This document shows, piece by piece, positions 1 to 64,000 of a stretch of DNA of 64,000 nucleotides. Location of the stretch: contig JBMNMA010000007.1 in assembly GCA_050953105.1 (NCBI GenBank), forward strand, positions 130,461 through 194,460, written 5' to 3'. Source of the DNA: Eubacteriales bacterium (GTDB taxonomy: Bacteria; Bacillota; Clostridia; Oscillospirales; CAG-382). Numbering within the stretch: the stretch's first letter is position 1; every line of letters begins with the position of its first letter. The notes under the pieces were generated by a model that did not search any database, had not been told where the DNA came from, and saw only the letters and a list, made by a program, of their open reading frames with translations. Both the position numbers and the translations under genes were made by a program.

Positions 1-1
1 A

Positions 2-394
2 GACTGTATTCGTAACGTGCTTGTTTTGCGTGCTCTCGGGCTTTCGATAAGCGATATCCGAGAATTACAGAAGCAAGACGGGGATTTGCGCACGGCCATC
101 GAGCTGAACAAAGCGAGAATATATGCACTTATTGCGGACAAGGTCAGAACTTTGAATCTTCTGAACGAGGCGCTGCAAGTGATCGAAAACGGCGGCGACA
201 TATTCAATAACTCCAGAAAAAACATTTCAGTTATTACTGAAGAAACGAAAGAAATATTAAAGATTTGCACCAAAGCGATAATCGAAGGCGACGAAAACAC
301 TCTATATCGTTTTCTTGGCGAGAAAATACAGGCATATATGCCGAAGAAAGCGTTTGCGAGAGTCAGAGGAAGATACGCTGCAACCGCTCGGTGA
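2..394 (+). CDS. MerR-family transcriptional regulator, C-terminal part (5' end outside window)
   Basis: The frame is open from the window edge. LRALGLSISDIRELQ resembles the end of a MerR HTH/wing and is followed by a long helical dimerisation-like stretch. Stop at 392-394. Confidence 0.5.
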   Translation, partial: DCIRNVLVLRALGLSISDIRELQKQDGDLRTAIELNKARIYALIADKVRTLNLLNEALQVIENGGDIFNNSRKNISVITEETKEILKICTKAIIEGDENTLYRFLGEKIQAYMPKKAFARVRGRYAATAR

Positions 395-552
395 TTTTGT
401 GTCGATCGAAAATCAATACCCGGATGACAACTATCCGAACGTTATTTATCATAATATACGGTATAAAAACCTCGGTTTACGTATCAAATACGTTTTCCAC
501 TCAGATAAGATCACTGGGCTATGGTTCAATTATTATGAGATTTGAGGTGTCT

Positions 553-1895
553 ATGAGAAAAACGTTTATAATACTTGCCATAACCGCAATTTTATTAACG
601 TCGTGTGGTTTGCAAAACGGAATCGAAAATACAGAACAGACGACGACAACCTCCGATATTACTGGTGATACCAACACAGAGCTGTCGGAAAATGAACCCC
701 CGAGCACGCCTAAGACCAATAAGGAACTGTATTCATTTTTGCTTGAAGCATGGAAAAATGACCGTATTTCCGATTGTTACAAGTACGTATCGGCAGAACT
801 CGGTTCTCTTGTCGATAAAACCGCGTTTTTACGCATTTTTAGCGAGATGACCGATACTTTCGGGCAAATCACTGGATTCACCGATGGAATTCAGACTGTC
901 GATTTCCGGTTATGACGTTTTTCGGTGTAAAGTAACGCTCGATCACGCGGAAGTCGAGCTTACAATATCAATAAAAGATCTGCAAATTGCCGGAATAACG
1001 CAGGATACACGCTTTACAGGCCCTTTTGATAAAGAATCTGGTGACGGGATCACGGAGAGGTATTTTTTGCTTGAAAGCGGAGAATACGTTCTGAACGCGG
1101 TTTATACTTTCTGTGACGAAATTTCTTCTCCCACAGTGCTTCTTATTCCCGGCTCCGGCCCGTGCGACTATAATGAAACTATTGGATTATTAACTCCTTT
1201 TAAGGATATTGCTCTTGGCTTGGCGATGAATGGCGTCAATTCTCTGAGATTTGAAAAACGGACAAACCGGTATCCTGACAGCTTTACGGTAAAAAGCGGG
1301 CTTGATGAAGAATACTTTGAAGATTGCAAAGCAGCAGCCGCATGGCTTGAAAAGCAGGAGCGGACAAACGGAGTTTATCTGCTCGGGCATAGTCTCGGAG
1401 GACAGATCGCGGCGGCATTGGCAAAGAACGTCGGCGCAAAAGGGGATCATACTTTTCAACAGTTCGGCTCGCCACCTTGCAGATATTGCAAAAGATCAAT
1501 ACTCCGTACTTGACCCGTCAAATAAAACTGCTTATGAACAATACGCGCAAGCGGCGAAAGAAGCGACTGCGAGCAAGGCAAAAGGATTGTACTATTACGG
1601 TGTTACAGATTATTATTGGGCAAGTTATAATGAAATCAATGTGATCGAATCGCTGAAAAATGCAGGCGTTCCCGTTTTGATCATAAACAGTCTGACAGAT
1701 AATCAATCTTTTCCCGAAGATCTTGAACTTTGGGAAAAGGAATTGTCGGATGCAGAACAATTCACCGTTAAGGTTTACGACGACATAAGTCATTACGGGT
1801 ATAAGATCGACACGAATAACACCGCGTCACTATATAAGCCCGCAGAATTCCCAACCGAACTGATAGAAGATTACTTAAGCATAATTAAGCAATAA
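553..1895 (+). pseudogene. Lipoprotein alpha/beta hydrolase disrupted by two +1 frameshifts
   Basis: Three consecutive ORFs in three frames (553-915, 884-1513, 1302-1895) read as one protein. It has a signal peptide with lipobox LLTSC, the nucleophile elbow GHSLGG, and a C-terminal hydrolase part with ISHYG. Removing one base near 906-908 (ttccgg) and one G in the G4 run at 1442-1445 restores a continuous frame. Confidence 0.7.
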
Positions 1896-1899
1896 AACT

Positions 1900-1926
1900 G
1901 AGGCGGGGAGTTGAGCTCCCCGCCTC
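1900..1926. terminator. Bidirectional hairpin between the convergent hydrolase pseudogene and tnpV
   Basis: An 11-bp GC-rich stem, gaggcggggag / ctccccgcctc, with loop ttgag. T-rich flanks are present in both orientations. Confidence 0.6.
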
Positions 1927-1933
1927 ATGCGTT

Positions 1934-2230
1934 TTATCGGTATATGATTTCGTTCAGCACGACTTCTTCGGCGCGGTTACGGATGTTGTTCATCCTGCGC
2001 ACCCATTCAAGCTGATCCGCGCGTTTGAGGGATTCCGTAACGCCTTCAGCCTTTGCGTATTGCAAGATGAGCGTTTCAAGCATTTCTGCCGCTTCCTGAT
2101 GGACCTCTTTGAGATAATTCTCCAAAGTGCCGTTCATACGCATAACGCCGACGGTGGACGGACGATTTTGCTTTAGAAACTCATAGTGCCTAAAGCCCCA
2201 TACTCCGATGTTTCCGATGTTCAGATTCAT
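1934..2230 (-). CDS. tnpV: TnpV-family transposon-associated protein (N-terminally short)
   Basis: The C-terminal two thirds, YAKAEGVTESLKRADQLEWVRRMNNIRNRAEEVVLNEIIY, match the TnpV pattern as I remember it from Clostridial Tn4451-like elements (MAKA.GV.E.LKA.D...WV..MNNI...AEE.VL.E..Y). I place the start at the ATG at 2230, which has GGAGG 8 nt upstream, rather than at 2251. Confidence 0.75.
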   Translation of the reverse strand: MNLNIGNIGVWGFRHYEFLKQNRPSTVGVMRMNGTLENYLKEVHQEAAEMLETLILQYAKAEGVTESLKRADQLEWVRRMNNIRNRAEEVVLNEIIYR

Positions 2231-2289
2231 TTTCTTGACCTCCGATTTCATTTTTTGTTTTTCTTGCCTGAGGTCAAATTCAGACTGCC

Positions 2290-2341
2290 GAAATAAACGA
2301 CAAATCCGAACCCAACGCCCGTCGGCTTTGGGTTCGGATTT
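2290..2341 (-). terminator. Rho-independent terminator downstream of tRNA-Leu
   Basis: A 13-bp stem, aaatccgaaccca (2302-2314) / tgggttcggattt (2329-2341), followed on the minus strand by gtcgtttatttc. Confidence 0.6.
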
Positions 2342-2349
2342 GTACTGTT

Positions 2350-2436
2350 TGGTGCGGGTAGCAGGACTTGAACCTGTAAGGAGTTGCCTCCACTAGATCC
2401 TGAATCTAGCGCGTCTGCCAATTCCGCCATACCCGC
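2350..2436 (-). tRNA. tRNA-Leu (anticodon CAG), encoded CCA, long variable arm
   Basis: The reverse complement reads gcgggta-tg-gcggaattggcagacgc-gctagattCAGgatctag-long variable arm-caggttcaagtcctg-tacccgc-a-cca. It is close to the E. coli tRNA-Leu(CAG) D and anticodon arms. Confidence 0.9.
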
Positions 2437-2488
2437 ATATTAATAATTGCTTTTTCTTTATGAAAACGCAATTATTGTTTTTACTTTA

Positions 2489-2971
2489 TCAACTAAAACT
2501 AACTGTTTTTGCCCATTCTTTGAATTTGTCGGCAAACTTGTCGTAATCTTCTTTCAAACAGGCAAACTGAACAAGCCAGAAGGCATCTGTTGCCTTATAC
2601 ACCGTGCAGAAGTAGCTGTAATCATTACCGTTGGCGCTGTTATCAAAAACAAAGTAGGTAAGTCCGTCTTCGGTCTGAATCGTTGCAGCCTTTTGACCGT
2701 TCTCAATCACAAGCTGACAGTATTCGTTAAGCGTGTAATCCGAAAAGCCTTCCAGAAGGGTAAATTCCTCTTTCAGCGTAAAAACAAGGGCGTCCTCAGA
2801 CATATAATAAGATGTGAAGGGAACCTGCTTGCCTTCGGTAAAATCGCTTGTCAAGGTAATGGACATTCCGGCTTTTGTAAAGGTTTTCGGCTCTGCTTCT
2901 TTGAATAAAAATGAACAGCCAGATAAAAAAAGTGCGAGAACAAGGGTCAATGCCAATGATGTTTTTTTCAT
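2489..2971 (-). CDS. Hypothetical lipoprotein
   Basis: Signal peptide MKKTSLALTLVLALFLSGC with a lipobox. The ORF is clean and no family was recognised. Confidence 0.65.
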   Translation of the reverse strand: MKKTSLALTLVLALFLSGCSFLFKEAEPKTFTKAGMSITLTSDFTEGKQVPFTSYYMSEDALVFTLKEEFTLLEGFSDYTLNEYCQLVIENGQKAATIQTEDGLTYFVFDNSANGNDYSYFCTVYKATDAFWLVQFACLKEDYDKFADKFKEWAKTVSFS

Positions 2972-3081
2972 AATATAGCCCGCCCCGTTTATTTTATTTT
3001 ATTTGTGTTCTTGTCTCTTAGTAAAAGAAACAAAGCCACAAAAGCTGCCGATATTATTACCTTGGTGTTTTGACGACATGT

Positions 3082-3110
3082 ATATTACCACAACGCATTC
3101 GATTTGTCAA
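3082..3110 (-). promoter_or_regulatory. Sigma-A type promoter for the lipoprotein gene
   Basis: The minus strand reads ttgaca-17 nt-taatat with tg one base upstream of the -10. Confidence 0.45.
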
Positions 3111-3150
3111 GCATAAATAAACGGTCTGCCGTTACAATTTTATACAAAAG

Positions 3151-3173
3151 GGGACAGGCCTTTAGCCTGTCCC
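3151..3173. terminator. Hairpin terminator downstream of the sortase gene (also usable in + orientation)
   Basis: A 9-bp stem, gggacaggc / gcctgtccc, with a 5-nt loop. It is flanked by caaaag on the left and gtgttttt on the right. Confidence 0.6.
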
Positions 3174-3182
3174 GTGTTTTTA

Positions 3183-4262
3183 TTAGCTGTAATAAACTAT
3201 TTTTGTCAGTATTCCGTGGACGACATAGCGTTCATCGGGTTTTGACTTAACGTTGGTGCAGGTGGAAAGGGTAATTATGCGGGAACTTGTGTCAAAGGGC
3301 AGGTTCCGCTTTAACACCGACTTTTTCTGGATGGATTTTAAAAAATCAAGATATTTGGCATTGTTTGCAAAGGAAACGGTTATAAAGTCGGCGCCTGTGG
3401 AACGGTAGGCAGCAAATATTTCATAAACATAAACCGCATCCGGAGTAAAAATTTCAATGGTTATCTGTTCTGCGGTGGAGTTGCGGGTCGGGGAATTAAA
3501 CCATTCGGCAATTGCCCCGAACATTGATCCGTCCGTCATGCAATGGCCGTAAAAAACCGTGTTGAAGTTTGTTTTATGGTTATATGAGTTTCTAAAGTCG
3601 GCAAAAATGGCGCCTGCCGCATTGTTTTCCTTTATGAAATTCTTTTTCAGATAATACTCGTTGTTGTCGGCCGACTTTACAATGGGGTAATCTATGGCAA
3701 GCATTCCGCCCCTAAAGCGGATCCAGCCGTAAATATCGCTGTTTTTTGCCTTAAGCTCCATAATGTTATAACGGATCAATTCGTATTTACCGGTGGGATC
3801 CACTTCAAAGTAGGTGGGATCCTCCTCGGCAACGCCAAGAGCGTCATAAAGCGTCAAGGCGGAAGGAACGGTGTTGGTTTTGGGAACCCTGGGAACCACA
3901 GGCTGTTCGTGGTTTTCCCTTAGCTCTTCCATTAGTTTTTGCTCCTCAATGCTTTCGATAACCCGGTCGGCTATGGCGTAAACGCAATACATAAACATGG
4001 ATGCGCAGGCTACAAGCAAAGCCATTCTGACAAAAAACATTCCGTTGATTATTGAATTCTTTTTGCCGCTGAAGGCGGGTTTGATTTTGGTTAAATCAAA
4101 TTCCTCCACTGTTTCCTCAAAGGAGGCTTTGGTAAGACCGGCTATATTGCCGGCATTTTCGTCTGCTTTGGCATAATCGGCTGAATTGATTTCAATCGTA
4201 TCGCCAAAATCGGCTGCATCAAACACTTCGTCGAAGTTTCCGCTGGTGTTTTCGGTTGCCAC
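3183..4262 (-). CDS. srtB: Class B sortase with a long acidic N-terminal extension and a TM anchor
   Basis: Motifs IYGWIRF...IDYPIV, FYGHCMTDGSMFG and the catalytic TLSTC. A TM helix, MFFVRMALLVACASMFMYCVYAI, follows about 75 acidic residues. Confidence 0.85.
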   Translation of the reverse strand: MATENTSGNFDEVFDAADFGDTIEINSADYAKADENAGNIAGLTKASFEETVEEFDLTKIKPAFSGKKNSIINGMFFVRMALLVACASMFMYCVYAIADRVIESIEEQKLMEELRENHEQPVVPRVPKTNTVPSALTLYDALGVAEEDPTYFEVDPTGKYELIRYNIMELKAKNSDIYGWIRFRGGMLAIDYPIVKSADNNEYYLKKNFIKENNAAGAIFADFRNSYNHKTNFNTVFYGHCMTDGSMFGAIAEWFNSPTRNSTAEQITIEIFTPDAVYVYEIFAAYRSTGADFITVSFANNAKYLDFLKSIQKKSVLKRNLPFDTSSRIITLSTCTNVKSKPDERYVVHGILTKIVYYS

Positions 4263-4383
4263 GAACTAATCCTCCCTGGATAGAATGTTGATGCTATTAT
4301 ATAAATATTATACAATTTTATCAAGGTATTTACTTAAAAATTTTAAGATTCGTTACAAAAGACACGATTTCGGAAAAAGCTGT

Positions 4384-4411
4384 TGACAAATGCCAATATT
4401 AGTATAAAATA
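4384..4411 (+). promoter_or_regulatory. Putative sigma-A promoter of tig
   Basis: ttgaca (4384-4389), 16-nt spacer, taaaat (4406-4411), about 50 nt upstream of the tig ATG. Confidence 0.5.
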
Positions 4412-4458
4412 ATATAGATACGATATTTGTTTTATGATATAACGGAGGAAAAAATTTA

Positions 4459-5763
4459 ATGGAAAATGTTAAAGAGATAGGCGCCAACCATGTTGAGCTT
4501 ACCTTAAAAATTGAAAAACCCGCATTTGACGATGCGGTTATGAAGGCATACAAAAGAAACGTGTCAAAAATTAATATACCGGGTTTCCGCAAGGGAAAGG
4601 CCCCCAAGGCTATTATCGAAAAAATGTATGGCCAGTCCTTCTTTTATGACGAAGCCCTTGACAACCTGCTTCCCGACGTTTATTCAAAAGCAGTTGACGA
4701 GGCCGGCTTAAAAGTGGTATCCCGTCCCGAAATCGACGTGGTATCCATTGACGAAAACGGCGTTGTCCTCACCGCCAAGGTTTATACCAAGCCCACGGCA
4801 AAGGTTACTAACTACAAGGGACTTGAAGCCGAAAAAGAAGAAGTTGTGGTTACCGACGAAGATATCGACAACGAAATCATGGTTGTCAGAAAACGCAACT
4901 CCCGTCTGCTTACCGTAACCGACCGTCCTGCCGAAAACGGGGACAAGGTGGTTATTGACTTTGAAGGCTTTTTAGACAGCACTCCCTTTGAGGGCGGCAA
5001 GGCCGAAAATCAGACAGTAGCTTTGGGTTCGGGGACCTTTATCCCCGGCTTTGAGGAACAGATTGTCGGCCACTCCACCGGTGAAACCTTTGACATTACC
5101 GTCAGATTCCCCGAAGACTACGGCGCCGAACATCTTGCCGGCAAGGACGCAACCTTCAAGATAACCCTTCACGAAATAAAGAAAGAAGAAATACCCGAAC
5201 TTGACGACGATTTTGTCAAAGAAGTATCCGAAACCCTTGACACAGTTGATGCATATAAGGCCGATATCAAGGCGAAAATAACCGAAAGACGGGAAAAAGC
5301 CAACGACAGAGCCTTTGAGGAAAAGATAATTGATGCCCTTCTCGCCAATACCGAGGTGGAAATCCCCGCTCCCATGATCGATGCCGAAGTTGAACAGGAA
5401 ATATCCGACTTTGACTACAGATTAAGAGCTCAGGGCGGCAACCTTGATATGTATTACAAATACACCGGCACCACCGAAGCCAATCTTAAGGAAACCTTCC
5501 GTTCCCAGGCTGAAAGACGTGTACGCACCCGCCTTGCTCTTGAAGCGGTAATCGCCGCCGAAGGCATTGCCCCCACTGCCGAGGAAATCGAAGAAGAATA
5601 CAACAAGATAGCCGAAAACTATAAGATAGAAGTTGAAAAGGTTAAGGCATCCTTAAAGGAAAAGGATATAACCGAGGACATCAACTACCGCAAAGCCGTT
5701 GATTTTGTTAAGTCCAACGCAGTTGCGGTTAAACCCCAGCCCAAGGCAGAAAGCAACGAATAG
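4459..5763 (+). CDS. tig: Trigger factor
   Basis: The N-terminal ribosome-binding motif is GFRKGKAP and there is an FKBP-type PPIase core. Position upstream of clpP-clpX is conserved. Confidence 0.95.
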   Translation: MENVKEIGANHVELTLKIEKPAFDDAVMKAYKRNVSKINIPGFRKGKAPKAIIEKMYGQSFFYDEALDNLLPDVYSKAVDEAGLKVVSRPEIDVVSIDENGVVLTAKVYTKPTAKVTNYKGLEAEKEEVVVTDEDIDNEIMVVRKRNSRLLTVTDRPAENGDKVVIDFEGFLDSTPFEGGKAENQTVALGSGTFIPGFEEQIVGHSTGETFDITVRFPEDYGAEHLAGKDATFKITLHEIKKEEIPELDDDFVKEVSETLDTVDAYKADIKAKITERREKANDRAFEEKIIDALLANTEVEIPAPMIDAEVEQEISDFDYRLRAQGGNLDMYYKYTGTTEANLKETFRSQAERRVRTRLALEAVIAAEGIAPTAEEIEEEYNKIAENYKIEVEKVKASLKEKDITEDINYRKAVDFVKSNAVAVKPQPKAESNE

Positions 5764-5804
5764 TTTTATACAGTTAATTACGACTACGGAAAGAAGGTAG
5801 ATTT

Positions 5805-6389
5805 ATGCCACTGGTTCCAATGGTTATCGAGCAAACCAACAGAGGCGAACGCTCATACGACATATTTTCAAGGCTGTTAAACGACAGGATTGTGTTTATA
5901 GGCGACGAGATCAACGACGCCACCGCATCCCTGGTTGTGGCCCAGCTGCTGTATCTTGAGGCCCAGGATCCGGACAAAGACATTTTCCTTTATATAAACT
6001 CCCCCGGCGGGTCAATAACCAGCGGCATGGCCATTTACGACACCATGAATTTTATAAAATGCGATGTTTCCACCATCTGCGTGGGCATGGCGGCGTCGAT
6101 GGCGGCCTTCCTGCTGGCGGCGGGAACCAAGGGAAAGCGTATTGCCCTTCCCAATTCCGAAATCCTCATTCACCAGCCATTAGGCGGAATGCAGGGCCAG
6201 GCGACGGATATTAAAATCCACGCCGAAAGGATTATAAAGATAAAAGAAAAGTTAAACCGAATTCTTGCCGAAAAAACCGGACAGACCTATGAACGCATCT
6301 GCGCCGACACCGAAAGGGACAACTTCCTTGACCCCATGGCGGCCCTTGAATACGGACTGATAGACAAAGTTTTAGAAAAAAGGCAGTAG
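5805..6389 (+). CDS. clpP: ATP-dependent Clp protease proteolytic subunit
   Basis: [18 protein letters not shown] and GMAASMAA (catalytic Ser region); 194 aa. Confidence 0.97.
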
Positions 6390-6392
6390 TTA

Positions 6393-7637
6393 ATGGAAAA
6401 CAACAAGAATACCGGTAAAAACTGCGCCTTCTGCGGCAGATACACCGAAAACCCCGTCAAGCTTAAAATAGAGGGACGGAACATGGAATTTTGCAACGAC
6501 TGCATTTCCATCTGCACGGCCATAACCTACGAATACGAGGACATGATGGCCGATAAGACGGGCAAGGTTAAGCAAAAGCCCATACCCCTCCTTAAACCTG
6601 CCGAAATCAAGGCAAAGCTTGACGAATATGTAGTAGGGCAGGAGGATGCCAAAATCTCCCTGTCGGTAGCGGTTTACAACCACTACAAGCGTATCAACTC
6701 CCTTCTGGCAAAGCCCAAAAAGAAGGGCGAGGAACAGCCGGCGGACGACGTAAAGCTTTCAAAGTCAAACGTGCTGCTGCTCGGCCCCACCGGGGTGGGT
6801 AAAACCCTGCTTGCCCAGACACTGGCGGATATATTGTCCGTTCCCTTTGCCATAGCCGATGCCACCACCCTTACCGAGGCAGGCTATGTGGGCGAGGACG
6901 TGGAAAACATTCTGCTTAAGCTGATTCAGGCTGCCGACTATGATATATCCAAAGCGGAGCGGGGAATAATTTATATCGACGAAATCGACAAAATTTCCCG
7001 CAAGTCTGAAAACCGCTCCATCACCCGGGACGTGTCGGGTGAGGGCGTTCAGCAGGCGCTTTTGAAAATTCTTGAAGGGACGGTTTCAAATGTCCCCCCA
7101 CAGGGCGGCAGAAAGCACCCCAATCAGGAATTTATACAGATAGACACCACAAATATACTGTTCATCTGCGGCGGAGCCTTTGACGGCCTTGAAAAAATCG
7201 TGGAAGAACGCTTAGGCAAGCAGTCGATAGGCTATTTGTCAAGCGTTTTGACAAAAGAGGAACGGACAAAGTCCCAGGTGTTAAAGGACGTAACCCCCCA
7301 CGACCTGGTGAAGTTCGGCATCATCCCCGAACTGGTGGGAAGACTGCCCATAGTAACCTCCCTTGATCCTCTTGACCGGCAGGCTTTGGTGAGAATACTC
7401 ACCGAACCCAAAAACGCCCTTGTCAAACAGTATGCCAAGCTTATGGAAATGGACGGCGTAAAGCTGGAATTTGAAAGGGAAGCCCTTGAGAAGATGGCGG
7501 ACAAGGCCATTACCCTCAACACCGGCGCCAGAGGACTCAGGAGCATAATCGAAAAAGTTATGCTTGGCTTTATGTTCTCCGTCCCATCCAGCACTGATAT
7601 TAAGGAACTTAAAATCACCGCAGAAATGATTGCATAA
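6393..7637 (+). CDS. clpX: ATP-dependent Clp protease ATP-binding subunit ClpX
   Basis: N-terminal zinc ribbon CAFCG...CNDC, Walker A GPTGVGKT, Walker [10 protein letters not shown], and GARGLR near the C-terminus. Confidence 0.97.
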
Positions 7638-7640
7638 TCA

Positions 7641-7670
7641 AAACCCGTGGAAATCTTCCACGGGTTTTTT
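7641..7670 (+). terminator. Rho-independent terminator of clpX
   Basis: Stem aaacccgtgg / ccacgggttt followed by a T-run. Confidence 0.8.
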
Positions 7671-7716
7671 GATGTTTAATTTAAGGCAAATACAATAATA
7701 CAACCAGAAGCATTAT

Positions 7717-8976
7717 TCAATTATTTAAAAATATATAAATCGGCCCTATTATTTTTTCGCCTTCTATTGTTATTACAATACGGTTTGATTGGGTGCTAAC
7801 ATGGTAATCTGTTCCTAAGTTGAGGTAAGTGTCTTGTACCTCGATATATGATACCAGCTCTTTAGGATTACTAAAAGAACCATTAATGTAAAAGGTATAG
7901 TTTTCTCCCTCATATACCAAGAAACCGCCGTTTCTATCTAATGAAATTACACCATTTGCGTCCTCAACGGAATTAATACCAGAAAGGCTACTTAAAACGA
8001 TCTGATGTGTCTTCCTTTTTGCTTCTACCGATATCTCAACATCACCTGTTATAACCCCCCCTGGAATGGTGAGGGTGCCGGTTTCGGTGTTCCACATGTA
8101 TTCGTTGGCGGCAAGGGTAAAACCTGCAACCTTTACTGAAATAACCGAACCTTTAAGCTCGTAATACTTATCAGGAACAAAGGTTAGTTGTAAATCGTCA
8201 TCGGGTAAAATTTCGCCACCGGGGCTGTTTACTTGACAGTTTGCAGCTTTAATGATATACGAAAACTTCTCGGGTTGTTCAGGTGAATTTGAAGCATTGT
8301 CGGGTAACTCATGCAAAATATCGGAATTATCATCAGTATCAGATATATCCGGAGCATTTTCTGTAACATCTGATATGTTGTCCGAAACCTCCGGGGTATC
8401 GTCCAAGTTCTCCGGGACGGCAATCAAATCAAGTGTTTTTACAGCAGTTCCGGCGAAAACCGATGTTGACTTTATGTTTGAAGTAGGTGCGATATCTATA
8501 TCGGTGCTAAATGCAAAATAATACTCCCCATTATCGGTTTTAACACAGCCAAAATTGGTGCATTGGCAAACTATTCCGTCCACGGTAACCGTAAGGGGAT
8601 TACGGGGAGAGGAGCATAGGGCATCTGCTATTTCGTTTATAACCTCATTTGCGCCTGACGACACCCAAAGGGTTATGTTTTCGCCACCCATGTCAATATG
8701 CCCGGCAGGTATTATTTCATAAAGACCGCCATTAAAATATCCAAAAGTATAACCGTTGTTTTTCATGACAACTCCATCCGGCAGACCCTGCCCGGTGGAA
8801 GCAATATATTCGGCATTTAGCAGGTTGAGGGTATTTTTTACCTCATTTAAAGCAGATGTATACTCCGCCTTTGCAATAATACCGTTGAAAACGGGAACAA
8901 GAACACCGGCAAGCAGAGCAATGATGGCAATAACAACAACCAGTTCGACAATTGTAAACCCTTTGAATTTCTTCAT
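7717..8976 (-). CDS. Large prepilin-type N-terminal cleavage/methylation domain protein (orphan pilin-like)
   Basis: The N-terminus is MKKFKG|FTIVELVVVIAIIALLAGVLVP, a class III signal with Glu at +5. An acidic linker, DDTPEVSDNISDVTENAPDISDTDDNSD, follows, then beta-rich C-terminal domains. Start is at the ATG at 8976 (GGGAG RBS), not 9027. Confidence 0.75.
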   Translation of the reverse strand: MKKFKGFTIVELVVVIAIIALLAGVLVPVFNGIIAKAEYTSALNEVKNTLNLLNAEYIASTGQGLPDGVVMKNNGYTFGYFNGGLYEIIPAGHIDMGGENITLWVSSGANEVINEIADALCSSPRNPLTVTVDGIVCQCTNFGCVKTDNGEYYFAFSTDIDIAPTSNIKSTSVFAGTAVKTLDLIAVPENLDDTPEVSDNISDVTENAPDISDTDDNSDILHELPDNASNSPEQPEKFSYIIKAANCQVNSPGGEILPDDDLQLTFVPDKYYELKGSVISVKVAGFTLAANEYMWNTETGTLTIPGGVITGDVEISVEAKRKTHQIVLSSLSGINSVEDANGVISLDRNGGFLVYEGENYTFYINGSFSNPKELVSYIEVQDTYLNLGTDYHVSTQSNRIVITIEGEKIIGPIYIFLNN

Positions 8977-9164
8977 ACATAACTCCCAATTTATGTAATA
9001 TATGTTATATACAACAAAAAAATCCAAAAATCAATAGATAACGACAAAAAATCTATATAAAAATGTAATCAATTCATAATATCCTGTCCGACTGTTGTTG
9101 ATTTGTTGATATTTGAGAGAAACACCAACAGATACCGCTTGATTGTTTCCATAAAAAATTTTTA

Positions 9165-9194
9165 TTGCAAACACTCCGTTTAATATATTATAAT
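9165..9194 (+). promoter_or_regulatory. Putative promoter of the Cys-rich small protein gene
   Basis: ttgcaa, 18-nt spacer, tataat (9189-9194). Confidence 0.4.
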
Positions 9195-9225
9195 ATTTTA
9201 ACAATAACTTTTAGGAGGGAACATC

Positions 9226-9420
9226 ATGGCTTGCGACAATACCGTAAAATGTCCCTGCACTTATCCCTGCCACCGGAAGGGAAAATGCTGTCAATGCGTG
9301 GCATACCACCGAAAATACGGGGAGGTCCCCGGCTGTTTCTTTTCAAAAGAAGGGGAGCAAACCTACGACAGATCGGTAGAAAACCTGTATAGCGATATCA
9401 AAGCCGGCAAAAACCGTTAG
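9226..9420 (+). CDS. Small Cys-rich protein (DUF6485-like)
   Basis: Seven Cys fall within CDNTVKCPCTYPCHRKGKCCQCVAYH and an eighth lies in PGCFF. The pattern fits my memory of the DUF6485 family. The RBS is AGGAGG. Confidence 0.6.
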   Translation: MACDNTVKCPCTYPCHRKGKCCQCVAYHRKYGEVPGCFFSKEGEQTYDRSVENLYSDIKAGKNR

Positions 9421-9496
9421 ATTTATCCGCCGCTGATAATATTTGCCGAATATGCAGGATGTTTGAATTATAATAAAAACCACCAAAGGAGGGCGT

Positions 9497-9874
9497 ATGA
9501 TGAAAGACTTTAAGGATTTTTTGGATACCATCAGCGATCCCATAAAAAGGGAGAGGATGGAAGGCATAATAAACTTTATCCGTAAATCCTTCCCAAAGCT
9601 TAACGAGGAAATAAAATGGAATCAGCCCATGTTCTCCCACCACGGAACATTTATCATAGCCTTTTCCATAGCCAAGCCCCATATAGCCGTAGCCCCCGAA
9701 GGGGTAGCCATAAACCGCTTTAAGGACGACATAGAAAAGGCAGGGTATTCCCATACGTCCGGAATGTTTCGCATCAAGTGGTCTGATAAGGTGGACTTTG
9801 ACCTGCTTTATAATATGATAGCCTTTAACATTGAGGACAAAAAGGACATGACAAAGTTCTGGCGTGAAGGTTGA
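9497..9874 (+). CDS. DUF1801 (YdhG-like) domain protein
   Basis: The motif EEIKWNQPMFSHHGTFIIAFSIAKPHIAV is typical of DUF1801/iron-chaperone-like proteins. Confidence 0.6.
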   Translation: MMKDFKDFLDTISDPIKRERMEGIINFIRKSFPKLNEEIKWNQPMFSHHGTFIIAFSIAKPHIAVAPEGVAINRFKDDIEKAGYSHTSGMFRIKWSDKVDFDLLYNMIAFNIEDKKDMTKFWREG

Positions 9875-9960
9875 AAATAAAGCTCGCCGTATGCGATTGA
9901 TGTTGTTATGCTTAACCGCCGGCAGGGGGCGGTTAATTACGCCGGAATTGTATGAAAAAC

Positions 9961-9990
9961 AAAAGCTCCGTTAAAACAGGAGCTTTTATA
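9961..9990 (+). terminator. Hairpin terminator after the DUF1801 gene
   Basis: Stem aaaagctcc / ggagctttt with a 9-nt loop. A second GC hairpin lies at 9912-9936. Confidence 0.5.
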
Positions 9991-10057
9991 AATATCCCTT
10001 CCATTTTGCCAAAAATGTGGTATAATATGTCAGACCAAATTAAAGGCGGGGAAGTTT

Positions 10058-11566
10058 ATGCGGCAATTAAGGCTAATATTGGTTTTGCTTTTAACAATGG
10101 CGTTAATAACCTCCTGCGTATCGGCCGTCCCGGCAGATAATGAAAGTGCCGGCAGCGAAATGGCAGAAAATTCGACAAATTCCGAAAGCAGTATAAATAT
10201 GACGGAAAGCGAAAGCTCGGAAAATGCCGAAAGTTCGGAAAATGCCGAAAGTTCGGAGGAAAGTTTGTCCCAACCGGAGGACGAAAGCATATATGCCTCC
10301 GAAGGCTCGGAGGCTGTATATGTGCCGACTGCGGAGGATTTCTACCTGCGGATAGACCAATTCCGCCAAAGCCTTGATGGGTTTATGGGAGCAAAGCTTG
10401 ATTTTGGCTTTTGCAAATGGTTATCCGCCGCTTTCGGCCTTGAGATTTTGGAGGAAATATCCGAATCGCTGGAAAATGAAAGTTACGGCTATGAAATGTT
10501 TTACACCCTTACTGGTATGACCGGAAAGGTGCTGTATGACGAATATCTTGACAGATATAACCCTCAAAGCCCCTATTTTGCCGGAAATATTACCAAACTG
10601 ACACCCAAAAACGGGGACAAAACGGTAATTACCATTGCCGGGGACATATCCCTTGCCGACAACTGGCGGAATGTGGATAATGCCGTCAAGTCCGGGAAAA
10701 CCATAACCGACTATATCGACCAAAGGTATGTAAACCAGCTTATATCATCCGACATTGCGGCAGTAAACAACGAGTTTACCATAAGCAACCGGGGTGCCCC
10801 GCTTGTAAGCAAAAAATATACCCTAAGGGCAAAGCCGGAAAACATAGATATGTATAAGCAAATCGGTGTTAACCTTGTTTTCCTTGCCAATAACCATATT
10901 TACGACTATGGTAAAGACGCTTTTCTAGACACCCTTGACCATCTTAAAGGGGCCGGGATTCACTATGTCGGTGCGGGGAAAAATCTGCCGGAGGCCATGA
11001 CACCTAAGTATTTTATTATAAACGGACGGAAAATAGCCTTTGTGGCCGGCAACCGGTCTGAAAAATATATATTAACCCCCGCCGCAGGGGAAAATTCACC
11101 GGGAGTGTTACGGTGTTACGAAACCACCCTTATGAAACAGGCCATTGCCGAGGCAAGGGAAAACGCCGATTTTGTTATTGCCTACCTTCACTGGGGGGAC
11201 GAATTTGTCCACCAGTTTAATTCCACCCAGCAGTCCCAGGGTTACGAATACATAGATGCCGGGGCGGATGTGGTGGTGGGTTCCCACACCCACTGCTTAC
11301 AGGGGGCGGAATTTTATAAGGGAAAACCCATTATTTACAGCCTGGGCAATTTCTGGTTTTCGGGCAACACCGAGGAAATGGCAATGCTTAAAATAACCAT
11401 AAACTCCGACGGCAGTGGGGAATATAACATACTTTTAGGCAGGGAACACTACTTTTCCACAGTATGGGCCGAAGGTAATCAGCTGAAAAGCCTTACCGAC
11501 TTTTTTATAGGTCTTTCAAAAAATCTAAAGGTCGGGGAAAACGGCCTGTTATTGCCTGATAATTAA
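10058..11566 (+). CDS. CapA-family (PGA_cap metallophosphatase-like) lipoprotein
   Basis: The signal peptide ends in ITSC. Motifs ITIAGDISLADNW, LANNHIYDYG, AYLHWGDEF, VVVGSHTHCLQG and YSLGNFWF are present. Confidence 0.85.
   Translation: MRQLRLILVLLLTMALITSCVSAVPADNESAGSEMAENSTNSESSINMTESESSENAESSENAESSEESLSQPEDESIYASEGSEAVYVPTAEDFYLRIDQFRQSLDGFMGAKLDFGFCKWLSAAFGLEILEEISESLENESYGYEMFYTLTGMTGKVLYDEYLDRYNPQSPYFAGNITKLTPKNGDKTVITIAGDISLADNWRNVDNAVKSGKTITDYIDQRYVNQLISSDIAAVNNEFTISNRGAPLVSKKYTLRAKPENIDMYKQIGVNLVFLANNHIYDYGKDAFLDTLDHLKGAGIHYVGAGKNLPEAMTPKYFIINGRKIAFVAGNRSEKYILTPAAGENSPGVLRCYETTLMKQAIAEARENADFVIAYLHWGDEFVHQFNSTQQSQGYEYIDAGADVVVGSHTHCLQGAEFYKGKPIIYSLGNFWFSGNTEEMAMLKITINSDGSGEYNILLGREHYFSTVWAEGNQLKSLTDFFIGLSKNLKVGENGLLLPDN
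10211..10260 (+). repeat. In-frame 18-bp tandem repeat (about 2.8 copies) encoding ESSENA units
   Basis: gaaagctcggaaaatgcc / gaaagttcggaaaatgcc / gaaagttcggagga, inside the CapA N-terminal linker. Confidence 0.9.
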
Positions 11567-11596
11567 ACTAACTTAAATAAAAACCGGGGTAACGTA

Positions 11597-12463
11597 ATGC
11601 ATTTTGTCAACGCAAAGGGAATACTATCACCAAATAACGGCATGAACATATACCGTGGATGCACCCATGGTTGTATATATTGCGACAGCCGGTCGGTGTG
11701 CTACCAGATGAATCACGATTTTGAGGACATTGAGGTTAAGCAAAACGCCCCGGAGCTGCTTGAAAAGGCGCTGCGTTCCAAGCGCAGACGGTGCATGATA
11801 GGCACCGGCGCAATGTGCGACCCTTATATGCACTGTGAAGAAAAGCTGTTTCTTACCCGCAAATGCCTTGAAATTATTGAAAAATACGGCTTCGGTATTG
11901 CCATTCAAACCAAGTCCGACAGGGTGCTTGGGGATTTGGATCTGCTAAAGCGGATAAACCAAAAGGCAAAGGCGGTGGTTCAGATGACGCTGACCACCTA
12001 TGACGAGGAGCTATGCAAAATAATCGAACCCAAGGTTTCCACCACCAGAGAAAGGTTTGAAGCATTAAAGGTTTTACGGGACAACGGTATCCCCACGGTG
12101 GTGTGGCTTGATCCCATTCTCCCGTTTATAAACGATACCGAGGAAAACCTGCGGGGAATACTCGGTTACTGCTTTGAATCTAAGGTTAAGGGAATTATCT
12201 GCTTTAATATGGGGGTAACCTTGCGAGAAGGTGACAGGGAATATTTTTATAAAAAGCTTGACGAGCATTTCCCGGGTTTAAAGGAAAAATACCACCAGAA
12301 ATATGGCTTTGCCTATGAGGTGATCAGCGACAATAATGCAAACCTAATGAAAATTTTCCGTGCCGAATGCAAAGCCAACGGCGTTATGCATGAATCTTCC
12401 GAAGTTTTCGAATACTTGCGCCATTTTCCCGAATATGAGGTGGAGCAGTTAAAGTTGTTTTAA
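11597..12463 (+). CDS. Radical SAM protein, SPL (spore photoproduct lyase-like, COG1533) family
   Basis: A CxxxCxxC cluster motif, CTHGCIYC, lies near the N-terminus. Length and layout fit the family. Confidence 0.75.
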   Translation: MHFVNAKGILSPNNGMNIYRGCTHGCIYCDSRSVCYQMNHDFEDIEVKQNAPELLEKALRSKRRRCMIGTGAMCDPYMHCEEKLFLTRKCLEIIEKYGFGIAIQTKSDRVLGDLDLLKRINQKAKAVVQMTLTTYDEELCKIIEPKVSTTRERFEALKVLRDNGIPTVVWLDPILPFINDTEENLRGILGYCFESKVKGIICFNMGVTLREGDREYFYKKLDEHFPGLKEKYHQKYGFAYEVISDNNANLMKIFRAECKANGVMHESSEVFEYLRHFPEYEVEQLKLF

Positions 12464-12554
12464 TTGATAGCTATATTTAACGCTTATGCATGGTCAAAAC
12501 CGTATAATTAAATAAAAAGCGCCTCCCCCCACATGGAAAGGTAAAATACATATA

Positions 12555-12592
12555 AAAATAATACGGCAGGCTATACACGCCTGCCGTTTTTG
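12555..12592. terminator. Bidirectional terminator between the convergent radical SAM and GH84 genes
   Basis: Stem acggcaggc / gcctgccgt, with an A-run upstream and a T-run downstream. Confidence 0.75.
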
Positions 12593-12597
12593 ATTTG

Positions 12598-15165
12598 CTA
12601 TCTGAAGGTTACCTCGTTTATATGGGGTATCACATTGCCTTTCCATTTGAAAACAATTGCCATTACCCCTTCCGTAAGGGTAAAGGTGTTATAATAGCCG
12701 TCAAGGCTGCCAAGGATTGTTTCATTATCCCCGGACACAGCCACCACGTCCGCACCGCAAAGCGTCGATTGCAGCACCGTCAGAACCGTCACACCTTCGG
12801 GGATGTTATTTATACTTATATGCTCTCCTTCGGCAGGAGCAATCTCAGCCCTGTAAAACGTTGAAAGGTCGTTGTCAAACATTCTGAAAGCCTCGTGACC
12901 ATACTCACCAAAGGGGTTGCCGGTTATTTCGGGGCAGGTTTCTTCCACATTTACGGCAAAATCCGAAACCGACATCCAGTAGTCCTGCTTTGACACCGAA
13001 ATATATCTCACATACCGGCATTGAATGTCAAGGCCCGACAGAGCCACCAATTTTGAGGTTTGAATTTCCCCAACATTCACCCATTCCACGCCGTCCACCG
13101 AATATTGCATCTGCCCCCGGCGGATATAGTCAAGACCGTATGCATCGCAGCCCGATTTTAACACAATGTTGTGAACATGAGTCACCTTGCCAAGATCAAG
13201 CTTTATCCAATAACCCTCGGTGGCGCTGCTTGCCGACCAGTAGTAGGTCTTGTCGTCATCGTCGGTTGCGTAGCTTATACGGTAATTCTGATAACTTCCC
13301 AGCGAGCTTGAAGCCGTGGCCTTAAGCTTGGAAACGGTGGTTTTAATTTCAAGGGGATTTTTAGATTTAAGCCCCTCGCCTGCCTTTGCCAGCATGGCAG
13401 GTGCTTTGTCGTTTAGGAAGGGGGCTATAACATCCTTGCTGAAATAGACGGAATTTGCGTCATATCTCTCTTTAACAAAATAAAACTCCACCGCCTTTTC
13501 CCAAAAGGTTTTTTCGTCCTCTGCCCGCAGGGCGTCAATAAGGCTTATCCCCATCGCTGCCGTATCAGCCGCCTTGTCAAGCCAGGGGGAAATTTCGTTT
13601 ATAAAACCTTCGTTTTTGTCCTTTTCCCTTATTTCAGCCACGGCTGATTGGAGTTTGGTAAAATAATCGTAAAGGGTATCGGTCGCCTTGCCGGTTTCTC
13701 CTTTGTTATATTCAATAATAAAGGAATTTATATATCTTGCGAAAGCCGTAGAATCCTTGTCGCCGTTTAAGTTGGTTGCAAAGGAGTTTTCGCTGAACAT
13801 TAAAACCGAGTCAAAGGTTTCCGGGTGAAGGGTGTTTATTGCGGCATGGAAGGAATCCTTATAGGAATATTTATCGGGATTCCACAGGTAATTGGCAAGG
13901 GTGAAAAGGGGGATTTTTGCTGCTTCCGCCTGGTTCATGGGGTTGGAAAGAAAGCCGCATACCTCATTTACCAGGTTTTTTGAAAGATTTTTCACTCCGT
14001 CTGTAAACAGATGGTTGGGCGCCCAGTCGTTTACGGGATAATTCCACCACAACAGCATTTTCCGGCCGTAGGTGGAGTTGGGTTTGTCGAAGTCCCCCAT
14101 AGATAATTTAAGGTCAATGGAAGGCCCCGTCCACATAACCAAAACCTTGTCGTTAAGGTTTACGGCGACGGTGTTGGTATATTCGGCCGTTACGGCGGTG
14201 TCAAGATATTCGGCAAATATGGTTATAAGCTCGGCAAGGTCTGTATGCTTTGCATAAAATTCCTCACGAAAATCGTTTACCAGCCTTGCGTGGTATGATG
14301 CCGTTTCGGCGGTGCGGACAGGGAGGTCGTCAAGAAGCAGGGCAAAATGCCTGACGCCAAGGGCGTATAGCATGTCGCATTTTTCAATAAGCTTTGCCTT
14401 GTCGGCTTCATATCCTGAGCCGAAATCCATATCCAACCCCGGGGAAATGGCATAAACAAAGTTTACATAATTTCTTTTGCAGGTGTCTATAAGTTCTCCA
14501 AGTGCTTTCTTTTCCTTGTCGGTATAAGGCTCTCTCCATTTTTCCCGGTGCTTGGGATCATCCTTGGGGGCATACATATAGGTGTTCATTTTATATTTGC
14601 CCAAAAACTCTATAATCGACAGCCGGTTTTGGTTTGACCAGGGTTTGCCGTAAAATCCCTCCACCACCCCACGGATAGGGAAAGCGGGGGAATCTTCTAT
14701 TTCCGCCATTTTAAGCTTATTGCCGTAAAGCATCTGCCGGAAAGTCAAAACGGCATAATGCTGACCGGCATTCCCGGATGACGAAATAACCATATTTTCC
14801 CCGGTGGTGTTGATGTAATAACCCTCACCTTCGGGGGATATTTCATTTTTGCTCCCAAGGTAGATTTTAACACGGGCATTGGCATTAATTTCAATGCCGT
14901 TGGCCTTGATAAACTCTTTAAGCAGGTCTAAGGCATTGTTATTTGTGGTTTCGTCGGATATTATTTCAACCTTGTCAAGGACAATAACCTGATTGGTTTC
15001 GGTCATATTCTTCACTTCCGGATATATAATAATTTTTTCGTTATCGGGTAAGATCACCGGCTCGTCATAAGCCTCGGAACTTTCGGTATCAACGTCGGGT
15101 GGACTGGCGCAGGAATACAATAAAATTAAAATAAAAGCTAAAAAACAAATTAAAATCCTTCTCAC
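12598..15165 (-). CDS. GH84 beta-N-acetylglucosaminidase (O-GlcNAcase/NagJ-like) lipoprotein with two C-terminal discoidin (F5/8 type C, CBM32-like) modules
   Basis: IRGVVEGFYGKPW, YMYAPKDDPKHR and the catalytic Asp pair in ALLLDDLP. The signal peptide ends in LLYSC. Start codon is GTG with GGAGG upstream. The C-terminal YWIKLDLG and YVRYISV blocks are discoidin-like. Confidence 0.88.
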   Translation of the reverse strand: MRRILICFLAFILILLYSCASPPDVDTESSEAYDEPVILPDNEKIIIYPEVKNMTETNQVIVLDKVEIISDETTNNNALDLLKEFIKANGIEINANARVKIYLGSKNEISPEGEGYYINTTGENMVISSSGNAGQHYAVLTFRQMLYGNKLKMAEIEDSPAFPIRGVVEGFYGKPWSNQNRLSIIEFLGKYKMNTYMYAPKDDPKHREKWREPYTDKEKKALGELIDTCKRNYVNFVYAISPGLDMDFGSGYEADKAKLIEKCDMLYALGVRHFALLLDDLPVRTAETASYHARLVNDFREEFYAKHTDLAELITIFAEYLDTAVTAEYTNTVAVNLNDKVLVMWTGPSIDLKLSMGDFDKPNSTYGRKMLLWWNYPVNDWAPNHLFTDGVKNLSKNLVNEVCGFLSNPMNQAEAAKIPLFTLANYLWNPDKYSYKDSFHAAINTLHPETFDSVLMFSENSFATNLNGDKDSTAFARYINSFIIEYNKGETGKATDTLYDYFTKLQSAVAEIREKDKNEGFINEISPWLDKAADTAAMGISLIDALRAEDEKTFWEKAVEFYFVKERYDANSVYFSKDVIAPFLNDKAPAMLAKAGEGLKSKNPLEIKTTVSKLKATASSSLGSYQNYRISYATDDDDKTYYWSASSATEGYWIKLDLGKVTHVHNIVLKSGCDAYGLDYIRRGQMQYSVDGVEWVNVGEIQTSKLVALSGLDIQCRYVRYISVSKQDYWMSVSDFAVNVEETCPEITGNPFGEYGHEAFRMFDNDLSTFYRAEIAPAEGEHISINNIPEGVTVLTVLQSTLCGADVVAVSGDNETILGSLDGYYNTFTLTEGVMAIVFKWKGNVIPHINEVTFR

Positions 15166-15256
15166 TATAACCTCCGGAGGGAAAAAGAAAAAATAAATTT
15201 ATATGATTATATCATTTTTCCATGATAAAAACAAGATGTATGTTTTCGTCCTAATA

Positions 15257-15288
15257 AATGAAAACCCCCTGTGGTTTAACACAGGGGG
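15257..15288 (-). terminator. Terminator downstream of the DUF4430 gene
   Basis: Stem ccccctgtg / cacaggggg followed on the minus strand by ttttcatt. Confidence 0.7.
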
Positions 15289-15294
15289 TAAAAG

Positions 15295-15708
15295 TCAGGA
15301 TATAGGGAAGTAGTGGATGAAAACAATATAATTTAACTCAATCACGTCCCCCTCCTTTATTTCGGCCAAAACTCCGTTTTCAGGGGTTTCGCCGTTAAGG
15401 GTGACCACCCATGCTCGGGTGTAGGAGTTGTCGGGGGCATCGTAAAAGTCAAAGTCACCGACTTTAATAAAATTTCCGTCAAAGAAATAATCAATTTTAC
15501 CCGCTTTGGTAAGTGCGGTCAACACCCCGTCGATGGTGGGTGTTCCGAGAGCATATTTGTATGAACTGTTCTCGTAAACAACCCCCGAAAAACCCGATTC
15601 CGAGTCGGCCACGGTTATTTTTACCGTAACCTTAAGTGAGGGTGTTTTATCAGAGCAGGCGCAAAGGAGGAGTGAAATTAGCAGGAAACAAGCGATAAGC
15701 TTTCTCAT
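15295..15708 (-). CDS. DUF4430-domain lipoprotein
   Basis: Lipobox LLLCAC. The motif WVVTLNGE...EIKEGDVIELNY is typical of DUF4430 (transcobalamin-like fold). Confidence 0.6.
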   Translation of the reverse strand: MRKLIACFLLISLLLCACSDKTPSLKVTVKITVADSESGFSGVVYENSSYKYALGTPTIDGVLTALTKAGKIDYFFDGNFIKVGDFDFYDAPDNSYTRAWVVTLNGETPENGVLAEIKEGDVIELNYIVFIHYFPIS

Positions 15709-15732
15709 ACCGCTACTCCTTTTTATGTATAT

Positions 15733-16686
15733 TTATTTACTTATCAGCGTCATTACCCAGTCGGTGAAGGCCAGCATGGCTGGTATGGTTACCACCGAAA
15801 ACAGGGAGGTTACTCCGATACAGGAGGCGGCAAGGGGGGAATTGGCTTTATACATTTCGCAAAACAGCGCCGAATTTGCGGCGGTGGGGACGGCTGCCAT
15901 AATAACAAGCACGTATGTCAACCCCTGGTCAATGGAAAACAAAGCGCAAATTGTAAGCACGAACAAGGGCAAAAGCAGCAGTCTGGCAAATGCAAAGGTG
16001 TAAAGCTTGCGCTTGAAAAGGTTTGTAAAGGGCTGGTTGCAAAGTATTGAACCTACAACAAGCATTGACAAGGGGAATGTCAGCTCGCCCACGGAGGCCA
16101 CGGTGTTATATATGGGAGTGGGAAGCTGAATTGCAAGCACAAACAGTAAAATGCCTATGACCGAGGCAATGGTGCCGGGATTTACAAGGGCTTTAAGCAG
16201 CGCTTTCTGGTCCTTTTTTCCACGGTTAAGCAAATATACACCGTAGGTTCTTATGTAGACGTTAAACACAAGAGTAAAGGCCGCCCCGTAAAACAGCCCG
16301 TTCTGGGGGAATACGGCGGTGAGTATGGGAAAGCCCATAAAGGCGCAGTTACCGAAGATGAGTGAAAATTCAAGGGTTACCCGGTCTGCCTTTTCGTTGT
16401 TTTTAAGCAGTATTCTGGCAAGAACCGAAAAAGTCACATGGATGACTATCGAAGCCGCAATAATTTCAAGGGCGATAATCAGCTTTTCGCCGGTTATTTC
16501 GGTTTGGAAAGAGGCTATTATCAAAAAGGGATGGGTAATGTTAACCACAAAGTTTGAAAGCTTTCTCGTGGTGGGCAAGTCGATTATCCCTACTTTTCTT
16601 ACAAAAACTCCCAAAAGGAGGATTAAGAAAAGGGGAATTATTACGTTTATAACCGATGTGATGGGGATATTCATGCCAAAAATCAA
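15733..16686 (-). CDS. AEC (auxin efflux carrier) family permease
   Basis: About 10 TM segments. The N-terminus IIPLFLILLLGVFVRKVGI is typical of AEC transporters. The start is ambiguous: TTG at 16686 or ATG at 16674. Confidence 0.78.
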   Translation of the reverse strand: MIFGMNIPITSVINVIIPLFLILLLGVFVRKVGIIDLPTTRKLSNFVVNITHPFLIIASFQTEITGEKLIIALEIIAASIVIHVTFSVLARILLKNNEKADRVTLEFSLIFGNCAFMGFPILTAVFPQNGLFYGAAFTLVFNVYIRTYGVYLLNRGKKDQKALLKALVNPGTIASVIGILLFVLAIQLPTPIYNTVASVGELTFPLSMLVVGSILCNQPFTNLFKRKLYTFAFARLLLLPLFVLTICALFSIDQGLTYVLVIMAAVPTAANSALFCEMYKANSPLAASCIGVTSLFSVVTIPAMLAFTDWVMTLISK

Positions 16687-16815
16687 ATCCTTTTTATGCA
16701 GTCTGTTGCATTTGTATTAATTTTGAAAAATATCTTCTTTATAATAGCATGGTGCGCATAAAATGTCAATAAAGGTCGCAGGCAATAAATAAAAAAATAA
16801 AAGGGCAAAAAACTG

Positions 16816-16844
16816 TTGCTATGGCAGGTTAATATGTGTATAAT
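16816..16844 (+). promoter_or_regulatory. Putative promoter of the dockerin/DUF4855 gene
   Basis: ttgcta, 17-nt spacer, tataat (16839-16844). It overlaps the ORF-track start, which is therefore rejected. Confidence 0.5.
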
Positions 16845-16875
16845 AAATATAATAATCACATTTACGGAGGCCTGT

Positions 16876-19629
16876 ATGAAGAAGTTTTTTTCAATGTTGA
16901 TAGTCATGGCAATTTTGCTTCCGCCGTGTTTAGGTTGCATAAATGCTTATGCGGCCGAAACACCCAAGCCCTACCGGCGCGGGGATGCCAGCGGCAACGG
17001 AGTTATAGACATAGCCGACTATATAGCCGTCCGGCTTGACGTCTTAGGCGTTTCGCCCCTGTCCGACCAGGCAAAAATAGCCGGCGACGTGGACGGAAAC
17101 GGTGTGGTTGGGGTATCCGACTACATTTACATCAGGCTTCATATTCTTGGTGTAGCATATATAAGCGAAAATGAAACTGCAAGCAGGGTGGATGCCATGT
17201 ATGACGGAATAGCCGACCGCACACTTGACAAGGTAAACGTGTTAAAGGGTAAAAAATATACCTATTCCAAAGCCCCCAGCGTAGATTATCCTGATGAAAG
17301 CAACGTTAAACTGACCGACGGAAAAATTTCCGAAAAGTTTGACAAAGATAACTGGGCAGGCTTATATATGCAAAACACGGCTGAAATTACCTTTGACTTG
17401 GGAGAGGTAACAAGCGGCCTTACCGACCTTAAGGTTTATGCACTTAACCAAAAGAGCTACGGTATAAGCCTTTACCCCAAAATGGATGTTTCTGTTTCAA
17501 AAGACGGTAAAGATTATAATTATTTAAACACGGTTAACGCCCCAAGCGACGTTTCCGATGACGAAAACTTCTTTTACGAACTTAACCTTCAGGACACCTT
17601 CTCGGCAAGATATGTCCGTCTTACTTTTTCGGGCAGGACACCCACATGGTTCTTCATTTGCGAAGTTGAACTTTATTCTTACGGCGAAAATTATGAAGAT
17701 AGCTATTACGGTCCATTTAAGCCTGAAAAAATAACCACCCCCAAATACTGGAATTCCACCGATTCCGACTACGACACAAGCAAAAATATGATAAAGGGAC
17801 TTTCATATCAGATAAAGCCCCTTGTACCTATTAAGGAAGCCCACCAAACCGATTATTACAACGCAAAGGTTACAAACAAGGCCCTTACCGACGGAGTTAA
17901 AACCTCCTCCACCAGTTATTCAAACTCCGCCTATTTCCACTTTACCCAGTCGGAAGGACGGTTTATCCTGTTTGATTTGGGCGCTCTTTCAACAGTAACC
18001 TCATTTAACGGCGAATTTTTAATGGATTCAGGCACCGGCATTACTCCGCCCACAAGGGTTGCGGTTTATGTTTCGGAAGACGGGGAAAAATTCGGCAAAG
18101 CGGGGAGCGCCAGGTTTACCGCCCCCACTACAAATCAGGTATTTAAGGCCACCTTTAACTTTGATAAAAAATACAAAGCAAGATACGTTATAGTTTATAT
18201 TCAAATTAATTCCCATGCCTGGTGCAGCGAGCTTGAAATTTTCGGCACCAAGAAGGTTCAATCCGACGCAGTTTCGGCTGCCGCCATCGACTATGTAAAG
18301 GACGCCAAGGAGGGTAACTTTGAAATAGGAGATAAAGACGGATACCTTATGCCCAAGGATTTTATGGGCGTAAACAACGTGCTGCTGTCTTACCACTGCT
18401 TAAGAAGCGACACCGGAGCCCATAGGGAAGAAGGGCTTATAACCGTTGATGAATACCTCCCCTATGTTGGCTACTACGATAAAAACAATGTCCTCAAAGA
18501 CACCTTTATGGACGGCTTTTTATATCTTCCCTACACCGCTTTCAACTATTCCGACTACGGCGGTTCATTGGAAGGCTGGAAATTCTATATAGAAAACCAG
18601 TTTACCCCCGACCGTAACGTTGATGCTTTGAACAAAGCGGTAGGTCAGGTTAAAACACAGCTTAATAAAAACGATTACAAGGTTTCTGTATTCTTTTCAA
18701 TTCTTTATACCTTCAGAAAATTTCAAAGCGGTAATGTCAATAACTTCGGGGATCTTGACGGCGACGGAAAGAACGAAAACTTTAACAATATTGAAGACCG
18801 TAAAAAAGCAATAAAATGGATTATCGACCAGCAGATTGAAAAGTTCAATACCGGCAATTACGGCAACCTGGATCTTAAGGGCTTTTACTGGTTTGAAGAA
18901 TCATTAGGTGGCGATACCCATGATAAAGAGCTTGTAAAATATGCAGCCGATTATCTCCACTCGATGGGCTATGTTCTGTTTTGGATACCCTGGTACAGGG
19001 CTTCCGGCTACGACAAATGGGAAGAATTCGGCTTTGACGCCGCCTGCATGCAGCCAAACTACGCCTTCAACGGCGAAATTCCCATTTCCCGTCTGTATGA
19101 CAATGCCGCATACGCCAGAGCTTTGGGTATGTGCGTTGAATTTGAAAGCGACGGCACATCCTATGCAGCGGTTAAGAAAATAAAGGATTATCTCTATGTG
19201 GGCATTGAAACGGGTTATATGCACGCCGTTAAAATGTATTATCAGGGCGGTGTGCCGGGGGATATTTACAACGCCTATAAGTCCAAAGATCCCTATGTCC
19301 GCTCCGCTTATGATGAAATATACCTTTATTCAAAGGCAAAGCTTACAAAGAGCGACTTTTATCAGGTGGGGGCGGTTGACGATCCCTATCTTAAATCCTC
19401 TGACAGTAAAGGGGGAAAATACACCGGGGTAATTGCCGTTGACACCGATTATACCTGCAAGATAAGGGTAGCCGTTTCACCCAAATACGGCACATTAAAG
19501 CTTAATTACAACGGCACCTATGAATATATTCCCTTTGCCGGATTTAAGGGAACCGATACCTTTACCGTTTATGCCGACTTCACCACAAAGGTATCCGGCA
19601 CCATCACAATTACCATTAACGTAAACTGA
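16876..19629 (+). CDS. Secreted multidomain protein: N-terminal type I dockerin, two discoidin-like modules, DUF4855 domain, C-terminal Ig/cadherin-like module
   Basis: RBS GGAGG and signal peptide MKKFFSMLIVMAILL. The dockerin duplicated EF-hand-like repeats are DASGNGVIDIADY and DVDGNGVVGVSDY (nt 16981-17151). ARYVRLTF..CEVELY and ARYVIVYI..CSELEIFG are discoidin-like. The middle region resembles DUF4855. Confidence 0.8.
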   Translation: MKKFFSMLIVMAILLPPCLGCINAYAAETPKPYRRGDASGNGVIDIADYIAVRLDVLGVSPLSDQAKIAGDVDGNGVVGVSDYIYIRLHILGVAYISENETASRVDAMYDGIADRTLDKVNVLKGKKYTYSKAPSVDYPDESNVKLTDGKISEKFDKDNWAGLYMQNTAEITFDLGEVTSGLTDLKVYALNQKSYGISLYPKMDVSVSKDGKDYNYLNTVNAPSDVSDDENFFYELNLQDTFSARYVRLTFSGRTPTWFFICEVELYSYGENYEDSYYGPFKPEKITTPKYWNSTDSDYDTSKNMIKGLSYQIKPLVPIKEAHQTDYYNAKVTNKALTDGVKTSSTSYSNSAYFHFTQSEGRFILFDLGALSTVTSFNGEFLMDSGTGITPPTRVAVYVSEDGEKFGKAGSARFTAPTTNQVFKATFNFDKKYKARYVIVYIQINSHAWCSELEIFGTKKVQSDAVSAAAIDYVKDAKEGNFEIGDKDGYLMPKDFMGVNNVLLSYHCLRSDTGAHREEGLITVDEYLPYVGYYDKNNVLKDTFMDGFLYLPYTAFNYSDYGGSLEGWKFYIENQFTPDRNVDALNKAVGQVKTQLNKNDYKVSVFFSILYTFRKFQSGNVNNFGDLDGDGKNENFNNIEDRKKAIKWIIDQQIEKFNTGNYGNLDLKGFYWFEESLGGDTHDKELVKYAADYLHSMGYVLFWIPWYRASGYDKWEEFGFDAACMQPNYAFNGEIPISRLYDNAAYARALGMCVEFESDGTSYAAVKKIKDYLYVGIETGYMHAVKMYYQGGVPGDIYNAYKSKDPYVRSAYDEIYLYSKAKLTKSDFYQVGAVDDPYLKSSDSKGGKYTGVIAVDTDYTCKIRVAVSPKYGTLKLNYNGTYEYIPFAGFKGTDTFTVYADFTTKVSGTITITINVN

Positions 19630-19639
19630 CAGGTTATTT

Positions 19640-20383
19640 ATGGAAAGCTTTGGCGTTTTAGCCGGAAAATACGATATTTACAATTCAGCCGACTACGACA
19701 AATATGCCGCCTTTGTCAGGGACGCCTTTGAAAGCAATGATATTGAAATAAAGGAAGTCCTTGACTTAGGCTGCGGCACCGGCGAAATGTCGGTAAGGCT
19801 TTCGGATATGGGGTATAGCGTTACCGCTCTTGACAACTCCCCCGAAATGCTATCGAAATTAATTGAAAAAATAAACGGCAGGGACATTCTGCCGGTGTGC
19901 CAGGATATGAGGGATATTGACCTTTTCGGCACAATAACCGGGTGTATTTCCACCTTTGACTGTCTAAACTATCTGCAGACAACGGCGGATATCAACCAAA
20001 CCTTTTCAAAGGTAGGCCTTTTTATGGAAAAAGGGGGTGTATTCGTCTTTGACGTAAACACCGACTATGCTTACGAGCATGTCTATGCCGACAACAGCTA
20101 TGTTTACGAATCGGGTAAATCCATGCTTGTCTGGCGGAATTTTTACAACAAAAAGACAAAAAAATGCGCCTTTTACCTCACCTCTTTCGATTATGTTAAG
20201 GGCAAATATATCCGGACCGACGCCACTCATATCCAAAAAAACCATTCACCTTTAGTTATCGAAAAAGCGGCAAAAAACGCCGGATTTGACATTATAGGCA
20301 TTTACGGGGGACTTGACAAAACACCCCTTAATAGTGAAAACCCAAAAGCATACTACGTTTTAAGAAAGAACAGGCAACTCTGA
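19640..20383 (+). CDS. Class I SAM-dependent methyltransferase
   Basis: Motif I VLDLGCGTGEMS, post-I ALDNSPEML. Confidence 0.8.
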   Translation: MESFGVLAGKYDIYNSADYDKYAAFVRDAFESNDIEIKEVLDLGCGTGEMSVRLSDMGYSVTALDNSPEMLSKLIEKINGRDILPVCQDMRDIDLFGTITGCISTFDCLNYLQTTADINQTFSKVGLFMEKGGVFVFDVNTDYAYEHVYADNSYVYESGKSMLVWRNFYNKKTKKCAFYLTSFDYVKGKYIRTDATHIQKNHSPLVIEKAAKNAGFDIIGIYGGLDKTPLNSENPKAYYVLRKNRQL

Positions 20384-21255
20384 TGGCACGTATAATAAGA
20401 GCAATTACAAGAGACGGTTCGGCAAGAATAATTGCCGAAGATTCAAAGGATATAGTTCAGGAAGCAATACGCATCCACGACACCACCCCCGTCTGCTCCG
20501 CAGCGCTGGGCAGGGTGCTTACCGCCGCATCTTTAATGGGAACGCTTCTTAAAGATGAGGAAGATGCTCTCACCCTTTCTTTCCGGGGCGACGGCCCGGC
20601 AGGTAAGATTGTGGTTTCTTCCGACTGGAAGGGTAACGTGCGGGGATTTATTCAAAACCCTCATGTTGACCTTCCCCTAAAGCCCAACGGCAAGCTTGAC
20701 GTTTCGGCGGCGGTGGGCAGGGGAGAGATGTATGTCAACCGGGAAACGGGTGAAGGGCTCCCTTATTCGGGAATATCGAAAATTGTATCGGGCGAAATTG
20801 CCGAGGATATGGCTTACTACTTTGCCTCAAGCGAGCAGGTTCCCACCCTCTGCGCTTTGGGGGTGCTGGTGGATACCGACTGGTCCTGCCTTGCGGCAGG
20901 GGGTATTCTAATTCAGCTGATGCCCTTTGCGGACGAAAAAATAATCGATATAATAGAGGAAAATCAAAAAAACATTCCCTCTTTGACCAATCTGCTAAAA
21001 GAAAAATCCCTTGAAGAAGTGATGGGGGAATATTTAAAGGGAATAGAATTTGACGTTTTTGATGAAATAAGCTGCGGCTATGTGTGCAAATGCTCAAGGG
21101 ACAAAACCGACCGGGCGCTGGTTGCGCTGGGCAAGGAAGAGCTTGAGAAAATGGTGGAAGCCGGCGAAAATATCAATATTAACTGCCAGTTCTGCGACAA
21201 GAAATATGTATACACTCCCGTGGAAATAAAAAAGCTAACAGAGGTAATAATATGA
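20383..21255 (+). CDS. hslO: Hsp33 redox-regulated chaperone
   Basis: The C-terminal zinc centre is CKCS...CQFC. Size and layout match Hsp33. The start overlaps the upstream stop (tgatg). Confidence 0.9.
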   Translation: MARIIRAITRDGSARIIAEDSKDIVQEAIRIHDTTPVCSAALGRVLTAASLMGTLLKDEEDALTLSFRGDGPAGKIVVSSDWKGNVRGFIQNPHVDLPLKPNGKLDVSAAVGRGEMYVNRETGEGLPYSGISKIVSGEIAEDMAYYFASSEQVPTLCALGVLVDTDWSCLAAGGILIQLMPFADEKIIDIIEENQKNIPSLTNLLKEKSLEEVMGEYLKGIEFDVFDEISCGYVCKCSRDKTDRALVALGKEELEKMVEAGENININCQFCDKKYVYTPVEIKKLTEVII

Positions 21256-22322
21256 TTAAGGGAAGACTTGTTTATAACAAAATAAAAGCAAAGGCAGACG
21301 GAGCGATATTCTTTGACGAGGTGTCCTCCTACTGGCTCACCGGTTTTCATTCCACCGACGGTGTGGTAATAGTGGACAATACCAAAACCCTCCTTTGCGT
21401 GGATTCCCGCTATGTGGAAGCCGCCCGTATCGCCAAGGCTAACGGCGAGCTTTACGGCGACGTTGAGGTAAAACTGCTTGAAAACGGTGTGTTTGACGCA
21501 ATTAAGGCCTATTTCAAAGGGCAAACACTGGCTTTCGATTCGTCCTTCGTAACCGTTGCCCGTCTTGAACTGTTAAAGGAAAAGCTTGAAGGGTTTGATT
21601 TTGTTCCCTTAAATAACATCTGCGGCGAATTCCGTATGGTAAAATCCGCAGACGAGCTTGAAAAAATCAAAGCCGCTCAGGCCATAACCGACGCAGCATT
21701 CAGCCACATTTTAGGCTTTATAAAAGAAGGTGTCAGGGAAAGGGAAATCGCCGCCGAGCTTGAATATTTTGTCAAGAAAAACGGGGGCGACGGCATGGCC
21801 TTTGATACCATAGCCGTATCCGGTTCCAATTCCTCCCTCCCTCACGGAGTGCCGGGGGACAGAGTTATTGTTAAAAATTCGTTTATAACCATGGATTTCG
21901 GCGCAAAATATAAGGGCTACTGTTCCGATATGACCCGCACCGTGGTTTTCGGCAAAGCCGACGACGAAATGAAATTTATATACAACACCGTTCTTGATGC
22001 CCAGTTAGCCGCCATTAAAGCCGCAAAGGGAAATGTTATAGGCAAAGACATTGACAAGGTGGCAAGGGATATTATATCGGCCGCAGGCTACGGGCCGAAT
22101 TTCGGCCATTCGTTGGGCCATTCCCTGGGTATCGAAATTCACGAATCCCCCAATTTTTCACCAAAATTCGACAACTCCATACCCTCCGGCGCAGTCATGA
22201 CGGTGGAGCCGGGAATATACCTTGAAGGCAAATACGGCGTGCGTATTGAAGATATGGTTTACCTGACCGACGAAGGGAATGTTGATTTAACCAATTCCCC
22301 CAAAGAACTTATTGAAATATAA
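21252..22322 (+). CDS. M24-family Xaa-Pro aminopeptidase/dipeptidase
   Basis: Metal ligand motifs are DFGAKYKGYCSDMTRT, HSLGHSLGIEIHE and EPGIY..G..GVRIED. Position upstream of efp is conserved. Confidence 0.88.
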   Translation: MIKGRLVYNKIKAKADGAIFFDEVSSYWLTGFHSTDGVVIVDNTKTLLCVDSRYVEAARIAKANGELYGDVEVKLLENGVFDAIKAYFKGQTLAFDSSFVTVARLELLKEKLEGFDFVPLNNICGEFRMVKSADELEKIKAAQAITDAAFSHILGFIKEGVREREIAAELEYFVKKNGGDGMAFDTIAVSGSNSSLPHGVPGDRVIVKNSFITMDFGAKYKGYCSDMTRTVVFGKADDEMKFIYNTVLDAQLAAIKAAKGNVIGKDIDKVARDIISAAGYGPNFGHSLGHSLGIEIHESPNFSPKFDNSIPSGAVMTVEPGIYLEGKYGVRIEDMVYLTDEGNVDLTNSPKELIEI

Positions 22323-22340
22323 GTATTTTTCCAAAAAGGA

Positions 22341-22369
22341 TTGACAAAAGACAAGGTTTAATGTAAAAT
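22341..22369 (+). promoter_or_regulatory. Putative sigma-A promoter of efp
   Basis: ttgaca (22341-22346), 17-nt spacer, taaaat (22364-22369). Confidence 0.55.
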
Positions 22370-22399
22370 TTCAGTAGATATTACGAAAGGAAATTATAT

Positions 22400-22957
22400 A
22401 TGGTTACAGCAGGTGATTTCAGAAACGGCCTTACATTCGAGATGGACGGAAATGTAATGCAGGTTATTGAATTCCAACACGTAAAACCCGGCAAAGGCGC
22501 GGCTTTTGTCAGGACTAAACTCCGCAACGTAATTGTTGGTTCCGTTGTGGAAATGACCTTCTCTCCCTCCGACAAATTCCCTACAGCGGTGGTAGAAAGA
22601 AAGGACATGCAGTACAGCTACAGCGACGGGGAACTTTACTACTTTATGGATATGGACACCTATGACCAGGTCCCCCTCAATGCCGACAAGCTCCCCGACA
22701 GCTTTAAATATGTTAAAGAAGGGGACGTTTGCCGCCTGGTTTCTTACAAGGGCAACGTTTTCTCGGTAGAACCCCCCACTTTTGTGGAACTTGAAGTTGT
22801 TAAAGCCGACCCGGGCGTCAGGGGCAACACCGCCACCAACGTCATGAAGCTTGCCGAAGTTGAAACCGGAGCCACCATAAAGGTTCCCATGTTTATTAAC
22901 GAAGGCGATAAGATTAAAATCGACACCCGTACGGGGGAATATCTTGAACGGGTATAA
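22400..22957 (+). CDS. efp: Elongation factor P
   Basis: The [15 protein letters not shown] loop carries the modified Lys; 185 aa. Confidence 0.97.
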
Positions 22958-22988
22958 TCCCCTACATAACGAGGAAAGGAAAATCAAA

Positions 22989-23315
22989 ATGAACATTTCA
23001 GAAAAAGCCGCCTATATCAAGGGCCTTATGGAAGGCATGAAGTTTAACACCGAAACCGACGAAGGCAAGCTTATCAAAAACATAGTCGAACTGTTGGAGG
23101 ATATCGCCCTTTCGGTTCAGGACCTTGAGGACGAAACCGCAAGCATGACCGACTATATAGACGAGCTTGACCATGACCTCGCCGACCTTGAAGAAGAAGT
23201 TTACAGCTATTCCGACGAATACGATTGCGACTGCGACGACGATTGTTGCGACGAATGTGGCGATTACGATTGCTGCTGCGAGGAATGCGAAGAAGACGAA
23301 GGCGAAGACGAATAA
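22989..23315 (+). CDS. Small acidic protein with a Cys/Asp/Glu-rich C-terminal tail (CD1247 N-terminal domain-like)
   Basis: Start at the ATG at 22989 with an AGGAAAGGA RBS. The N-terminus is MNISEKAAYIKGLMEGM. The tail is CDCDDDCCDECGDYDCCCEECEEDEGEDE. Confidence 0.6.
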   Translation: MNISEKAAYIKGLMEGMKFNTETDEGKLIKNIVELLEDIALSVQDLEDETASMTDYIDELDHDLADLEEEVYSYSDEYDCDCDDDCCDECGDYDCCCEECEEDEGEDE

Positions 23316-23332
23316 CATTCACCGCATATAAC

Positions 23333-23361
23333 AAAAAGCTGTTCAGCTGAACAGCTTTTTT
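23333..23361 (+). terminator. Rho-independent terminator
   Basis: Stem agctgttc / gaacagct, loop agct, then a T5 run. Confidence 0.8.
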
Positions 23362-23384
23362 AATGAGAAAGGGATGATTTCGGT

Positions 23385-24194
23385 TTGACCCTACCCGAAG
23401 TGGTATATGACGTCCACACCCATATTTTTCCCGAACGTCTTGCCGAAAGAGCCGTTGAAAATATAGGCGGCTATTACGGTATAAAGATGGAAGGGAAGGG
23501 GACGGCAAAAGACCTTGAAAAAAGCCTTGAAGCAATACCGCAGTTCAGGTTTGTAATATCCTCCGCTGCGTTAAAGGCCGAAGCAATGGTTCAGGTCAAC
23601 GACTATCTCCTTGAAGAAGCAAAGGAAAACAATTGTTTCATCCCTTTTTCTTCGGTTTATCCCCATATCCCCGTTTCCGACGCAGAAAAAGAGCTTGTCC
23701 GGGTAAAGGAAAAGGGGACAATGGGAATTAAGCTCCACCCGGATTTTCAGAAGTTTTATATAGACGACAGTCATGTGTTTGAAATATATAAAATCTGCCG
23801 GCAGCTAGACCTGCCCGTGCTTATTCATTTGGGTGACGAAAACACCGACTATTCCACCCCCACAAGGCTTTATAATGTTGTAAATAGATTACCCGACTTG
23901 AAGGTTATCGCCGCCCACCTTGGCGGATACACCGCCTGGGACGAGGCCGAAAGGGTGCTTTTAGGTGCAAACGTTTACACCGAAACCTCCGACGCATGGC
24001 TGGGGTTGGAGGGGGAAAGGATTGTCGAACTTTGTCGCAAACACGGCATAGATAAGGTTATGTTCGGCTCCGATTATCCGCTGGCTCCGCCTGAGGAAGT
24101 TTTGGAAAAATTCGACGCACTGCCTTTTACAAAGGAAGAAAAAGAAAAAATATATCAAAAAAACGCCGAAAGGCTGTTTTTCAACAAAAATTGA
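23385..24194 (+). CDS. Amidohydrolase-family (TIM-barrel metal-dependent hydrolase) protein
   Basis: N-terminal DVHTH metal motif, HLGG, and the FGSDYP C-terminal motif. Start codon is TTG. Confidence 0.75.
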   Translation: MTLPEVVYDVHTHIFPERLAERAVENIGGYYGIKMEGKGTAKDLEKSLEAIPQFRFVISSAALKAEAMVQVNDYLLEEAKENNCFIPFSSVYPHIPVSDAEKELVRVKEKGTMGIKLHPDFQKFYIDDSHVFEIYKICRQLDLPVLIHLGDENTDYSTPTRLYNVVNRLPDLKVIAAHLGGYTAWDEAERVLLGANVYTETSDAWLGLEGERIVELCRKHGIDKVMFGSDYPLAPPEEVLEKFDALPFTKEEKEKIYQKNAERLFFNKN

Positions 24195-24209
24195 CATAAC
24201 AGGTGTATC

Positions 24210-25694
24210 ATGTTTTTAAAGTCTTTTGACAACGACAAATACATTAGGCTGCAATCCGAAAAAATAAAGGAAAGAATATCAGCCTTCGGCGGAAAACTCT
24301 ATCTTGAATTCGGCGGTAAGCTGTTTGACGACTATCATGCGTCCCGGGTGCTGCCCGGCTTTAAACCCGACAGCAAGCTGCAGATGTTAATGACCTTAAA
24401 GGACGATGCGGAAATTGTAATAGTCATTAACGCCTATGACATTGAAAAAAACAAAATGCGGGGCGACCTTGGCATAACCTATGATGCAGACGTTCTCCGC
24501 CTTATAGACGCCTTCCGTCTTGCCGGATTTTACGTTGGCAGCGTGGTACTGACACAGTATTCATCCCAGCCGGCGGCCACCGCCTTTTCGGCACGGCTTG
24601 AAAAGCTGGGAATAAAAACCTACCACCATTATTCCATAGACGGCTATCCAGACAACGTGCAGGGAATAGTGTCGGAAAACGGATACGGTAAAAACGAGTA
24701 TGTAGAAACCACCCGTTCCCTTGTGGTGGTAACCGCTCCCGGCCCGGGTTCGGGCAAGATGGCGGTGTGCATGTCCCAGCTTTACCACGAAAATGCCAGA
24801 GGTGTGTCGGCAGGGTATGCCAAATTTGAAACTTTCCCTATATGGAATCTTCCCCTGAAACACCCGGTTAACATAGCCTACGAGGCCGCCACCGTGGACC
24901 TGGGGGACGTTAATATGATAGACCCCTTCCACTATGATGCCTACGGAATTATGGCGGTAAACTACAACCGGGACGTGGAAATCTACCCGGTTATGAATGC
25001 AATCTTTGAGAAAATTTACGGCTATTCCCCCTATAAATCTCCCACCGACATGGGAGTTAACATGGCGGGGTATTGTATTATCGACGATGAGGAAGTTAAG
25101 GAAGCCGCCCGCAGGGAAATTGTAAGGCGTTATTATGCCTGCGCCTGTGCCGAAAGAAAGGGACTTAGCGACCATTCCCTGACCGCCCGGTGCGAGCTGC
25201 TTATACGTCAGGCCGGAGCAAGCTTGGATGCAAGAAAAGTTGTGCCTGCCGCCCTTGAAAAAGAAAGGCTAACCGGCGCTCCGGCGGCAGCCATTGAGCT
25301 TAACGACGGCAGAATTATTGTGGGTAAAACCACATCCCTTCTCGGAGCATCCTCTGCCATGCTGTTGAATGCTCTAAAAGCCCTTGCCGGCATCGACGAC
25401 GACGTTCAGCTTATCGCCCAGAAATATATCCAGCCCATTCAGGAACTTAAGGTTAATATCTTAGGCAACCGCAATCCCCGGCTGCATATGGACGAGGTGC
25501 TTTTGGCACTCAGCATTTGCGCATCCGACGACGAAAACGCTGCAAAATGCGTGGAACAGCTTAAAAATTTAAGCTACTGCGAAGCCCATTCCAGTGTAAT
25601 TTTGTCCCAGGTTGACGAGAATATATACAGAAAATTAGGTATAAACCTTACCTGCGAGCCGGTTTATCAAACCAAAAAGCTTTATCATAAATAA
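24210..25694 (+). CDS. DUF1846 (UPF0371) family protein
   Basis: The N-terminus FDNDKYIRLQSEKI...LYLEFGGKLFDDYHASRVLPGF matches my memory of the DUF1846 family; 494 aa. Confidence 0.8.
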   Translation: MFLKSFDNDKYIRLQSEKIKERISAFGGKLYLEFGGKLFDDYHASRVLPGFKPDSKLQMLMTLKDDAEIVIVINAYDIEKNKMRGDLGITYDADVLRLIDAFRLAGFYVGSVVLTQYSSQPAATAFSARLEKLGIKTYHHYSIDGYPDNVQGIVSENGYGKNEYVETTRSLVVVTAPGPGSGKMAVCMSQLYHENARGVSAGYAKFETFPIWNLPLKHPVNIAYEAATVDLGDVNMIDPFHYDAYGIMAVNYNRDVEIYPVMNAIFEKIYGYSPYKSPTDMGVNMAGYCIIDDEEVKEAARREIVRRYYACACAERKGLSDHSLTARCELLIRQAGASLDARKVVPAALEKERLTGAPAAAIELNDGRIIVGKTTSLLGASSAMLLNALKALAGIDDDVQLIAQKYIQPIQELKVNILGNRNPRLHMDEVLLALSICASDDENAAKCVEQLKNLSYCEAHSSVILSQVDENIYRKLGINLTCEPVYQTKKLYHK

Positions 25695-25811
25695 AATAAA
25701 GGCCGTAAAACACCGTTTTTCTGATTCATGACCTTATCATAAAAAAGAATTGCGGCGAATTGCGGCCTTTTACAAATATCCTTTTAGGAGGATAAGACGA
25801 TAAAAATCCGG

Positions 25812-26045
25812 TTATGGGTTTTCTGTCTTAACCTGACTGCCGTCACTTGTGGTTTCGTCCGGGATGCTTTCTGATCTCGGCGGTTCGTCTATAAGCGGCG
25901 AAGCCTGAGCCATCTGCAATGCCGGATCAATACCAGTCATGCCGGATATTCCAATTAAGGAACGCTTATCGGTCAACGGATAACGAAACCTGTTGACCGG
26001 TAAAGAAGGAAATTCCTTTTTCCTTCTTCTCTTCATAACCTTCAT
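25812..26045 (-). CDS. Hypothetical small basic/acidic protein (weak call)
   Basis: This is the only ORF in a 435-nt gap. An AAAGGA RBS lies before the second ATG (26036). No family was recognised and the composition looks disordered. Confidence 0.3.
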   Translation of the reverse strand: MKVMKRRRKKEFPSLPVNRFRYPLTDKRSLIGISGMTGIDPALQMAQASPLIDEPPRSESIPDETTSDGSQVKTENP

Positions 26046-26129
26046 CCTTTCCGGACGTTAGTATTATGTTTCGGTAAAAAAATTATATTCGCACAAAAAC
26101 AAATCAATTTTTTCAAAACAGGGGAAAAA

Positions 26130-26543
26130 ATGGCATACATTTGCATTGATTTTGGTGACAAACGTATAGGCATTGCAAAAAGCGACGGAGTTCTTGCCAC
26201 ATCGGTGGGGACGATTGTCGTTACGGGAATGAACGATGCCGTTAAAAAGACCGCCGCCATGATTAAGGAACACAACGGCCACGTTGTGGTTATAGGCATG
26301 CCAAAAAACATGGACTCAACCGAAGGCTACCGGGCAAAGCGGACAAGGGAGTTTGCCGCAATGCTTGAAGCAGAAACCGGCATTACCCCGGTGCTGTTTG
26401 ACGAAAGGCTTACAACAAGTCAGGCTTATGTTTATATGAATGAAATTGATTTTAAGTCTAAAAAAAGAAAAGGCGTCATAGACGCCCTTTCGGCAAAAAT
26501 TATTTTACAGGATTATCTGGATTTTACAAAGGGCAGGGGATAA
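26130..26543 (+). CDS. ruvX: Holliday junction resolvase-like RuvX/YqgF
   Basis: ICIDFGDKRIGIA, GMPKNMDS..G and DERLTT motifs. Confidence 0.9.
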   Translation: MAYICIDFGDKRIGIAKSDGVLATSVGTIVVTGMNDAVKKTAAMIKEHNGHVVVIGMPKNMDSTEGYRAKRTREFAAMLEAETGITPVLFDERLTTSQAYVYMNEIDFKSKKRKGVIDALSAKIILQDYLDFTKGRG

Positions 26544-26545
26544 TA

Positions 26546-28411
26546 CTATATAAGCTTTTTGTATTCCCCGTCAACGTATAGCTTATACCAGGTGATAAAG
26601 GTTAAAATAACCCATATCTGGTGATATAAATCCGCCTTTCCCTTGCGGTGGTTTTCAAGAAGTTTCAGCGCCTCCGATGACACGATATAGTCGGTGGCGG
26701 TGGAATTTTTTATTATATCCGCTGCCCAGTCATACAGTTCGTCCTTAAGCCAAACCCGAACGGGGACCGGATAACCCAGCTTGGGACGAACGACGGTTTC
26801 TTTGTTTAACAAATCCGAAAAAGCATCCCGCAGAATATATTTTGTGGTATGCTTTTTTATTTTGTCCTTGTCGCAAAGCAAAGACGCCGCCTTGAACACC
26901 TCTTTGTCAAGGAAAGGAACCCTTGCCTCAAGGGAGTGAGCCATTGACAGCCTGTCTCCTTTGACAAGAATGTCCGACCTCAGCCAGGTGTTCATGTCAC
27001 AATGCTGCATACGGATAAGGGGGGGAGAACCTGCCGATTCGGCGTAAATATCCCTTGTCCGCTGGGTAAAGTGAACCGACTTGTCGTAGGTTTTTAAAAT
27101 ATCCTTTTTGGCTTCCTCCGCAAACACAAAGGAGTTGCCCACAAAGCGTTTTTCAAGGGGGGTGCAGCCACGGATAAGAAAGTTTTTGCCCTTAACGCTG
27201 TCGGGTAGGGAATTGGCTATCATAAGGAGGGCTTTTCTTAAAAATGCGGGAAGGTGAGATAACGCCGCCGACGAGCGGACGGTGTCATAGATGCGGTATC
27301 CGCCGAAAAGCTCGTCCGAGCCTTCGCCGGTAAGCACCACCTTGACGTGCTTTGCCGCTTCCCGGCTTATAAGGTATATAGCCACCACCGAAGGGTCCGC
27401 CACCGGCGAATCAAGGTGGTAGATTACTTTTTCATAATTGTCGGTAAAGTCCTTAAGGTTGCATTTAACCTTAATGTGATTTATGTTCAGATGCTGGGCT
27501 ATCTGTTCTGCGTCGTCGATTTCGCAGTATCCCTTAACGTCAAAGCCCACGGTAAAGGCTTTTATTCCCGGCTGAATTTTGGACGCCACCGAGGTAACTA
27601 TGGCCGAGTCAATGCCGCTTGACAAAAACGCCCCCACCGGCACATCGGAAAGCAGATGGGCCTCCACCGATTTTTCCACCGCCTCACGCAAAGCCTTTTT
27701 CTTATCGTCATATTTAAGGCTCTTGTTTGGTGAAAATACAGCTTTGTAGTAGCAGGTTATTTCCTTGCCTTTTCCCGCAGTCATGTAATGGCCTGCCGGC
27801 AGTATGCTTATGTCCCCGGTTATTGTGTCGGGTTCGGTAACATACTGAAATGTCATGTAATGCTGAATTAGGGTTTTATCCACGCCGAAACCTTTATATG
27901 ACGAATCGGCAAGGTATGCCTTCATTTCGCTTGAAAAAGTTATACCGTCCTTGGTTTCCCGGTAATACAATGGCTTAATGCCAAAGGGGTCCCGGCCCGC
28001 CATGATTTTATGTTCAACCTTGTCATAAATAAGAAAGGCAAACATTCCCCTTAAACGGTTTATAAAGGAGGGTCCGTATATGGAATAAAGCCGGACAATC
28101 ACTTCGATTTCCGACCTGGTGGCAAATTTTTCGCCGTTTTTAATAAGCTCGTCCCTTAATGTGAGATAGTTATACACCTCTCCGTTGTAGACGGCGGTAT
28201 ATCTGCCGTCGGTAGAGGTGTAGGGCTGCTCGCCCCCTTCAAGGTCTATAATCGACAGCCGCCTGAAACCAAACCCGGCTTTGCCTTGAAAGACGCATTT
28301 GTCACTGTCCGGTCCCCTGTGGGCAATCAGTTCGGACATGGCCGCAAGATCGCCTTTCTCAACCTCGGTAAGGGGGGTATTGTATTTAAACATTCCTATA
28401 AAGCCGCACAT
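26546..28411 (-). CDS. asnB: Asparagine synthase (glutamine-hydrolysing)
   Basis: N-terminal nucleophile MCGF, the SGGxDS-type PP-loop (FLSSGIDSA), and 621 aa. Confidence 0.95.
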   Translation of the reverse strand: MCGFIGMFKYNTPLTEVEKGDLAAMSELIAHRGPDSDKCVFQGKAGFGFRRLSIIDLEGGEQPYTSTDGRYTAVYNGEVYNYLTLRDELIKNGEKFATRSEIEVIVRLYSIYGPSFINRLRGMFAFLIYDKVEHKIMAGRDPFGIKPLYYRETKDGITFSSEMKAYLADSSYKGFGVDKTLIQHYMTFQYVTEPDTITGDISILPAGHYMTAGKGKEITCYYKAVFSPNKSLKYDDKKKALREAVEKSVEAHLLSDVPVGAFLSSGIDSAIVTSVASKIQPGIKAFTVGFDVKGYCEIDDAEQIAQHLNINHIKVKCNLKDFTDNYEKVIYHLDSPVADPSVVAIYLISREAAKHVKVVLTGEGSDELFGGYRIYDTVRSSAALSHLPAFLRKALLMIANSLPDSVKGKNFLIRGCTPLEKRFVGNSFVFAEEAKKDILKTYDKSVHFTQRTRDIYAESAGSPPLIRMQHCDMNTWLRSDILVKGDRLSMAHSLEARVPFLDKEVFKAASLLCDKDKIKKHTTKYILRDAFSDLLNKETVVRPKLGYPVPVRVWLKDELYDWAADIIKNSTATDYIVSSEALKLLENHRKGKADLYHQIWVILTFITWYKLYVDGEYKKLI

Positions 28412-28444
28412 ATTAACCTCGTGCTATATTTTTGTCCCGAAAAT

Positions 28445-29731
28445 TTATATATCCTGGGTATATTCGTCGTAAACGGTGTAATACCGCCTTATTACTGTAA
28501 CAATAAAGAAAAGCATCACAATCAGTCTGGGGAGCACCATAAATGTATAAAGGGTGGGGATAATCAGGCTGACGGCGGTAAAAATCATATTCAAGCCGTA
28601 TAGCGCATATCCTTTTCTTAATCCTTTATCAACCTCGTCTGATTTTTTGGCGTAGTTTAACAGATTGTCAAAGGCTTTTTTTATGAAAATAATATTGAAA
28701 ACAGCATAAACCGTGACTGCAGCCGCCATTATAGCGGCATTTTTTACGGGGAATTCATATATAGATGCGATATCAAAGTTTTGATAAAGTTTAATTAAAA
28801 CCGCCAAAGCTGCCTGAAAAACAAGGGCAAGCACAAAGGGAAGGGAAATAGATATTGCTTTTTGCCTGTTTGTTAGCCAAACGCCCTCCCAAATTAAAAT
28901 TATCGCCACAATGTCGGGGAAGATATCGATTTTATTTACAAATATATCAAATAAAAACACCATGCCGATGGCGGTTAAGATGAATGAAAGCCTGAAAGCG
29001 TTAAGGTTATTGCTTTTCTTTACTACGGAAAAATCTTTTGCATAAACCTCTGAAATTGAGGATATAAAATTTTTATCTTTTTTAATTGTTTTAAAATACT
29101 TGTAAATCTCCCTTATCCACCAGATGCCTAAAATAAGGACGATAAGGAAGAACAAAATCACCGCATAAACTTTATAGCCCACAATTTCGTTTAATATGGG
29201 GGAGGCGGAAATATCAGTCATGGCCTCCACCTCTAAAAGGGCGACGGTGTTGGGGAGGACACAAAGAATGATTTTGGTTATATAAAACACAAGGGTTAAA
29301 AATTTAATGTTTGAAAGCTGGGATAAGGCGTCATAGCCCTCATACCGTTGCAGGAGGTATTCTATTCCGCCGAAAAAATCGGTAAAACAGGCAAGGACAA
29401 GCAGCACCTCCGCCACGCCGAAGGAAAATGTCATAAGCAGCGTCATGGAGGAATCGTAGGAAGCAAACCGGGCAAAGCAAATAAGCCTTAATGCCGATAG
29501 AATTGCAAGGTAAACAAGCTTTTGTGAAGCTAAGTAAAGCCTGTCGTCCAGCTTTGCCATGGCGGACAGTCCAAAAGCGACTAAAAGGTAGCCGATAAAG
29601 TCCGGGAGTATATCAAGCATATCAATATAGGGATTTGCCAGAAATACAAACCCTATAACCACAAGGGGAAAGTTTAACATCCTTTTGCCTTTGGCGTTGT
29701 TCATTCCCGACCGTTCCTTTCTTAAAATCAT
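28445..29731 (-). CDS. Polytopic membrane protein with internal duplication, uncharacterised
   Basis: About 10-12 TM helices. There is a repeated N-terminal-half/C-terminal-half motif (aa 25-55 and aa 254-285). An alternative start is at Met10. Confidence 0.7.
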   Translation of the reverse strand: MILRKERSGMNNAKGKRMLNFPLVVIGFVFLANPYIDMLDILPDFIGYLLVAFGLSAMAKLDDRLYLASQKLVYLAILSALRLICFARFASYDSSMTLLMTFSFGVAEVLLVLACFTDFFGGIEYLLQRYEGYDALSQLSNIKFLTLVFYITKIILCVLPNTVALLEVEAMTDISASPILNEIVGYKVYAVILFFLIVLILGIWWIREIYKYFKTIKKDKNFISSISEVYAKDFSVVKKSNNLNAFRLSFILTAIGMVFLFDIFVNKIDIFPDIVAIILIWEGVWLTNRQKAISISLPFVLALVFQAALAVLIKLYQNFDIASIYEFPVKNAAIMAAAVTVYAVFNIIFIKKAFDNLLNYAKKSDEVDKGLRKGYALYGLNMIFTAVSLIIPTLYTFMVLPRLIVMLFFIVTVIRRYYTVYDEYTQDI

Positions 29732-29734
29732 ACG

Positions 29735-30331
29735 CTATTCCTTAGGCTTGTTTCGCTTGTTTTGCTTTTCTTTTTCCTTCTTTTCAAGGTTTTTAAAGTA
29801 GGCTATGTCCTTTTCGATTTGAGATGAGGTGGTTATCTTTGTAAAGCAGGTGTATAAAAACCACAGGTTCATTACACCCACAAAGTATCTGAAAAACAGT
29901 AAAAGCATGCTTAACGTGCCGGTGTTTATGGAGGGGATGAATATAACTATCAACGCCCATAAATAAAACACCTCCGACATATACAGCCGGCTTATGGCGC
30001 CGTTGGCAAGCCTTTGGGAGCCGCCCTCCTTTGCAAGCTGCCTTATGGCAAGTAAAAAGGAAATATGAAGGGAGGCCACTATGGCAAGGTAAGCGGCATA
30101 GCTGACTTTATAAAGCATCCCGTCACCTGACACTATTTCGAAAATGGCAAGGACGTTTACTATGGAATATTCAAGCCCCAAAACCGACAAAACCGCCGAT
30201 GTTTTAAAGCTTTTGTTAACTTCGGAAAGTTTAAGAAAGCCAAAGAAAAGCAGCGGCCAGCCTATAAGCCCGCCTCCCATGGAGTCGAATATTATCATCA
30301 GATACCCTAAACAGACAATGCCGAATCCCAT
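29735..30331 (-). CDS. Polytopic membrane protein with Lys/Glu-rich C-terminal tail, uncharacterised
   Basis: Start is at the ATG at 30331 (AGGAAAGGAAA RBS), just after the secA stop; the ORF-track start at 30445 would overlap secA. It has 5-6 TM helices. Confidence 0.65.
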   Translation of the reverse strand: MGFGIVCLGYLMIIFDSMGGGLIGWPLLFFGFLKLSEVNKSFKTSAVLSVLGLEYSIVNVLAIFEIVSGDGMLYKVSYAAYLAIVASLHISFLLAIRQLAKEGGSQRLANGAISRLYMSEVFYLWALIVIFIPSINTGTLSMLLLFFRYFVGVMNLWFLYTCFTKITTSSQIEKDIAYFKNLEKKEKEKQNKRNKPKE

Positions 30332-30344
30332 GTGATTTCCTTTC

Positions 30345-33089
30345 CTATGCGCCCTTTTCGTCCTTTGACATGCAGCATTTCTTGTATTTCTGTCCCGAAC
30401 CGCAGGGGCAGGGTTCGTTGGGGCCGACCTTTTTCTTTTTAACAACGGTTATTTTTACTTTTTTGTCGCCCCTGCCCACCGTCATGTCGTTGGCGGCGGT
30501 CATAACCTGTTTTCTTTCTATGGGTTTGCGGGGAGCAACGGTAAGCAGCATACGCACCGTATCGGTCTTAATGCTGTTAACCATTTCGTCGAACATTTCG
30601 CCGCTTTCGATTTTATAAATTGCCAACGGATCCCTCTGGGCGTAGGCATTAAGTCCAACCCCGGTTTCAAGATCGTCCATGGCATCGATATGGTCAACCC
30701 ATTTGCGGTCAACGTTTTCAAGGAGTATAATCCGTTCGATTTCCCTAAACCTTTCGGGGGTGAACACCTGCTCCTGATTGGCATATCTCTGCTTTGCCCG
30801 TTCCATAAGCATTTCGGTTATAGATTCGGCGTTAAGATTGCTTAACTCTTCCTGGGTGTAGTTGAAATCGTTTTTATCGCAGAGCACACCCATGAAAGTT
30901 GACCTTAAAGCGTCAAAATTCCACTCGTCGGGAACGTCGGAGGAGCAATACTGGGAAACGGCGCCGGTTATATAATCCTCAACCATTTTCCAGACGGTAT
31001 TTTTAAGGTCCTTGCCGTCAAGCACATCCCGCCGCTGGGCGTAGATAATCTCACGCTGGCGGTTCATGATGTCGTCGTATTCAAGCACCCGTTTACGGCG
31101 TTCAAAGTTGGTGCCCTCAAGGCGTTTTTGGGCGTTTTCTATAGAGTTTGCAAGGATTTTTGCATTTATCGGCTGATTTTCGTCAAGGCCTAAGGCATTT
31201 ACAACACCCATTATCCGGTCGGAGCCGAACAGACGCATAAGGTCGTCTTGCATGGAAAGGTAGAACCGGCTTGCACCCGGGTCCCCCTGACGGCCCGAAC
31301 GGCCGCGCAGCTGGTTGTCTATACGGCGGGATTCATGCCGCTCGGTGCCAATGACAAACAATCCGCCTGCCGCTTTGACCTTTTCGGCTTCGGGAGCGAT
31401 TTCGACCTCATACTGCTTTACCAGATCTCTGTAATGGTTGCGAAGGTCTATTATGCTTTGATCCTCGGTATGGGCATATCCGGTGGCTTCGTTAATCTGC
31501 CATTCCTCATAGCCTTCCGAGCGCATTTTGGCTTTGGCCATGAATTCGGCGTTGCCGCCCAGCTTAATGTCGGTGCCGCGGCCCGCCATGTTGGTGGATA
31601 TGGTAACCGCCCCAAGCTTGCCGGCCTGGGCGATAATTTCTGCCTCTTTTTCGTGGTATTTGGCATTTAATACATTATGTTTAATGCCCTGCTTGGTTAA
31701 GAGCTTTGATAAAATTTCGGATTTTTCCACCGAAACGGTGCCTACCAGCACCGGCTGACCCTTGGCGTTGCATTCTTTTATTTGTTCAAGTATGTGATTG
31801 TATTTGCCATTGACCGTTTTGAACACCATGTCGGTGTGGTCGATTCTTATCATAGGACGGTTGGTGGGGATTTCCACCACGTCAAGGTTGTATATCTCCC
31901 TGAATTCGTCCTCTTCGGTTAATGCGGTGCCCGTCATGCCCGAAAGCTTGGTGTAAAGGCGGAAATAGTTTTGGAAGGTAATTGTAGCCTGGGTTTTGGA
32001 TTCCCGTTCTATAGTAACCCCTTCCTTGGCCTCTATGGCCTGGTGAATGCCGTTGGAATACCGCCGGCCATACATAATACGCCCGGTAAAGGGGTCGACT
32101 ATAAGCACCTGGCCGTCCTTGACCACGTAGTCAATATCCTTCTGCTTTACGCCGTGGGCGTGGATGGCATTGTTTATATAATGCATTATTTCCTGATTTT
32201 CGGCATCGCCTAGGTTTTCAACGCCGAAAAATCTTTCGGCCTTTTCAATGCCCTGCTTTGTAAGCACGGCGGTTTTGGCCTTTTCGTCAACAATATAGTC
32301 GGCATCAACGTCGTCATGGTCGGCCTTGGCGTCTATTTCCTTCATTTTAAGGCACTTCATCCGCTTGACCAGCTCATTGGTCTTTTCATACATCGGGTCG
32401 GATTTGTCGCCGGTGCCGGATATGATAAGGGGAGTTCTGGCCTCATCTATAAGTATGGAGTCAACTTCGTCCACAATGGCAAAGTCATGGCCGCGTTGGA
32501 CAACCCGCTCCTTGTAAATGACCATGTTGTCCCTGAGGTAGTCAAACCCCATTTCGTTGTTGGTGCCGTAGGTAATGTCGGCGGCATAAGCGGCTTTGCG
32601 CTGCTCTATGGTTAAGCCGTGGATAATAAGCCCCACCGAAAGGCCCAAAAAGTTATATAATTTTCCCATCCATTCGGAGTCACGCTTGGCAAGGTAGTCG
32701 TTTACGGTAACAATATGCACCGCTTTGCCGTCAAGAGCGTTAAGATAGGCGGGCAGGGTGGCAACCTGGGTTTTGCCTTCACCGGTTTTCATTTCGGCAA
32801 TACGTCCCTGGTGTAAGACTATGCCGCCTATAAGCTGAACACGGTAATGACGTGTGCCAAGGACACGGTCTGCGGCCTCTCTGACAACGGCAAAAGCGTC
32901 GGGGAGGATATCGTCCTTTGTTTCCCCGTTGGCTAGCCTCTGCTTTAGTATACCCGTCTGGGACTGAAGCTCGGCATCGGTCATTGCCTTGTATTTATCG
33001 GCAAGGGATTCTATTTTATCAACAGTAGGCAGCAGTTTTTTTATCTGCCTTTCGCTATATGTTCCAAACATCTTTGTAAACAATGACAT
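30345..33089 (-). CDS. secA: Preprotein translocase ATPase SecA
   Basis: The N-terminus is [22 protein letters not shown]-like motor motifs ([27 protein letters not shown]) and the C-terminal zinc motif [13 protein letters not shown] are present. Start is at 33089, not 33188. Confidence 0.97.
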
Positions 33090-33173
33090 ATCAACGCCTG
33101 CCTTTGAAATATTATAATCTAAAACATAATACCATATATTCGCAAAAAAATACACCCCTTTTTGTAAAAATAA

Positions 33174-33202
33174 TTGAAAAACAGGCAATATTGTGATAAT
33201 AT
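33174..33202 (+). promoter_or_regulatory. Putative promoter of trmL-mnmE-mnmG-rsmG
   Basis: ttgaaa, 17-nt spacer, taatat with an extended -10 tg (tgataatat). Confidence 0.5.
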
Positions 33203-33244
33203 TAATCTGTTAACCTTAAATACCAAGGAAGGTGCCTTTTTAAA

Positions 33245-33733
33245 TTGATAAACGTTGTGCTGCTTGAGCCCGAAATACCCCAGAATACAGGAAATATCGC
33301 CCGCACCTGCGTGGCAACCCATACAAGACTTCACCTTATTAAACCCTTCGGTTTTGAAATAACCGACCGGAACTTAAAGCGGGCGGGCCTTGACTACTGG
33401 CAATATCTTGACATAAATTACTACGAAAATTTAGACCATTTCAAAGCCGAAAACCCCGGCGCTGTCTGCCGCTATTATACTACAAAGGCCGAAAAATGCT
33501 ATACCGAGGCAGATTACCCCGAAAACTGCTATCTTTTCTTCGGCAAGGAAACCAAGGGACTTCCCGAATGGCTGCTTACGGAAAATCAAAAGGACTGCGT
33601 CAGAATACCCATGTTCGGGGAGATAAGGTCACTTAATTTATCAAATTCGGTGGCCATTGCCGTTTATGAGGCACTGCGTCAGCAGGGATTCGGCGAACTT
33701 AACAAGGTCGGGAAATTTCCCGGAAAGGAATAA
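33245..33733 (+). CDS. trmL: tRNA (cytidine/uridine34-2'-O)-methyltransferase TrmL (SpoU/TrmH fold)
   Basis: VVLLEPEIPQNTGNIARTC, and a C-terminal knot region SLNLSNSVAIAVYE. Start codon is TTG. Confidence 0.88.
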   Translation: MINVVLLEPEIPQNTGNIARTCVATHTRLHLIKPFGFEITDRNLKRAGLDYWQYLDINYYENLDHFKAENPGAVCRYYTTKAEKCYTEADYPENCYLFFGKETKGLPEWLLTENQKDCVRIPMFGEIRSLNLSNSVAIAVYEALRQQGFGELNKVGKFPGKE

Positions 33734-33735
33734 AA

Positions 33736-35094
33736 ATGGACAAAAGCACTGTTGCCGCCATATCCACCCCCAAGGGAAAGGGCGGGGTGGCAATGATAAG
33801 AATAACCGGGGAACAAGCCTTTGAGATAGCCTCAAAGGTATTTGTGCCTGCGTCAAATAAGGAACTTTTGTCCTATAAACCCAACACCGCCATATACGGC
33901 AGATTTTTCGACGAAAACATACCCTTTGACGACGGAATTGCCATTTTATATAAAGCTCCTGCCTCCTTTACCGGGGAGGATACGGTGGAGCTGTGCTGTC
34001 ACGGAGGTGTGCTGGTTACCCAAAAGCTGCTTTCAGCTGTCTTTGCCGCCGGAGCATACCCTGCCGGAGCAGGGGAGTTTACCAAGCGGGCCTTTATAAA
34101 CGGCAAGCTTAAATTATCAGAGGCTGAGGCTATCGGCGGAATTATAGACGCAGTTTCGGAAAAGCATTTGAATATTTCACTTCTTCAGCTTGAAGGTTCG
34201 TTGAGCCGTAAAATATCTGATATATATTCCCGGCTTGCCTTTCTTGCATCATCGGTGTATGCCTATATCGACTACCCCGACGAGGATATGACCGATATCC
34301 CGCCGGAGGAAATGAAAAAGATTTTAACAGGTATTTATTCGGAACTTGACACCCTCCGGCAAAGCCGCAAATACGGCAGGGCAATTTCCGAAGGGGTGTC
34401 CGCCGTTATTGCAGGACGTCCGAATACGGGTAAGTCCTCCCTTTTAAATCTTCTTTCGGGGAGCGAAAGGGCGATAGTGACTGATATCGAAGGCACCACC
34501 CGGGATGTTATTACCGAAAAAATCGTGGTTGGGGATGTGGTGCTTAACCTTTCCGACACCGCAGGAATAAGAGACGGTGGCGACATTATAGAAAAAATAG
34601 GCATTGAAAAGTCGCAAAAAGCAATAAACGATGCCGAAATTATAATTCTTGTTTTTGAAAACCGCCTTACACAGCAGGACATGCACGTTGTGGAGCTTAT
34701 TAAAAAAGCAAAAAAAGAAAACTCGGTCATTGCTTTATACAATAAAACCGACCTTGAAAAAGCCGAGCCTGCCGGCATTTTCAAATACGAAATCCCCTTT
34801 TCCACAAAAACCGGGGAAGGAAAGGCCGAGCTTGAAAAAGCCATTGCCACCCTCTGCGGCGAGGGGGATGTTACCGACAATTCCACCATCATAACCTCCG
34901 CCCGGCAGTTTGCCGCCATAAAAAAATCAATGGAGCATATTCAAAACGCCATTTTTTCTCTTGATTCCTTTACCCAGGACATTGCGGGAATGGATATCGA
35001 ACGGGCAATGGCACAATTAAGTGAGCTTGACGGCCGGCAGGTAACCGAAGAAGTGGTTAACAATATTTTTTCCCATTTCTGCGTGGGAAAGTAA
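33736..35094 (+). CDS. mnmE: tRNA modification GTPase MnmE
   Basis: G1 motif GRPNTGKSS, DTAG, NKTD, and the C-terminal FCVGK. Confidence 0.95.
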   Translation: MDKSTVAAISTPKGKGGVAMIRITGEQAFEIASKVFVPASNKELLSYKPNTAIYGRFFDENIPFDDGIAILYKAPASFTGEDTVELCCHGGVLVTQKLLSAVFAAGAYPAGAGEFTKRAFINGKLKLSEAEAIGGIIDAVSEKHLNISLLQLEGSLSRKISDIYSRLAFLASSVYAYIDYPDEDMTDIPPEEMKKILTGIYSELDTLRQSRKYGRAISEGVSAVIAGRPNTGKSSLLNLLSGSERAIVTDIEGTTRDVITEKIVVGDVVLNLSDTAGIRDGGDIIEKIGIEKSQKAINDAEIIILVFENRLTQQDMHVVELIKKAKKENSVIALYNKTDLEKAEPAGIFKYEIPFSTKTGEGKAELEKAIATLCGEGDVTDNSTIITSARQFAAIKKSMEHIQNAIFSLDSFTQDIAGMDIERAMAQLSELDGRQVTEEVVNNIFSHFCVGK

Positions 35095-35121
35095 ACGGAA
35101 ATTCGAGGAAAACTAAAATAT

Positions 35122-36987
35122 ATGAACGATCTTGTATATGACGTAATAGTGGTTGGTGCGGGACATGCGGGAATAGAAGCCTCCCTTGCCGCCGCACGGC
35201 TGGGTTTAAAAACCGCCGTGTTTACCCTTAATATAGACCTTGTGGGGAACATGCCCTGCAACCCCTCCATTGGCGGCACTGGAAAGGGACATCTGGTGTT
35301 TGAAATTAACGCCCTGGGGGGCGAGATGGGCAAAGCCGCCGATGCGGTGATGCTTCAGTCGAGAATGTTAAACTCCTCCAAAGGCCCTGCCGTCCATTCT
35401 CTGCGGATGCAGGCCGACCGGGCGGCATACCGCAACTATATGAAAAAGGTGCTTGAAAACACCCCCAACCTTACATTGGTTCAGGCCGAGGTTACCGATA
35501 TTTTACTTGAAAACGGCGTTGTCTGCGGCGTTATGACCGCTTTCGGCATGAGATATTATGCAAAGGCGGTTATTATGGCTACCGGCACATCACTGGCGGG
35601 CAAAGTCATAGTAGGGGAGACCTCCTACCAATCCGGTCCCGACAACACCCTGCCTGCCACAAGGCTTGCCAAGAATTTAACCGACATAGGGGTTAAAATT
35701 GTCCGGTTTAAAACAGGCACCCCTCCCCGTGTCCACGCCGACAGCCTTGACTATGACGAAATGGAAATTCAGTATGGTGACGAGTTTCCCAAACTCTTTG
35801 CCTCCGACGACTACGGGGTTAATCTGCGCTGCTGCTATATAACCTATACCAACGAAAAAACCCATGAAATCATTCGTAAAAACCTCCACCGCTCACCCCT
35901 ATTCGGCGGTGAGATAAAGGGAACCGGCCCCCGCTACTGCCCCTCCATAGAGGATAAGGTGGTGCGCTTTGCCGACAAGGAACGCCATCAGCTTTTCATT
36001 GAGCCTATGGGCCTTGATACCAAGGAGATGTATATTCAGGGGTTGTCCTCCTCAATGCCGGAGGACGTTCAGCGGGAAATTGTCCATTCCATAAAGGGGC
36101 TGACAAATGCAAAAATAATGCGCACCGCCTATGCCATAGAATACGACTGCGCCGATCCCACCCAGCTAAAACCCACCCTTGAGTTCAGGGACATTCCCGG
36201 CCTTTACGGTGCCGGCCAGTTTAACGGCTCGTCAGGCTATGAGGAGGCGGCGGCCCAGGGACTTATCGCCGGCATAAACGCCGCCCTTAAAATTAAAGGG
36301 AAAAGCGAGTTTATTCTGTCAAGGGGCGAAGCCTATATCGGCACCCTTATAGATGACCTGGTTACCAAGGGCACCAACGAACCCTACCGGATAATGACCA
36401 GCCGTTCGGAATACCGCCTTTATCTGCGTCAGGATAATGTCAAGCGGCGGCTTATGCCAAAAGGCCGTATGATTGGACTTGTTACCGACGAAGAATACGA
36501 AAAATTCCTTAAAGATGAGGAGCTTTTAAACAGCGAAATTCAAAGGCTTAACGCCGAAACGCTAAAATCCACCGATTCGGTAAACGATCTGCTTGTATCA
36601 AGGGGATATGACAAACTGTCCGGCGGTATTAGAAAGGACGAGCTTTTAAAGCGGCCGCTTATTTCCATCTGGGACATTTACAATCTTGACGGCACAGCGG
36701 ATATCCCACGTCATATTGCCGAACGGGCGGAAATTGAGATTAAATACGAAGGCTATATCAAAAAAGAACTGGCCGATGTTGAACGGTTTAAGCATCTTGA
36801 AGAAAAACAAATACCTGCCGACATTGATTATTCCAAAATAACCGGCCTGCGTATAGAGGCAAGGCAAAAGCTTGAGAAATTCAGGCCCGAATCGGTGGGC
36901 AGGGCGTCGAGAATTTCCGGCGTTTCACCGGCAGACATTTCGGTGCTGCTTATATACCTTTCGCAGAGAGGGAAGAGAAATGGTTGA
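35122..36987 (+). CDS. mnmG: tRNA uridine 5-carboxymethylaminomethyl modification enzyme MnmG
   Basis: The FAD motif is VIVVGAGHAGIEA; GPRYCPSIEDK is present; 621 aa. Confidence 0.97.
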   Translation: MNDLVYDVIVVGAGHAGIEASLAAARLGLKTAVFTLNIDLVGNMPCNPSIGGTGKGHLVFEINALGGEMGKAADAVMLQSRMLNSSKGPAVHSLRMQADRAAYRNYMKKVLENTPNLTLVQAEVTDILLENGVVCGVMTAFGMRYYAKAVIMATGTSLAGKVIVGETSYQSGPDNTLPATRLAKNLTDIGVKIVRFKTGTPPRVHADSLDYDEMEIQYGDEFPKLFASDDYGVNLRCCYITYTNEKTHEIIRKNLHRSPLFGGEIKGTGPRYCPSIEDKVVRFADKERHQLFIEPMGLDTKEMYIQGLSSSMPEDVQREIVHSIKGLTNAKIMRTAYAIEYDCADPTQLKPTLEFRDIPGLYGAGQFNGSSGYEEAAAQGLIAGINAALKIKGKSEFILSRGEAYIGTLIDDLVTKGTNEPYRIMTSRSEYRLYLRQDNVKRRLMPKGRMIGLVTDEEYEKFLKDEELLNSEIQRLNAETLKSTDSVNDLLVSRGYDKLSGGIRKDELLKRPLISIWDIYNLDGTADIPRHIAERAEIEIKYEGYIKKELADVERFKHLEEKQIPADIDYSKITGLRIEARQKLEKFRPESVGRASRISGVSPADISVLLIYLSQRGKRNG

Positions 36988-37672
36988 CATAATAAGAAAA
37001 TACTCCCCCGTTCCGCTTACACCGGAACAGGTAGACCTAATGCAAAAGGTGGCCGAAAGGCTTGCCGAAAAAAACAAGGTGGTTAATCTGACGGCCATAA
37101 CGGATGAAAACCAAACCGCCGAACTGCATTTTATCGATTCAATTTACCCTGTTTCAACTGGGCGTATTTCGGGCAGGGTGCTTGACGTGGGCAGCGGCGG
37201 AGGTTTTCCGGGAATTCCCGTTGCCATAGCCACTGGCTTAAACGTCACCTGCCTTGACGCCACCCGTAAAAAGCTTGATTTTATTGACGAAACCGCTTCT
37301 GCCCTCGGTTTGGTTAACATACACACCCTCTGCGGCCGGGCGGAGGAGCTGGCACAGGACAAAAAACATCGTGAAAAATATGACACAGTCCTTTCCCGGG
37401 GTGTGGCAAGGCTTAATGTCCTTTGCGAATGGTGTATGCCCTACGTCAAACTAAACGGCTGCTTTATAGCCATGAAAGGCTCTAACGCAGGTGAGGAAGT
37501 TGCCGAAGCGGAAAACGCCATAAAAACCCTAGGCGGCGAACTGGTAGACATAATTCAATATAAGCTCGAACTTTCGGGACACGTCCATTCCCTTGTTATA
37601 ATTAAAAAAGTCAAACCCACACCAACGGTTTATCCAAGACGCAATTCCCAGATTATGAAAAAGCCCTTGTAA
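36980..37672 (+). CDS. rsmG: 16S rRNA (guanine527-N7)-methyltransferase RsmG
   Basis: The SAM motif is VLDVGSGGGFPGIP. Start is at the ATG at 36980, overlapping the mnmG end by 8 nt; the ORF-track start at 36872 is rejected. Confidence 0.9.
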   Translation: MVDIIRKYSPVPLTPEQVDLMQKVAERLAEKNKVVNLTAITDENQTAELHFIDSIYPVSTGRISGRVLDVGSGGGFPGIPVAIATGLNVTCLDATRKKLDFIDETASALGLVNIHTLCGRAEELAQDKKHREKYDTVLSRGVARLNVLCEWCMPYVKLNGCFIAMKGSNAGEEVAEAENAIKTLGGELVDIIQYKLELSGHVHSLVIIKKVKPTPTVYPRRNSQIMKKPL

Positions 37673-37686
37673 AAAGGAGTTAAATT

Positions 37687-38307
37687 ATGCTTAACAAAGA
37701 CGGACTTACCGAAGAGGAATTTTTAAAGCAATACGATCCGTCAAAGTGGGAGCGTCCCTCGGTTACGGTGGATGTGTTTTTGTATTGTGTCAAAACAGAA
37801 TCGGTTTTGCTTATAAAGCGGGGTAATCACCCCTTTATGGGTAAATGGGCGCTGCCCGGAGGATTTTTGGAACCTGACGAAACCGCCGAGGTTGGGGCAA
37901 AGCGGGAGCTGTTTGAGGAAACAGGGGTTAAGATAGAAACCGTAAAGCAGCTTTATACCTGCTCCGAACCAAAGCGGGATCCCCGCACCCGTATAGTTAC
38001 TGTGGTTTTTATGGCGTTCACCGACGACGAGTTTTCAAAAGCTGGGGACGACGCCGACGATTCGGCCTTTTTCAAAATAAAAAGGGAAGTTATCGAAGTA
38101 AAAGGCAATACCGAATCCGGGCGGATCAGATTAAGCTCCCAAAAGGAATTAATATCTTTTATATATAGGAAAGAAAACACTTCCTTGCCCTATCCTGCCG
38201 ATCCGGTTTTTGCCTGCTCAGGCGCAAACCGCCTTGCCGGTGACCACGCCGAAATTATTGCCAGAGCAATAGATTTTATCGAGGAATGGAAAAAGGGGCA
38301 GGCATAA
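37687..38307 (+). CDS. NUDIX hydrolase
   Basis: The Nudix box is GGFLEPDETAEVGAKRELFEETGV. Confidence 0.8.
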   Translation: MLNKDGLTEEEFLKQYDPSKWERPSVTVDVFLYCVKTESVLLIKRGNHPFMGKWALPGGFLEPDETAEVGAKRELFEETGVKIETVKQLYTCSEPKRDPRTRIVTVVFMAFTDDEFSKAGDDADDSAFFKIKREVIEVKGNTESGRIRLSSQKELISFIYRKENTSLPYPADPVFACSGANRLAGDHAEIIARAIDFIEEWKKGQA

Positions 38308-38328
38308 TAGATCAAAGATAGTAAGAAA

Positions 38329-38358
38329 ACGGGCGGAAAACTCCGCCCGTATTTGTTT
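38329..38358 (+). terminator. Terminator of the NUDIX gene
   Basis: Stem acgggcgga / tccgcccgt followed by atttgttt. Confidence 0.7.
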
Positions 38359-38429
38359 GATAAGTTATATTGCTCACTACGTTTGCAATTATATAAATTG
38401 ACCTTCCCTGCGGAAGGCTAATTTAATTG

Positions 38430-38461
38430 AAAAAAGCACTTGCATACGCAAGTGCTTTTTC
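38430..38461. terminator. Bidirectional hairpin; terminator of tRNA-Gln on the minus strand
   Basis: Stem agcacttgc / gcaagtgct, flanked by A5 and T5 runs. Confidence 0.75.
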
Positions 38462-38462
38462 C

Positions 38463-38539
38463 TGGCAGGGATAGCTGGATTTGAACCAGCGGATGCAGGA
38501 GTCAAAGTCCTGTGCCTTAACCAGCTTGGCGATATCCCT
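38463..38539 (-). tRNA. tRNA-Gln (anticodon UUG), encoded CCA
   Basis: The reverse complement reads agggata-tc-gccaagctggttaaggc-a-caggacttTTGactcctg-catc-cgctggttcaaatccagc-tatccct-g-cca. The D arm is near-identical to E. coli tRNA-Gln. Confidence 0.85.
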
Positions 38540-38552
38540 ATCCGACCGCTAA

Positions 38553-38581
38553 ATTATACTTTACATTTTGCTTTTTGTCAA
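38553..38581 (-). promoter_or_regulatory. Consensus sigma-A promoter of tRNA-Gln
   Basis: The minus strand reads ttgaca-17 nt-tataat, ending 13 nt upstream of the mature tRNA 5' end. Confidence 0.7.
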
Positions 38582-38765
38582 GTCTGAATTTATAACAGCC
38601 GCAATTTTTCCTTTTTTCTACTCTCATCCGGTAACACAAAAAAGCCGAAAAATGCCATAAATATAAGGAAAAAGCAATTTTGTCCCAGTATCATTGCAAA
38701 ACGGGGCAAGATGGTAAAATATTTAAAAATATGTAATTTTGATTAAAGAATTTCTACTTTTCCTA

Positions 38766-38795
38766 TTGACAAACCCCCATTGATGATGTTAAGAT
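38766..38795 (+). promoter_or_regulatory. Putative promoter upstream of the small TM ORF and pilus operon
   Basis: ttgaca (38766-38771), 18-nt spacer, taagat (38790-38795). Confidence 0.4.
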
Positions 38796-38870
38796 GTTAG
38801 GGAAATAATGGCCTATTATTTTGTTTGTTGCTGAAAATATCGAATTTAAGAAGTAAATGGAGGAATTAAA

Positions 38871-39017
38871 ATGGCTGAAAAAGACACCAAGAAAGAAGTC
38901 AAAAAAGAAACGAAACAGTCTTTTTGGTTGAAGCGCATCTCAACTCCTGTGGGTCTGATAATCCTGTTTGCCGAACTGGCACTTGCGGTCGGAATCGGCC
39001 TTGTGGTTTGCCTGTAA
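38871..39017 (+). CDS. Unannotated 48-aa tail-anchored membrane peptide (below the ORF-track cutoff)
   Basis: Translation is MAEKDTKKEVKKETKQSFWLKRISTPVGLIILFAELALAVGIGLVVCL. The strong RBS GGAGG lies 8 nt upstream. The N-terminus is Lys-rich and there is a single C-terminal TM helix. Confidence 0.5.
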   Translation: MAEKDTKKEVKKETKQSFWLKRISTPVGLIILFAELALAVGIGLVVCL

Positions 39018-39064
39018 AAAGCATTACTGCTACATAACCGAGTAAATTAAACAAAATACCACAA

Positions 39065-39093
39065 GGAAACCCCCATTTTGGATGGGGGTTTCC
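39065..39093 (+). other. Stable 11-bp hairpin in the leader between the small ORF and the pilin gene
   Basis: Stem ggaaaccccca / tgggggtttcc with loop ttttgga. No clear T-run follows, so it may be an attenuator, a processing or stabiliser element, or a weak terminator. Confidence 0.5.
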
Positions 39094-39142
39094 GCAAATT
39101 ATCGCAAAATAATGTAAAACCCTGGGAAACGGGGGAACTCCA

Positions 39143-39820
39143 ATGAAAAATCTGCTTGCAATGAGCGCCCGCCGGGGCTTTACTTTAGTGGAGCTGGTGG
39201 TTACCATGGCGCTGGTGGTTACCATTTCGGCAACCGCCATCGGCATTGTGGTGATAACTTCCAAAACAGTAGGCACCGGTGAAAATCTTTATGCCCGCAT
39301 AACCGAACTTCGAAACACCAAAACCGCCGTTATACTTTGGGCAACCTCCTTTGATGATGCCGAAAACACCCTTGTGGTGGAAAACAACCGTCTTTCGGTC
39401 ATAAACAGCAAAGGGGAGGAAGTTGCCTTTTTAGCCATTGACGGCGGAAGGCTGTATCTGGCCAAAAATATATCCGCCGGGGACAGCTTGGATGGCGAAG
39501 ATGTGCAAAGCAACGAGATGGGTGAAACTAAATTTACCGTAATAAAATCCGCATCATTTGAACTCTTGAATAAAATTCAAAGTGATGAAGGCGGCGAAAA
39601 CAACGATAACAACGATAACAGCGAAATAGATGATGACGGTGAAAGCTTCGATGCCGGTGAAAATGATGAAATTCCAACCGACACAAACTCCAAACCTGAT
39701 GTATCCGGCAATCTGATAAAGTGCACCATCACCTACACCTATGAAAACGGGGAGGATATTTACACCTTTGTGTTTGTCCTCCGTGCGGCAGAATGTATTG
39801 CCGAAACATCCGACGGTTAA
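39143..39820 (+). CDS. Type IV pilin / pseudopilin (major pilin candidate)
   Basis: The class III signal is MKNLLAMSARRG|FTLVELVVTMALVV with Glu at +5. An acidic insert, GGENNDNNDNSEIDDDGESFDAGENDE, is present. Confidence 0.8.
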   Translation: MKNLLAMSARRGFTLVELVVTMALVVTISATAIGIVVITSKTVGTGENLYARITELRNTKTAVILWATSFDDAENTLVVENNRLSVINSKGEEVAFLAIDGGRLYLAKNISAGDSLDGEDVQSNEMGETKFTVIKSASFELLNKIQSDEGGENNDNNDNSEIDDDGESFDAGENDEIPTDTNSKPDVSGNLIKCTITYTYENGEDIYTFVFVLRAAECIAETSDG

Positions 39821-39871
39821 ATAAACAATATCACACAAGACTTTTGGCTTAAAATGTGATAGGAGAAATCC

Positions 39872-41479
39872 ATGGCTGAAAAAAACCCCAATCAATCACC
39901 CGAAAAGACCGGTCTTAACGCCAGTGACTTTTACACCGTGGACTACGGCCTTGAGGGAGATATAACCTTAACCGACATTACCCCCCTACCTCCCCTAGAC
40001 GATGAGGGAAAAGGCAAGGGCCAAAAAGGGGGAAAAAGGTCGAAAACCGGAAAAAAAGACAAATCTAAATCCAAGGAAGACGGTATAGATGCCGACATCT
40101 ACGGAGAAAACGACGGGGAGGGTTTTACACCCTCTGCCGATATTTCCGTTTCTTCCGGTGAGGAAGGGAAAAAGAAAAAATCCTTACTACCCTTCAAGTC
40201 AAAGGCGGCAAAGCGGCCGGTTCCCAAGATAAAGTGGCAAAAGGATTTGTCCTTTGCAGGAATACTTTTAAATAAGATCAAGGCATCCCACCCGGCAATA
40301 ATCGTTGGCGTGGACATGCATGCCAAAACAATAAATATCATGGACATTAAGGGGACAAACGGCAAAACCGCCCATGTAACAAGGGTGCCCTTTAAGGAAA
40401 ACCCCGAGGATGATAAGTTCTTTGACTTGCTTTCCGGGGCACTAATGGAGTTTGCCAAATCCAGGCCCCCCGAAAAGTCATTGAACTTTTATATAATACT
40501 CCCAGACAACTGCGCGGCGCTGGACATTATCACCATACCCGCCATAAGCAAAAAGCGGGTGCAGGAATCCTTGGAAATAAATATTTCCGAAACCTATAAG
40601 GATATAAACGCCCTGCGGATGTCCTGCTCCACCGTGGTGTCCTCCAACCGGATGGTTACCTATACCCTTACGTCAATACGCAAAAAGCTGCTTCAAAACT
40701 ACAAGCAGGCTCTTGAGCGTGTAAAAATGTCCCCCAAGGTATTCACCTTTTCGGCGGCGGCGACGCTAAACAGTGTGTTTGCCCTTCAGTCCCGCAACCG
40801 GGGCAGGTCCTTTGTGTTTATGGACGTAAAGAAGCACACCACCCGGTTTATAATCGCTGCCAAGGGAAAGCTGGTGGGATTTTACAACCACCCCATAGGC
40901 TATGACATTCTAAAGCCCGACCGGGTGGTAAACGAATACACCCTTTATAACCACGACATAGCTGAACTTGCGGTGTTAAACGCCGAGGAAAAGGCAAAGC
41001 GTAAAGAGTTAACCCTCCTTGATGCCGAGGCTGAGGAGGATAGCGAATCCTTCCTCAACCAGGTGTTGGGGGTAGGAACGGAAATTCCGGCCGATGCACC
41101 CACTCAGAACGAAGCAAAAAAAACACCCAAGGTGCTTCTTAAAAAGACCCCCAAGCGGCTGCCGAAATTTATGCTCCGTCCCGAACCCGAAACACCGGAG
41201 GGGATGATAGCCGAAAACTTCCGCATACTGCTTAAATGGGCCCTCCTTTTGGTGCGTTCCAACAAGGGGCTGGGAAAAGGCTGCGACCCGGAATATATCC
41301 TTGTCAACATTCCGCCCCAGTTTGCCTTTGTAATAGATGAGGTTAACAAAGAGAAAAAGGAAAACGGAATAGAATTTCGTAAATTTACCACCGACCATAT
41401 AAGCCCCAAGGTTTCGGCCAATTTGGAACTGTATGGCGCCGTATATACCGACACATACAATCTCCAGCACAACTTTTAA
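39872..41479 (+). CDS. PilM-like (actin-like ATPase fold) pilus assembly protein with a ~125-aa polybasic disordered N-terminal extension (tentative)
   Basis: After a Lys/Gly-rich region, the segment AIIVGVDMHAKTINIMDIKG resembles the phosphate-1 start of PilM/FtsA-like proteins. Position within the pil operon supports this. There is no TM helix. Confidence 0.45.
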   Translation: MAEKNPNQSPEKTGLNASDFYTVDYGLEGDITLTDITPLPPLDDEGKGKGQKGGKRSKTGKKDKSKSKEDGIDADIYGENDGEGFTPSADISVSSGEEGKKKKSLLPFKSKAAKRPVPKIKWQKDLSFAGILLNKIKASHPAIIVGVDMHAKTINIMDIKGTNGKTAHVTRVPFKENPEDDKFFDLLSGALMEFAKSRPPEKSLNFYIILPDNCAALDIITIPAISKKRVQESLEINISETYKDINALRMSCSTVVSSNRMVTYTLTSIRKKLLQNYKQALERVKMSPKVFTFSAAATLNSVFALQSRNRGRSFVFMDVKKHTTRFIIAAKGKLVGFYNHPIGYDILKPDRVVNEYTLYNHDIAELAVLNAEEKAKRKELTLLDAEAEEDSESFLNQVLGVGTEIPADAPTQNEAKKTPKVLLKKTPKRLPKFMLRPEPETPEGMIAENFRILLKWALLLVRSNKGLGKGCDPEYILVNIPPQFAFVIDEVNKEKKENGIEFRKFTTDHISPKVSANLELYGAVYTDTYNLQHNF

Positions 41480-41489
41480 GGAGGATGAC

Positions 41490-41924
41490 ATGAAAAAGCA
41501 TTCCTCAAAAAAAGGCGTTTCGGTGGTGGAAGCGGTTATCGCCATGGCACTGATTTCGATTGTGGCGTCGGCCTCCTTTACCGCAATAACCGCCTCAATA
41601 AGGACAAATGCCAGAGCAGTGATGCGTTTTAAGTCTATAAGTATTGTGGGCGACTGCCTTGAATGCTTTAAATATTCCGACACGCCGGAGGAATTTGAAA
41701 AATCCCTTGAATTTGCCGGAATGGTAAAGGATGTTGATTATAGCTTCTTGAATTTTCCCGTAGGTTCTAATGCCTATTTATATATTTTCAACCAAGGGGA
41801 ATATCAGGTGGTTGTAACTATCAACTGGGAAAGCGGCGAGTTTAACGCCTCTGCCACCACATCGCAAGAAGAAGTGTTCTACACCTTCGGTGACGGTTCG
41901 GACGGTTATATAAAGGGGGGTTAA
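41490..41924 (+). CDS. Minor pilin / pseudopilin
   Basis: MKKHSSKKG|VSVVEAVIAMALISIV with Glu at +5. RBS is GGAGG. Start is at 41490, not 41433. Confidence 0.7.
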   Translation: MKKHSSKKGVSVVEAVIAMALISIVASASFTAITASIRTNARAVMRFKSISIVGDCLECFKYSDTPEEFEKSLEFAGMVKDVDYSFLNFPVGSNAYLYIFNQGEYQVVVTINWESGEFNASATTSQEEVFYTFGDGSDGYIKGG

Positions 41925-41927
41925 GTT

Positions 41928-42293
41928 ATGCGAAGGCTGTTAAAAATCTCTCAAAAGGCCAGACGTGGAATGGCCATTGAAACCGCTATCTACACCATGG
42001 TGGTGGTATTTATAATGATATCCACCATTATGTATGTGGCGGTCAATATGGTTAAGGACGATATAACCAACAACGACGCTTTTATTGAAAAATATGCCGC
42101 CATCGACCAGATAGGGGAGGAATTTGTTGCCAATGTCTTTGGCGACGGAGAATTTGACGAAAACGCCTATACGGGGTATCTGGTTACGGTAACCGATAAT
42201 AACCTTGAGGTTGTGGTTGTGGAATCTTCCACCGGGAAGACGGTTCTTGTGGTAAAAATCGATAACGGAAAAGTCGTCAAATGGACGCATTAA
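41928..42293 (+). CDS. Minor pilin-like protein (atypical signal)
   Basis: MRRLLKISQKARRG|MAIETAIYTMVVVFIMI has a hydrophobic helix after Gly, but Glu is at +4 rather than +5. Confidence 0.5.
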   Translation: MRRLLKISQKARRGMAIETAIYTMVVVFIMISTIMYVAVNMVKDDITNNDAFIEKYAAIDQIGEEFVANVFGDGEFDENAYTGYLVTVTDNNLEVVVVESSTGKTVLVVKIDNGKVVKWTH

Positions 42294-42303
42294 GGAAGAT
42301 TAA

Positions 42304-43089
42304 ATGATTACTGTTGTATATATTTTAACCGCCGTTCTGGCCCTCTGCATAGGAAGCTTTTTGAATGTGGTAATATACCGGGTGCCGGAGGGAAAGTCGG
42401 TTGCCTTCCCCCCTTCCCATTGCCCCAAATGCCAAAACCAGATTAAGTGGTATGACAATATTCCCGTATTGTCTTATATATTCCTGCGTGGAAAATGTAG
42501 AAACTGCGGGAAAAAAATATCATTACAGTATCCCGCCGTGGAGCTTGCAAACACACTGCTTTGGATACTTTGCGTTTATATGTTTTGGGAAAAGTCGCCT
42601 GTCTATGCCTTGATATGCATGGCCATCTGCTCGGTATTTATCTGTATTTTTGTTATAGACATTCACTGTCATTTGATTTTTTACCGCTTTCAGATATCGC
42701 TTTTTGTTTTAACAGCGGCATCTGTTTTAACAAAGCAGGGCCCGTCGTTAACCGACCGTCTTATAGGCTTTGGTGCCGGGGCGGTGGTGTTAACCCTTAT
42801 TTATCTCACCTTCCTTGTGATTATAAAACGGGAGGGATTAGGCATAGGCGACATTATATTAATTGCCACAAGCGGACTGTTAACAGGCTGGCAGGGGCTT
42901 ATTCTGGTTATGCTTATATCCTCTGTTTCCGCTTGCTTTGTGCTTTTGGCTGTGCGAATAGCCAGTAAAAAGCACGACCGCTTTGCCGAATACCCCTTTG
43001 CCCCCTTTATTGTGTTTGCCGATCTTATGACATTGTTTTTCGGCGGGCAGATTATTGAATCTTATCTGCGTTTAGTGATCGGAGGTTAA
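42304..43089 (+). CDS. pilD: Prepilin peptidase (A24 family)
   Basis: The N-terminal segment is IGSFLNVVIYR with the CPKC...CRNC zinc pairs. The motif GLGIGDIIL contains a catalytic Asp. The protein is polytopic. Confidence 0.9.
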   Translation: MITVVYILTAVLALCIGSFLNVVIYRVPEGKSVAFPPSHCPKCQNQIKWYDNIPVLSYIFLRGKCRNCGKKISLQYPAVELANTLLWILCVYMFWEKSPVYALICMAICSVFICIFVIDIHCHLIFYRFQISLFVLTAASVLTKQGPSLTDRLIGFGAGAVVLTLIYLTFLVIIKREGLGIGDIILIATSGLLTGWQGLILVMLISSVSACFVLLAVRIASKKHDRFAEYPFAPFIVFADLMTLFFGGQIIESYLRLVIGG

Positions 43090-43093
43090 CCTA

Positions 43094-44302
43094 TTGCCCA
43101 AGTATAAATACGTTGCGGTCAATATAAATAAAGTAAAATTCACCGGCACTTTCATTGCCGAAAATGAAAAGGACCTGGCTGTCCAGCTTGCAAAGCAGAA
43201 TTTATATCTGGTGTCATGTACCCAGGTCAAAAGAGCTTCGCCCAGCAACTTCTTTTCGGTTACCGGTAAAGTAAAACTGAATGAAATAACCACCTTCTGC
43301 CGCCAGTTTTCAATAATGATAAACGCTGGTATATCGGTGGTAAATTCCATCGGGATTTTAAAAAACCAAAAATATACGTCTTATTTTAAAAGCATTCTCG
43401 ACGTGGTTTATGACGATATAAAAGGCGGCTTGTCCTTGTCGGAAGCCATGAAAAAGCATGACAAGGTGTTCCCCAACTTTTTCAGATCAATGGTTTATGT
43501 GGGTGAAATAAGCGGTCAGCTTGACAGGGTGCTGCTTTCCCTTGCAGACTATTACGAAAAAGACAGGGAAATAAAGAAAAAAGCAAAATCGGCATTGATT
43601 TACCCTGGAATACTTTTATCCCTTACGGTTGTCATAGTCGTTATAATGCTCGTTTACGTAATTCCCACCTTCCGCTCTGCTCTTGAGAATATGGAAGTGG
43701 AAATGCCGGCGATAACCGCGACAATTTATGCCATGTCCGACTGGCTTCTTGCCAACTGGAAGTATTTGCTTCTCGGAGCATTCCTGTTTGTGTTTCTTAT
43801 AATGGCGTTTAAGAAAACCAAAAAGGGAACATACTTTTTCGACACTATTAAGCTGAAAATCCCGATATATAGAAAGGTTCAGATAAACCTTATTACATCC
43901 CGGTTTGCCCGGGGTTATGCATTGCTTTTATCAAGCGGTATGGACGTGGTGGAAGCAATGGAAACCATGTCGCTGGTGTTGGGCAATACCAATGTAGAAA
44001 AGCGGTTTAAAAAAGCGGTGGAGGAAGTCCGGCTGGGCAACACCATAACCGGATCCCTTGGGGCATACGATATGTTCCCGGACATACTGCTGCAAATGGT
44101 GGCGGTAGGGGAAAAAACCGGTACGCTCAGCGAGGTTTTAACCAGGGCCTGTACCTACTTTGACGACCAGGTGGATTCCTCCCTTTCTGCGCTTACGGCC
44201 ATGCTCCAGCCCATACTGATTACAATTTTGGGCGGTTCGGTGGGAACCCTCTTTTACGCCATATATGCGCCGATGATATCAATAATGCAAACCTATCTAT
44301 AA
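43094..44302 (+). CDS. pilC: Type IV pilus platform protein (GspF/PilC family)
   Basis: It has two T2SSF repeats (FCRQFSIMINAGISV; FARGYALLLSSGMDV) and three TM segments. Start codon is TTG. Confidence 0.9.
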   Translation: MPKYKYVAVNINKVKFTGTFIAENEKDLAVQLAKQNLYLVSCTQVKRASPSNFFSVTGKVKLNEITTFCRQFSIMINAGISVVNSIGILKNQKYTSYFKSILDVVYDDIKGGLSLSEAMKKHDKVFPNFFRSMVYVGEISGQLDRVLLSLADYYEKDREIKKKAKSALIYPGILLSLTVVIVVIMLVYVIPTFRSALENMEVEMPAITATIYAMSDWLLANWKYLLLGAFLFVFLIMAFKKTKKGTYFFDTIKLKIPIYRKVQINLITSRFARGYALLLSSGMDVVEAMETMSLVLGNTNVEKRFKKAVEEVRLGNTITGSLGAYDMFPDILLQMVAVGEKTGTLSEVLTRACTYFDDQVDSSLSALTAMLQPILITILGGSVGTLFYAIYAPMISIMQTYL

Positions 44303-44341
44303 TAGCGCATTATTCCTAAATTTCAGGATAGGTGAATTTAA

Positions 44342-46030
44342 ATGAATATAAATTTCGATATATTTCAGTATTTTGTCTATAAAAAGCTTTTAAAACGCAA
44401 AGACGCCGACGAGATGCTGGTGGAATGCACCCGTTTGGGGCTTACGCCGGAGGAATATCTCAAAAAGAAGGAGCTGGTTACCGAGCTTGAGGAGGTAACC
44501 ACCCTTGCGGAATATTACAACCTTCCCACCGTTCAGGTGGACATGCTTGACATAGACAAATCCCTGCTTTCTAATTTTACCTACGAATTTATGCGTAAGC
44601 ATAAGTTTTTGCCCGTTTCAATAGACAAAAACGGTGTTTTGCTGGTGGCCATAGGCAAGCCCTTATCCTGCTCCGCCCTTTCCATGATATCCACCTTCTA
44701 TTCGGGGTTTATGGATTTTATTTACGTTCCCCCCACCCAGATAGACGTGTATATCGACTCGATTGTGGCGGTTATCCAGACGGCCAAGGCACTTCATGCC
44801 ATCAGCCAGCCGGATACTAACAAACCGCAAGAGAAGGTAACATCCACCGTAGACGGCCTTCAGGATGAGGACGATGTATTAAGCAATCCCGCCGTCCGGC
44901 TGGTTGACTCGATTATTAAAGAGGCCATACCCTCCCGGGCCAGCGATATTCATGTAGAACCATTTGCCTCGGTGGTTAAGGTCAGATACCGTATTGACGG
45001 CTCGTTACGTGACCGGGCGGAATTTCCCATAGAGGCCTATGGGGCAATTTGTGCCAGAATGAAAATTTTATCAAACATGAATATAGCCGAGCGGCGTATA
45101 CCCCAGGACGGGCGTATCCACCAGACAATAAACGGCAAGGAATACGACTTCCGTGTGTCCTCCCTCCCCACCATTTACGGTGAAAAGTTTGTTATACGAA
45201 TTTTGGACAAATCCTCCTTCTATTTCACCCGTCAGGATTTGGGATTTACTCCGGAGGAAAATATCCTTATTGATAAAGCCCTTGCCCGGCCTAACGGCAT
45301 AATATTACTGACCGGACCCACCGGCTGCGGCAAATCCACCACCCTTTACTCCTTCTTAAAGGAAATAAATAAAGCTGACGTTAACATTATTACGGTAGAA
45401 GACCCGGTGGAATATACCATGCCGGGGATAAACCAGGTTCAGGTCAACACAAAAGCAAACCTCACCTTCGCCTCGTCACTAAGGTCTATACTCCGTCAGG
45501 ACCCCGACGTTATTATGATAGGTGAGATTCGTGACGAAGAAACCGCCCAGATAGCCGTCAGAGCGGCCATAACCGGCCACCTTGTTTTCTCCACACTCCA
45601 TACCAACGATGCACCGGGTGCCATAACCCGTCTTATTGACATGGGTACGGTAAGTTACCTCCTTGCCGATGCGCTGGTGTGCGTTATCGCCCAACGACTT
45701 GTTAAAAAGCTCTGCCCCGCCTGTAAAAAGAAGGGAAAAACCAATGCTCAGGAAATGGAGATATTAAAGCTTGACGAACCCGCAACCATCTGCCGCCCCG
45801 TAGGCTGCCAGTTTTGCGGTAATTCAGGCTATCGGGGAAGGCTTGGGGTGCACGAGATAATGTATATAAACGAAACACTCAGGGACGCCATTGTAGGTGG
45901 CATTAGCATTGAGGATTTAAGAAAGCTTGCAAAGGAACACGGCCTTGTTCCCCTTTGGGATTCCTGCCGTAACTTTGTTCTCCAGGGACTTACCTCCATT
46001 GACGAGCTTAAAACACTAAACATAGAATAA
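44342..46030 (+). CDS. pilB: Type IV pilus assembly ATPase (GspE/PilB family)
   Basis: Walker A GPTGCGKSTT, Asp box, Walker B VIMIGEIRD, His box TGHLVFSTLHTN, and the tetracysteine motif CPAC...CQFC. An N-terminal T2SSE_N-like domain is present. Confidence 0.95.
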   Translation: MNINFDIFQYFVYKKLLKRKDADEMLVECTRLGLTPEEYLKKKELVTELEEVTTLAEYYNLPTVQVDMLDIDKSLLSNFTYEFMRKHKFLPVSIDKNGVLLVAIGKPLSCSALSMISTFYSGFMDFIYVPPTQIDVYIDSIVAVIQTAKALHAISQPDTNKPQEKVTSTVDGLQDEDDVLSNPAVRLVDSIIKEAIPSRASDIHVEPFASVVKVRYRIDGSLRDRAEFPIEAYGAICARMKILSNMNIAERRIPQDGRIHQTINGKEYDFRVSSLPTIYGEKFVIRILDKSSFYFTRQDLGFTPEENILIDKALARPNGIILLTGPTGCGKSTTLYSFLKEINKADVNIITVEDPVEYTMPGINQVQVNTKANLTFASSLRSILRQDPDVIMIGEIRDEETAQIAVRAAITGHLVFSTLHTNDAPGAITRLIDMGTVSYLLADALVCVIAQRLVKKLCPACKKKGKTNAQEMEILKLDEPATICRPVGCQFCGNSGYRGRLGVHEIMYINETLRDAIVGGISIEDLRKLAKEHGLVPLWDSCRNFVLQGLTSIDELKTLNIE

Positions 46031-46045
46031 CGGGGAAGGCGTAAT

Positions 46046-47593
46046 ATGAAGTTTAACGACTGCGTTCATTTTCTATATGACGGCGGCGAGCTTGAAAGAA
46101 TAGCCTCACCCTATGTCGCCCTTGCCGGAGGTGGGATTTTTTCCCTAAAGAAAGCCCCCTCCTGCGACAGGCTTATTGCAAGTATCGCCAAGGCGCAGGA
46201 TAAATACTTAGACAAAGAAAACATTAACAATGCCCTTAAATCGCTGTCGGAAAACAGCGACAAGGACATTGCTTTTGTATTTCCCGTCATTTTACGGGAA
46301 ATACTGCTTGAAAAAAACGACTGCTGCTACGAAACAAACTCGGTAAGCCTTGAGGTGCTGGAATACGAACGGGAAATTATAAAAAAAGCCAACAAGCTGG
46401 TTTTGAAAAACCTTTCCCCCGATATTTTAGCCTACCGGCAGATGCTTAAAATAACAAGAGAGGAAAATTTATCCGGCAAAGAGGTTAATACCCTTATTTG
46501 CCACATGAAGGAATATTACGGCGTGAATGACGAGGACGACCGGGTTATAAGAGCAAACCTCGGTATTTACCCCACTACCGAAAAATTCCAAACCCACACA
46601 AAGGCTCAGATTGAAAAGGCAAGGCAGGCACTTCAGAAAGCGGGGCTTGTGTTTTCGATAAGAAAAAGCGACGGGGTGATTTATGATATTATCCCGGAGG
46701 AAATTGCCGCAGGCATTAAAAAATATTTCGGCATGGAGGTAAAGGCCTCTGCTTATGAAAAAATAATAAAATACATGCTTGCAGAGTATAAAAAGCAGTA
46801 TTTTATCGATACTTTGACCGCCTTCGGCATAGAAGTTCCCCAAAAGCCCAATTCGGCAAACCTATCATTGCTTGCAAAGACAAAGCTTAAACCCAGCGAC
46901 CTTATGGGGGGCAACAAGCAGTTCGAAGGCCTTTCCCGCAAGGCCCTTACCGACTGGTGCGAGGAGCTGGGATTAAACCGCACCGGCTCAAAGCAGGCGC
47001 TTATAGAAAAGCTGCTTGACTATTACGACCGTTCGGTGGAGGGTGAATACAAAAGCGACTACCGGGTGAGGTTTTATAATCATTACGAATCGATTGCCTC
47101 CCTTAACGCCGAAATATTCCAAACAGGTGAGCTTTCGGGCATATCCATAGGTGCTGACGGCATTTTTTCCGAAACCACCAATTATATATTTGAAATTCTG
47201 TTATCGTTAAAACCCGACCGCCTTTTGTCAAAGGCAAACATTACGGGTAAGATAACAAGCGGTGATAAGGCATATCTGTATGCCGCCGTTGCGTCGGAAT
47301 CTCCTGTTAACCTTGCCGAGCATATATCTAGTCTTTCAGCTGTTGTGGATGGTGAAGGAAGGGAAAGGGTGGCGGCAGTTATCGTGGTGGCAGATGACTT
47401 TACCGACGATTCGGTTAAGGAATGCGTTATGTATTACGCCAAAACCGACGTTCAGATATGCTTGATAAAAGCATCAGAATTAAAGGAATTAGCCGATAAA
47501 TGGACAGCAAAAGGGGAGCAAACCCCTTTTCCCATAAAATATCTCAGGCAAAACGGAAGGTTCGACAGAAAGGGATGCGAATTTATAGGCTGA
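46046..47593 (+). CDS. Uncharacterised cytoplasmic protein with a SAP DNA-binding motif and a restriction-endonuclease-like C-terminal region
   Basis: RBS GGGGAAGG lies 15 nt after the pilB stop. The SAP-like helix-extended-helix is LSRKALTDWCEELGLNRTGSKQALIEKLLDYY (aa 296-327). The C-terminal AAVIVVADDFTDDSVKE...ICLIKASELKELA has the layout of Mrr/FokI-type nuclease folds. No signal peptide or TM helix. Confidence 0.7.
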   Translation: MKFNDCVHFLYDGGELERIASPYVALAGGGIFSLKKAPSCDRLIASIAKAQDKYLDKENINNALKSLSENSDKDIAFVFPVILREILLEKNDCCYETNSVSLEVLEYEREIIKKANKLVLKNLSPDILAYRQMLKITREENLSGKEVNTLICHMKEYYGVNDEDDRVIRANLGIYPTTEKFQTHTKAQIEKARQALQKAGLVFSIRKSDGVIYDIIPEEIAAGIKKYFGMEVKASAYEKIIKYMLAEYKKQYFIDTLTAFGIEVPQKPNSANLSLLAKTKLKPSDLMGGNKQFEGLSRKALTDWCEELGLNRTGSKQALIEKLLDYYDRSVEGEYKSDYRVRFYNHYESIASLNAEIFQTGELSGISIGADGIFSETTNYIFEILLSLKPDRLLSKANITGKITSGDKAYLYAAVASESPVNLAEHISSLSAVVDGEGRERVAAVIVVADDFTDDSVKECVMYYAKTDVQICLIKASELKELADKWTAKGEQTPFPIKYLRQNGRFDRKGCEFIG

Positions 47594-47651
47594 ATTTAAG
47601 GGAAAGGAAGGTGTATAATACCGTTTTAAATTAAAAACCGGTATGAAATAA

Positions 47652-50540
47652 ATGGCTAAAAGACATTTGTATTCACGGGTCCCGGCAAAGGCAAGCATGT
47701 ATCAGTTAACCGACGGTTATGATACCTTCGCCCGTTCCGGCGGCCTTGACAAAGATTTTATATTTTCAGAAATGGGAAGGCTTTTCGAGTATTCCCCAGG
47801 CAAAGCCGAAAGCGGCATGATACTCGACGGTGTTCTTCCTCCTACCTATGCCAGCCTTCGCACTCCGGGAGGAGATATTGTGCACTCCTGTATAACCTAC
47901 CTCCCCAGGGATTTCACCGGCGAACGTTATGCCGTTATGATAAATTCCCTTGTCCTTGACAAGGATGAAAAGCAGGAAGTATACACAAAAAAAGAGGCAG
48001 CCTATTTCAACCCCGGATTGTTTGACGAAAAAATATCCGACTTTAAAATAACCTCCGCCGATTATGCCCCCATAACCGACTACCCCGAAACCAGATACGA
48101 AACAGCTCCATTAAAAGATATTTCCCAAATAGTCGGTGAATATGACGAAAGGGTAATAAAGCGGTTGCTGTTTGCTCTTATATATGTAACGTCATATAAA
48201 AACAAATACGTGTTTATCGCCCCCGTAATGCCGGCGGAAGAGCTTTCCCAATGGGGACTTGAGCTTATTAACGCTCTTATGCAGCTTTTCCCCGCCTTTG
48301 TCAGGGAGCGGCTGTCCTATATAACCTTTATAACCGAATACAAAAAGATGAACTGCTTTAACGTCAAGTTTGTCCACTCGGACGATATTCAAACCGCCGG
48401 CAAGGGATTTATCTTCGACATGACACCAAGCAAGGCGGACAACATAAAGGACAGCGAATACAAGGAATGCGAAAGCGAAATCAACTTTTTGTATGAGCTT
48501 TGCGAAAACAAGACAAAGAGGGACGCATGGACATCATTTTGCGATAATATTTCATTAAATGATGATAATTACGAAAAGCCCTCACTTAATGCTTTCTGCG
48601 ATCTGGTGCTGCTGTTCAAGCAGGCCCGCTACGAGGGAGAGCCGGAGGAAAATGACCTTGTAGCCAACGATAACGCCTGTTTTAAGCTTATTTCCACCTA
48701 CCAAAGCCACAGAAACGTCCTTGAATTAAAGGACAGACTTAATATTCTGGCACCGCTTATTTCAAGATACTGCCGCACCCGGGCTGCCATACCCGCAAAT
48801 ATTTTTAGTAGAATAACCAAGCTTTATCCTAAAGAACCTGAGGAATGCCGGGTTGTTATAATGGACGGCTTGCTTGAGCTTATCCATACCGACGCCATGC
48901 GGGAAAAGCTGTTTTCCTTTATTAAAAGCGTCTTTGACGGCGAAAACGCCGAAAGACGGGAAATTATATGCGAAAATCTGTCAAGGGTTTTTTACGGCGG
49001 CTTTCTGCAGGAGCAGATTTTAACATTATTCGACACCGCCTTTGAAAAAGAAACCTACCAAAGCAAAACCAACATTATATCAAAGCTCCTACTTTCCATA
49101 CGCACAGAGGGAATACGGGATAAGGTGTTTGAATTTTTAAAAGCCCACCGGGACCACATGACCGAGGACCACCGGAATTTGGTTTATTCCGCTTTGGTTG
49201 ACGCAATTCCGTTTAAGGACAAGACCGCGTCAATGGCCGTTGAGGTTATCGACCATTACACCCAAATCGAGTCACCGGCCGCCCAGAACGAGATAGTGTA
49301 TGAGCTTTACGCTATGCTTGAGGAGGACGACTCTGTTGCAGGTGTCCTTGTTACCGACAGCGATATTTCCCGCAAAGGCCCCGTTTCACTGGGAATAATT
49401 AAAAAAATCGTCAGAAAAAACGCTAAGAAAAAGCTTTTCACTCTAATGCTTTCCCGCCTTGCGGGGCAAAAGCTTTACGGAATTGCCAACGCCGTGGAAG
49501 GGGTGTGGCTGTTTGACGAAACCGACAGCGAGGGAATTAACAAGGCATTGTCCGACAAGCTTAGAATATTGTTTGAGGAAGCAGGGCAAAACACAACCCT
49601 TGAGGATATGATAACGCTTCATAAACGCCTTACGGAATCCCCCCTAAACAAGGGCGATTTCAGACAGGGGGTGTATAAAAAGCTATGTCTGTCCTTCCTT
49701 TATCCGCTGATGGGAGAAAGGTATATAAAAGCCCTTGACCCAAGGCAGTATGCCAAACCCATATCCTATTATGCCGGCTTTGCTTTGACCACAGAGGGAA
49801 TATCCTCCTTTGCCGGTGTTAAGACGGTTATTCAGTTTGCCGACCTTGTAAAGGCCATAAACGACCTAAAACCGGTGGATGCACTGGATATAGTGTTTAA
49901 GCTTGAAATACCGCCTGAGCTTGTTCAGCCTGCCTTATACCGGCTTAAAGCGGAATGCAAGGGAGTGTTTGAGCTTTCGGCAAATTCAAACTCTGCTCAG
50001 GTGGTTGATGTCTGCTCGTCGGGCTGTTATGCCGTTGCTACTGCGGCTGCGGAATATATCGAGCATAAGCGGATAAATATGCCACGGCTGTTTGACGAAA
50101 ACCTGAAGGTTTTGGAAAAACGCCTTCAGGACGACTTGAATAAAGCCGAAGATCCCCCTAAAAACTTCAAAAAAGCGTCACTTGAGGCCCACGACACGGC
50201 TTTGGTAAAATCCCTTGAGGGTTTGACACGGTTTTGCGCCAATGTGTGCAAAACCCGGTTAGATGAAATGGCAAAGCAGAAGCTGTGCTACGCCCATATA
50301 AGCGACCTTGACTATATTCTGGTGGATTTGTTTAACAGCCATTTCAAGTCACTTAAAAAGGAAGTGATGGGGTTAAGCCATCACCTGCGGGCGACAGATG
50401 CCATTATCGCCGAAAAGGTAAAGAATAATTACGGTAAAAAGTCACTTCCCGAACGGGATGATACCGCAACTCCCACTTCATCAGCCACAACTGCATCACA
50501 AAAATCCAAGGGATTTAGTCTATTTAAAAGAAATAAATAA
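47652..50540 (+). CDS. Uncharacterised 962-aa cytoplasmic, largely alpha-helical protein
   Basis: The ORF is long, clean and in the same orientation, and ends just before the operon terminator. The N-terminus is HLYSRVPAKASMYQLTDGYDTFARSGGLDKDFI. No TM helix or signal peptide. The tail is basic and Ser/Thr-rich. The RBS is weak, so the start is uncertain (alternative Met16 at 47697). Confidence 0.7.
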   Translation: MAKRHLYSRVPAKASMYQLTDGYDTFARSGGLDKDFIFSEMGRLFEYSPGKAESGMILDGVLPPTYASLRTPGGDIVHSCITYLPRDFTGERYAVMINSLVLDKDEKQEVYTKKEAAYFNPGLFDEKISDFKITSADYAPITDYPETRYETAPLKDISQIVGEYDERVIKRLLFALIYVTSYKNKYVFIAPVMPAEELSQWGLELINALMQLFPAFVRERLSYITFITEYKKMNCFNVKFVHSDDIQTAGKGFIFDMTPSKADNIKDSEYKECESEINFLYELCENKTKRDAWTSFCDNISLNDDNYEKPSLNAFCDLVLLFKQARYEGEPEENDLVANDNACFKLISTYQSHRNVLELKDRLNILAPLISRYCRTRAAIPANIFSRITKLYPKEPEECRVVIMDGLLELIHTDAMREKLFSFIKSVFDGENAERREIICENLSRVFYGGFLQEQILTLFDTAFEKETYQSKTNIISKLLLSIRTEGIRDKVFEFLKAHRDHMTEDHRNLVYSALVDAIPFKDKTASMAVEVIDHYTQIESPAAQNEIVYELYAMLEEDDSVAGVLVTDSDISRKGPVSLGIIKKIVRKNAKKKLFTLMLSRLAGQKLYGIANAVEGVWLFDETDSEGINKALSDKLRILFEEAGQNTTLEDMITLHKRLTESPLNKGDFRQGVYKKLCLSFLYPLMGERYIKALDPRQYAKPISYYAGFALTTEGISSFAGVKTVIQFADLVKAINDLKPVDALDIVFKLEIPPELVQPALYRLKAECKGVFELSANSNSAQVVDVCSSGCYAVATAAAEYIEHKRINMPRLFDENLKVLEKRLQDDLNKAEDPPKNFKKASLEAHDTALVKSLEGLTRFCANVCKTRLDEMAKQKLCYAHISDLDYILVDLFNSHFKSLKKEVMGLSHHLRATDAIIAEKVKNNYGKKSLPERDDTATPTSSATTASQKSKGFSLFKRNK

Positions 50541-50545
50541 TAAAA

Positions 50546-50576
50546 ACGGCATCCGTTAAAATGGATGCTGTTTTTA
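50546..50576 (+). terminator. Rho-independent terminator ending the 39143-50540 transcription unit
   Basis: Stem acggcatcc / ggatgctgt followed by a T5 run. Confidence 0.8.
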
Positions 50577-50589
50577 CATATTGGAGGGT

Positions 50590-50620
50590 AAAAAAACAAC
50601 CAACCCGGTGGGGTTGGTTG
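50590..50620 (-). terminator. Terminator of the minus-strand coaD-side gene string
   Basis: A 10-bp stem, caaccaaccc / gggttggttg, with a T7 run in minus orientation. Confidence 0.75.
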
Positions 50621-50626
50621 TATGAT

Positions 50627-51301
50627 TTAATATAAAATATCGTAATCGTCGCTTATTGAATTGAGCAGAGTATCATACTCGTCCATTATTGTTTTGCAAT
50701 AGGTTTCTATCTTGCTTGTGAGGTCAGAAATCTGCTCCATATATTTGGTGTAATAGGTATCGTAATCGTTGGCGTTAACCATTTTAATAAGAGACTTAGT
50801 CCTTGCCAGCAGTTCATTGGATGAATTCTTAAGTGAAGAAAACATGCTGGAAAGATTATTGTATTTCGTCCGGTAGGAGGACGTTGAGGAAATATTATAT
50901 TTTGTAAGCAGCTTTTGATACTTGCTAAGGATTTCGTCCATGGTTGAATATGCCGAATTAAGGGTGCGGTCGGCATAGTGGTCAATATAGGTCAAGGCGT
51001 CGGTAATCGAGGTGGTGGAGTTCATAAGCGCCTTTATAAGCGCACCCTGAGTTACCTGGATTGTGGTAAAGGGCAGGGTGGACACAATATCCTTGCTTTC
51101 GTAATACAAGTGAAGCAGCGACAGCTTAAACTGTATGGATGAGTTTGTGTCGGTGGCAGGCAGCACGGATGTGTCCCCGCTTGTGTCGGCATTGTCGGAC
51201 GAAGCAGAAAAGCCGGAAATTACAATAACCGACAAAACCACGCATATTACAAGCAGAACGGCACATACGGCAGTGAGTATTCGGGTAGGATTTTTCATCA
51301 T
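50627..51301 (-). CDS. Hypothetical membrane-anchored Ser/Thr/Tyr/Asn-rich helical protein
   Basis: An N-terminal TM anchor, ILTAVCAVLLVICVVLSVIVI, is followed by a low-complexity helical ectodomain. No family was recognised. Confidence 0.6.
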   Translation of the reverse strand: MMKNPTRILTAVCAVLLVICVVLSVIVISGFSASSDNADTSGDTSVLPATDTNSSIQFKLSLLHLYYESKDIVSTLPFTTIQVTQGALIKALMNSTTSITDALTYIDHYADRTLNSAYSTMDEILSKYQKLLTKYNISSTSSYRTKYNNLSSMFSSLKNSSNELLARTKSLIKMVNANDYDTYYTKYMEQISDLTSKIETYCKTIMDEYDTLLNSISDDYDILY

Positions 51302-51330
51302 TTAATCACCTTATAGTAAAATGCGGGCAA

Positions 51331-52317
51331 TTAAGCCATTTTTTCAAGCATTTCCTTGGTAACCTCGCCCCTCATGGGTTTTCCGTTTAAGAAATTTTCA
51401 ACCTCCTGGCACACAAACAGTCCTATCCGCCTTAAGCCGTTATTGGCAAGTCCCGCCAGATGTGGGGTGGCAATAACGTTAGACAGGGTAAACAGTTTAT
51501 GGTCCTTGGCAGGGGGTTCGGGGTCAAAGACGTCTAAGCAGGCATATTTAAGATTGCCGGCGGCCATAAATTCATACAGGGCGTTTTCGTCAATAAGAGT
51601 CCCCCGGGCGGTGTTGATAAGCACCGCATCTTTTTTCATAAGGGAAAGGGTTTTGGAATTGAACATATGGTTTGTGGCGGGGATGGAGGGGGCATGAATG
51701 GAAACCACGTCACAGTTGGCTAAAATCCATTCAAAATCCGCCTTTTCCGCCCCAAGCTCGGCCATGGCCGAACTGTCCACAAAGGGGTCGTAGCAGTAGA
51801 CGTCAACATAAAAGTTTCTAAGCAGTCTTATGTAATGCTTTCCCGCCCAGCCGAAGCCGATGACGCCGATTTTAAGGTCAAACAGCTCTCTTATGTTCTC
51901 CTTACCCTCGTTCCAGCCGCCATTGTGGAGGGAGGTGTTGAGGTTGTAGAAGTTCTTGCAGGCGGAAATGGTAAAGCCGAGAGCCGTTTCGGCAACACCC
52001 TCACCGAGAGGGCAGGCGCAGGACAGCACCCGGACACCCTTTTCCCACAGCTCGTCCGAAACCACCGGCTTTACGCTGCCGGCAGCGTGGGCGACAAGCT
52101 TAAGGTCAGGGCATACCGAAAGGATTTCACCGTCAATGGCGGTGTTCCCCCAGGAGGTTATGGCAATATCCGCTCCCTCAATGGTTTTCATGACGCTTTC
52201 TTTGCCGGTGCCCCCGGTATTTAAGGTCACTTCGCCGAGAGAGGAGAAGAAATCGATGGCCTTTTGGTTAATAACCATGTTTCTGGTGGACGGGCTCATT
52301 ATAAACGCAGTTTTCAT
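51331..52317 (-). CDS. D-isomer-specific 2-hydroxyacid dehydrogenase family, NAD-binding
   Basis: IGVIGFGWAGK dinucleotide fold, NTARG, LDVFDPEP and the TPHLAG motif. Confidence 0.85.
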   Translation of the reverse strand: MKTAFIMSPSTRNMVINQKAIDFFSSLGEVTLNTGGTGKESVMKTIEGADIAITSWGNTAIDGEILSVCPDLKLVAHAAGSVKPVVSDELWEKGVRVLSCACPLGEGVAETALGFTISACKNFYNLNTSLHNGGWNEGKENIRELFDLKIGVIGFGWAGKHYIRLLRNFYVDVYCYDPFVDSSAMAELGAEKADFEWILANCDVVSIHAPSIPATNHMFNSKTLSLMKKDAVLINTARGTLIDENALYEFMAAGNLKYACLDVFDPEPPAKDHKLFTLSNVIATPHLAGLANNGLRRIGLFVCQEVENFLNGKPMRGEVTKEMLEKMA

Positions 52318-52379
52318 AATAACCTCCGGTAGTTACCCTTAATATACAATATAATGACAAAAAATGCAAGGCTATTTTA

Positions 52380-53693
52380 TTAAATTTCAGCTTTTACCAA
52401 ACTAAAATAACCGTTGCTGCCAAACAGCAGGCTTGATTTTTCGTAAAATTCCCTGTCGCAGACAAAGCAGCCATTGGTGACGCCCTTATATTCCATGCCA
52501 CGGGGAAGAAGTTTTGTCTGCTCGTCCCAGGTAAGGTAGTTTTCATCCCCGTTTACCTCCACGCAGCCGGTGGTCATTGTGGAAAGGGGAGAAATGCGGC
52601 TGGCAAACTGCTTGTTCCATTCGGCAAGATAGGGGTTGACCGTCAGGTCGGCGCAAAGGCAATCGCCCCCTGCCGCCTTCATGGCAGATGCCATTTTAAA
52701 GGACACCGACAAGGTTTTTGCTATGGGTTTCAACGCCACCGCCCTAAAGCCCTGCTTTATGCGGTGTTGCAAATCCTCCACCGAATGGGCTGATTCGTCG
52801 GCATTTATGGTAACGGGGAAGTCGCCTACAAAAATGTCCCGGTTTTCTAATGTTTCCTCGTCAAAGGGTTCTTCGATTAGCGCCACCCGGTCAAGGATTT
52901 TATTTTTATCCATAAAATCCACAAGCTCATAAAGCAAATCCTTGGTGTCATATCTGCCGTTGGCATCAAGATAGTAGGCGATTTTTCCGTTTTTGGTAAG
53001 GTCGGTTTGATATTCTTCAGAAATTTTGTGTATCTGCATTATGCGGTTTTTATCCCATTCAACCATAGACCGCATATCGGCGTTATGGGATGATTTATCG
53101 ACACTGTTGCCTATTTTAATTTTCAAAATTCCTGTTTTACCGTCAAGAATGCGTTTTATTTCATTTTCGCTGACATTATAGCTTATAAGGGGAATGCGGG
53201 CCAGCTTTTCATGCCGGCAGCTTAAGGCGTCCTTGGCAAATTGAGGGATAATGCCGTCAAAGTCATTTATTCCGTTTTCTTTGGCATAAAGCGACCACAG
53301 GGCAATATCAATCCCCACCAGGGAATTTAATAAAAAGGTTGTCTTAACCTTTCTTTTGCATATAAAATCGGCATATTCCCTAAGGGGGGGAAGTATTTCG
53401 TCAAGGAGAATATCCGGCGTATAAAAGGATTTGCCCTTAATTAGTTCAAGGGCAAAGCTTGTGGTTTGATACATTAGGGTGTTTGATTCGTCGGAGGAAT
53501 GTTCGGCAAAAACGTCGCCGTCCGACCACAACACGCTTTGTGTTGCGGGGCAGACGGCGGTATGATTTCCGGTTTTTATTACGCACACCGACTGCCACAG
53601 TTGGTCAATATGCTGCCCCTTGAAGCCGAAGGGTTTTTTAAGCTTTTCTTTTATAAGAAAAAGGGAAGTGTCCTCAATGGTTACCAGTTTCAT
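52380..53693 (-). CDS. Enolase-superfamily enzyme, MLE-subgroup-like (racemase/epimerase/dehydratase type)
   Basis: KxK motif in GILKIKIG, metal ligands in LDANG, IEEP and ADES, and a second catalytic Lys in ALKPIAK. The start overlaps the coaD end by 20 nt and has a GGAGA RBS. Confidence 0.72.
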   Translation of the reverse strand: MKLVTIEDTSLFLIKEKLKKPFGFKGQHIDQLWQSVCVIKTGNHTAVCPATQSVLWSDGDVFAEHSSDESNTLMYQTTSFALELIKGKSFYTPDILLDEILPPLREYADFICKRKVKTTFLLNSLVGIDIALWSLYAKENGINDFDGIIPQFAKDALSCRHEKLARIPLISYNVSENEIKRILDGKTGILKIKIGNSVDKSSHNADMRSMVEWDKNRIMQIHKISEEYQTDLTKNGKIAYYLDANGRYDTKDLLYELVDFMDKNKILDRVALIEEPFDEETLENRDIFVGDFPVTINADESAHSVEDLQHRIKQGFRAVALKPIAKTLSVSFKMASAMKAAGGDCLCADLTVNPYLAEWNKQFASRISPLSTMTTGCVEVNGDENYLTWDEQTKLLPRGMEYKGVTNGCFVCDREFYEKSSLLFGSNGYFSLVKAEI

Positions 53694-54147
53694 TTTTAAT
53701 TATCTCCAGTGCTTTTTGTGGGACATACTTGTCGTAGGGCCTGCCGTAAATGATAAGCTCCCGCACGAAGGTGGAGGATATATAGGCATATTCCTTCCTT
53801 GCGGCAAGGAGGACGGTTTCCACACCCTCAAGCTCAAAATTTATATCAGACAGCATTTTTTCATAGTCAAAGTCGGTAGTTCCCCTGACACCCCGCACAA
53901 TAACACCGTCAACGCTTTTGACAAATTCCGACACAAGGCCGTCTATGCGCCTAACCTCCACTTTGGGGTTGTCCTCAAACACCGCCTTAACGCTGTCAAA
54001 GCGGGTTTGGTCAGAAAGGTAGTTACGCTTGACGGTGTTGTTTGTAACCGCCACAATAACCTTGTCAAAAAGCGCCGACGCCCGGTTTATAATGTCCACA
54101 TGGCCTATGGTAATGGGATCAAAGGTGCCGGTGATAACGGCTGTCAT
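53674..54147 (-). CDS. coaD: Pantetheine-phosphate adenylyltransferase
   Basis: The GTFDPITIGHVDII (T/HxGH) motif; 157 aa. Confidence 0.95.
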   Translation of the reverse strand: MTAVITGTFDPITIGHVDIINRASALFDKVIVAVTNNTVKRNYLSDQTRFDSVKAVFEDNPKVEVRRIDGLVSEFVKSVDGVIVRGVRGTTDFDYEKMLSDINFELEGVETVLLAARKEYAYISSTFVRELIIYGRPYDKYVPQKALEIIKNETGNH

Positions 54148-54169
54148 GATGCCACGTCCTTTCGGAAAA

Positions 54170-54703
54170 TTAAAATCTCAGTATGGTTATATGAACCCTG
54201 CCGTAGCGGTAGGTACGGCATTCTTTGACATTGGGGGATACGGGAATTCCCTCTACACCCGACTCGCATACTATTATGGCATCCTCGGCGAGTATATCTG
54301 CGGCGTAAATGCGCTCAAGCACCTCGTCAATAAAGCCGGCCTTGTAGGGCGGATCAAGGAAAATCAGGGAAAACTTGTCCTTTGTCCGCTTTAAAAAGTC
54401 CTTCCAGTCATTGTTCAAAATAATGCACTTGTCCATTAATTTGGTTTTTTGGGCGTTTTGCTTTATAATTTCAACAGCCCCTCTGTCGTTGTCTACAATG
54501 GTGGCCTTTTTTGCACCCCGTGACAAAGCCTCCAGCGCAAGCTGGCCGGAGCCGCCGAACAGGTCAAGCACGTTTCTGTCGAAAATATCAAACTGAATTG
54601 CCGAAAAAATGGCTTCTTTCACCTTTTCGGTGGTGGGGCGGGTATGCTCCCCTTCAAGGGTAACAAGCCTCGTTCCCCGGGCAATACCTGTAATTATTCT
54701 CAT
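54170..54703 (-). CDS. rsmD: 16S rRNA (guanine966-N2)-methyltransferase RsmD
   Basis: LDLFGGSGQLALEALSRGA and the DPPY motif. Confidence 0.9.
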   Translation of the reverse strand: MRIITGIARGTRLVTLEGEHTRPTTEKVKEAIFSAIQFDIFDRNVLDLFGGSGQLALEALSRGAKKATIVDNDRGAVEIIKQNAQKTKLMDKCIILNNDWKDFLKRTKDKFSLIFLDPPYKAGFIDEVLERIYAADILAEDAIIVCESGVEGIPVSPNVKECRTYRYGRVHITILRF

Positions 54704-56523
54704 TTTGTATTATCCTTTTCTGTGTTGAAATAGTTGAAAATGGCTTCTGCCGTGGCTTTGGGTAAACCCTTGATGGCAATAAGCTCCTCCAGGGTGGCGT
54801 TTTTTATACCCTTTAAGCCGGAAAAGTGAAGCAGCAGCTTTTGCGAAAGCTTTACTCCCACTCCGGGGATTTCGGTAAGGGAGGAGGTGGTCAATGTTTT
54901 CCTTCGCTTTTTATCCATCTTGCCGAAGGCGGTTTCGTGAACCTCCTCCTGAAATTTATAAAAGAAATTAAATAAATCCTGCCTTTTATTTAAGCTTATT
55001 TCGTTTTCACCGTCGGTCAGGGTGCGGGTTTTGTGATGTTCGTCCTTTATCATGCCGAAAACGGGAATATCAAGCCCTTTTTCATAAATAAGGCTCTTTA
55101 TAACGTTGACATGGCCTTGGCCGCCGTCAACCAGAATCAAATCGGGATATTCCCAGTCCCCGTCGGTGTGGTTTAGCCGCCGTTCAATGCCTTCCCGCAT
55201 GGAGGAGTAGTCGTCCCTGCCATCCACATATTTCATATTGAAGGAGCGGTATTTTTTCTTTACAAACCTGCCTTCTTCCCATACCGCCATGCCGCAGACG
55301 ATATGCTCGTCCCCGTGGTTGGAAACGTCATAGCCCTCTATACGCTTCGGCACCACCTCAAGTTTAAGAAAAGAGGCAAGTGAAAGGGCAAATTTTTCGG
55401 CTTTGCTTTCTTTTTCCCGCTGGTGGAGTATAAGCTCCCGGGCATTTGCTACGGCAAGATCGGTAAGGTTTTTCTTTTCACCCTTTTTGGGGGTGGTAAC
55501 GTTTATTTTATGGCTGTCGGACAAGCCTTCTGATATTAACTGCCTGTCCTCGGGCAAAAGATCGAAATCGATTAATATATTGTCGGGAACAAAACCCCGG
55601 AGCGAATAAAATCTGAAAAGCAGGGAGGTAAGGGAGGAGGAATCTATAAGCTCCTCTTTGCCGAAAAACATACATTCCCGGTCGGATATAATGCCGTTTC
55701 TTACGAAAAAGACGTTTATTGCCGTTCCCAGCTCGTCGGAGTAGATGCCGAAAACGTCGGCGTTGAAATTTTCGTCCGCCACAATGTGCTGCTTTTCGCT
55801 TATGGTCTTTACCGAATTTATTATGTCCCGTATCTTTGCGGCTTTTTCAAATTCAAGATTTTCGGCAAAATCGGTCATTTTGCCTTCAAGGGTTTTCAAA
55901 AGCTTTGAATAATCCCCTTTTAAAAATGATACGGCGTCGGAGATGGTGGCGTTGTAATCCTCCTTTGACACCTGCCCCTTAATGCAAAGCCCCATGCACT
56001 GGTTTATATGAAAATTAAGGCAGGGCCTGCCTTTGCCAATATCCTTGGGAAACTGCCGGTTGCAGGTGGGAAGGCGGAAAGCCTTTCTTGCGGCACCGAG
56101 TATCGAATATGCCACCGTTACCGATGAATAGGGGCCGAAATATTTTGAAGATTGGTTTTTCCGTTCATGGGCAACGGAAAGCAGGGGAAAATCCCCGCTT
56201 GTAAGCTCGATATAGGGGTATCCCCTGGAATCTTTTAGCTTAATATTATAGCGGGGCATGTATTGCTTTATAAACTGGTTTTCAAGAATAAGCGCCTCAA
56301 TATTGGAATTGGTGTGGTAAACCTCAAATGAGGAAACCGAATTTACCATATGCTCGGTTTTTACCGAATGCTTGGAATAAGGCGCAAAATAGCTTGACAC
56401 CCGGTGACGCAGGGCCTTTGATTTGCCCACATAAATAACCGTCCCCGACTGGTTTTTCATTATATAAACCCCCGGTGTGGCCGGGAGTGTTTTGGCCTGT
56501 TCAAACAGTATTTCTCTAGTCAT
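54700..56523 (-). CDS. uvrC: Excinuclease ABC subunit C
   Basis: The GIY-YIG N-terminus (GVYIMKN...VIYVGKS), a UvrBC-interaction region, and a C-terminal (HhH)2. Confidence 0.97.
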   Translation of the reverse strand: MTREILFEQAKTLPATPGVYIMKNQSGTVIYVGKSKALRHRVSSYFAPYSKHSVKTEHMVNSVSSFEVYHTNSNIEALILENQFIKQYMPRYNIKLKDSRGYPYIELTSGDFPLLSVAHERKNQSSKYFGPYSSVTVAYSILGAARKAFRLPTCNRQFPKDIGKGRPCLNFHINQCMGLCIKGQVSKEDYNATISDAVSFLKGDYSKLLKTLEGKMTDFAENLEFEKAAKIRDIINSVKTISEKQHIVADENFNADVFGIYSDELGTAINVFFVRNGIISDRECMFFGKEELIDSSSLTSLLFRFYSLRGFVPDNILIDFDLLPEDRQLISEGLSDSHKINVTTPKKGEKKNLTDLAVANARELILHQREKESKAEKFALSLASFLKLEVVPKRIEGYDVSNHGDEHIVCGMAVWEEGRFVKKKYRSFNMKYVDGRDDYSSMREGIERRLNHTDGDWEYPDLILVDGGQGHVNVIKSLIYEKGLDIPVFGMIKDEHHKTRTLTDGENEISLNKRQDLFNFFYKFQEEVHETAFGKMDKKRRKTLTTSSLTEIPGVGVKLSQKLLLHFSGLKGIKNATLEELIAIKGLPKATAEAIFNYFNTEKDNTK

Positions 56524-56604
56524 TTGTAAATACTTTCAGATTCTGATAAAAAAGCCCTGAACTCATTGCCCTATGAGCCCAAGGCGACAATATGGTATTG
56601 ATTA

Positions 56605-56862
56605 TTACTCAATGCTTAATATCAGGTCGACAAGCCCTTCCACGGTTTCAGCTTCGTCCTCGCCTTCGGCGATAATGGTAACCGTGTCGCCCTTTTTTAT
56701 TCCGAGAGAAAGTACGCCCAGCAGGCTCTTGGCGTTGGCGCGTCTGTCGTTATTTTCAATCCATATGGAAGATTTGTAGGTATTTGCCTTCTGTATGAAG
56801 AAGGTAGCGGGTCTTGCTCTAAGTCCCACCGCATTTTGCACTGTAATGGTTTTTGTAAACAT
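56605..56862 (-). CDS. HPr-like phosphocarrier-fold protein lacking His15 (Arg15), Ser46 region intact (Crh-like)
   Basis: The translation MFTKTITVQNAVGLRARPATFF has codon 15 = AGA, read directly from the DNA, where HPr has GxHARPA. The Ser46 region is KSLLGVLSLG. Start is at 56862 with a GGAG RBS. Confidence 0.85.
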   Translation of the reverse strand: MFTKTITVQNAVGLRARPATFFIQKANTYKSSIWIENNDRRANAKSLLGVLSLGIKKGDTVTIIAEGEDEAETVEGLVDLILSIE

Positions 56863-56902
56863 ATCCGACTCCTTTTTAAGGGGCAAAACCCCTAAAAGTG
56901 CT

Positions 56903-56938
56903 TTGATTTATTATATCAAATAGTATATAATAAATCAA
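56903..56938. promoter_or_regulatory. Perfect 14-bp inverted repeat that reads ttgatt-17-tataat on both strands (promoter/operator of the HPr-like gene)
   Basis: ttgatttattatat (56903-56916), 8-nt spacer, atataataaatcaa (56925-56938). The minus-strand version lies about 40 nt upstream of the HPr-like ATG. Confidence 0.5.
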
Positions 56939-57023
56939 TAGCGTTTATTTGATAAAAATTACGAAAAACTGACTTAGCCTTTGTGCAATATAATCAATGG
57001 TTTTTGAACGAAAATTTATAATT

Positions 57024-57515
57024 TCAGCCAGTTTTAGGCTGTTCGCCTTCAGAAACCACCTTTATTTCGGTTATTTTGCCTCTTATATAGCAATCGCCGG
57101 TTTCAAGCCCGAATTCCGACTTTATAAGCAGAATATCGTCGCCTTTGGTGTAGAAAGTGTCGTCAATAACATAGCCTTCGACATAAAGCACCATAACCGC
57201 CGAGGAATAGTATTCGGAAGGAGCCGTAAGCTCCTGGTCACCAACGAAAATGGTGTCCTTAACCGGGGTAAAGGCTGTGCTATTTATCTTGCCGAAGTAT
57301 AATCCGCCGTCGGCCATATACAGCTTTGTCCCTTCTGTTAAGACGGCTTTGCAACCGTTGGGCATGCTTTCCACCTCAAAGGTTACCTCAAGTACCACGC
57401 TTTCCCCGGGGAAAAGGGTGTCCTTTATCTGTTCCCTGAAAACAATACCCAAAATAACCCCGGCAATTATGATTATTATTAGCAAATCAAAGAGATTGAA
57501 ACGCTTATTTTTCAT
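57024..57515 (-). CDS. DUF4330-like single-pass membrane protein
   Basis: The N-terminal anchor is FNLFDLLIIIIIAGVILGIVF with a beta-rich C-terminal domain. It is a paralogue of the next gene. Confidence 0.6.
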   Translation of the reverse strand: MKNKRFNLFDLLIIIIIAGVILGIVFREQIKDTLFPGESVVLEVTFEVESMPNGCKAVLTEGTKLYMADGGLYFGKINSTAFTPVKDTIFVGDQELTAPSEYYSSAVMVLYVEGYVIDDTFYTKGDDILLIKSEFGLETGDCYIRGKITEIKVVSEGEQPKTG

Positions 57516-57543
57516 TTTTTATCCCCTTTTTCCCCATTTATAT

Positions 57544-57921
57544 TCAGCCTTCGCCTTTGGTAATCGAGTAAACAACGCCTTCGGATATAACCGCATGGGT
57601 GGTAAACACAAAGGGCTGGCCGGTTTTAAGGGGCGGTGTCCCCTCTTCGGTTTCAAGGGTGATTTCTATCACCTTGGTTACCTTGGAGTTATCCTCCATT
57701 GTCCGTATGGCGGTAATTTCCCCCAGATATTCGCCGCTTTCAAGGTAAACCTTGTCTTTTGCCTTTACGCTTGCCACAGTGTCATCGCTGACGGTGGCGG
57801 TTATGATAAAGGTTGATGTATCGGCGGTTGCCGCATTTATTATATAAACCACTCCGCCAAAGCAAATGGCAAGGATTAATATTATTATTGCGGTGTCAAG
57901 GAGATTTAACTTTTTTATCAT
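57544..57921 (-). CDS. DUF4330-like single-pass membrane protein
   Basis: The N-terminal anchor is LNLLDTAIIILILAICFGGVVYI. The layout matches 57024-57515. Confidence 0.6.
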   Translation of the reverse strand: MIKKLNLLDTAIIILILAICFGGVVYIINAATADTSTFIITATVSDDTVASVKAKDKVYLESGEYLGEITAIRTMEDNSKVTKVIEITLETEEGTPPLKTGQPFVFTTHAVISEGVVYSITKGEG

Positions 57922-57939
57922 ATGTCATGCTTCCTTTCG

Positions 57940-59703
57940 TTATGTGTAGTCGTCATAGGAAACATGGGCGGGTATGGCGTTGCCGGTGGCGGAAACCAGT
58001 CCACAAAGTATCCAGAACATAAGCAGTCCGTTGCTTGTTTCAAAGGTGTTTGCAGACATACCGGTAACCAAAAAGACGCTCAGTCCGGTTATAAGTATGG
58101 CGCAAATAGGCCTGAGACGGCCTTTTCTTGAATACAAAGCCGAGGTAAAGGAACGGGAAAGCAGGAAAACTAAAAACACTCCCAATAAAGCCAGTCCTAA
58201 AATACCTATGCTTTGGGCAAGGACGCCGTAAACCGAACTTCCACCGAAATTTCCTCCGCCAAACAGCAGCCGCACCATATCATATTCACCGTCGATTGCC
58301 TTTTTAACCTCAAAAGGTGTGACGGTGTTGAACACCAGCACAAACTGCCTTACATAATACAATATGGGGCAAACAAGGGCAAACACAAAGGCCACATTGA
58401 AAAATCTGGCGGTGCGGTAAACGAGATAGATAAAAAGACATATCACCGCCGAAAACCACACCATGTCCGACATTGACACCGCTGCGTTAAACAGCACAGA
58501 TAGCACAAATATAAGGCGTATAATAAAATGAAAACCGCTTTCCCTTTCGCCAAACATATAAAACGCAAAGGGAAGGGAGGCGATAATCATAAATTCTGAA
58601 TATAAATTAAATTCCCCCACCAAAATGCCGGTTACGGCGGTAAAGTTTATATTTACAAAGTTAAACATAAACAGGGTGGTTAAAACCACCGACTTTATCA
58701 TAAGCCCCAAGGCAAAGGAATATATGCTTTTTTTAAGCAGATTGGCGTTTCTCATTAAGTTTGACGCCATGAAATAGGACGAAACGATTATAAACAGCCG
58801 TATTGCGCTAAATCCGTTAAACGCATACATAAACACCAGAGCAAAGAAGAGGGCGGGATAATCCTCGCTTTTCAATGTCAGGTTGCGTTTTCCCCTAAAC
58901 AGCTTTAATATGTATGAAACCAGAGTTATAAACAGCACAAACAGCAGTTTGTCCTCGTTGCCAAAGGGAACCGCCGCCATTGATATAAGCAGTCCGCTTT
59001 CCGGCGAATATAAAATGATAAGCGCCGTCAGCACCACGGCAATGCGGTATATAACCTCCAGCGGCGACAGGAAAAACACCCCGATACCGAAGGCAAGGCC
59101 GGCAAAAAAGGCTGCGGCAAAATGGTTTTGGGGCTGGCGGTCGGTGTCTATGGCAAGGCGGTTTATGCCCAGCAGGTCAAGGAAGAAATAAAAAATGCCG
59201 CTGTCGATAAGCTTTTTCCCCAGGGATTTTTTTGAAAAAATCAAAAAGAAGGAGATAAGCACCATCAGCGCAATGGCAACCACCTCGGTTTGGGTGCGTT
59301 TTACGTCCATAAACACAAACAGCCGTATGGAATAGGCCAGCAGGGAATAAAGCCCTGCGGACATGAAAAACACTCCGAATGTTTTAACCGATGTCGCCAT
59401 AAAGGCCTTTATAAGCTGTCGGTAAAGCTTCACTATAAATGAATTTTCAACGCTTTTTGCAAATCCCCGCCGTATGGCCGAAAACACCGTTGTTGCCTTT
59501 GTCTTTTCGGCAATAAGGTGAATAAGGCCTTCATCCTTTGACTTGTCTGCGTAATCGACAAAGGTGAACACCTTTGACAAAGCCCGTTTTGAAAACAGCG
59601 AATGAAGCCTTGCCGAAAAATAGGTAAGGATTGAAACAATTATGCTGTTGTTTATAAACTGCCTGAAGACGCTTTTCTTGGCGGCTTTTAAGGATTTTTG
59701 CAT
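57940..59703 (-). CDS. Large polytopic membrane protein, O-antigen ligase/Wzy-like (tentative)
   Basis: At least 12 TM helices with a larger loop region. The family assignment is from general resemblance only. Confidence 0.5.
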   Translation of the reverse strand: MQKSLKAAKKSVFRQFINNSIIVSILTYFSARLHSLFSKRALSKVFTFVDYADKSKDEGLIHLIAEKTKATTVFSAIRRGFAKSVENSFIVKLYRQLIKAFMATSVKTFGVFFMSAGLYSLLAYSIRLFVFMDVKRTQTEVVAIALMVLISFFLIFSKKSLGKKLIDSGIFYFFLDLLGINRLAIDTDRQPQNHFAAAFFAGLAFGIGVFFLSPLEVIYRIAVVLTALIILYSPESGLLISMAAVPFGNEDKLLFVLFITLVSYILKLFRGKRNLTLKSEDYPALFFALVFMYAFNGFSAIRLFIIVSSYFMASNLMRNANLLKKSIYSFALGLMIKSVVLTTLFMFNFVNINFTAVTGILVGEFNLYSEFMIIASLPFAFYMFGERESGFHFIIRLIFVLSVLFNAAVSMSDMVWFSAVICLFIYLVYRTARFFNVAFVFALVCPILYYVRQFVLVFNTVTPFEVKKAIDGEYDMVRLLFGGGNFGGSSVYGVLAQSIGILGLALLGVFLVFLLSRSFTSALYSRKGRLRPICAILITGLSVFLVTGMSANTFETSNGLLMFWILCGLVSATGNAIPAHVSYDDYT

Positions 59704-59727
59704 TGTTGCCTTCCTTTTCAGGGTTGT

Positions 59728-60420
59728 TTACGGCTTTGTGGTTTTTTCAAGCAGGTCGGGTCGTTTTTTCAGCGTTCTCTGGTATGACTGGTCTTTCCGC
59801 CATTTTTCAATATTGGCGTGGTGGCCGCTCAACAGTATTTCCGGCACCTCAAGACCTTCGAACACCCGGGGCTTTGTGTATTGGGGGTATTCCAGCAACC
59901 CCGACGCTATGCTTTCTTCCTCATGGCATATTTTGTCGGGCAATACCCCGTCCACAAGACGGGCGACACAATCGGTAACCACTGCGGCGGGTAGTTCGCC
60001 GCCGGTAAGCACATAATCGCCTATGGAAATTTCCTCGTCGATTTCAAGCTCTATAATCCGTTCGTCTATACCCTCGTAATGTCCGCAGAAAAGGATGAGA
60101 TTGTCGTATTTCGAAAGCTCCACCGCCTTTTGGTGGCTGAAAAGGCTCCCCTGGGGGGAAAGGTAGATGGTGCGGACACTGCCGCTAAGCTTATTTTTAA
60201 CCGCCCTCAGACAGTCCACCGCCGGCTGGCAGGTCATAACCATGCCATAACCCCCGCCGTAGGGGGTGTCGTCGGTGCGGCGGTGCTTGTCAAGGGTATA
60301 ATCCCTTATATCGGTAAGGTTAACCGAAACAAGTCCCTTTTCAATGGCTTTTCCGATAACGCTTGTAGAAACAAACCCTCCGAACATTTCGGGAAACAAT
60401 GTGAGTATTTCAAAATTCAT
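59728..60420 (-). CDS. trmD: tRNA (guanine37-N1)-methyltransferase
   Basis: FEILTLFPEMF, DDTPYGGGYGMVM and GHYEGIDERI motifs. Confidence 0.97.
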   Translation of the reverse strand: MNFEILTLFPEMFGGFVSTSVIGKAIEKGLVSVNLTDIRDYTLDKHRRTDDTPYGGGYGMVMTCQPAVDCLRAVKNKLSGSVRTIYLSPQGSLFSHQKAVELSKYDNLILFCGHYEGIDERIIELEIDEEISIGDYVLTGGELPAAVVTDCVARLVDGVLPDKICHEEESIASGLLEYPQYTKPRVFEGLEVPEILLSGHHANIEKWRKDQSYQRTLKKRPDLLEKTTKP

Positions 60421-60444
60421 TATATTTCACGCTGCCTGAAAATA

Positions 60445-60960
60445 TTAAACCAGTCCTTCGGGGATATTTACCACAATCCCCTCGCCGGGGGCAGCCTTAA
60501 TGACATGCTCCTCAACGGCGGGAATGCGGAAGGTGGTTTCACCTTTTATGACATAATAAATTTTACCGGCTATTTCTTCAACGTCTGCCACAATACCTAT
60601 GCTTTCGCCGGTTTTGGCGTCGGTAGCGGTTTCCCCTACCAGGTCGTCAAGGTAAAACACCCCTTCGGGCAGGGTTATGTCATTGCGGTCAAACCACACC
60701 GTCCGACCGTTAAGGGTGGCGGCAAGGTCCCGGTCCTCATAGCCTTTGAAAACAATAGATGGTATGGTGGGGCGGTATAACGCCACCTCAAGAGGGGTTT
60801 TTCCCTCCTCGTCAAGGTATAAACGCTCAACCCCCGAAAGAAATTCGGGGGAATCGCAGTAACAGCTAAACCTAATTTCGCCTTTCAGTCCTCTTGGGGA
60901 ATTAAGCCTTCCCGCTTGGATATAGCGTTTCACGGTATCAGTTAATGTCAACAATGACAC
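60445..60960 (-). CDS. rimM: 16S rRNA processing protein RimM
   Basis: The GLKGEIRF PRC-barrel layout. The start is uncertain: GTG at 60960 overlaps the KH gene, while an alternative GTG at 60933 lies 4 nt after its stop. Confidence 0.88.
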   Translation of the reverse strand: MSLLTLTDTVKRYIQAGRLNSPRGLKGEIRFSCYCDSPEFLSGVERLYLDEEGKTPLEVALYRPTIPSIVFKGYEDRDLAATLNGRTVWFDRNDITLPEGVFYLDDLVGETATDAKTGESIGIVADVEEIAGKIYYVIKGETTFRIPAVEEHVIKAAPGEGIVVNIPEGLV

Positions 60961-61165
60961 GCTTGTTTTCCTTGGCGGCGGCTGCCCGCATAAGGGTGCG
61001 TATCGATTTGGCTATCCGTCCGCCCCGGCCTATAACCTTGCCGGCGTCGGTCTTAGCCACGGTAAGCTCAAGAATAATCATGTCGCCGCTTTCCCGTTCG
61101 ATAATTACTATCTCATCAGGGTTGTCCACCAACGGCTTAATGATGTCTGTTAAAAGCTGTTTCAT
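60938..61165 (-). CDS. KH-domain RNA-binding protein (YlqC family)
   Basis: The GKVIGRGGRIAKSIR GxxG loop. Position between rpsP and rimM is conserved. Confidence 0.85.
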   Translation of the reverse strand: MKQLLTDIIKPLVDNPDEIVIIERESGDMIILELTVAKTDAGKVIGRGGRIAKSIRTLMRAAAAKENKRVIVDIN

Positions 61166-61189
61166 TTAATCAGGCCTTTCTCAATTTCC

Positions 61190-61432
61190 TTAAATAACGC
61201 CGTTTTTCTTTAAAATGGACTTAACGGTATCGGTGGGCTGAGCGCCGTTGGCAATCCACTGCTTTGCCTTGTCGGCATCAAGCTTAATTTCAGCAGGTTC
61301 GGTCATGGGGTTGTAGTAGCCTATTTCCTCAATAAATCTGCCGTCACGGGGATAGCGGGAATCCGCAACCACGATTCTGTAAAAGGGAGATTTCTTTGCG
61401 CCCATTCTTCTTAATCTGATTTTAACTGCCAT
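61190..61432 (-). CDS. rpsP: 30S ribosomal protein S16
   Basis: [26 protein letters not shown]. Confidence 0.97.
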
Positions 61433-61494
61433 TTGTAATGACCTCCGAAAAATAATTTATTAATTTATATTTATTTTAAAATAAATACCGTGTT

Positions 61495-62817
61495 TTAAAA
61501 GGGAAATTTAAATCTGCCCTTCTTTTTGCCGCTTGACATAAACTGCTTCATAAGCTGTTTTGTCTGCTCGTATTGCTTAAGCAGCCGGTTTACCTCCTCA
61601 ACGGTGGTGCCCGAACCTGCGGCTATCCGCCTCTTGCGGGAGAAATTTAAAATGTCGGGTTTTGTCCGTTCCTTCATTGTCATTGAAAGAATTATTGCCT
61701 CTGTGCGGGCAATAGCTTTTTCGTCGATTTTGGCGTCCTTAAGCTGCCCCGGCTTTACCCCAGGCATCATGGAAAGAAGGGATTCCATGCTTCCCATGTT
61801 TTTTATCTGCTTAAACTGGTCGAGATAATCGTTTAACGTAAAGGTCTGCTCACGAAACTTCTTTTCCAGCTCGGCGGCTTTCTTTTCGTCATAGGCCTGC
61901 TCGGCTTTTTCGATAAGGGAAAGCACGTCGCCCATGCCTAAAATCCTCGACGCCATACGCTCGGGGTGGAATGTTTCAATGGCGTCCAGCTTTTCGCCGG
62001 TGCCTATGAATTTAATTGGCTTGCCGGTGATGTATTTAACCGACAAGGCGGCGCCGCCCCGGGTGTCACCGTCCATTTTGGTCAATATTACGCCGGTAAT
62101 GTCAAGCAGGTCGTTAAATGCCTTTGCCACGTTTACCGCATCCTGCCCCGTCATGGCATCCACCACCAGCAGAATTTCGGTGGGGTTGACCTTGTCTTTT
62201 ATATTTTTCAGCTCGGTCATAAGATCTTCGTCTATATGGAGCCGGCCGGCGGTGTCTATTATAACTGTGTCAAAACCGAACTTGATAGCGTGTTTTATTG
62301 CTTCGGAAGCGGTGTTGACGGGGTTTGAGGTGCCTTTTTCATAAACCTCGCAGCCTACCTGGCCCCCCACCACCTGCAGCTGCTTTATTGCCGCCGGGCG
62401 GTAGATGTCGCAGGCAACCAGCAGAGGATTTTTCCCCTGCTTTTTAAGCTTTCCGGCAAGCTTGGCGCAGTGGGTGGTTTTACCCGAACCCTGAAGACCG
62501 CACATAAGAATGACCGTGGGGGGCTTGGGAGCAACCTCTAGCTTTGAGGCGGTTCCCCCCATAAGGGCTATTAGTTCTTCGTTTACTATTTTTACTATAT
62601 GCTGGGCGGGGAGAAGGCTTTCCAAAACCTCGCTGCCCACAGCCCGCTGGGACACTTTGGCGACAAAATCTTTAACCACCTTGAAGTTGACGTCGGCCTC
62701 AAGGAGGGCAAGCTTAATTTCCCTCATTCCTTCCTTAACGTCGGCTTCGGTGAGCTTACCCTTGTTTTTGAATTTTTTTAGGGCCTCGGCCATTTTTTCG
62801 ACTAAGCTTTGAAACAT
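61495..62817 (-). CDS. ffh: Signal recognition particle protein Ffh
   Basis: The NG domain has GLQGSGKTT, DTAGR and TKMDGD. A Met-rich M domain is present. Confidence 0.97.
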   Translation of the reverse strand: MFQSLVEKMAEALKKFKNKGKLTEADVKEGMREIKLALLEADVNFKVVKDFVAKVSQRAVGSEVLESLLPAQHIVKIVNEELIALMGGTASKLEVAPKPPTVILMCGLQGSGKTTHCAKLAGKLKKQGKNPLLVACDIYRPAAIKQLQVVGGQVGCEVYEKGTSNPVNTASEAIKHAIKFGFDTVIIDTAGRLHIDEDLMTELKNIKDKVNPTEILLVVDAMTGQDAVNVAKAFNDLLDITGVILTKMDGDTRGGAALSVKYITGKPIKFIGTGEKLDAIETFHPERMASRILGMGDVLSLIEKAEQAYDEKKAAELEKKFREQTFTLNDYLDQFKQIKNMGSMESLLSMMPGVKPGQLKDAKIDEKAIARTEAIILSMTMKERTKPDILNFSRKRRIAAGSGTTVEEVNRLLKQYEQTKQLMKQFMSSGKKKGRFKFPF

Positions 62818-62828
62818 TATGACCTTCC

Positions 62829-63143
62829 TTATAAGAGTTTTTTGGCCTCGTTTACTACCTGTTCGTCGTCTGTCAGGGCAAGTATTTTTTCAGCCGTCTG
62901 CCTTACCTTTTGGTCGTATTCGGCAAGCTTTAAGCTTTTTTCAAGGAAAAACAGATATTCCTCACCGGTAACGATGGCATTTCGCACTCCCTGACGGGTT
63001 ATGCCTAAATTTTCGGCAATTTCGGAAAGGGAAAGGTCCTGATTGTAATACAAATCAATGGCCTCCCTCTGCCGTTCGGAAAGGAGGGGGGAATAAAAAT
63101 CAAACAGCAGGGATATTTCACGTCTTTTATCATTTATACCCAT
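62829..63143 (-). CDS. ylxM: YlxM (UPF0122) putative DNA-binding protein
   Basis: LLSERQREAIDLYYNQDLSLSEIAENLGITRQGV is a sigma-70 region 4-like HTH. It lies upstream of ffh. Confidence 0.85.
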   Translation of the reverse strand: MGINDKRREISLLFDFYSPLLSERQREAIDLYYNQDLSLSEIAENLGITRQGVRNAIVTGEEYLFFLEKSLKLAEYDQKVRQTAEKILALTDDEQVVNEAKKLL

Positions 63144-63230
63144 TTTTCATTCCCTTTTCTTTACCCTACAAACAACGCCTGTAAAGCAAAAAACTTTACA
63201 GGCGTATTATATCAATCCTTTTGTATTTTG

Positions 63231-64000
63231 TCAAGCCTTTTTTTCCGGGATTTTTAGCACCGGCGACTTTCCGTCAAAGGTTAAAACAGTTTCGCAGTCG
63301 CCATCCTCGTTTTTAACTCCGGCGGATATATCGGCCATAATCCGGTCGGCAAACCTTGCGGCAGATGCCGCACCGTTTTGTTTTACGGATTGTTTTTCAA
63401 GATATTCGTAAAACTCGCTTGAAAAGCTCACCCTGCCTTTAAAATATCTGTCGGCATATTCACTACACCGCTTTGACATTATTTTAAACAGGCTTCGGGC
63501 AGACAGGGAGGGGAAGCAAATCACCTCGTCAGCCTTGCCGTCGAAAATTTCGGGTACAACCGAAGATAAGCTGCCGGCCGGCATAAACCCGGTGGCTTTC
63601 ATACCCCTTTGGGGGGATATAATAACCAGAACAAAGGCGCAGCCGAAGCTGACTGTGTTCCCCGACGAATCGGTAAGCACCCCCTCCTCAAGTATGCGGG
63701 AGATAATTGCCTGAACATCCGGGTGGGCCTTTTCGGCGGAATCGAAAATCAGGGCGGAATAGGGAAGCCGCCTTATTTTTTCGGCAAGGGCGGTTTCCTC
63801 ACCGTAGCCGAGATAGCCGGGGGGCGAACCTATCAGCTTTGAAACGGTATGGCTTTCGGTAAATTCGTTCATGTCAAGGCGGATAACGCTGGTAAAGCAG
63901 GCGGCCTTGGTGAAAACATTGGCAGCGTAGCTTTTGCCTGCCCCCTTATCCCCTGCCAAAATAACGCTTGCGGGGCGGCTGCCGGCATTCGACCGGGAAA
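63231..64000 (-). CDS. Clp/Hsp100-type AAA+ D2-like protein, 5' end outside window, degenerate Walker B
   Basis: The frame stays open to the window edge. P-loop GDKGAGKS, SKLIGSPPGYLGYGE, and LIFDSAEKAHPDV where ClpB/ClpC have DE.EKAHPDV. Confidence 0.7.
   Translation of the reverse strand, partial: SRSNAGSRPASVILAGDKGAGKSYAANVFTKAACFTSVIRLDMNEFTESHTVSKLIGSPPGYLGYGEETALAEKIRRLPYSALIFDSAEKAHPDVQAIISRILEEGVLTDSSGNTVSFGCAFVLVIISPQRGMKATGFMPAGSLSSVVPEIFDGKADEVICFPSLSARSLFKIMSKRCSEYADRYFKGRVSFSSEFYEYLEKQSVKQNGAASAARFADRIMADISAGVKNEDGDCETVLTFDGKSPVLKIPEKKA

Follow-up and report, generated by a model that had tools for sequence, protein, structure and literature searches.

A predicted GAP1-type protein ends a type IV pilus operon in Oscillospiraceae-like Clostridia and is preceded in one small clade by a FokI-family insertion

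The window, the whole 64-kb stretch (64,000 nucleotides) of a Eubacteriales bacterium genome analysed here, carries a type IV pilus operon in which two cytoplasmic open reading frames of 515 aa and 962 aa (P1 and P2) lie 3' of pilB. What are these two proteins, and are they part of the pilus system? The pil operon is flanked in the window by housekeeping genes, and its features are:

38766 to 38795, plus strand: promoter-like site TTGACA-18-TAAGAT with TG, 5' of the pil operon (consensus scan only)
39143 to 39820, plus strand: pilin-like protein, 225 aa, prepilin motif RRG/FTLVE (Pfam N_methyl, E 1.4e-5; NCBIfam IV_pilin_GFxxxE)
39872 to 41479, plus strand: orf535, cytoplasmic protein conserved in pil operons, no family assigned, resemblance to PilM by eye only
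41433 to 41924, plus strand: second pilin-like protein (Pfam N_methyl, E 3e-4)
41928 to 42293, plus strand: protein of 121 aa, a single TM segment near the N-terminus (hydropathy maximum 2.35, residues 24-42)
42304 to 43089, plus strand: PilD, prepilin peptidase (Pfam A24_N_bact, 8e-38, and Peptidase_A24)
43094 to 44302, plus strand: PilC, platform protein (Pfam T2SSF, 1.4e-57)
44342 to 46030, plus strand: PilB, assembly ATPase with MshEN N-domain (Pfam T2SSE, 8.7e-134; MshEN, 7e-11)
46046 to 47593, plus strand: P1, 515 aa, predicted nuclease-dead FokI-family protein, lineage-specific insertion between pilB and P2
47652 to 50540, plus strand: P2, 962 aa, GAP1-N2-type, encoded by the conserved final pil-operon gene
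50549 to 50568, both strands: terminator hairpin GCATCC-N8-GGATGC with T-runs on both sides, directly 3' of the P2 stop, between convergent genes

The upstream nudix gene was set off from the promoter-like site by a strong terminator (38329-38350) and a minus-strand tRNA (38466-38539). The top NCBIfam model for PilB was type_IV_pilB, with 549.7 bits (under the cut-off of 675.65). The second pilin-like protein probably starts at the ATG at 41490, which would give MKKHSSKKG/VSVVE, and the 121-aa protein showed weak conservation in other loci. Searches of orf535 against Pfam, NCBIfam and PDB sequences matched nothing, and a hydropathy scan gave no TM window; its residues ~144-535 showed 27-38% identity across most pil loci and 77% in L008, a close relative.

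Between the pilB stop TAA and the ATG of P1 lies cGGGGAAGGcgtaat, a gap of 15 nt that holds a Shine-Dalgarno-like run at 46033-46040, and the gap between P1 and P2 is 58 nt. The terminator scan called the hairpin at 50549-50568 on the minus strand only, and its plus-strand T-run (TGTTTTT) was read off the sequence; a further hairpin lies at 50596-50621. Terminator-like matches inside the operon were weak, in coding sequence and not far above chance in number (25, versus a shuffle expectation of 16.7 +/- 4.6). These results bore out a sequence-only reading of the locus, in which both genes were tightly linked to the 3' end of the pil operon, a Shine-Dalgarno preceded the 515-aa ORF and the first convincing terminator came after P2. 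Since promoter-like matches also occur within the unit (TTGACG-18-TAGAAT at 45999-46028, and TGTATAAT at 47612-47619 in the P1-P2 gap), co-transcription of the pil genes, P1 and P2 is likely rather than proven. As that reading had also held, P1 and P2 gave no TM-like hydrophobic window and no prepilin motif, with maximum 19-residue Kyte-Doolittle means of 1.01 and 1.14, respectively, where the pilins, PilC and PilD reach 2.3-3.0.

Profile and structure searches (Pfam, Foldseek and AF2 models) assigned P2 to GAP1-N2/GAP1-M and P1 to SAP and the FokI fold. The parts of P2 are:

47652 to 48026, plus strand: N-domain, residues 1-125 (Pfam GAP1-N2 on residues 17-122)
48138 to 48419, plus strand: middle alpha/beta domain, GAP1-M, residues 163-256 (Pfam 24.0 bits, equal to the cut-off of 24)
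48444 to 50441, plus strand: alpha-solenoid, residues ~265-930 (AF2 model)
48792 to 49241, plus strand: conserved core of the solenoid, residues 381-530 (motifs LIHTDxMREKLF and VFYGGFLQ)

GAP1-N2 scored 36.6 bits against a cut-off of 24, GAP1-M scored higher in P2 homologues (for example 42.7 bits in P0193), and both domains were also matched in most of these homologues. The N-domain, modelled in the order strand-strand-helix-strand-strand-strand-helix, was the best-conserved region, with 50% mean pairwise identity and invariant residues D24, T25, D87, E91 and R92. The remaining ~670 aa form a solenoid that was all-helical over residues 265-930 in the AF2 model (pLDDT 90.9), and whose core showed 49% identity versus 20-23% in the variable C-half (residues 531-930). 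The expected start of P2, a domain of the kind found in NTPase-associated conflict-system proteins, and the helical repeats behind it were thus both upheld. Foldseek returned only HEAT/ARM solenoids, with TM below 0.2. Karyopherin-beta2, SF3B1 and CAND1 share the fold class of residues 265-930, but at E only ~1e-3 and 10-12% identity, and we rejected homology to them as generic repeat resemblance. Pfam and NCBIfam found no PilM, PilZ or TPR in P2.

We surveyed 80 species-level genome loci with a P2 homologue, 76 of which have readable upstream DNA. A PilB orthologue (61-92% identity) lay directly upstream on the same strand in 64 of these 76, at a median gap of 32 nt (mostly 8-150 nt), and the same adjacency was seen in two metagenome relatives. 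The P2 family, whose members have ~900 aa, forms the conserved 3' end of a type IV pilus operon with the order pilins, orf535, pilD, pilC, pilB and P2 in Oscillospiraceae-like Clostridia of gut and rumen. The adjacency persists although the family sequences have diverged by 60-80%, and the gene 3' of P2 varies (38 clusters among 49 loci, on the opposite strand in 23). P2 distances followed those of PilB, PilC, PilD and orf535 (r 0.64-0.85), consistent with vertical inheritance; partial correlations were weak with PilB (0.04-0.27) and higher with orf535 (0.34-0.44). In a separate set of 80 loci around distant PilBs (37-52% identity), no ORF resembled P2; the positive control detected 80/80. At least seven P2 homologues are flanked by greA and pepF, and no pil genes occur within 8-10 kb of them, so pil adjacency is dispensable in some lineages. 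In L010, a 676-aa secreted protein is inserted at the pilB-P2 junction. No plasmid copies of P1 or P2 and no phage copies of P2 were found.

A P2 paralogue lies directly before pilT in the window's own clade. It was found upstream of a gene for a 343-357-aa T2SSE-family ATPase in UBA1389, JAQVQF, CAYOGQ and one Logan contig, with a gap of ~10 nt in L085 and L094 and overlapping genes in L028. The L085 ATPase cleared the NCBIfam PilT/PilU model (411.9 bits, cut-off 319), and in a neighbour-joining tree the pilT-linked paralogues were sister to the window's P2. It is unlikely that P2 is unrelated to the pilus and is an independent cytoplasmic protein, such as a conflict-system sensor lacking its switch, carried along at an operon end that tolerates extra genes. 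The greA-pepF homologues would fit this, as would a junction that takes unrelated insertions (P1, and the secreted protein in L010) and a C-terminal half that evolves fast like the predicted sensor parts of conflict systems; however, retention of the pilB adjacency at such divergence, the second, independent adjacency beside pilT and the lack of effector genes, a PADLOC match and mobile copies all argue against it.

The GAP1 family belongs to predicted DO-GTPase-centric systems and is predicted to act in conflict systems; its genes reportedly lie next to, or are fused with, DO-GTPase genes and co-evolve with them, in a pair reported as not exchanged (Kaur, Burroughs, Iyer, and Aravind, 2020; PMC7159879). 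P2 resembles GAP1 in carrying GAP1-N2 and GAP1-M in the same order (PF20013/PF20014) and in being a large cytoplasmic protein whose C-terminal part varies. It differs in having PilB or PilT as neighbour in place of a DO-GTPase, in lacking FNIII-repeat, tubulin, vWA, HSP70 or kinase partners and an effector domain, and in an inheritance pattern like that of a housekeeping operon. P2 also showed 33% identity over 761 columns (E 7e-107) to a protein of locus L029, which is encoded by the last gene of an operon with a DO-GTPase-like gene. The product of the latter (581 aa) has two Zn ribbons, the motifs GSHNSGKT, VFVDGPGE and NKFD, and weak matches to Pfam DO-GTPase1/2. Taken together, the GAP1 domains, the pilB and pilT adjacency and the L029 homology mark P2, as judged from sequence, as a GAP1-type protein linked to the genes of the pilus motor. 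Among the papers searched, GAP1-N2 appeared only in the GAP1-defining one, in which pili are not mentioned, and none dealt with type IV pili and pilB in Oscillospiraceae, in line with the earlier statement that no described pilus system is known to have such a protein.

No homologue of the L029 GTPase was found in the window or in the other P2/P1 loci (L001-L094, flanks <=10 kb, phmmer E <= 1), and neither an effector gene nor a DO-GTPase was seen near P1/P2 within the 64-kb window. SgmX of Myxococcus, a helical-repeat protein of ~1000 aa linked to a GTPase switch, is an MglA-GTP effector that stimulates type IV pilus formation. P2 would parallel SgmX if it bound a DO-GTPase from another genomic locus and relayed its switch to the pilus motor. 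Retention of GAP1-N2 and GAP1-M with invariant polar residues is consistent with such a relay, as is the full-length homology to the L029 GAP1 protein, whose gene shares an operon with a DO-GTPase-like one. We nevertheless consider it improbable, given the missing GTPase homologue and the fact that GAP1 and DO-GTPase genes are reported adjacent or fused (PMC7159879), whereas the adjacent NTPases here are PilB and PilT.

The relevant parts of P1 are:

46940 to 47029, plus strand: SAP motif, residues 299-328 (Pfam SAP, E 1.6e-4)
47153 to 47590, plus strand: FokI-cleavage-like domain, residues ~370-515, catalytic positions replaced
47243 to 47245, 47282 to 47284 and 47288 to 47290, plus strand: replaced catalytic positions T400, A413 and V415

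The top Foldseek matches of the P1 model (pLDDT 81.6) were full-length FokI (2fok and 1fok, E 2e-5), with N.BspD6I (2ewf) also matched; the likeness covers the whole length (probability 1.00, ~587 aligned columns) at a TM-score of just 0.3. P1 differs from these enzymes in its inserted SAP motif, in having no methyltransferase partner and in T, A and V at the catalytic positions. The SAP match fell just under the Pfam cut-off, but SAP was matched in 6/8 aligned family members (best 28.5 bits, over the cut-off). A PDB sequence search gave SAP domains as the only weak matches and did not detect FokI, and Pfam FokI_cleav_dom cleared its cut-off in the homologue P0114. Among ~90 P1-family representatives the catalytic triplet was D-D-K in 82 and D-E-K in 2, and TAV, TSA and TTV occurred only in the three pil-linked copies. 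We take the PDG...WD-x-K of the active relatives to correspond to FokI D450, D467 and K469. On these residues P1 is a catalytically dead nuclease; of the earlier assignment, the SAP motif and FokI-type fold held, and a working nuclease is not supported.

The three pil-linked copies have intact ORFs and dN of 0.25-0.36 (dS was saturated and gave no estimate), and the dead domain is conserved like the remainder (64% identity), a pattern of purifying selection after catalytic loss. P1 occupies the pilB-P2 slot in only three genomes (the window, L088 and L089) and was absent from all 80 fetched P2 loci, including the 64 pilB-P2 operons and L008. By these comparisons P1 is outside the conserved pil-P2 unit and entered the pilB-P2 junction in a single small clade. 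The neighbourhoods thus confirmed P2, and not the P1-P2 pair, as following pilB, and the proposed two-gene system was not sustained. Active P1 relatives adjoin NERD and MrcB_N/NOV_C genes, and one P1 relative is encoded by a haloarchaeal virus. These defence-island-like and viral contexts, with the conflict systems predicted for the GAP1 family (PMC7159879), would suit a two-gene defence or conflict cassette on the pil promoter that senses pilus-dependent phage entry. We regard this as very improbable: the pair is confined to those three genomes, P1 has lost D, D and K and hence effector activity, PADLOC finds nothing for P1 or P2, the flanking genes are housekeeping, no DO-GTPase is nearby and P2 distances track the pil genes.

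P1 looks like an exapted, non-cutting protein that probably binds DNA, and its most likely role would be that of a non-cutting DNA-binding or protein-binding factor. As a tentative possibility, P1 could serve a DNA-uptake pilus as an intracellular DNA-handling accessory, as first proposed, or could regulate the pil operon sequence-specifically, in either case using SAP/FokI-type recognition without cleavage. The SAP motif with the full-length FokI-like fold, the selection that followed catalytic loss and the tight embedding behind pilB point this way; absence from 64 otherwise equivalent operons indicates that P1 is not needed for the pilus, and Pfam showed no competence genes in ~30-56 kb of the window.

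The explanation that we favour, with somewhat better than even confidence, is that P2 is a pilus-motor partner and P1 a dead FokI-family insertion. PilM, PilZ-FimX, the c-di-GMP-binding MshEN domain and SgmX are cytoplasmic partners of type IV pilus ATPases. The P2 family probably partners these motor ATPases too, and the putative role would likewise be cytoplasmic control of PilB/PilT activity or placement; in contrast to the known partners, P2 is encoded directly after pilB in the operon and has no sequence relation to PilM, PilZ or TPR proteins. Among the three functions first proposed, a motor regulator or scaffold fits P2 best. P2 would serve the pilus motor in the cytoplasm, as a scaffold, regulator or localiser, and would contact the P-loop ATPase PilB and/or cytoplasmic orf535 through its conserved N/M module and core 381-530, its paralogue would contact PilT, and the fast-evolving C-terminal solenoid may bind lineage-specific partners or cues. 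On this reading P1 landed in the operon as a FokI-family protein with a recognition-like N-part, SAP and a cleavage-like domain, lost all three catalytic residues and has been retained by selection. The link between P2 and a pilus motor, which is absent from the paper defining GAP1 (PMC7159879), may thus reflect a switch adaptor of DO-GTPase systems re-used for another NTPase.

We first placed P1 (515 aa) and P2 (962 aa) in the compact type IV pilus (pil) operon of the window, which showed the following features:

39143-39820, + strand: pilin-like gene, first gene of the operon
39872-41479, + strand: orf535, a conserved cytoplasmic protein of 535 aa without a family match
41433-41924, + strand: second pilin-like gene
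41928-42293, + strand: 121-aa protein with a single transmembrane (TM) segment
42304-43089, + strand: pilD
43094-44302, + strand: pilC
44342-46030, + strand: pilB
45999-46028, + strand: promoter-like TTGACG-18-TAGAAT, overlapping the pilB stop
46046-47593, + strand: P1, 515 aa, 15 nt past the pilB stop and preceded by GGGGAAGG
47612-47619, + strand: extended -10-like TGTATAAT in the P1-P2 spacer, read from sequence
47652-50540, + strand: P2, 962 aa, 58 nt past P1
50549-50568: hairpin, then TGTTTTT, directly 3' of P2, with convergent genes beyond

The sequence-only reading had linked P1 and P2 to the end of this operon, with a terminator after P2, and the gaps of 15 nt and 58 nt and the hairpin at 50549-50568 confirmed this. 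Housekeeping genes flanked the operon (secA, mnmE, mnmG, rsmG and a nudix gene on one side; 2-hydroxyacid dehydrogenase, rsmD and uvrC on the other), and pilT was not present in the 64-kb window. Because of the promoter-like matches at 45999-46028 and 47612-47619, read-through from pilB into P1 and P2 is likely rather than proven, and P1 and/or P2 may have additional transcription independent of pilB. A candidate hairpin between the Shine-Dalgarno-like run and the P2 start was dropped, as it was no better than shuffles in the window (z -0.05) and recurred in neither the close relative L008 nor the pilB-P1-P2 locus L089.

Two features at the 5' side of the operon were also observed. A 48-aa ORF at 38873-39016 (+) had a good Shine-Dalgarno and a C-terminal hydrophobic segment (MAEKDTKKEV...GLVVCL), and was followed, just 5' of the first pilin gene, by a perfect 11-bp hairpin (GGAAACCCCCA/TGGGGGTTTCC, 39067-39095) without a T-run; together they could serve the pil operon as a leader or attenuator. 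The second pilin ORF as listed overlapped orf535 by 47 nt (41433-41489 being the part in question), and its prepilin motif KKG|VSVVE fits an ATG start at 41490, with which the overlap is gone.

Neither P1 nor P2 showed a TM-like hydrophobic stretch or a prepilin motif, which bore out the earlier description, as did their lack of likeness to standard pilus parts: 0 pilus families were matched in Pfam or NCBIfam, with PilM, PilN, PilO, PilT and the pilins as the core parts considered. NCBIfam gave no match of any kind for the two proteins, and the PADLOC-DB 2.0 defence-protein models gave 0 families for both at E <= 1.

P2 homologues were scanned in one genome per species. The scan gave 80 loci, all from gut or rumen Clostridia MAGs, with record names including Oscillospiraceae, Acutalibacteraceae, Ruminococcus, Faecousia and Subdoligranulum. 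Upstream DNA was available for 76 loci, and in 64 of them P2 was directly preceded on the same strand by the gene of a PilB orthologue (61-92% identity), with a median gap of 32 nt in these 64 loci. The gene order orf535-pilD-pilC-pilB-P2 was conserved, and two metagenome relatives showed the same arrangement. Downstream of P2 the next gene was not conserved, which leaves P2 as the last of the conserved operon genes. Its distances tracked those of all pil genes (r 0.64-0.85), consistent with vertical co-inheritance. The converse scan, starting at PilB, found only distant PilBs among the matches listed and was used as a negative control; no P2-like ORF was seen in the 80 loci around these PilBs (37-52% identity, diverse metagenomes), again among the matches listed.

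P1 and P2 had been taken for a pair tied to pilB, and the neighbourhoods did not uphold this: P2 followed pilB in 64 of 76 loci and P1 was found in 0 of the 80, the closest relative L008 included (PilB 93% and P2 66% identical to the window, pilB and P2 54 nt apart). The locus L010 carried a second and unrelated insertion at the same pilB-P2 junction, a secreted 676-aa protein (854-2884, +) with an N-terminal signal or lipoprotein-like segment.

The AlphaFold2 model of P1 (pLDDT 81.6) matched full-length FokI (2fok_B and 1fok_A; Foldseek E 2e-5, ~587 aligned columns) and also the FokI-like nickase N.BspD6I, and the homologue P0114 matched Pfam FokI_cleav_dom with 26.9 bits (cut-off 25). A probable SAP motif was located at residues 299-328, where P1 scored 21.6 bits against a cut-off of 23.9; SAP matches occurred in 6 of 8 aligned family members, the best with 28.5 bits and above the cut-off. 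The P1 profile against PDB sequences returned weak SAP domains only. The restriction-nuclease-like fold proposed for P1 from the sequence thus stood, together with a probable SAP motif, and the nuclease activity that such a fold implies did not, since the catalytic D-D-K residues are all replaced.

A profile search over 1.84 billion representative proteins gave 481 related clusters. Among the roughly 90 clusters covering the cleavage domain, the catalytic positions, which we take to line up with FokI D450, D467 and K469, read D-D-K in 82 and D-E-K in 2, within a family motif PDG...WD-x-K. All three residues were lost only in the window P1 (T400, A413, V415) and in P0108 and P0109 (TSA, TTV), exactly the two proteins at the same pilB-P1-P2 slot. 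These three copies are 55-63% identical with intact reading frames, and their dN is 0.25-0.36, with dS too saturated to estimate and hence no dN/dS ratio. In these copies, conservation of the dead domain equals that of the remaining protein, which argues from sequence comparison that P1 is maintained by selection after catalytic loss and is not decaying. Unlike a FokI-type (type IIS) enzyme with its catalytic PD...(D/E)xK, P1 keeps the fold of the cleavage domain and of an N-terminal recognition domain with replaced residues, and lacks a nearby cognate DNA methyltransferase: none was found in the operon, and the only methyltransferases in the ~30-56 kb stretch scanned were the rRNA enzymes RsmG and RsmD. 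In the relative L088 (JAQVQF), the pilB-P1 spacer is 260 nt long, against 15 nt in the window, and holds a tandem repeat of about six copies of GTAAGCGTT (4762-4810).

Catalytically intact relatives of P1 adjoin NERD and MrcB_N/NOV_C genes in a defence-island-like setting (L090 506-4199; L175 3500-5140). When P1 and P2 were compared by tblastn with plasmids and phages, a single weak match emerged, of P1 to a hypothetical protein of Halorubrum virus Humcor1 (20% identity, E 2e-6). These neighbours and the haloarchaeal virus copy fit a mobile restriction-type origin of P1. They are also part of what could be said for P1 and P2 being a two-gene defence cassette, a reading that we regard as highly implausible given the lost catalytic residues, the 80 P2 loci without P1 and the empty PADLOC-DB search. 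P1 is most likely a non-cutting DNA-binding or protein-binding factor of one small clade, this role being a doubtful guess.

For P2, the sequence-only reading of an NTPase-associated conflict-type domain followed by helical repeats proved accurate. Residues 17-122 matched GAP1-N2 (Pfam PF20013, 36.6 bits, cut-off 24), a domain present in nearly all P2 homologues, and residues 163-256 matched GAP1-M (PF20014) with 24.0 bits, right on the threshold of 24; GAP1-M was clearer in homologues such as P0193 (42.7 bits). Beyond these domains, in the place of GAP1-C, only weak helical Pfam matches were obtained. The AlphaFold2 model, built from 104 homologues, was confident (pLDDT 90.9) and showed an N-domain (residues 1-125) with the order strand-strand-helix-strand-strand-strand-helix, a small alpha/beta domain at about 160-260 and an uninterrupted alpha-solenoid at about 265-930. 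Foldseek against the PDB found generic HEAT/ARM solenoids only, and the N+M profile against PDB sequences found nothing even at E 10. Because the N+M part has no PDB sequence relative, the longin/roadblock-like strand order, taken from the secondary-structure string, is a mere lead. The best-conserved parts in the family were the N-domain and solenoid segment 381-530 (about 50% pairwise identity), while residues 531-930 were poorly conserved (20-23%). Inside this variable C-terminal solenoid, residues 715-803 of P0193 matched a Tepsin VHS/ENTH-like domain in Pfam (27.3 bits, cut-off 27).

Kaur et al. (2020; PMC7159879) defined GAP1-N2 and GAP1-M for a protein that accompanies 'double GTPases' in predicted conflict systems, and predicted that GAP1-N/M communicates with the P-loop switch in its own system. 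There, the GAP1 gene adjoins that of a DO-GTPase, in most cases on the downstream side, or is fused to it, and the pair is stated not to be exchanged; pili go unmentioned, and the supplement text contains no pilus-ATPase terms. In contrast, the gene upstream of P2 is pilB (with P1 between in the window), and a DO-GTPase neighbour was found only in L029. The published systems also include an FNIII-repeat partner and variable effectors, whereas the window operon encodes only pilins, orf535, PilD, PilC, PilB and P1. Our literature searches returned no other GAP1-N2 paper, no biochemical or structural data for the GAP1 family and no paper on these pilus operons.

The L029 locus (Clostridia bacterium RGIG5330, 129-13309, +) is a seven-gene operon in the arrangement published for GAP1-N2 systems. 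It encodes proteins of 422, 624 and 272 aa, a DO-GTPase-like protein of 581 aa, an 866-aa protein, a multi-TM protein of 409 aa and, last, the P2 homologue of 1121 aa; the accessory proteins matched no Pfam family. The 581-aa protein has two N-terminal Zn ribbons, the motifs GSHNSGKT, VFVDGPGE and NKFD, and weak Pfam matches to DO-GTPase2 and DO-GTPase1. The 866-aa protein was rejected as a relative of P2 N+M (hhalign probability 0.5%). Window P2 aligned with the 1121-aa protein over 761 columns (33% identity, E 7e-107), and the solenoids are homologous to about residue 737 of P2. This alignment argues that P2 is homologous to GAP1 over its full length, and that pilus ATPases have taken the place of a GTPase as its usual genomic partner. 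P2 might instead relay a DO-GTPase encoded elsewhere to the pilus, as its kinship with L029 would allow; we found no homologue of the L029 GTPase in the window or the other fetched loci and consider such a relay unlikely.

A second motor ATPase gene has a GAP1-like neighbour as well. In the clade of the window (UBA1389, JAQVQF, CAYOGQ and one Logan contig), a paralogue of P2 lies directly upstream of a T2SSE-family ATPase of 343-357 aa, which in L085 passes the NCBIfam PilT/PilU model with 411.9 bits (cut-off 319). The pilT (PilT/PilU family) genes directly 3' of the paralogue are:

L085, 2919-3950
L094, 10809-11840
L028, 12772-13845
L087, 12849-13880

The genes after these pilT are unrelated (Crp-family regulator, thioredoxin, rhodanese, NAD(P)-disulphide oxidoreductase). 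In a neighbour-joining tree the pilT-linked paralogues and the window's P2 were sisters, suggesting a lineage-specific duplication. Each motor ATPase gene in that clade therefore adjoins its own GAP1-like gene.

At least seven P2 homologues (L005, L047, L049, L067, L071, L077 and L079) lie between greA and pepF in the order ackA-greA-P2-pepF, with no pil genes within 8-10 kb. They were nested among pilB-linked homologues in the tree, and pepF is also downstream of P2 in the close pilB-linked loci L065, L066, L069, L076, L078 and L080, which suggests that pil genes were lost or moved from upstream of a retained P2. These pil-free loci would suit a P2 that shares synteny with the pil genes but has no function in the pilus, a reading that we find improbable beside the 64 pilB-linked loci and the copy at pilT.

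Residues ~144-535 of orf535 were kept in most pilB-P2 operons (27-38% identity, 77% in L008), and its N-terminal ~140 residues are low-complexity and lysine-rich. No match was found in Pfam, NCBIfam or PDB sequences, and the PDB search gave nothing meaningful. Actin-like phosphate motifs (VGVDMHAKTINI, FVFMDVKKHTT) were noticed by eye, and because of them orf535 could be a PilM that has diverged very far. Neither mirror-tree nor partial-correlation analysis revealed a signal specific to PilB; by partial correlation, P2 distances co-varied slightly more with orf535 than with PilB.

Since GAP1-N/M is predicted to communicate with a P-loop switch, and the adjacent P-loop enzymes here are PilB and PilT, we lean towards P2 as a partner of the pilus motor in the cytoplasm. 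Binding to the motor ATPase and/or orf535 would fall to the conserved N/M module and the core of the solenoid, and this binding would control motor activity or placement on the PilC platform, while the variable C-terminal solenoid would dock lineage-specific partners. The direct contact of P2 may be PilB or another protein, because the partial correlation did not single out PilB and slightly favoured orf535. The wider picture is plausible but short of probable: a GAP1 module domesticated as a dedicated type IV pilus motor partner in a large group of gut Clostridia, with one paralogue for the extension motor PilB and one for the retraction motor PilT in the window's clade, where the dead P1 was recruited in addition, possibly tying DNA or transcription to the motor.

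With both domain families already known, none of this is new in kind. A GAP1-type protein that forms a conserved part of type IV pilus operons, and has a paralogue next to pilT, appears to be undescribed, and P2 is an exception to the published rule by which exchange of the DO-GTPase-GAP1 pair never occurs. The pilus offers a simpler, housekeeping context for learning the function of the GAP1 N and M domains, and P1 illustrates cleanly how selection can retain a restriction-type nuclease at a new place in the genome after catalysis has been lost. If the motor-partner proposal is true, P2 would represent a new class of pilus motor regulator and GAP1-N/M would be a general adaptor for P-loop NTPases. 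To our knowledge, hardly any work has addressed type IV pili in gut commensals that are monoderm (Oscillospiraceae, Ruminococcus-like, Acutalibacteraceae), their motor control included. P2, a cytoplasmic protein of ~900 aa encoded right behind pilB in most such genomes, is a concrete candidate for the missing regulator or scaffold, and the sister copy beside pilT strengthens this case.

Follow-up and report, generated by a model that had tools for sequence, protein, structure and literature searches.

The cleavage domain of FokI (PF09254; 1FOK/2FOK) and the nickase N.BspD6I, which forms the large subunit in a heterodimer, are the closest described relatives of the C-terminal domain analyzed here and share its fold and order of core elements. 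Within the PD-(D/E)xK superfamily, ERCC1, EME1, and the N-terminal domain of RPB5 are inactive domains that are kept as structural or partner-binding modules. As in the protein described here, their nuclease fold is under selection after the loss of catalytic residues, but they come from eukaryotes or archaea and represent superfamily branches other than the FokI type. Our literature searches found no description of an inactivated bacterial FokI-type example. The SAP motif is known from eukaryotic proteins (SAF-A, THO1, MKL1, PIAS, and Ku70) as a segment of ~35 aa with the pattern L..L...GL..G.K..LI..L. In the DO-GTPase conflict systems, a double-GTPase is located upstream of, or fused to, GAP1, and an FNIII-repeat component is expected in N2-type GAP1 systems (Kaur et al., 2020; PMC7159879). 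Pili go unmentioned in that study.

We analyzed a 515-aa protein encoded in a 64-kb window, the whole stretch of DNA under study. The protein has probably (at roughly 0.6) been domesticated and binds DNA without cutting it; its gene sits in the end region of a type IV pilus operon of a small number of gut-type Clostridia. It would represent a natural bacterial case of a FokI-type domain being retained after it was switched off, with active relatives available for comparison, and it may help to learn what the FokI fold does besides cutting and which residues a non-cutting FokI scaffold tolerates. Neither the three-part architecture nor a gene of this kind within Gram-positive pilus operons came up in our literature searches.

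Domain organization and the SAP motif

The gene occupies positions 46046..47593 of the + strand in the ORF list, including the stop codon, and a Shine-Dalgarno-like sequence, GGGGAAGG (46032..46039, + strand), was read 6 nt upstream of its ATG. The protein consists of an N-terminal module of ~290 aa, a SAP motif, and a C-terminal FokI-cleavage-type PD-(D/E)xK domain, and its AF2 model has a pLDDT of 87.6. The N-terminal module (aa 1-290; 46046..46915, + strand) is predicted to be mostly helical with one beta-hairpin (203-215). Modeled alone, aa 1-292 form a compact fold with a pLDDT of 90.6 and a pTM of 0.87. The best Foldseek match of this module in the PDB has an E-value of 0.38; the weak matches are mostly winged-helix proteins and none is significant. 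Its profile matched no PDB sequence, and Pfam TerB gave weak matches in 6/39 family members (best 1e-4). We considered the N-terminal 290 aa as a FokI-like recognition domain and rejected this assignment, since the region has a separate high-confidence model without a significant match among solved structures. Because the N-terminal module matches nothing, the protein differs from FokI in having no FokI-like recognition domain; a SAP motif precedes the C-terminal domain instead.

The SAP motif (aa 296-329; 46931..47032, + strand) is arranged as helix, extended loop, and helix. The initial annotation had placed it at residues 296-327, and the sequence of this segment, LSRKALTDWCEELGLNRTGSKQALIEKLLDYY, is as quoted there, with coordinate 46928 corresponding to codon 295. 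The assignment is supported at the level of the family. Pfam SAP (PF02037) matches aa 301-327 with E=1.6e-4 and 21.6 bits, slightly below the gathering score of 23.9, and SAP matches occur at the aligned position in 24/39 homologues (best E=1.1e-15). In the AF2 model, two amphipathic helices (298-307 and 316-329) are separated by the extended loop GLNRTGSK, which contains the conserved G.K. The family profile gave weak matches to the solved SAP domains of MKL1, THO1, and Hcc-1 (E 0.2-0.4). The motif has the length and pattern of the eukaryotic SAP motifs but is bacterial and flanked by two other domains; unlike the eukaryotic proteins, the 515-aa protein also has, ahead of the SAP motif, a second pair of SAP-like helices that is degenerate (aa ~250-290). 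We infer that the SAP motif and the N-terminal module contact DNA.

The same N-terminal module and SAP motif are found in a protein of 1211 aa (P0142), where they are fused to a BrxC/BrxD ATPase. Fusions of this type carry a BREX-type ATPase effector where the 515-aa protein has its nuclease domain. This arrangement suggests that the N-terminal module and the SAP motif form a portable DNA-targeting head with interchangeable effector domains, and hints at the use of such a head in defence-type proteins. Searches of the 515-aa protein against the PADLOC anti-phage models and the NCBIfam named families gave no match. Two matches were taken as chance, a marginal one to the 'putative DNA binding protein' 3htn in a PDB sequence search with the whole protein (E=0.053) and one to Pfam L7Ae (E=0.11).

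The FokI-type domain and its catalytic positions

The C-terminal domain (aa ~338-515; 47057..47590, + strand) was assigned to the FokI cleavage type because its homologues and its predicted structure support this. In a Foldseek search of the PDB with the AF2 model, the FokI structures 2fok_B (E=1.5e-5) and 1fok_A (1.9e-5) ranked at the top with a probability of 1.00, followed by N.BspD6I. The predicted model has the fold of the FokI C-terminal domain. Pfam FokI_cleav_dom matches 16/39 full-length homologues (best E=9.3e-8), and no Pfam nuclease model matches the 515-aa protein alone. Aligning the family C-terminal profile by hhalign with a manually entered FokI cleavage-domain sequence gave E=5.8e-5 and a probability of 66%, and the motifs were in register, with PDG aligned to PDG and WDnK to VDTK. 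The full-family and C-terminal-domain profiles did not retrieve FokI from the PDB sequences. A viral library gave weak matches to restriction endonucleases, Mrr, and RPB5, and RPB5 is also among the weak structural matches of the 515-aa protein.

In the AF2 model, IFEILLS lies within helix 370-385, KAYLYAAV forms strand 408-415, AAVIVVAD forms strand 442-449, and ICLIKA with SELKELADKW forms strand 470-475 followed by helix 476-488. The order of elements in this model is the alpha-beta-beta-beta-alpha-beta of the PD-(D/E)xK core. The domain had been described earlier as following the order of conserved elements in Mrr_cat/FokI-type domains. The FokI part of that description is borne out by Foldseek, the Pfam matches of the homologues, and hhalign, whereas the Mrr_cat part found no match (PF04471; 515-aa protein and 39 homologues, E<=0.01).

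The protein belongs to a sizeable family of solitary SAP-FokI-like nucleases, unnamed so far, which is defined here with 481 clusters at E<=1e-3. Against curated models, the active homologues gave a single marginal match, to REase_II (0.0062, in P0008). Essentially all full-length members carry (P/A)DG...WD(N/C)K in alignments of 8, 39, and 67 sequences, and in the active members the PDG...D-x-K set is in register with FokI D450, D467, and K469. Among the full-length members of the 67-sequence alignment, the motif is missing only in the 515-aa protein and in its three nearest relatives (P0001, P0002, and P0003), which show T-G...Y-A-A-V at the catalytic positions. In the alignments and by hhalign, T400 (47243..47245, + strand) replaces the aspartate of PD (D450 in FokI), with the neighboring G401 kept, and A413-A414-V415 (47282..47290, + strand) replace the D-x-K of WD(N/C)K, with A413 and V415 at the equivalents of D467 and K469. 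In addition, S375 (47168..47170, + strand) aligns with a glutamate in the first helix of the core, which belongs to the FExAT motif and is kept by 90% or more of the family; the inactivated clade has FSETT or FAETT. The failure of the initial annotation to find a clean (D/E)xK lysine is explained by YAAV, which stands where the family has WD(N/C)K. Its suggestion of a catalytically dead or variant domain agrees with these replacements, which are confined to a small clade, and we infer from the sequences that the 515-aa protein has lost DNA cutting.

Full-length homologues were found at 99, 62, 54, and 31-22% identity. The inactivated form is present as intact ORFs in four genomes, and this clade is a sample of four sequences from three species-level lineages, all on metagenome-derived contigs. 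A locus search with the narrow alignment recovered just two MAG contigs that were already known. In all three parts of the protein, pN is 0.20-0.29 against a saturated pS of 0.72-0.78, and in the inactivated C-terminal domain pN is 0.20-0.27, again with saturated pS. All three parts are under purifying selection, the inactivated domain included.

Gene neighborhood and the parent family

The gene lies in a type IV pilus operon on the + strand. Upstream, Pfam identifies a prepilin peptidase (pilD, 42304-43089), a PilC-like platform protein (43094-44302), and a PilB-like ATPase with an MshEN domain (44342-46030), a block (42304..46030) whose order is the same in the loci L001 and L002. The last gene of the operon (47652..50540) encodes a GAP1-like protein of 962 aa with GAP1-N2 and GAP1-M domains. 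The pilB stop codon and the start of the SAP/FokI-like gene are 15 nt apart, 58 nt separate the SAP/FokI-like gene from the GAP1-like gene, and the gaps between these three genes contain no terminator-like site on the + strand. The order of pilD, pilC, pilB, the SAP/FokI-like gene, and the GAP1-like gene is found in the window and in L015, L001, and L002. All four sequences of the inactivated clade occupy the slot that lies between pilB and the GAP1-like gene, at the operon's 3' end. In sister lineages, the GAP1-like gene directly follows pilB and the SAP/FokI-like gene is absent; tblastn found no remnants of it in the sister pilus operons. Most pilB-GAP1-like operons are without the SAP/FokI-like gene, and it is therefore not required for pilus function generally. 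The operon context and the active parent family lay beyond the observations of the initial annotation.

In the 962-aa protein, Pfam GAP1-N2 scored 5.4e-9 (36.6 bits against a threshold of 24) and GAP1-M scored 4.5e-5 (24.0 bits against a threshold of 24). The protein has GAP1-N, GAP1-M, and a polar C-terminal tail in common with the GAP1 proteins of the DO-GTPase systems. Unlike those systems, it has no DO-GTPase, FNIII-repeat, or tubulin gene nearby, and no GTPase or FNIII protein was found within about 10 kb on each side. Its upstream neighbor in the type IV pilus operon is a PilB-type ATPase, as in the sister lineages. This link between a GAP1-like protein and the type IV pilus operon in Clostridia is unreported.

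The active relatives of the SAP/FokI-like gene stand alone, in regions that are variable or mobile. Across 55 dereplicated loci, the family genes have no conserved neighbor and no conserved adjoining methyltransferase; CI/LexA-like repressor, XRE, ImmA-like, serine recombinase, NERD, and Mrr-like genes are sporadic neighbors. A type IIS restriction-modification system was considered for the 515-aa protein and rejected, since its neighbors are pilus genes and the GAP1-like gene and, unlike FokI systems, it has no methyltransferase partner.

Proposed history and competing explanations

We propose that the ancestor belonged to the widespread family of solitary SAP-FokI-like nucleases and had the full PD...DxK set. 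One copy would have become fixed between pilB and the GAP1-like gene in a small lineage of Oscillospirales-type Clostridia and would there have lost its catalytic residues (E375 to S, D400 to T, D413 to A, and K415 to V). Purifying selection would then have kept the entire protein, inactivated domain included. The present protein would be cytoplasmic and contact DNA by its SAP motif and N-terminal module, and the inactivated nuclease fold may serve as a surface for dimerisation, DNA clamping, or partner binding. It would be co-expressed and act jointly with the pilus machinery, the GAP1-like protein, or both, in a role that may be regulatory or may consist of sensing or tethering DNA.

The association with the pilus genes may be one of position alone. 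The protein may be a passenger unrelated to pilus biology, derived from a defence-type nuclease gene that inserted at the end of the operon and was put to another use, either as a dominant-negative or decoy protein that heterodimerises with active family nucleases from mobile elements or as a generic DNA-binding regulator. The decoy idea arises because FokI-type domains must dimerise to cut, and the structural neighbor N.BspD6I, as a subunit of a heterodimer, fits it. A passenger would also be consistent with the solitary parent family in mobile or variable regions, with the fusion of the same N-terminal module and SAP motif to BrxC/BrxD, and with the lack of the gene in most pilB-GAP1-like operons. 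However, the position is stable across lineages with saturated synonymous sites, which argues against a chance landing, and a search confined to the window found no paralogue, active ones included. We regard a passenger as possible, though unlikely.

The inactivated nuclease and the GAP1-like protein may form a pilus-coupled DNA-sensing module in which the GAP1-like protein acts on the PilB ATPase, an extension that we consider doubtful. The defence-derived head, here comprising the N-terminal module, the SAP motif, and the non-cutting FokI fold, would report or tether DNA where the pilus machine has its cytoplasmic base, perhaps as a guard against pilus-dependent phages or as an aid to pilus-mediated DNA uptake, and the GAP1-like protein would have moved its DO-GTPase regulatory role onto the PilB ATPase.

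There is a slim chance that the protein is still a nuclease whose catalytic residues have migrated, with D391, E376, E418, K396, K402, and K408 as candidates. Active-site residues are known to migrate in the PD-(D/E)xK superfamily. E418 and H426 are invariant in active and inactivated members, and D391, R392, and K396 do not vary among the inactivated members. However, all four family-conserved catalytic positions are now small or hydrophobic at once, and D391 to K396 lie in a loop of lower confidence in the AF2 model (residues 391-400, pLDDT about 66). The C-terminal domain has also diverged at an accelerated rate, as is typical after loss of function. Its identity to distant active members is 19%, versus 34% for near-active members, and the corresponding values for the N-terminus are 21% and 24%.

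A decaying remnant, that is, a functionless pseudogene in the making, would account for the lost catalytic residues and for the lack of the gene in the sister operons. This reading is very improbable and is largely refuted by the low pN against saturated pS in every domain; the full-length ORFs intact in four genomes and the confidently folded AF2 model also speak against it. That the C-terminal region merely resembles a PD-(D/E)xK domain by chance is hardly credible, since the missing nuclease Pfam match of the 515-aa protein alone and the failure of the profile search to reach FokI among PDB sequences are outweighed by full-length homology to proteins that match FokI_cleav_dom, by the Foldseek probability for FokI, and by the hhalign motifs in register.

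Domain architecture of the SAP/FokI-like protein

The region at 46928-47593, described in the initial annotation as a SAP motif followed by a restriction-endonuclease-like but apparently non-canonical C-terminal domain, forms the final 221 codons of a 515-aa ORF (46046..47593, + strand) in the ORF list, and the sequence quoted for residues 296-327 matches the ORF letter for letter. Its start lies 15 nt beyond the stop codon of a gene for a PilB-type ATPase, and a Shine-Dalgarno-like GGGGAAGG, read from the sequence, ends 6 nt 5' of it. The next ORF (962 aa) follows after 58 nt, and no terminator-like site was found on the + strand in either gap.

Pfam SAP matches aa 301-327 of the window protein with E=1.6e-4 and 21.6 bits, slightly under the curated cut-off of 23.9. 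Chance does not account for it: 24 of the 39 full-length homologues match SAP at the aligned position (best 1.1e-15). The AlphaFold model shows a two-helix arrangement in which helices 298-307 and 316-329 flank a GLNRTGSK loop, and the family profile weakly finds the solved SAP domains of MKL1, THO1, and Hcc-1 (E 0.2-0.4). The family consensus also has a degenerate second SAP-like helix pair directly upstream, at aa ~250-290. At family level, the SAP assignment is supported.

Searched alone, the window protein matched none of the nuclease models of Pfam, NCBIfam, or PADLOC, and PADLOC, NCBIfam, and PHROGs did not recognize it. Its homology extends along the whole chain to proteins that match such models: Pfam FokI_cleav_dom is found in 16 of 39 aligned members (best 9.3e-8). 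In the AlphaFold2 model, built from the 39-sequence alignment (mean pLDDT 87.6, C-terminal core mostly >90), the four C-terminal elements listed in the initial annotation correspond to helix 370-385, strand 408-415, strand 442-449, and strand 470-475 with helix 476-488. The top solved structures in a Foldseek search were FokI (2fok_B, 1.5e-5; 1fok_A, 1.9e-5; prob 1.00), and the FokI-like nickase N.BspD6I came next; weak matches in a viral-protein library were restriction endonucleases, an Mrr-domain protein, and RPB5. The family C-terminal profile aligned with a FokI cleavage-domain sequence entered by hand, a caveat on this result (hhalign E=5.8e-5), placing the family PDG on FokI PDG (D450) and the family WDnK on VDTK (D467, K469). 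Both the observation and the interpretation of the initial annotation were essentially right.

The N-terminal part (aa 1-292), modelled separately, is compact and confident (pLDDT 90.6, pTM 0.87). Its search against solved structures gave nothing significant (best E 0.38, weak matches mostly to winged-helix DNA-binding proteins), and PDB sequences gave no match. A FokI-type recognition domain was rejected as its identity. In 6 of 39 members, Pfam TerB gives a weak match to a segment reading ISxDExxLIxKLRxxLxI. The module appears to be portable, as profile matches include the N-terminal module and SAP joined to other C-termini, most clearly in P0142 (1211 aa) with a BrxC/BrxD BREX-type ATPase (Pfam E=1.1e-92). 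P0150 was likewise noted for this fusion. These fusions suggest a portable DNA-targeting head common to nuclease and ATPase effectors. Another protein, P0141 (1462 aa), came up in the profile search through its SAP repeats only; about eight of these stand in tandem, and a Ydc2/RuvC-like resolvase domain comes after them (Pfam Ydc2-catalyt, 1.8e-13).

Loss of catalytic residues in one clade of a FokI-like family

Essentially all of 67 aligned full-length members carry (P/A)DG ... (W/Y)(D/E)(N/C/T)K. The window protein and its relatives P0001, P0002, and P0003 (99% [a twin], 62%, and 54% identity to it) instead have T400-G401 ... Y412-A413-A414-V415 (or A). By alignment, the catalytic residues are gone in these four family members only. 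The initial annotation had found no clean (D/E)xK lysine and suggested that the domain may be dead or a variant; V415 indeed replaces the lysine, and A413 and T400 replace the aspartates. The E375 position, conserved in at least 90% of members, is S or A in the four proteins, and the fold-determining residues F374, T378, F382, G401, E418, H426, A476, and W486 are kept. The dead C-terminal domain shows accelerated divergence: compared with distant active members it has 19% identity versus 34% for near-active members, and the N-terminal part 21% versus 24%. The window domain is homologous to the FokI cleavage domain but lacks its defining catalytic residues and is therefore not to be classed as a FokI-type endonuclease.

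Nei-Gojobori counts against the orthologues in L001 (Eubacteriales MAG) and L002 (uncultured Ruminococcus MAG) gave saturated pS of 0.72-0.78 versus pN of 0.20-0.29, with alike figures in the N-terminal part, SAP, and the dead domain (pN 0.20-0.27, amino-acid identity 55-66%). Purifying selection thus acts on the dead domain as strongly as on the remainder of the protein, and on these substitution counts the gene is not decaying. That the protein combines SAP with an inactivated FokI-type domain under selection is highly probable.

A word-indexed search with the window protein found eight relatives. When 1.84 billion cluster representatives were searched with a profile, 481 clusters matched at E<=1e-3 and 122 at E<=1e-30; the majority span the entire profile and measure about 500 aa. 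We called ORFs at 80 metagenome loci and one IMG/VR locus of active members and clustered the neighbours. Across the 55 dereplicated groups there was no conserved neighbour or recurrent methyltransferase; the only neighbours to recur, each in 2-3 groups, were a CI/LexA-like S24 repressor, XRE regulators, an ImmA-like metallopeptidase, a serine recombinase, and an Mrr-like protein. One active member adjoins NERD and MrcB_N/NOV_C genes, and another stands alone beside a sugar kinase. The parent family thus has the appearance of a lone nuclease gene that resides in variable or mobile regions, and a defence or conflict role for active members is plausible.

The S24-peptidase repressor lies directly upstream (gene -1) of the active nuclease gene in three dereplicated groups (L032, L039, L040, and L096, an IMG/VR contig), and ImmA-like, XRE, or serine-recombinase genes adjoin it in other loci. 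Such surroundings recall those of cargo genes in the immunity region of a prophage or ICE.

Position in a pilus operon and proposed role

The window operon (+ strand) runs from a pilin (39143) through a 535-aa protein, two small pilin-like proteins, prepilin peptidase, PilC, and PilB (MshEN domain) to the SAP/FokI-like gene and the 962-aa protein with GAP1-N2 and GAP1-M. The order pilD-pilC-pilB-[gene]-GAP1-like recurs in L001 and L002; L015, a short contig (99% identity) where only unannotated ORFs flank the gene, is compatible with it. There are 106 homologues of the GAP1-like protein, with lengths near 900 aa. Its gene lies directly 3' of pilB in a similar operon in four of the five sampled lineages outside the dead clade, and elsewhere in the fifth. 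No trace of a SAP/FokI-like remnant was found in these outside operons. The gene thus entered a pre-existing pilB-GAP1-like junction as a lineage-specific insertion, and was kept there while synonymous sites became saturated.

Taking together the architecture, catalytic-residue loss, clade restriction, selection, and synteny established here, we propose, with a probability of about 0.6, a domesticated, non-cleaving DNA-binding protein tied to the pilus operon. It would no longer cleave DNA, would still bind it via SAP and probably also the N-terminal module, and would be co-expressed with the pilus machinery. The dead FokI fold may be kept as a dimerization, DNA-clamp, or partner-binding surface. 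Retained dead PD-(D/E)xK folds have precedents in ERCC1, EME1, and the N-terminal domain of RPB5, the last also among the weak fold matches of our model. Operon regulation, or sensing or tethering DNA at the pilus base, are options for the cellular role. Alternatively, the role may have nothing to do with pili; the protein could, for example, be a dominant-negative partner for active nucleases that enter the cell. Membership of a type IIS restriction-modification system was rejected for the window gene, whose neighbours are pilus genes and a GAP1-like gene with no methyltransferase among them. The protein would be a naturally inactivated and domesticated form of a known nuclease domain, from a family that has no name and in an operon where it was not expected.

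The GAP1-like protein (47652-50540, +) shares the GAP1-N2 and GAP1-M domains with the GTPase-centred GAP1 systems, in whose description pili are unmentioned (PMC7159879), but differs from them in lacking the DO-GTPase and FNIII partner. Neither these nor a tubulin partner lies near its gene in the window or in L010, L014, L097, and L099/L100, loci where it also follows pilB. In several Clostridia lineages, a GAP1-N2/GAP1-M protein of about 900-960 aa is the conserved last operon gene directly after pilB. In L099 (7727-7891) and L100 (7649-7831), from an Oscillospiraceae MAG, the slot between the two genes is occupied by a small ORF of 54-60 aa, which has a hydrophobic helix at its C-terminus (…WGLIIGTFAISIAVALIVILSI) and no relationship to the SAP/FokI-like gene.

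The 535-aa ORF (39872-41479, +) between the pilin genes has no Pfam match and a 562-aa counterpart in L002; operons outside the dead clade have instead a protein of about 400-415 aa before pilD, also lacking a Pfam match. The pilus operon is closely preceded by mnmG/gidA (35122-36987), rsmG/gidB, and a NUDIX gene, within 33736-38307 (+); their presence suggests that the region is chromosomal and possibly close to the origin of replication. The GAP1-like gene (end 50540) converges with a minus-strand gene (50627-51301), and between the two is a GC-rich hairpin with an 11-bp stem and a T-run (50596-50621). This hairpin probably marks the end of the operon as a shared or bidirectional terminator.

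Follow-up and report, generated by a model that had tools for sequence, protein, structure and literature searches.

In the 64-kb stretch of DNA that we analyzed (the window), the last gene of a pilus cluster (47652..50540, + strand) encodes a 962-residue protein with an N-terminus that a preliminary description had likened, from a Firmicute motif, to that of GAP1, which partners DO-GTPases in GTPase-centric conflict systems (Kaur, Burroughs, Iyer, Aravind 2020, eLife, PMC7159879). GAP1 has so far been described solely as an obligate DO-GTPase partner in conflict systems; the founding paper nowhere mentions pili (PMC7159879), and it is the only paper retrieved when the full-text literature was searched for GAP1-N2, PF20013, or PF20014. 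The locus raises two questions: is the protein a true GAP1 homologue and, if so, what does a GAP1 homologue do beside pilus genes?

The ORF is present as it had been described, and the gene is identified by Pfam, homologues, hhalign, and an AlphaFold/AF2 model of the protein (pLDDT 87.3). Met16 (47697) had been proposed as an alternative start; because the N-termini of the homologues are conserved from M1, the ATG at 47652 is the true start. Nearly all homologues begin with MA(K/L/Y)QH(F/L)YSRVPA, with M1 and P11 invariant and A2, Q4, H5, Y7, S8, R9, and V10 at least 90% conserved; the N-terminal peptide that had been quoted, HLYSRVPAKASMYQLTDGYDTFARSGGLDKDFI, begins at residue 5.

The first domain, GAP1-N2 (47652..48026, + strand; residues 1-125), is an alpha+beta domain recognized by Pfam (PF20013; 36.6 bits, E 5.4e-9, cutoff 24, residues 17-122), by its secondary structure, and by invariant columns in the family. 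In the model, its strands and helices follow the longin-like order b-b-a-b-b-b-a; its conserved residues are Q4, Y7, R9, D24, T25, S29, D87, T89, G90, R92, and H98. Both R9 and R92 are also conserved in canonical GAP1; either would be a putative catalytic arginine at most. The second domain, GAP1-M (48138..48419, + strand; residues 163-256), is an alpha/beta domain identified by Pfam (PF20014; 24.0 bits, a score equal to the cutoff of 24, with E 4.5e-5), by the model, and by hhalign, which aligns this region with canonical GAP1-M. The expectation that Pfam would recognize GAP1 domains was therefore borne out for GAP1-N2 and GAP1-M; for GAP1-C, no Pfam model matched.

The remainder of the protein is an alpha-helical solenoid (48450..50429, + strand; residues 267-926, 660 residues by DSSP of the model), in agreement with the long helical-repeat body that had been read from the sequence. 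Within it lies an invariant patch (48864..49106, + strand; residues 405-485, from the invariant columns of the family alignment) that contains L408, H412, D414, M416, R417, L420, and F421 (LELIHTDxMREKLF), V446, Y448, G449, and G450 (RVFYGGFLQ), and then L481 and R484. The patch is specific to the clade: it maps to non-conserved columns in canonical GAP1 by hhalign, and its motifs are missing from both the canonical and the intermediate sister proteins in our family comparison. The protein ends in a polar linker and C-terminal tail (50430..50537, + strand), that is, a disordered, S/T-rich linker (residues 927-949) followed by SKGFSLFKRNK (residues 952-962); pLDDT is below 50 for residues 936-962, and the last 40 residues contain 11 S/T and 9 K/R, so the basic Ser/Thr-rich tail of the preliminary description is also there. 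A Walker A motif was not found, not even a bare GK[ST], as had been reported.

When the family is compared with 28 canonical GAP1 proteins by hhalign, residues 1-524 align with a probability of 99.8% and an E-value of 5.3e-30, and the Firmicute motif is found in both sets, which share Q..Y[ST]R, G[YF]DT.A.S.GL, and D[YF]TG.RS...H. The alignment stops at residue 524 of 962 (canonical residue about 440); only the first part of the solenoid can be aligned with the canonical helical region, and the remaining 400 residues are unaligned. The Pfam scores of the relatives are low, 28-49 bits (N2) and 20-32 bits (M) vs 150 and 62 bits in one canonical member. The similarity greatly exceeds what chance would give, and the 962-residue protein is a true but divergent GAP1 homologue. 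It resembles canonical GAP1 in its N2 and M domains and homologous first helical part, in its overall size (800-1100 residues), and in its polar C-terminal extension, a feature also described for firmicute GAP1 (PMC7159879); it differs in its low Pfam scores and in the invariant solenoid motifs of its clade.

We found 105 homologous clusters. Of 1.84 billion proteins, about 70 are full-length representatives of the clade, and every one of these comes from a Clostridia MAG; at E<=1e-3, the same 1.84 billion representatives yield only 317 proteins. The clade occurs in gut and rumen Clostridia, and most of its named records are Oscillospiraceae, Acutalibacteraceae, and Faecousia MAGs. In the tree, the family is monophyletic relative to canonical GAP1, and the family HMM separates the clade (at least 629 bits) from two intermediates (217-265 bits) and from canonical GAP1 (at most 130 bits). 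The clade is discrete and previously undescribed.

In the window, the gene terminates an operon-like array on the + strand. A bidirectional terminator (38329-38350, both strands) ends the upstream operon and a promoter-like site (38766..38795, + strand; TTGACA-18-TAAGAT with TG) precedes the first pilin gene, both identified by consensus scan only. The pilin block (39143..42293, + strand; N_methyl matches of 24.9 and 20.6 bits) consists of a pilin gene (39143-39820), a gene for a 535-residue protein without a Pfam match (39872-41479) that occupies the same operon position in nearly all loci (27-77% identity), and two small pilin-like genes (41433-41924 and 41928-42293). These are followed, also on the + strand, by pilD for the prepilin peptidase (42304..43089; A24_N_bact 128.8 bits, Peptidase_A24 41.8 bits), pilC for the platform protein (43094..44302; T2SSF 193.5 bits), and pilB for the extension ATPase (44342..46030; T2SSE 446 bits, MshEN 42 bits). 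In a consensus scan, no strong + strand terminator was found between 39143 and 50540; immediately 3' of the stop codon of the GAP1-like gene, a hairpin (50596..50621, - strand; 11-bp stem, T-run on the minus strand) that terminates a convergent gene for a 224-residue protein marks the end of the cluster.

This arrangement is conserved. In 66 of the 75 informative species-level loci, the gene comes directly after pilD-pilC-pilB, in the same orientation and at a median distance of 33 nt, and the upstream PilB is 61-92% identical; the linkage is also seen independently from called genes with Pfam annotation, and it is kept, with very short intergenic gaps, down to about 23-30% protein identity. 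The preliminary description had named pilB and the SAP-like gene as the neighbors, correctly, and had passed over pilB as irrelevant while stating that no NTPase gene is nearby; the linkage to pilB is our main result, and the conserved immediate neighbor is itself a P-loop NTPase, PilB or, for a paralogue of the protein, PilT. In three MAGs (L027, L080, L082), this paralogue directly precedes a gene for a PilT-sized ATPase (343-357 residues) with tblastn similarity to PilB, and those in L027 and L080 score about 166 bits for T2SSE; PilB-linked and PilT-linked copies occur together in three MAGs. As an outgroup control, we took 48 PilB loci (38-61% identity) for which 3 kb or more of downstream sequence is available: the gene is found in 0 of the 48, and the same HMMs detect it in 80 of 80 family loci. 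Since it keeps its place and orientation next to pil genes in divergent genomes, the gene is, by context, a component of the pilus operon.

In one alternative, the synteny has no function: by shared ancestry, the gene would hitch-hike at the 3' end of the pil operon, and its product would have an unrelated cytoplasmic scaffolding role. Consistent with this, in seven of the 75 loci the gene lies apart from any pil gene and the protein is still intact, which indicates that tight linkage is not obligatory; one homologous operon (L090) exists without the gene downstream of pilB; and no known pilus-related domain was found in the protein, which matches none of the described pilus protein families in Pfam, NCBIfam, or PHROG (cf. 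PilM/N/O, PilZ, FimX, SgmX). However, the linkage survives the divergence described above, the paralogue independently adjoins the other pilus motor ATPase, and the pil-less loci are scattered within pilB-linked clades, which indicates secondary moves. We therefore regard hitch-hiking as quite improbable.

Does the protein nevertheless still belong to a GTPase-centric conflict system like those that Kaur et al. described, with the DO-GTPase and effectors encoded elsewhere in the genome and the pilus neighborhood incidental? The protein does keep the N2 and M domains with their conserved polar residues. Also, all of the relatives are from MAGs and are seen as contig fragments, so a DO-GTPase may be encoded elsewhere in those genomes. 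Finally, in one basal locus (L028) the gene is preceded by that for a Zn-ribbon and P-loop protein with a weak resemblance to DO-GTPases (DO-GTPase2 17 bits, sub-threshold; blastp E 0.03). Canonical GAP1, however, is by definition tightly linked to the DO-GTPase: its gene lies directly downstream, often with an overlap, or is fused to that of the GTPase (PMC7159879), and our canonical control loci do show the overlapping DO-GTPase gene and partner genes; in contrast, tblastn with two canonical DO-GTPase queries gave no match in the 64-kb window or in any of 86 family loci. Tabulating the neighbors of the homologues (GTPase versus pil genes) thus gives pilB upstream in 66 of 75 and a DO-GTPase in 0 of 86, and the reported lack of a dedicated GTPase or STAND NTPase stands. 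GAP1-N2-type systems also include an FNIII-repeat protein and theme genes that vary with the lineage (tubulin/vWA, HSP70/GrpE, or kinase/PP2C). The tubulin and vWA genes that adjoin a canonical member from Oxobacter, and four unnamed genes that flank it, have no homologue in the window or the 86 loci, and FNIII, HSP70, and kinase genes are missing from the few loci with Pfam annotation; the Pfam-annotated neighbors are pil and housekeeping genes only.

The character of the locus also differs from that of the variable loci of canonical conflict systems. Upstream of the pil cluster are mnmE/mnmG/rsmG (Pfam); downstream are a 2-hydroxyacid dehydrogenase gene (Pfam) and, further on, coaD, rsmD, and uvrC (read from ORF translations). 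GC is uniform across the locus, PADLOC gave 0 matches, and scans of the protein itself with PADLOC, NCBIfam, and PHROGs gave none. The locus is not a defense island but a conserved operon set among housekeeping genes of the chromosome, and the filing under NTP-dependent conflict systems that the preliminary description implied finds no support for this clade. MnmE (33736-35094), the sole GTPase found near the pil cluster, was considered as the missing partner and rejected: it is a housekeeping tRNA-modification GTPase encoded by the mnmE-mnmG-rsmG operon, with a terminator before the pil cluster. With variable effector genes absent, with a large score gap to canonical GAP1 and invariant motifs of the clade's own, and with pilB linkage conserved to 25-30% identity and a linkage to PilT that arose too, we consider that persistence as a conflict-system component has little likelihood.

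Another explanation retains the conflict ancestry of the family and couples it to the pilus. Pili are phage receptors and DNA-uptake machines; if the GAP1-like protein were part of a pilus-coupled module for immunity or DNA processing, it would monitor the motor and trigger an effector, which in the subclade of the window would be the adjacent SAP/FokI-like nuclease. This 515-residue protein is encoded exactly between pilB and the GAP1-like gene (46046..47593, + strand); its own SAP match is sub-threshold (21.6 bits vs a cutoff of 23.9), and two relatives reach 28.5 bits for SAP and 26.9 bits for FokI_cleav_dom, respectively. The same pilB-SAP-GAP1 order is found in two truncated contigs (L170 and L171; 54-62% identity for the nuclease), and distant relatives of the nuclease adjoin NERD and McrB-N/NOV_C genes. 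However, the gene is confined to the subclade of the window and is missing in the closest relative (L007) and in all other loci; most loci have no candidate effector, and what lies downstream is unrelated and in many cases encoded on the other strand. A gene for a 676-residue lipoprotein-like protein (L009) and one for a 60-residue TM peptide (L031) are likewise inserted between pilB and the GAP1-like gene but are unrelated; because the other insertions are unrelated or non-coding, the junction was also rejected as a variable effector slot. We consider a coupling of this type unlikely.

Given that the GTPase partner is lost and that the gene follows those for pilus motor ATPases, the 962-residue protein is probably an undescribed type IV pilus accessory factor. 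The explanation that we favor, and that we judge somewhat likely to be correct, is that it belongs to an offshoot of GAP1 that was re-wired from its GTPase partner to become a membrane-peripheral scaffold with an accessory or regulatory role for the pilus motor ATPases. As in canonical GAP1, the gene immediately adjoins that for an NTPase and there is a membrane-proximal theme; unlike in canonical GAP1, the NTPase is a hexameric secretion ATPase, PilB or PilT, instead of a DO-GTPase. By gene order alone, the ATPase, PilC, a PilM-like protein, or the whole pilus would be compatible as the partner.

The predicted structure provides additional clues. A sequence-profile search of the PDB with the protein returned designed helical repeats only and no related solved structure, and Foldseek with the full-length model returned only generic HEAT/ARM solenoids (E about 1e-3, TM <0.2) that are uninformative about function. 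With the two-domain N-terminal module (pLDDT 85, pTM 0.87) as the query, TagF, folliculin, FNIP2, and the Lst4 longin domain come out as the best specific matches in the PDB. TagF, a post-translational T6SS regulator/assembly checkpoint (PDB 9t0n, 6iz8), is matched with a probability of 0.97 over 258 aligned columns; in both proteins, an alpha+beta domain precedes an alpha/beta domain, and each is a cytosolic accessory protein with a gene that accompanies those of a secretion nanomachine. The structural match is, however, weak (E 2e-3, TM 0.33) and accompanied by no sequence similarity; TagF lacks the solenoid, and its machine is a different one, in diderm bacteria. The longin/DENN GTPase regulators, folliculin-FNIP and Lst4 (FLCN, 6nzd_H and 8dhb_J; FNIP2, 6ulg_N; Lst4 longin domain, 4zy8), share the b-b-a-b-b-b-a order followed by an alpha/beta domain, although with low probabilities (0.07-0.60) and no detectable sequence relationship; these modules act on NTPases, which fits an ancestral association with GTPases. 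A literature search for a documented link between TagF and DENN gave nothing usable.

Tails such as GFFxKLFGKK recur across the family: a hydrophobic-basic C-terminal end is present in 48 of 79 family members vs 3 of 60 canonical proteins. No TM segment was found; the amphipathic-looking tail contrasts with the TM helices of canonical GAP1. The tail may be an amphipathic membrane-targeting sequence resembling that of MinD. In a helical-moment test, 14-32% of the tails lie above the 95th percentile of controls; because this result is only modestly positive, we infer membrane targeting from the conserved motif.

In the mechanism that we propose, the protein would be cytoplasmic and tethered to the inner side of the membrane through its hydrophobic-basic tail. 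The N2-M module, which we take to be a two-domain unit of the TagF and longin/DENN type that would ancestrally engage an NTPase, would dock on the adjacent hexameric motor ATPase, and the solenoid patch (residues 405-485) would scaffold contacts elsewhere in the pilus base. In this way, the protein might gate or position pilus extension, and the paralogue might do likewise for retraction. Control of PilB by a helical-repeat scaffold has precedent: in Myxococcus xanthus, SgmX, a large helical-repeat (TPR) scaffold, controls PilB with the MglA GTPase and the MglB GAP, and FimX-PilZ is a further control system in gamma-proteobacteria (PMC7519303). MglB is a roadblock/longin-type GAP. These too are poorly conserved cytoplasmic accessory regulators of the extension ATPase, and the likeness is a functional analogy only; unlike in SgmX/MglA/MglB, no small GTPase gene is present here, and there is no sequence or demonstrated structural homology.

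A broader, quite tentative possibility is that N2-M is a general NTPase-docking regulator of the TagF/longin/DENN type for which the client has switched from DO-GTPases to PilB and PilT, with one paralogue for each motor. If so, Gram-positive gut Clostridia would have a dedicated pair of regulators for pilus extension and retraction, and the origin of a ‘conflict system’ core would be tied to a secretion-machine regulator. In the subclade of the window, the SAP/FokI-like nuclease could form a pilus-coupled DNA-processing or immunity unit. The swap of a GTPase for a motor gives a handle on the uncharacterized N2-M module, which, on the simplest view, would engage an NTPase, and it cautions that not every GAP1-N2 match is a defense or conflict gene. 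Little is known about the pilus biology (including adhesion, motility, and DNA uptake) of these gut and rumen Clostridia, which are abundant but for the most part uncultured, and the family adds a large, conserved, and unannotated component to their type IV pili.

The GAP1-like protein (962 aa) is encoded by the ORF at 47652–50540 (+ strand), the last of ten co-directional genes between a promoter-like site (38766–38795) and its own stop codon (50540); no strong terminator interrupts this run, and the terminator of a convergent gene follows it (50596–50621). The GC content is uniform, and the flanks are housekeeping: Pfam supports mnmE, mnmG, and rsmG on the upstream side and a gene for a 2-hydroxyacid dehydrogenase on the downstream side, and ORF translations further downstream were read as putative coaD, rsmD, and uvrC. 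Both upstream neighbors named in the preliminary description are present, that is, pilB (44342–46030; T2SSE, 446 bits, and MshEN) and the gene for a 515-aa protein (46046–47593) with a sub-threshold SAP match. The same operon encodes a 535-aa protein (39872–41479) with a K/G/E-rich low-complexity N-terminus, in the position expected for PilM/PilN; Pfam, PHROG, and other family searches gave no match, yet the protein occupies the same position in nearly all related loci (27–77% identity) and is another unannotated component of the pilus operon. A pilin-like ORF of 163 aa, if read from its listed start, shares 47 nt (41433–41479) with the 3′ end of the 535-aa gene; because the N-methylation motif is at residues 25–48 of this ORF as listed, translation probably begins at an internal Met, around MKKHSSKKG. 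Three other ORFs in the window, all on the − strand (28445–29731, 52380–53693, and 57940–59703; 428, 437, and 587 aa), matched nothing in Pfam (E ≤ 1e-3 or 1e-4).

The N-terminal peptide originally described is found from residue 5, and all elements of that observation hold; the suggestion that Met16 is the true start does not, as the conserved N-terminus of the homologues begins at the 47652 ATG. Almost all homologues begin MA(K/L/Y)QH(F/L)YSRVPA; in their alignment M1 and P11 never vary, conservation reaches at least 90% at A2, Q4, H5, Y7, S8, R9, and V10, and in the AlphaFold model residues 2–9 form the first strand of the N-terminal domain. Alignment and model together place the start at this ATG, its weak Shine-Dalgarno sequence notwithstanding.

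The resemblance to GAP1, first proposed from a sequence motif, is supported by Pfam: both GAP1-N2 (PF20013; E 5.4e-9, 36.6 bits, cutoff 24, aa 17–122) and GAP1-M (PF20014; 24.0 bits, exactly the cutoff, aa 163–256) match the protein; PADLOC and NCBIfam scans gave no match. Relatives of the protein score 28–49 bits (GAP1-N2) and 20–32 bits (GAP1-M), far below the canonical GAP1 protein P0106 (149.5 and 62 bits, respectively), so we consider the 962-aa protein a divergent GAP1 member. A profile of 40 relatives aligned with a profile of 28 canonical GAP1 proteins with a probability of 99.8% (E 5.3e-30) across residues 1–524 of the 962-aa protein and about 1–440 of canonical GAP1; thus, the homology extends from N2 through M into the initial part of the helical region, and the last ~400 residues do not align. 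The motif noted initially, G[YF]DT.A.S.GL..FI, is common to both groups, as are Q..Y[ST]R and D[YF]TG.RS...H. As judged from these alignments, the homology to GAP1 is genuine.

AlphaFold predicts the full-length structure with confidence (pLDDT 87.3); a separate model of the N-terminal 325 residues has pLDDT 85 and pTM 0.87. An α+β N2 domain (residues 1–125; order β-β-α-β-β-β-α) and an α/β M domain (residues 163–256) are followed by an α-solenoid (residues 267–926) and a disordered segment (residues 936–962). With the whole protein, structure searches retrieve generic HEAT/ARM solenoids alone; with the N-terminal module, the best specific PDB matches are TagF (9t0n; prob 0.97, E 2e-3, TM 0.33, 258 columns; also 6iz8), folliculin, FNIP2, and the Lst4 longin domain. 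These matches are weak, yet they agree with one another on a single fold class; according to its description, TagF has two domains, α+β and α/β, and serves as a cytosolic checkpoint in type VI secretion. Conservation is concentrated in two zones: N2 (Q4, Y7, R9, D24, T25, S29, D87, T89, E91, R92, and H98) and a solenoid patch (LELIHTDxMREKLF at 408–421 and RVFYGGFLQ at 445–453), the latter missing from canonical GAP1. The protein has no Walker A motif of any kind, as initially reported, and no TM segment; its architecture is cytosolic and solenoid-bearing.

Kaur et al. (PMC7159879) define GAP1 as a three-domain protein (an N domain, which is N1 or N2, then M and C) encoded downstream of, or fused to, a co-evolving DO-GTPase; in N2-type systems the pair is accompanied by an FNIII-repeat protein and by theme genes specific to the lineage (tubulin/vWA, HSP70/GrpE, or kinase/PP2C). 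Our canonical controls from Oxobacter and Epulopiscium have the order vWA–Tubulin_2–?–vWA–?–DO-GTPase–GAP1, with the last two genes overlapping; in a third canonical locus, the ORF that overlaps the GAP1 gene from upstream is partial and 64–87% identical to these DO-GTPases. Homologues of the canonical DO-GTPase, tubulin, vWA, and other flanking genes were found neither in the 64-kb window nor in 86 family loci; the defining DO-GTPase linkage has been lost in the clade. [quoted passage not shown] MnmE, the sole GTPase found near the window's pil cluster, was rejected as the missing partner: it belongs to a housekeeping mnmE-mnmG-rsmG operon that a strong terminator separates from the pil cluster. 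At a single locus (L028, 3361–13309), four same-strand ORFs lie upstream of the gene for a basal and longer family member (1121 aa). The product of one (581 aa) contains a P-loop (GSHNSGKT) as well as two Zn-ribbon-like CxxC pairs and is weakly DO-GTPase-like (17 bits, sub-threshold; blastp E 0.03); another encodes 866 aa (N-terminus MENRYYQLLYGNTGNGYGT) with no Pfam match. This arrangement may represent an intermediate in evolution or else a divergent GTPase system that happens to be adjacent.

In 66 of the 75 informative loci, the gene directly before the GAP1-like gene, on the same strand and at a median distance of 33 nt, encodes PilB (61–92% identical to that in the window), and genes for PilC, PilD, and a conserved 400–560-aa protein precede it; called genes with precomputed Pfam annotation independently give the same linkage. 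Seven loci have no pil genes (e.g., greA-X-pepF in L001); most are scattered within pilB-linked clades in an NJ tree, suggesting secondary relocation. In the remaining two (L027 and L082), a PilB-like ATPase is encoded downstream, as it is in L080, which was left out of the 75 for want of upstream sequence. These three loci (L027, 10001–13845; L080, 114–3950; L082, 10570–13880) form a basal group of paralogues in which a gene for a 343–357-aa ATPase with tblastn similarity to PilB (~166 bits for T2SSE in L027 and L080; called PilT-sized) directly follows, and then a Crp-family regulator; L027 also has a pilin gene upstream. Three MAGs encode both PilB- and PilT-linked copies: UBA1389 (L007, L080), JAQVQF (L170, L027), and CAYOGQ (L171, L082); neither PilT nor a second GAP1-like copy is within the 64-kb window. 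The common element of both arrangements is an adjoining gene for a PilB- or PilT-class ATPase.

As a reciprocal control, a PilB search yielded 80 metagenomic loci (PilBs 38–61% identical to the window's), 48 with at least 3 kb downstream; three HMMs that recovered 80/80 family loci detected a GAP1-like gene after pilB in 0/48. The association is therefore a feature of a single clade rather than of pilus operons in general; in L090 the operon architecture is the same, but a different 308-aa gene follows pilB. The linkage to pilus motor ATPases is conserved, and we think it improbable that the synteny with pil genes is non-functional, a reading to which the pil-less loci might point.

The 515-aa protein is rare (8 homologous clusters among 5.8 billion); its relatives match SAP (28.5 bits) and the FokI cleavage domain (26.9 bits). 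Three genomes have its gene at precisely the same place, between pilB and the GAP1-like gene: that of the window, L170 (4867–6417; 62% identical), and L171 (7351–8892; 54% identical); it is missing from the closest relative, L007 (UBA1389), and all other loci. Distant relatives (27–28% identity) adjoin NERD and McrB-N/NOV_C genes. As the product of a pilus-operon gene, a DNA-binding nuclease could be connected with DNA uptake or with defence. A pilus-coupled immunity module with the nuclease as effector seems unlikely for the GAP1-like protein, most loci of which have no such gene. Unrelated insertions at the same junction include a 676-aa lipoprotein-like protein (signal peptide and Cys; L009, 854–2884) and a 60-aa single-TM peptide (L031, 9709–9891).

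The relatives form 105 homologous clusters (880–990 aa); the 80 species-level loci retrieved come without exception from gut or rumen MAGs of Clostridia, among them Oscillospiraceae, Acutalibacteraceae, Faecousia, and Ruminococcus-labelled bins. When 1.84 billion representatives were scanned exhaustively with an HMM of the N-terminal region, just 317 proteins matched (E ≤ 1e-3). Among the new matches listed, re-scoring with the full-length family HMM gives three groups: clade members at 629 bits or more, two intermediates of ~955 aa (P0237 and P0239) at 217–265 bits, and canonical GAP1 at 130 bits or less. The intermediates keep the N-terminal motif and a GF..LFGKK tail; the HTDxMRxKLF and FYGGF solenoid motifs are missing. 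The family is a discrete clade, monophyletic relative to canonical GAP1 in the NJ tree.

Most family members have a hydrophobic-basic end (e.g., GFFAKLFGKK or GFFQRLFGKK; SKGFSLFKRNK in the window protein); by a simple composition rule, this tail is found in 48/79 family members vs 3/60 canonical GAP1s, some of which instead have C-terminal TM helices. The S/T-rich, basic character noted previously applies to the last 40 residues. The tail resembles the MinD membrane-targeting sequence; we infer membrane tethering and do not assert it because the helical-moment statistic for the family tails is modest.

In the literature searched, GAP1-N2 is mentioned in the founding paper alone, which makes no mention of pili (PMC7159879); as far as can be told, the pilus linkage of this clade was undescribed. 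We propose that the tail would tether the protein to the membrane and that the N2-M module, ancestrally the partner of an NTPase, would dock on PilB and that of the paralogue on PilT. TagF in type VI secretion would be a functional analogue, as would, in the control of PilB, SgmX/MglA/MglB or FimX-PilZ (PMC7519303). The GAP1-like protein may thereby scaffold or gate pilus extension and retraction.
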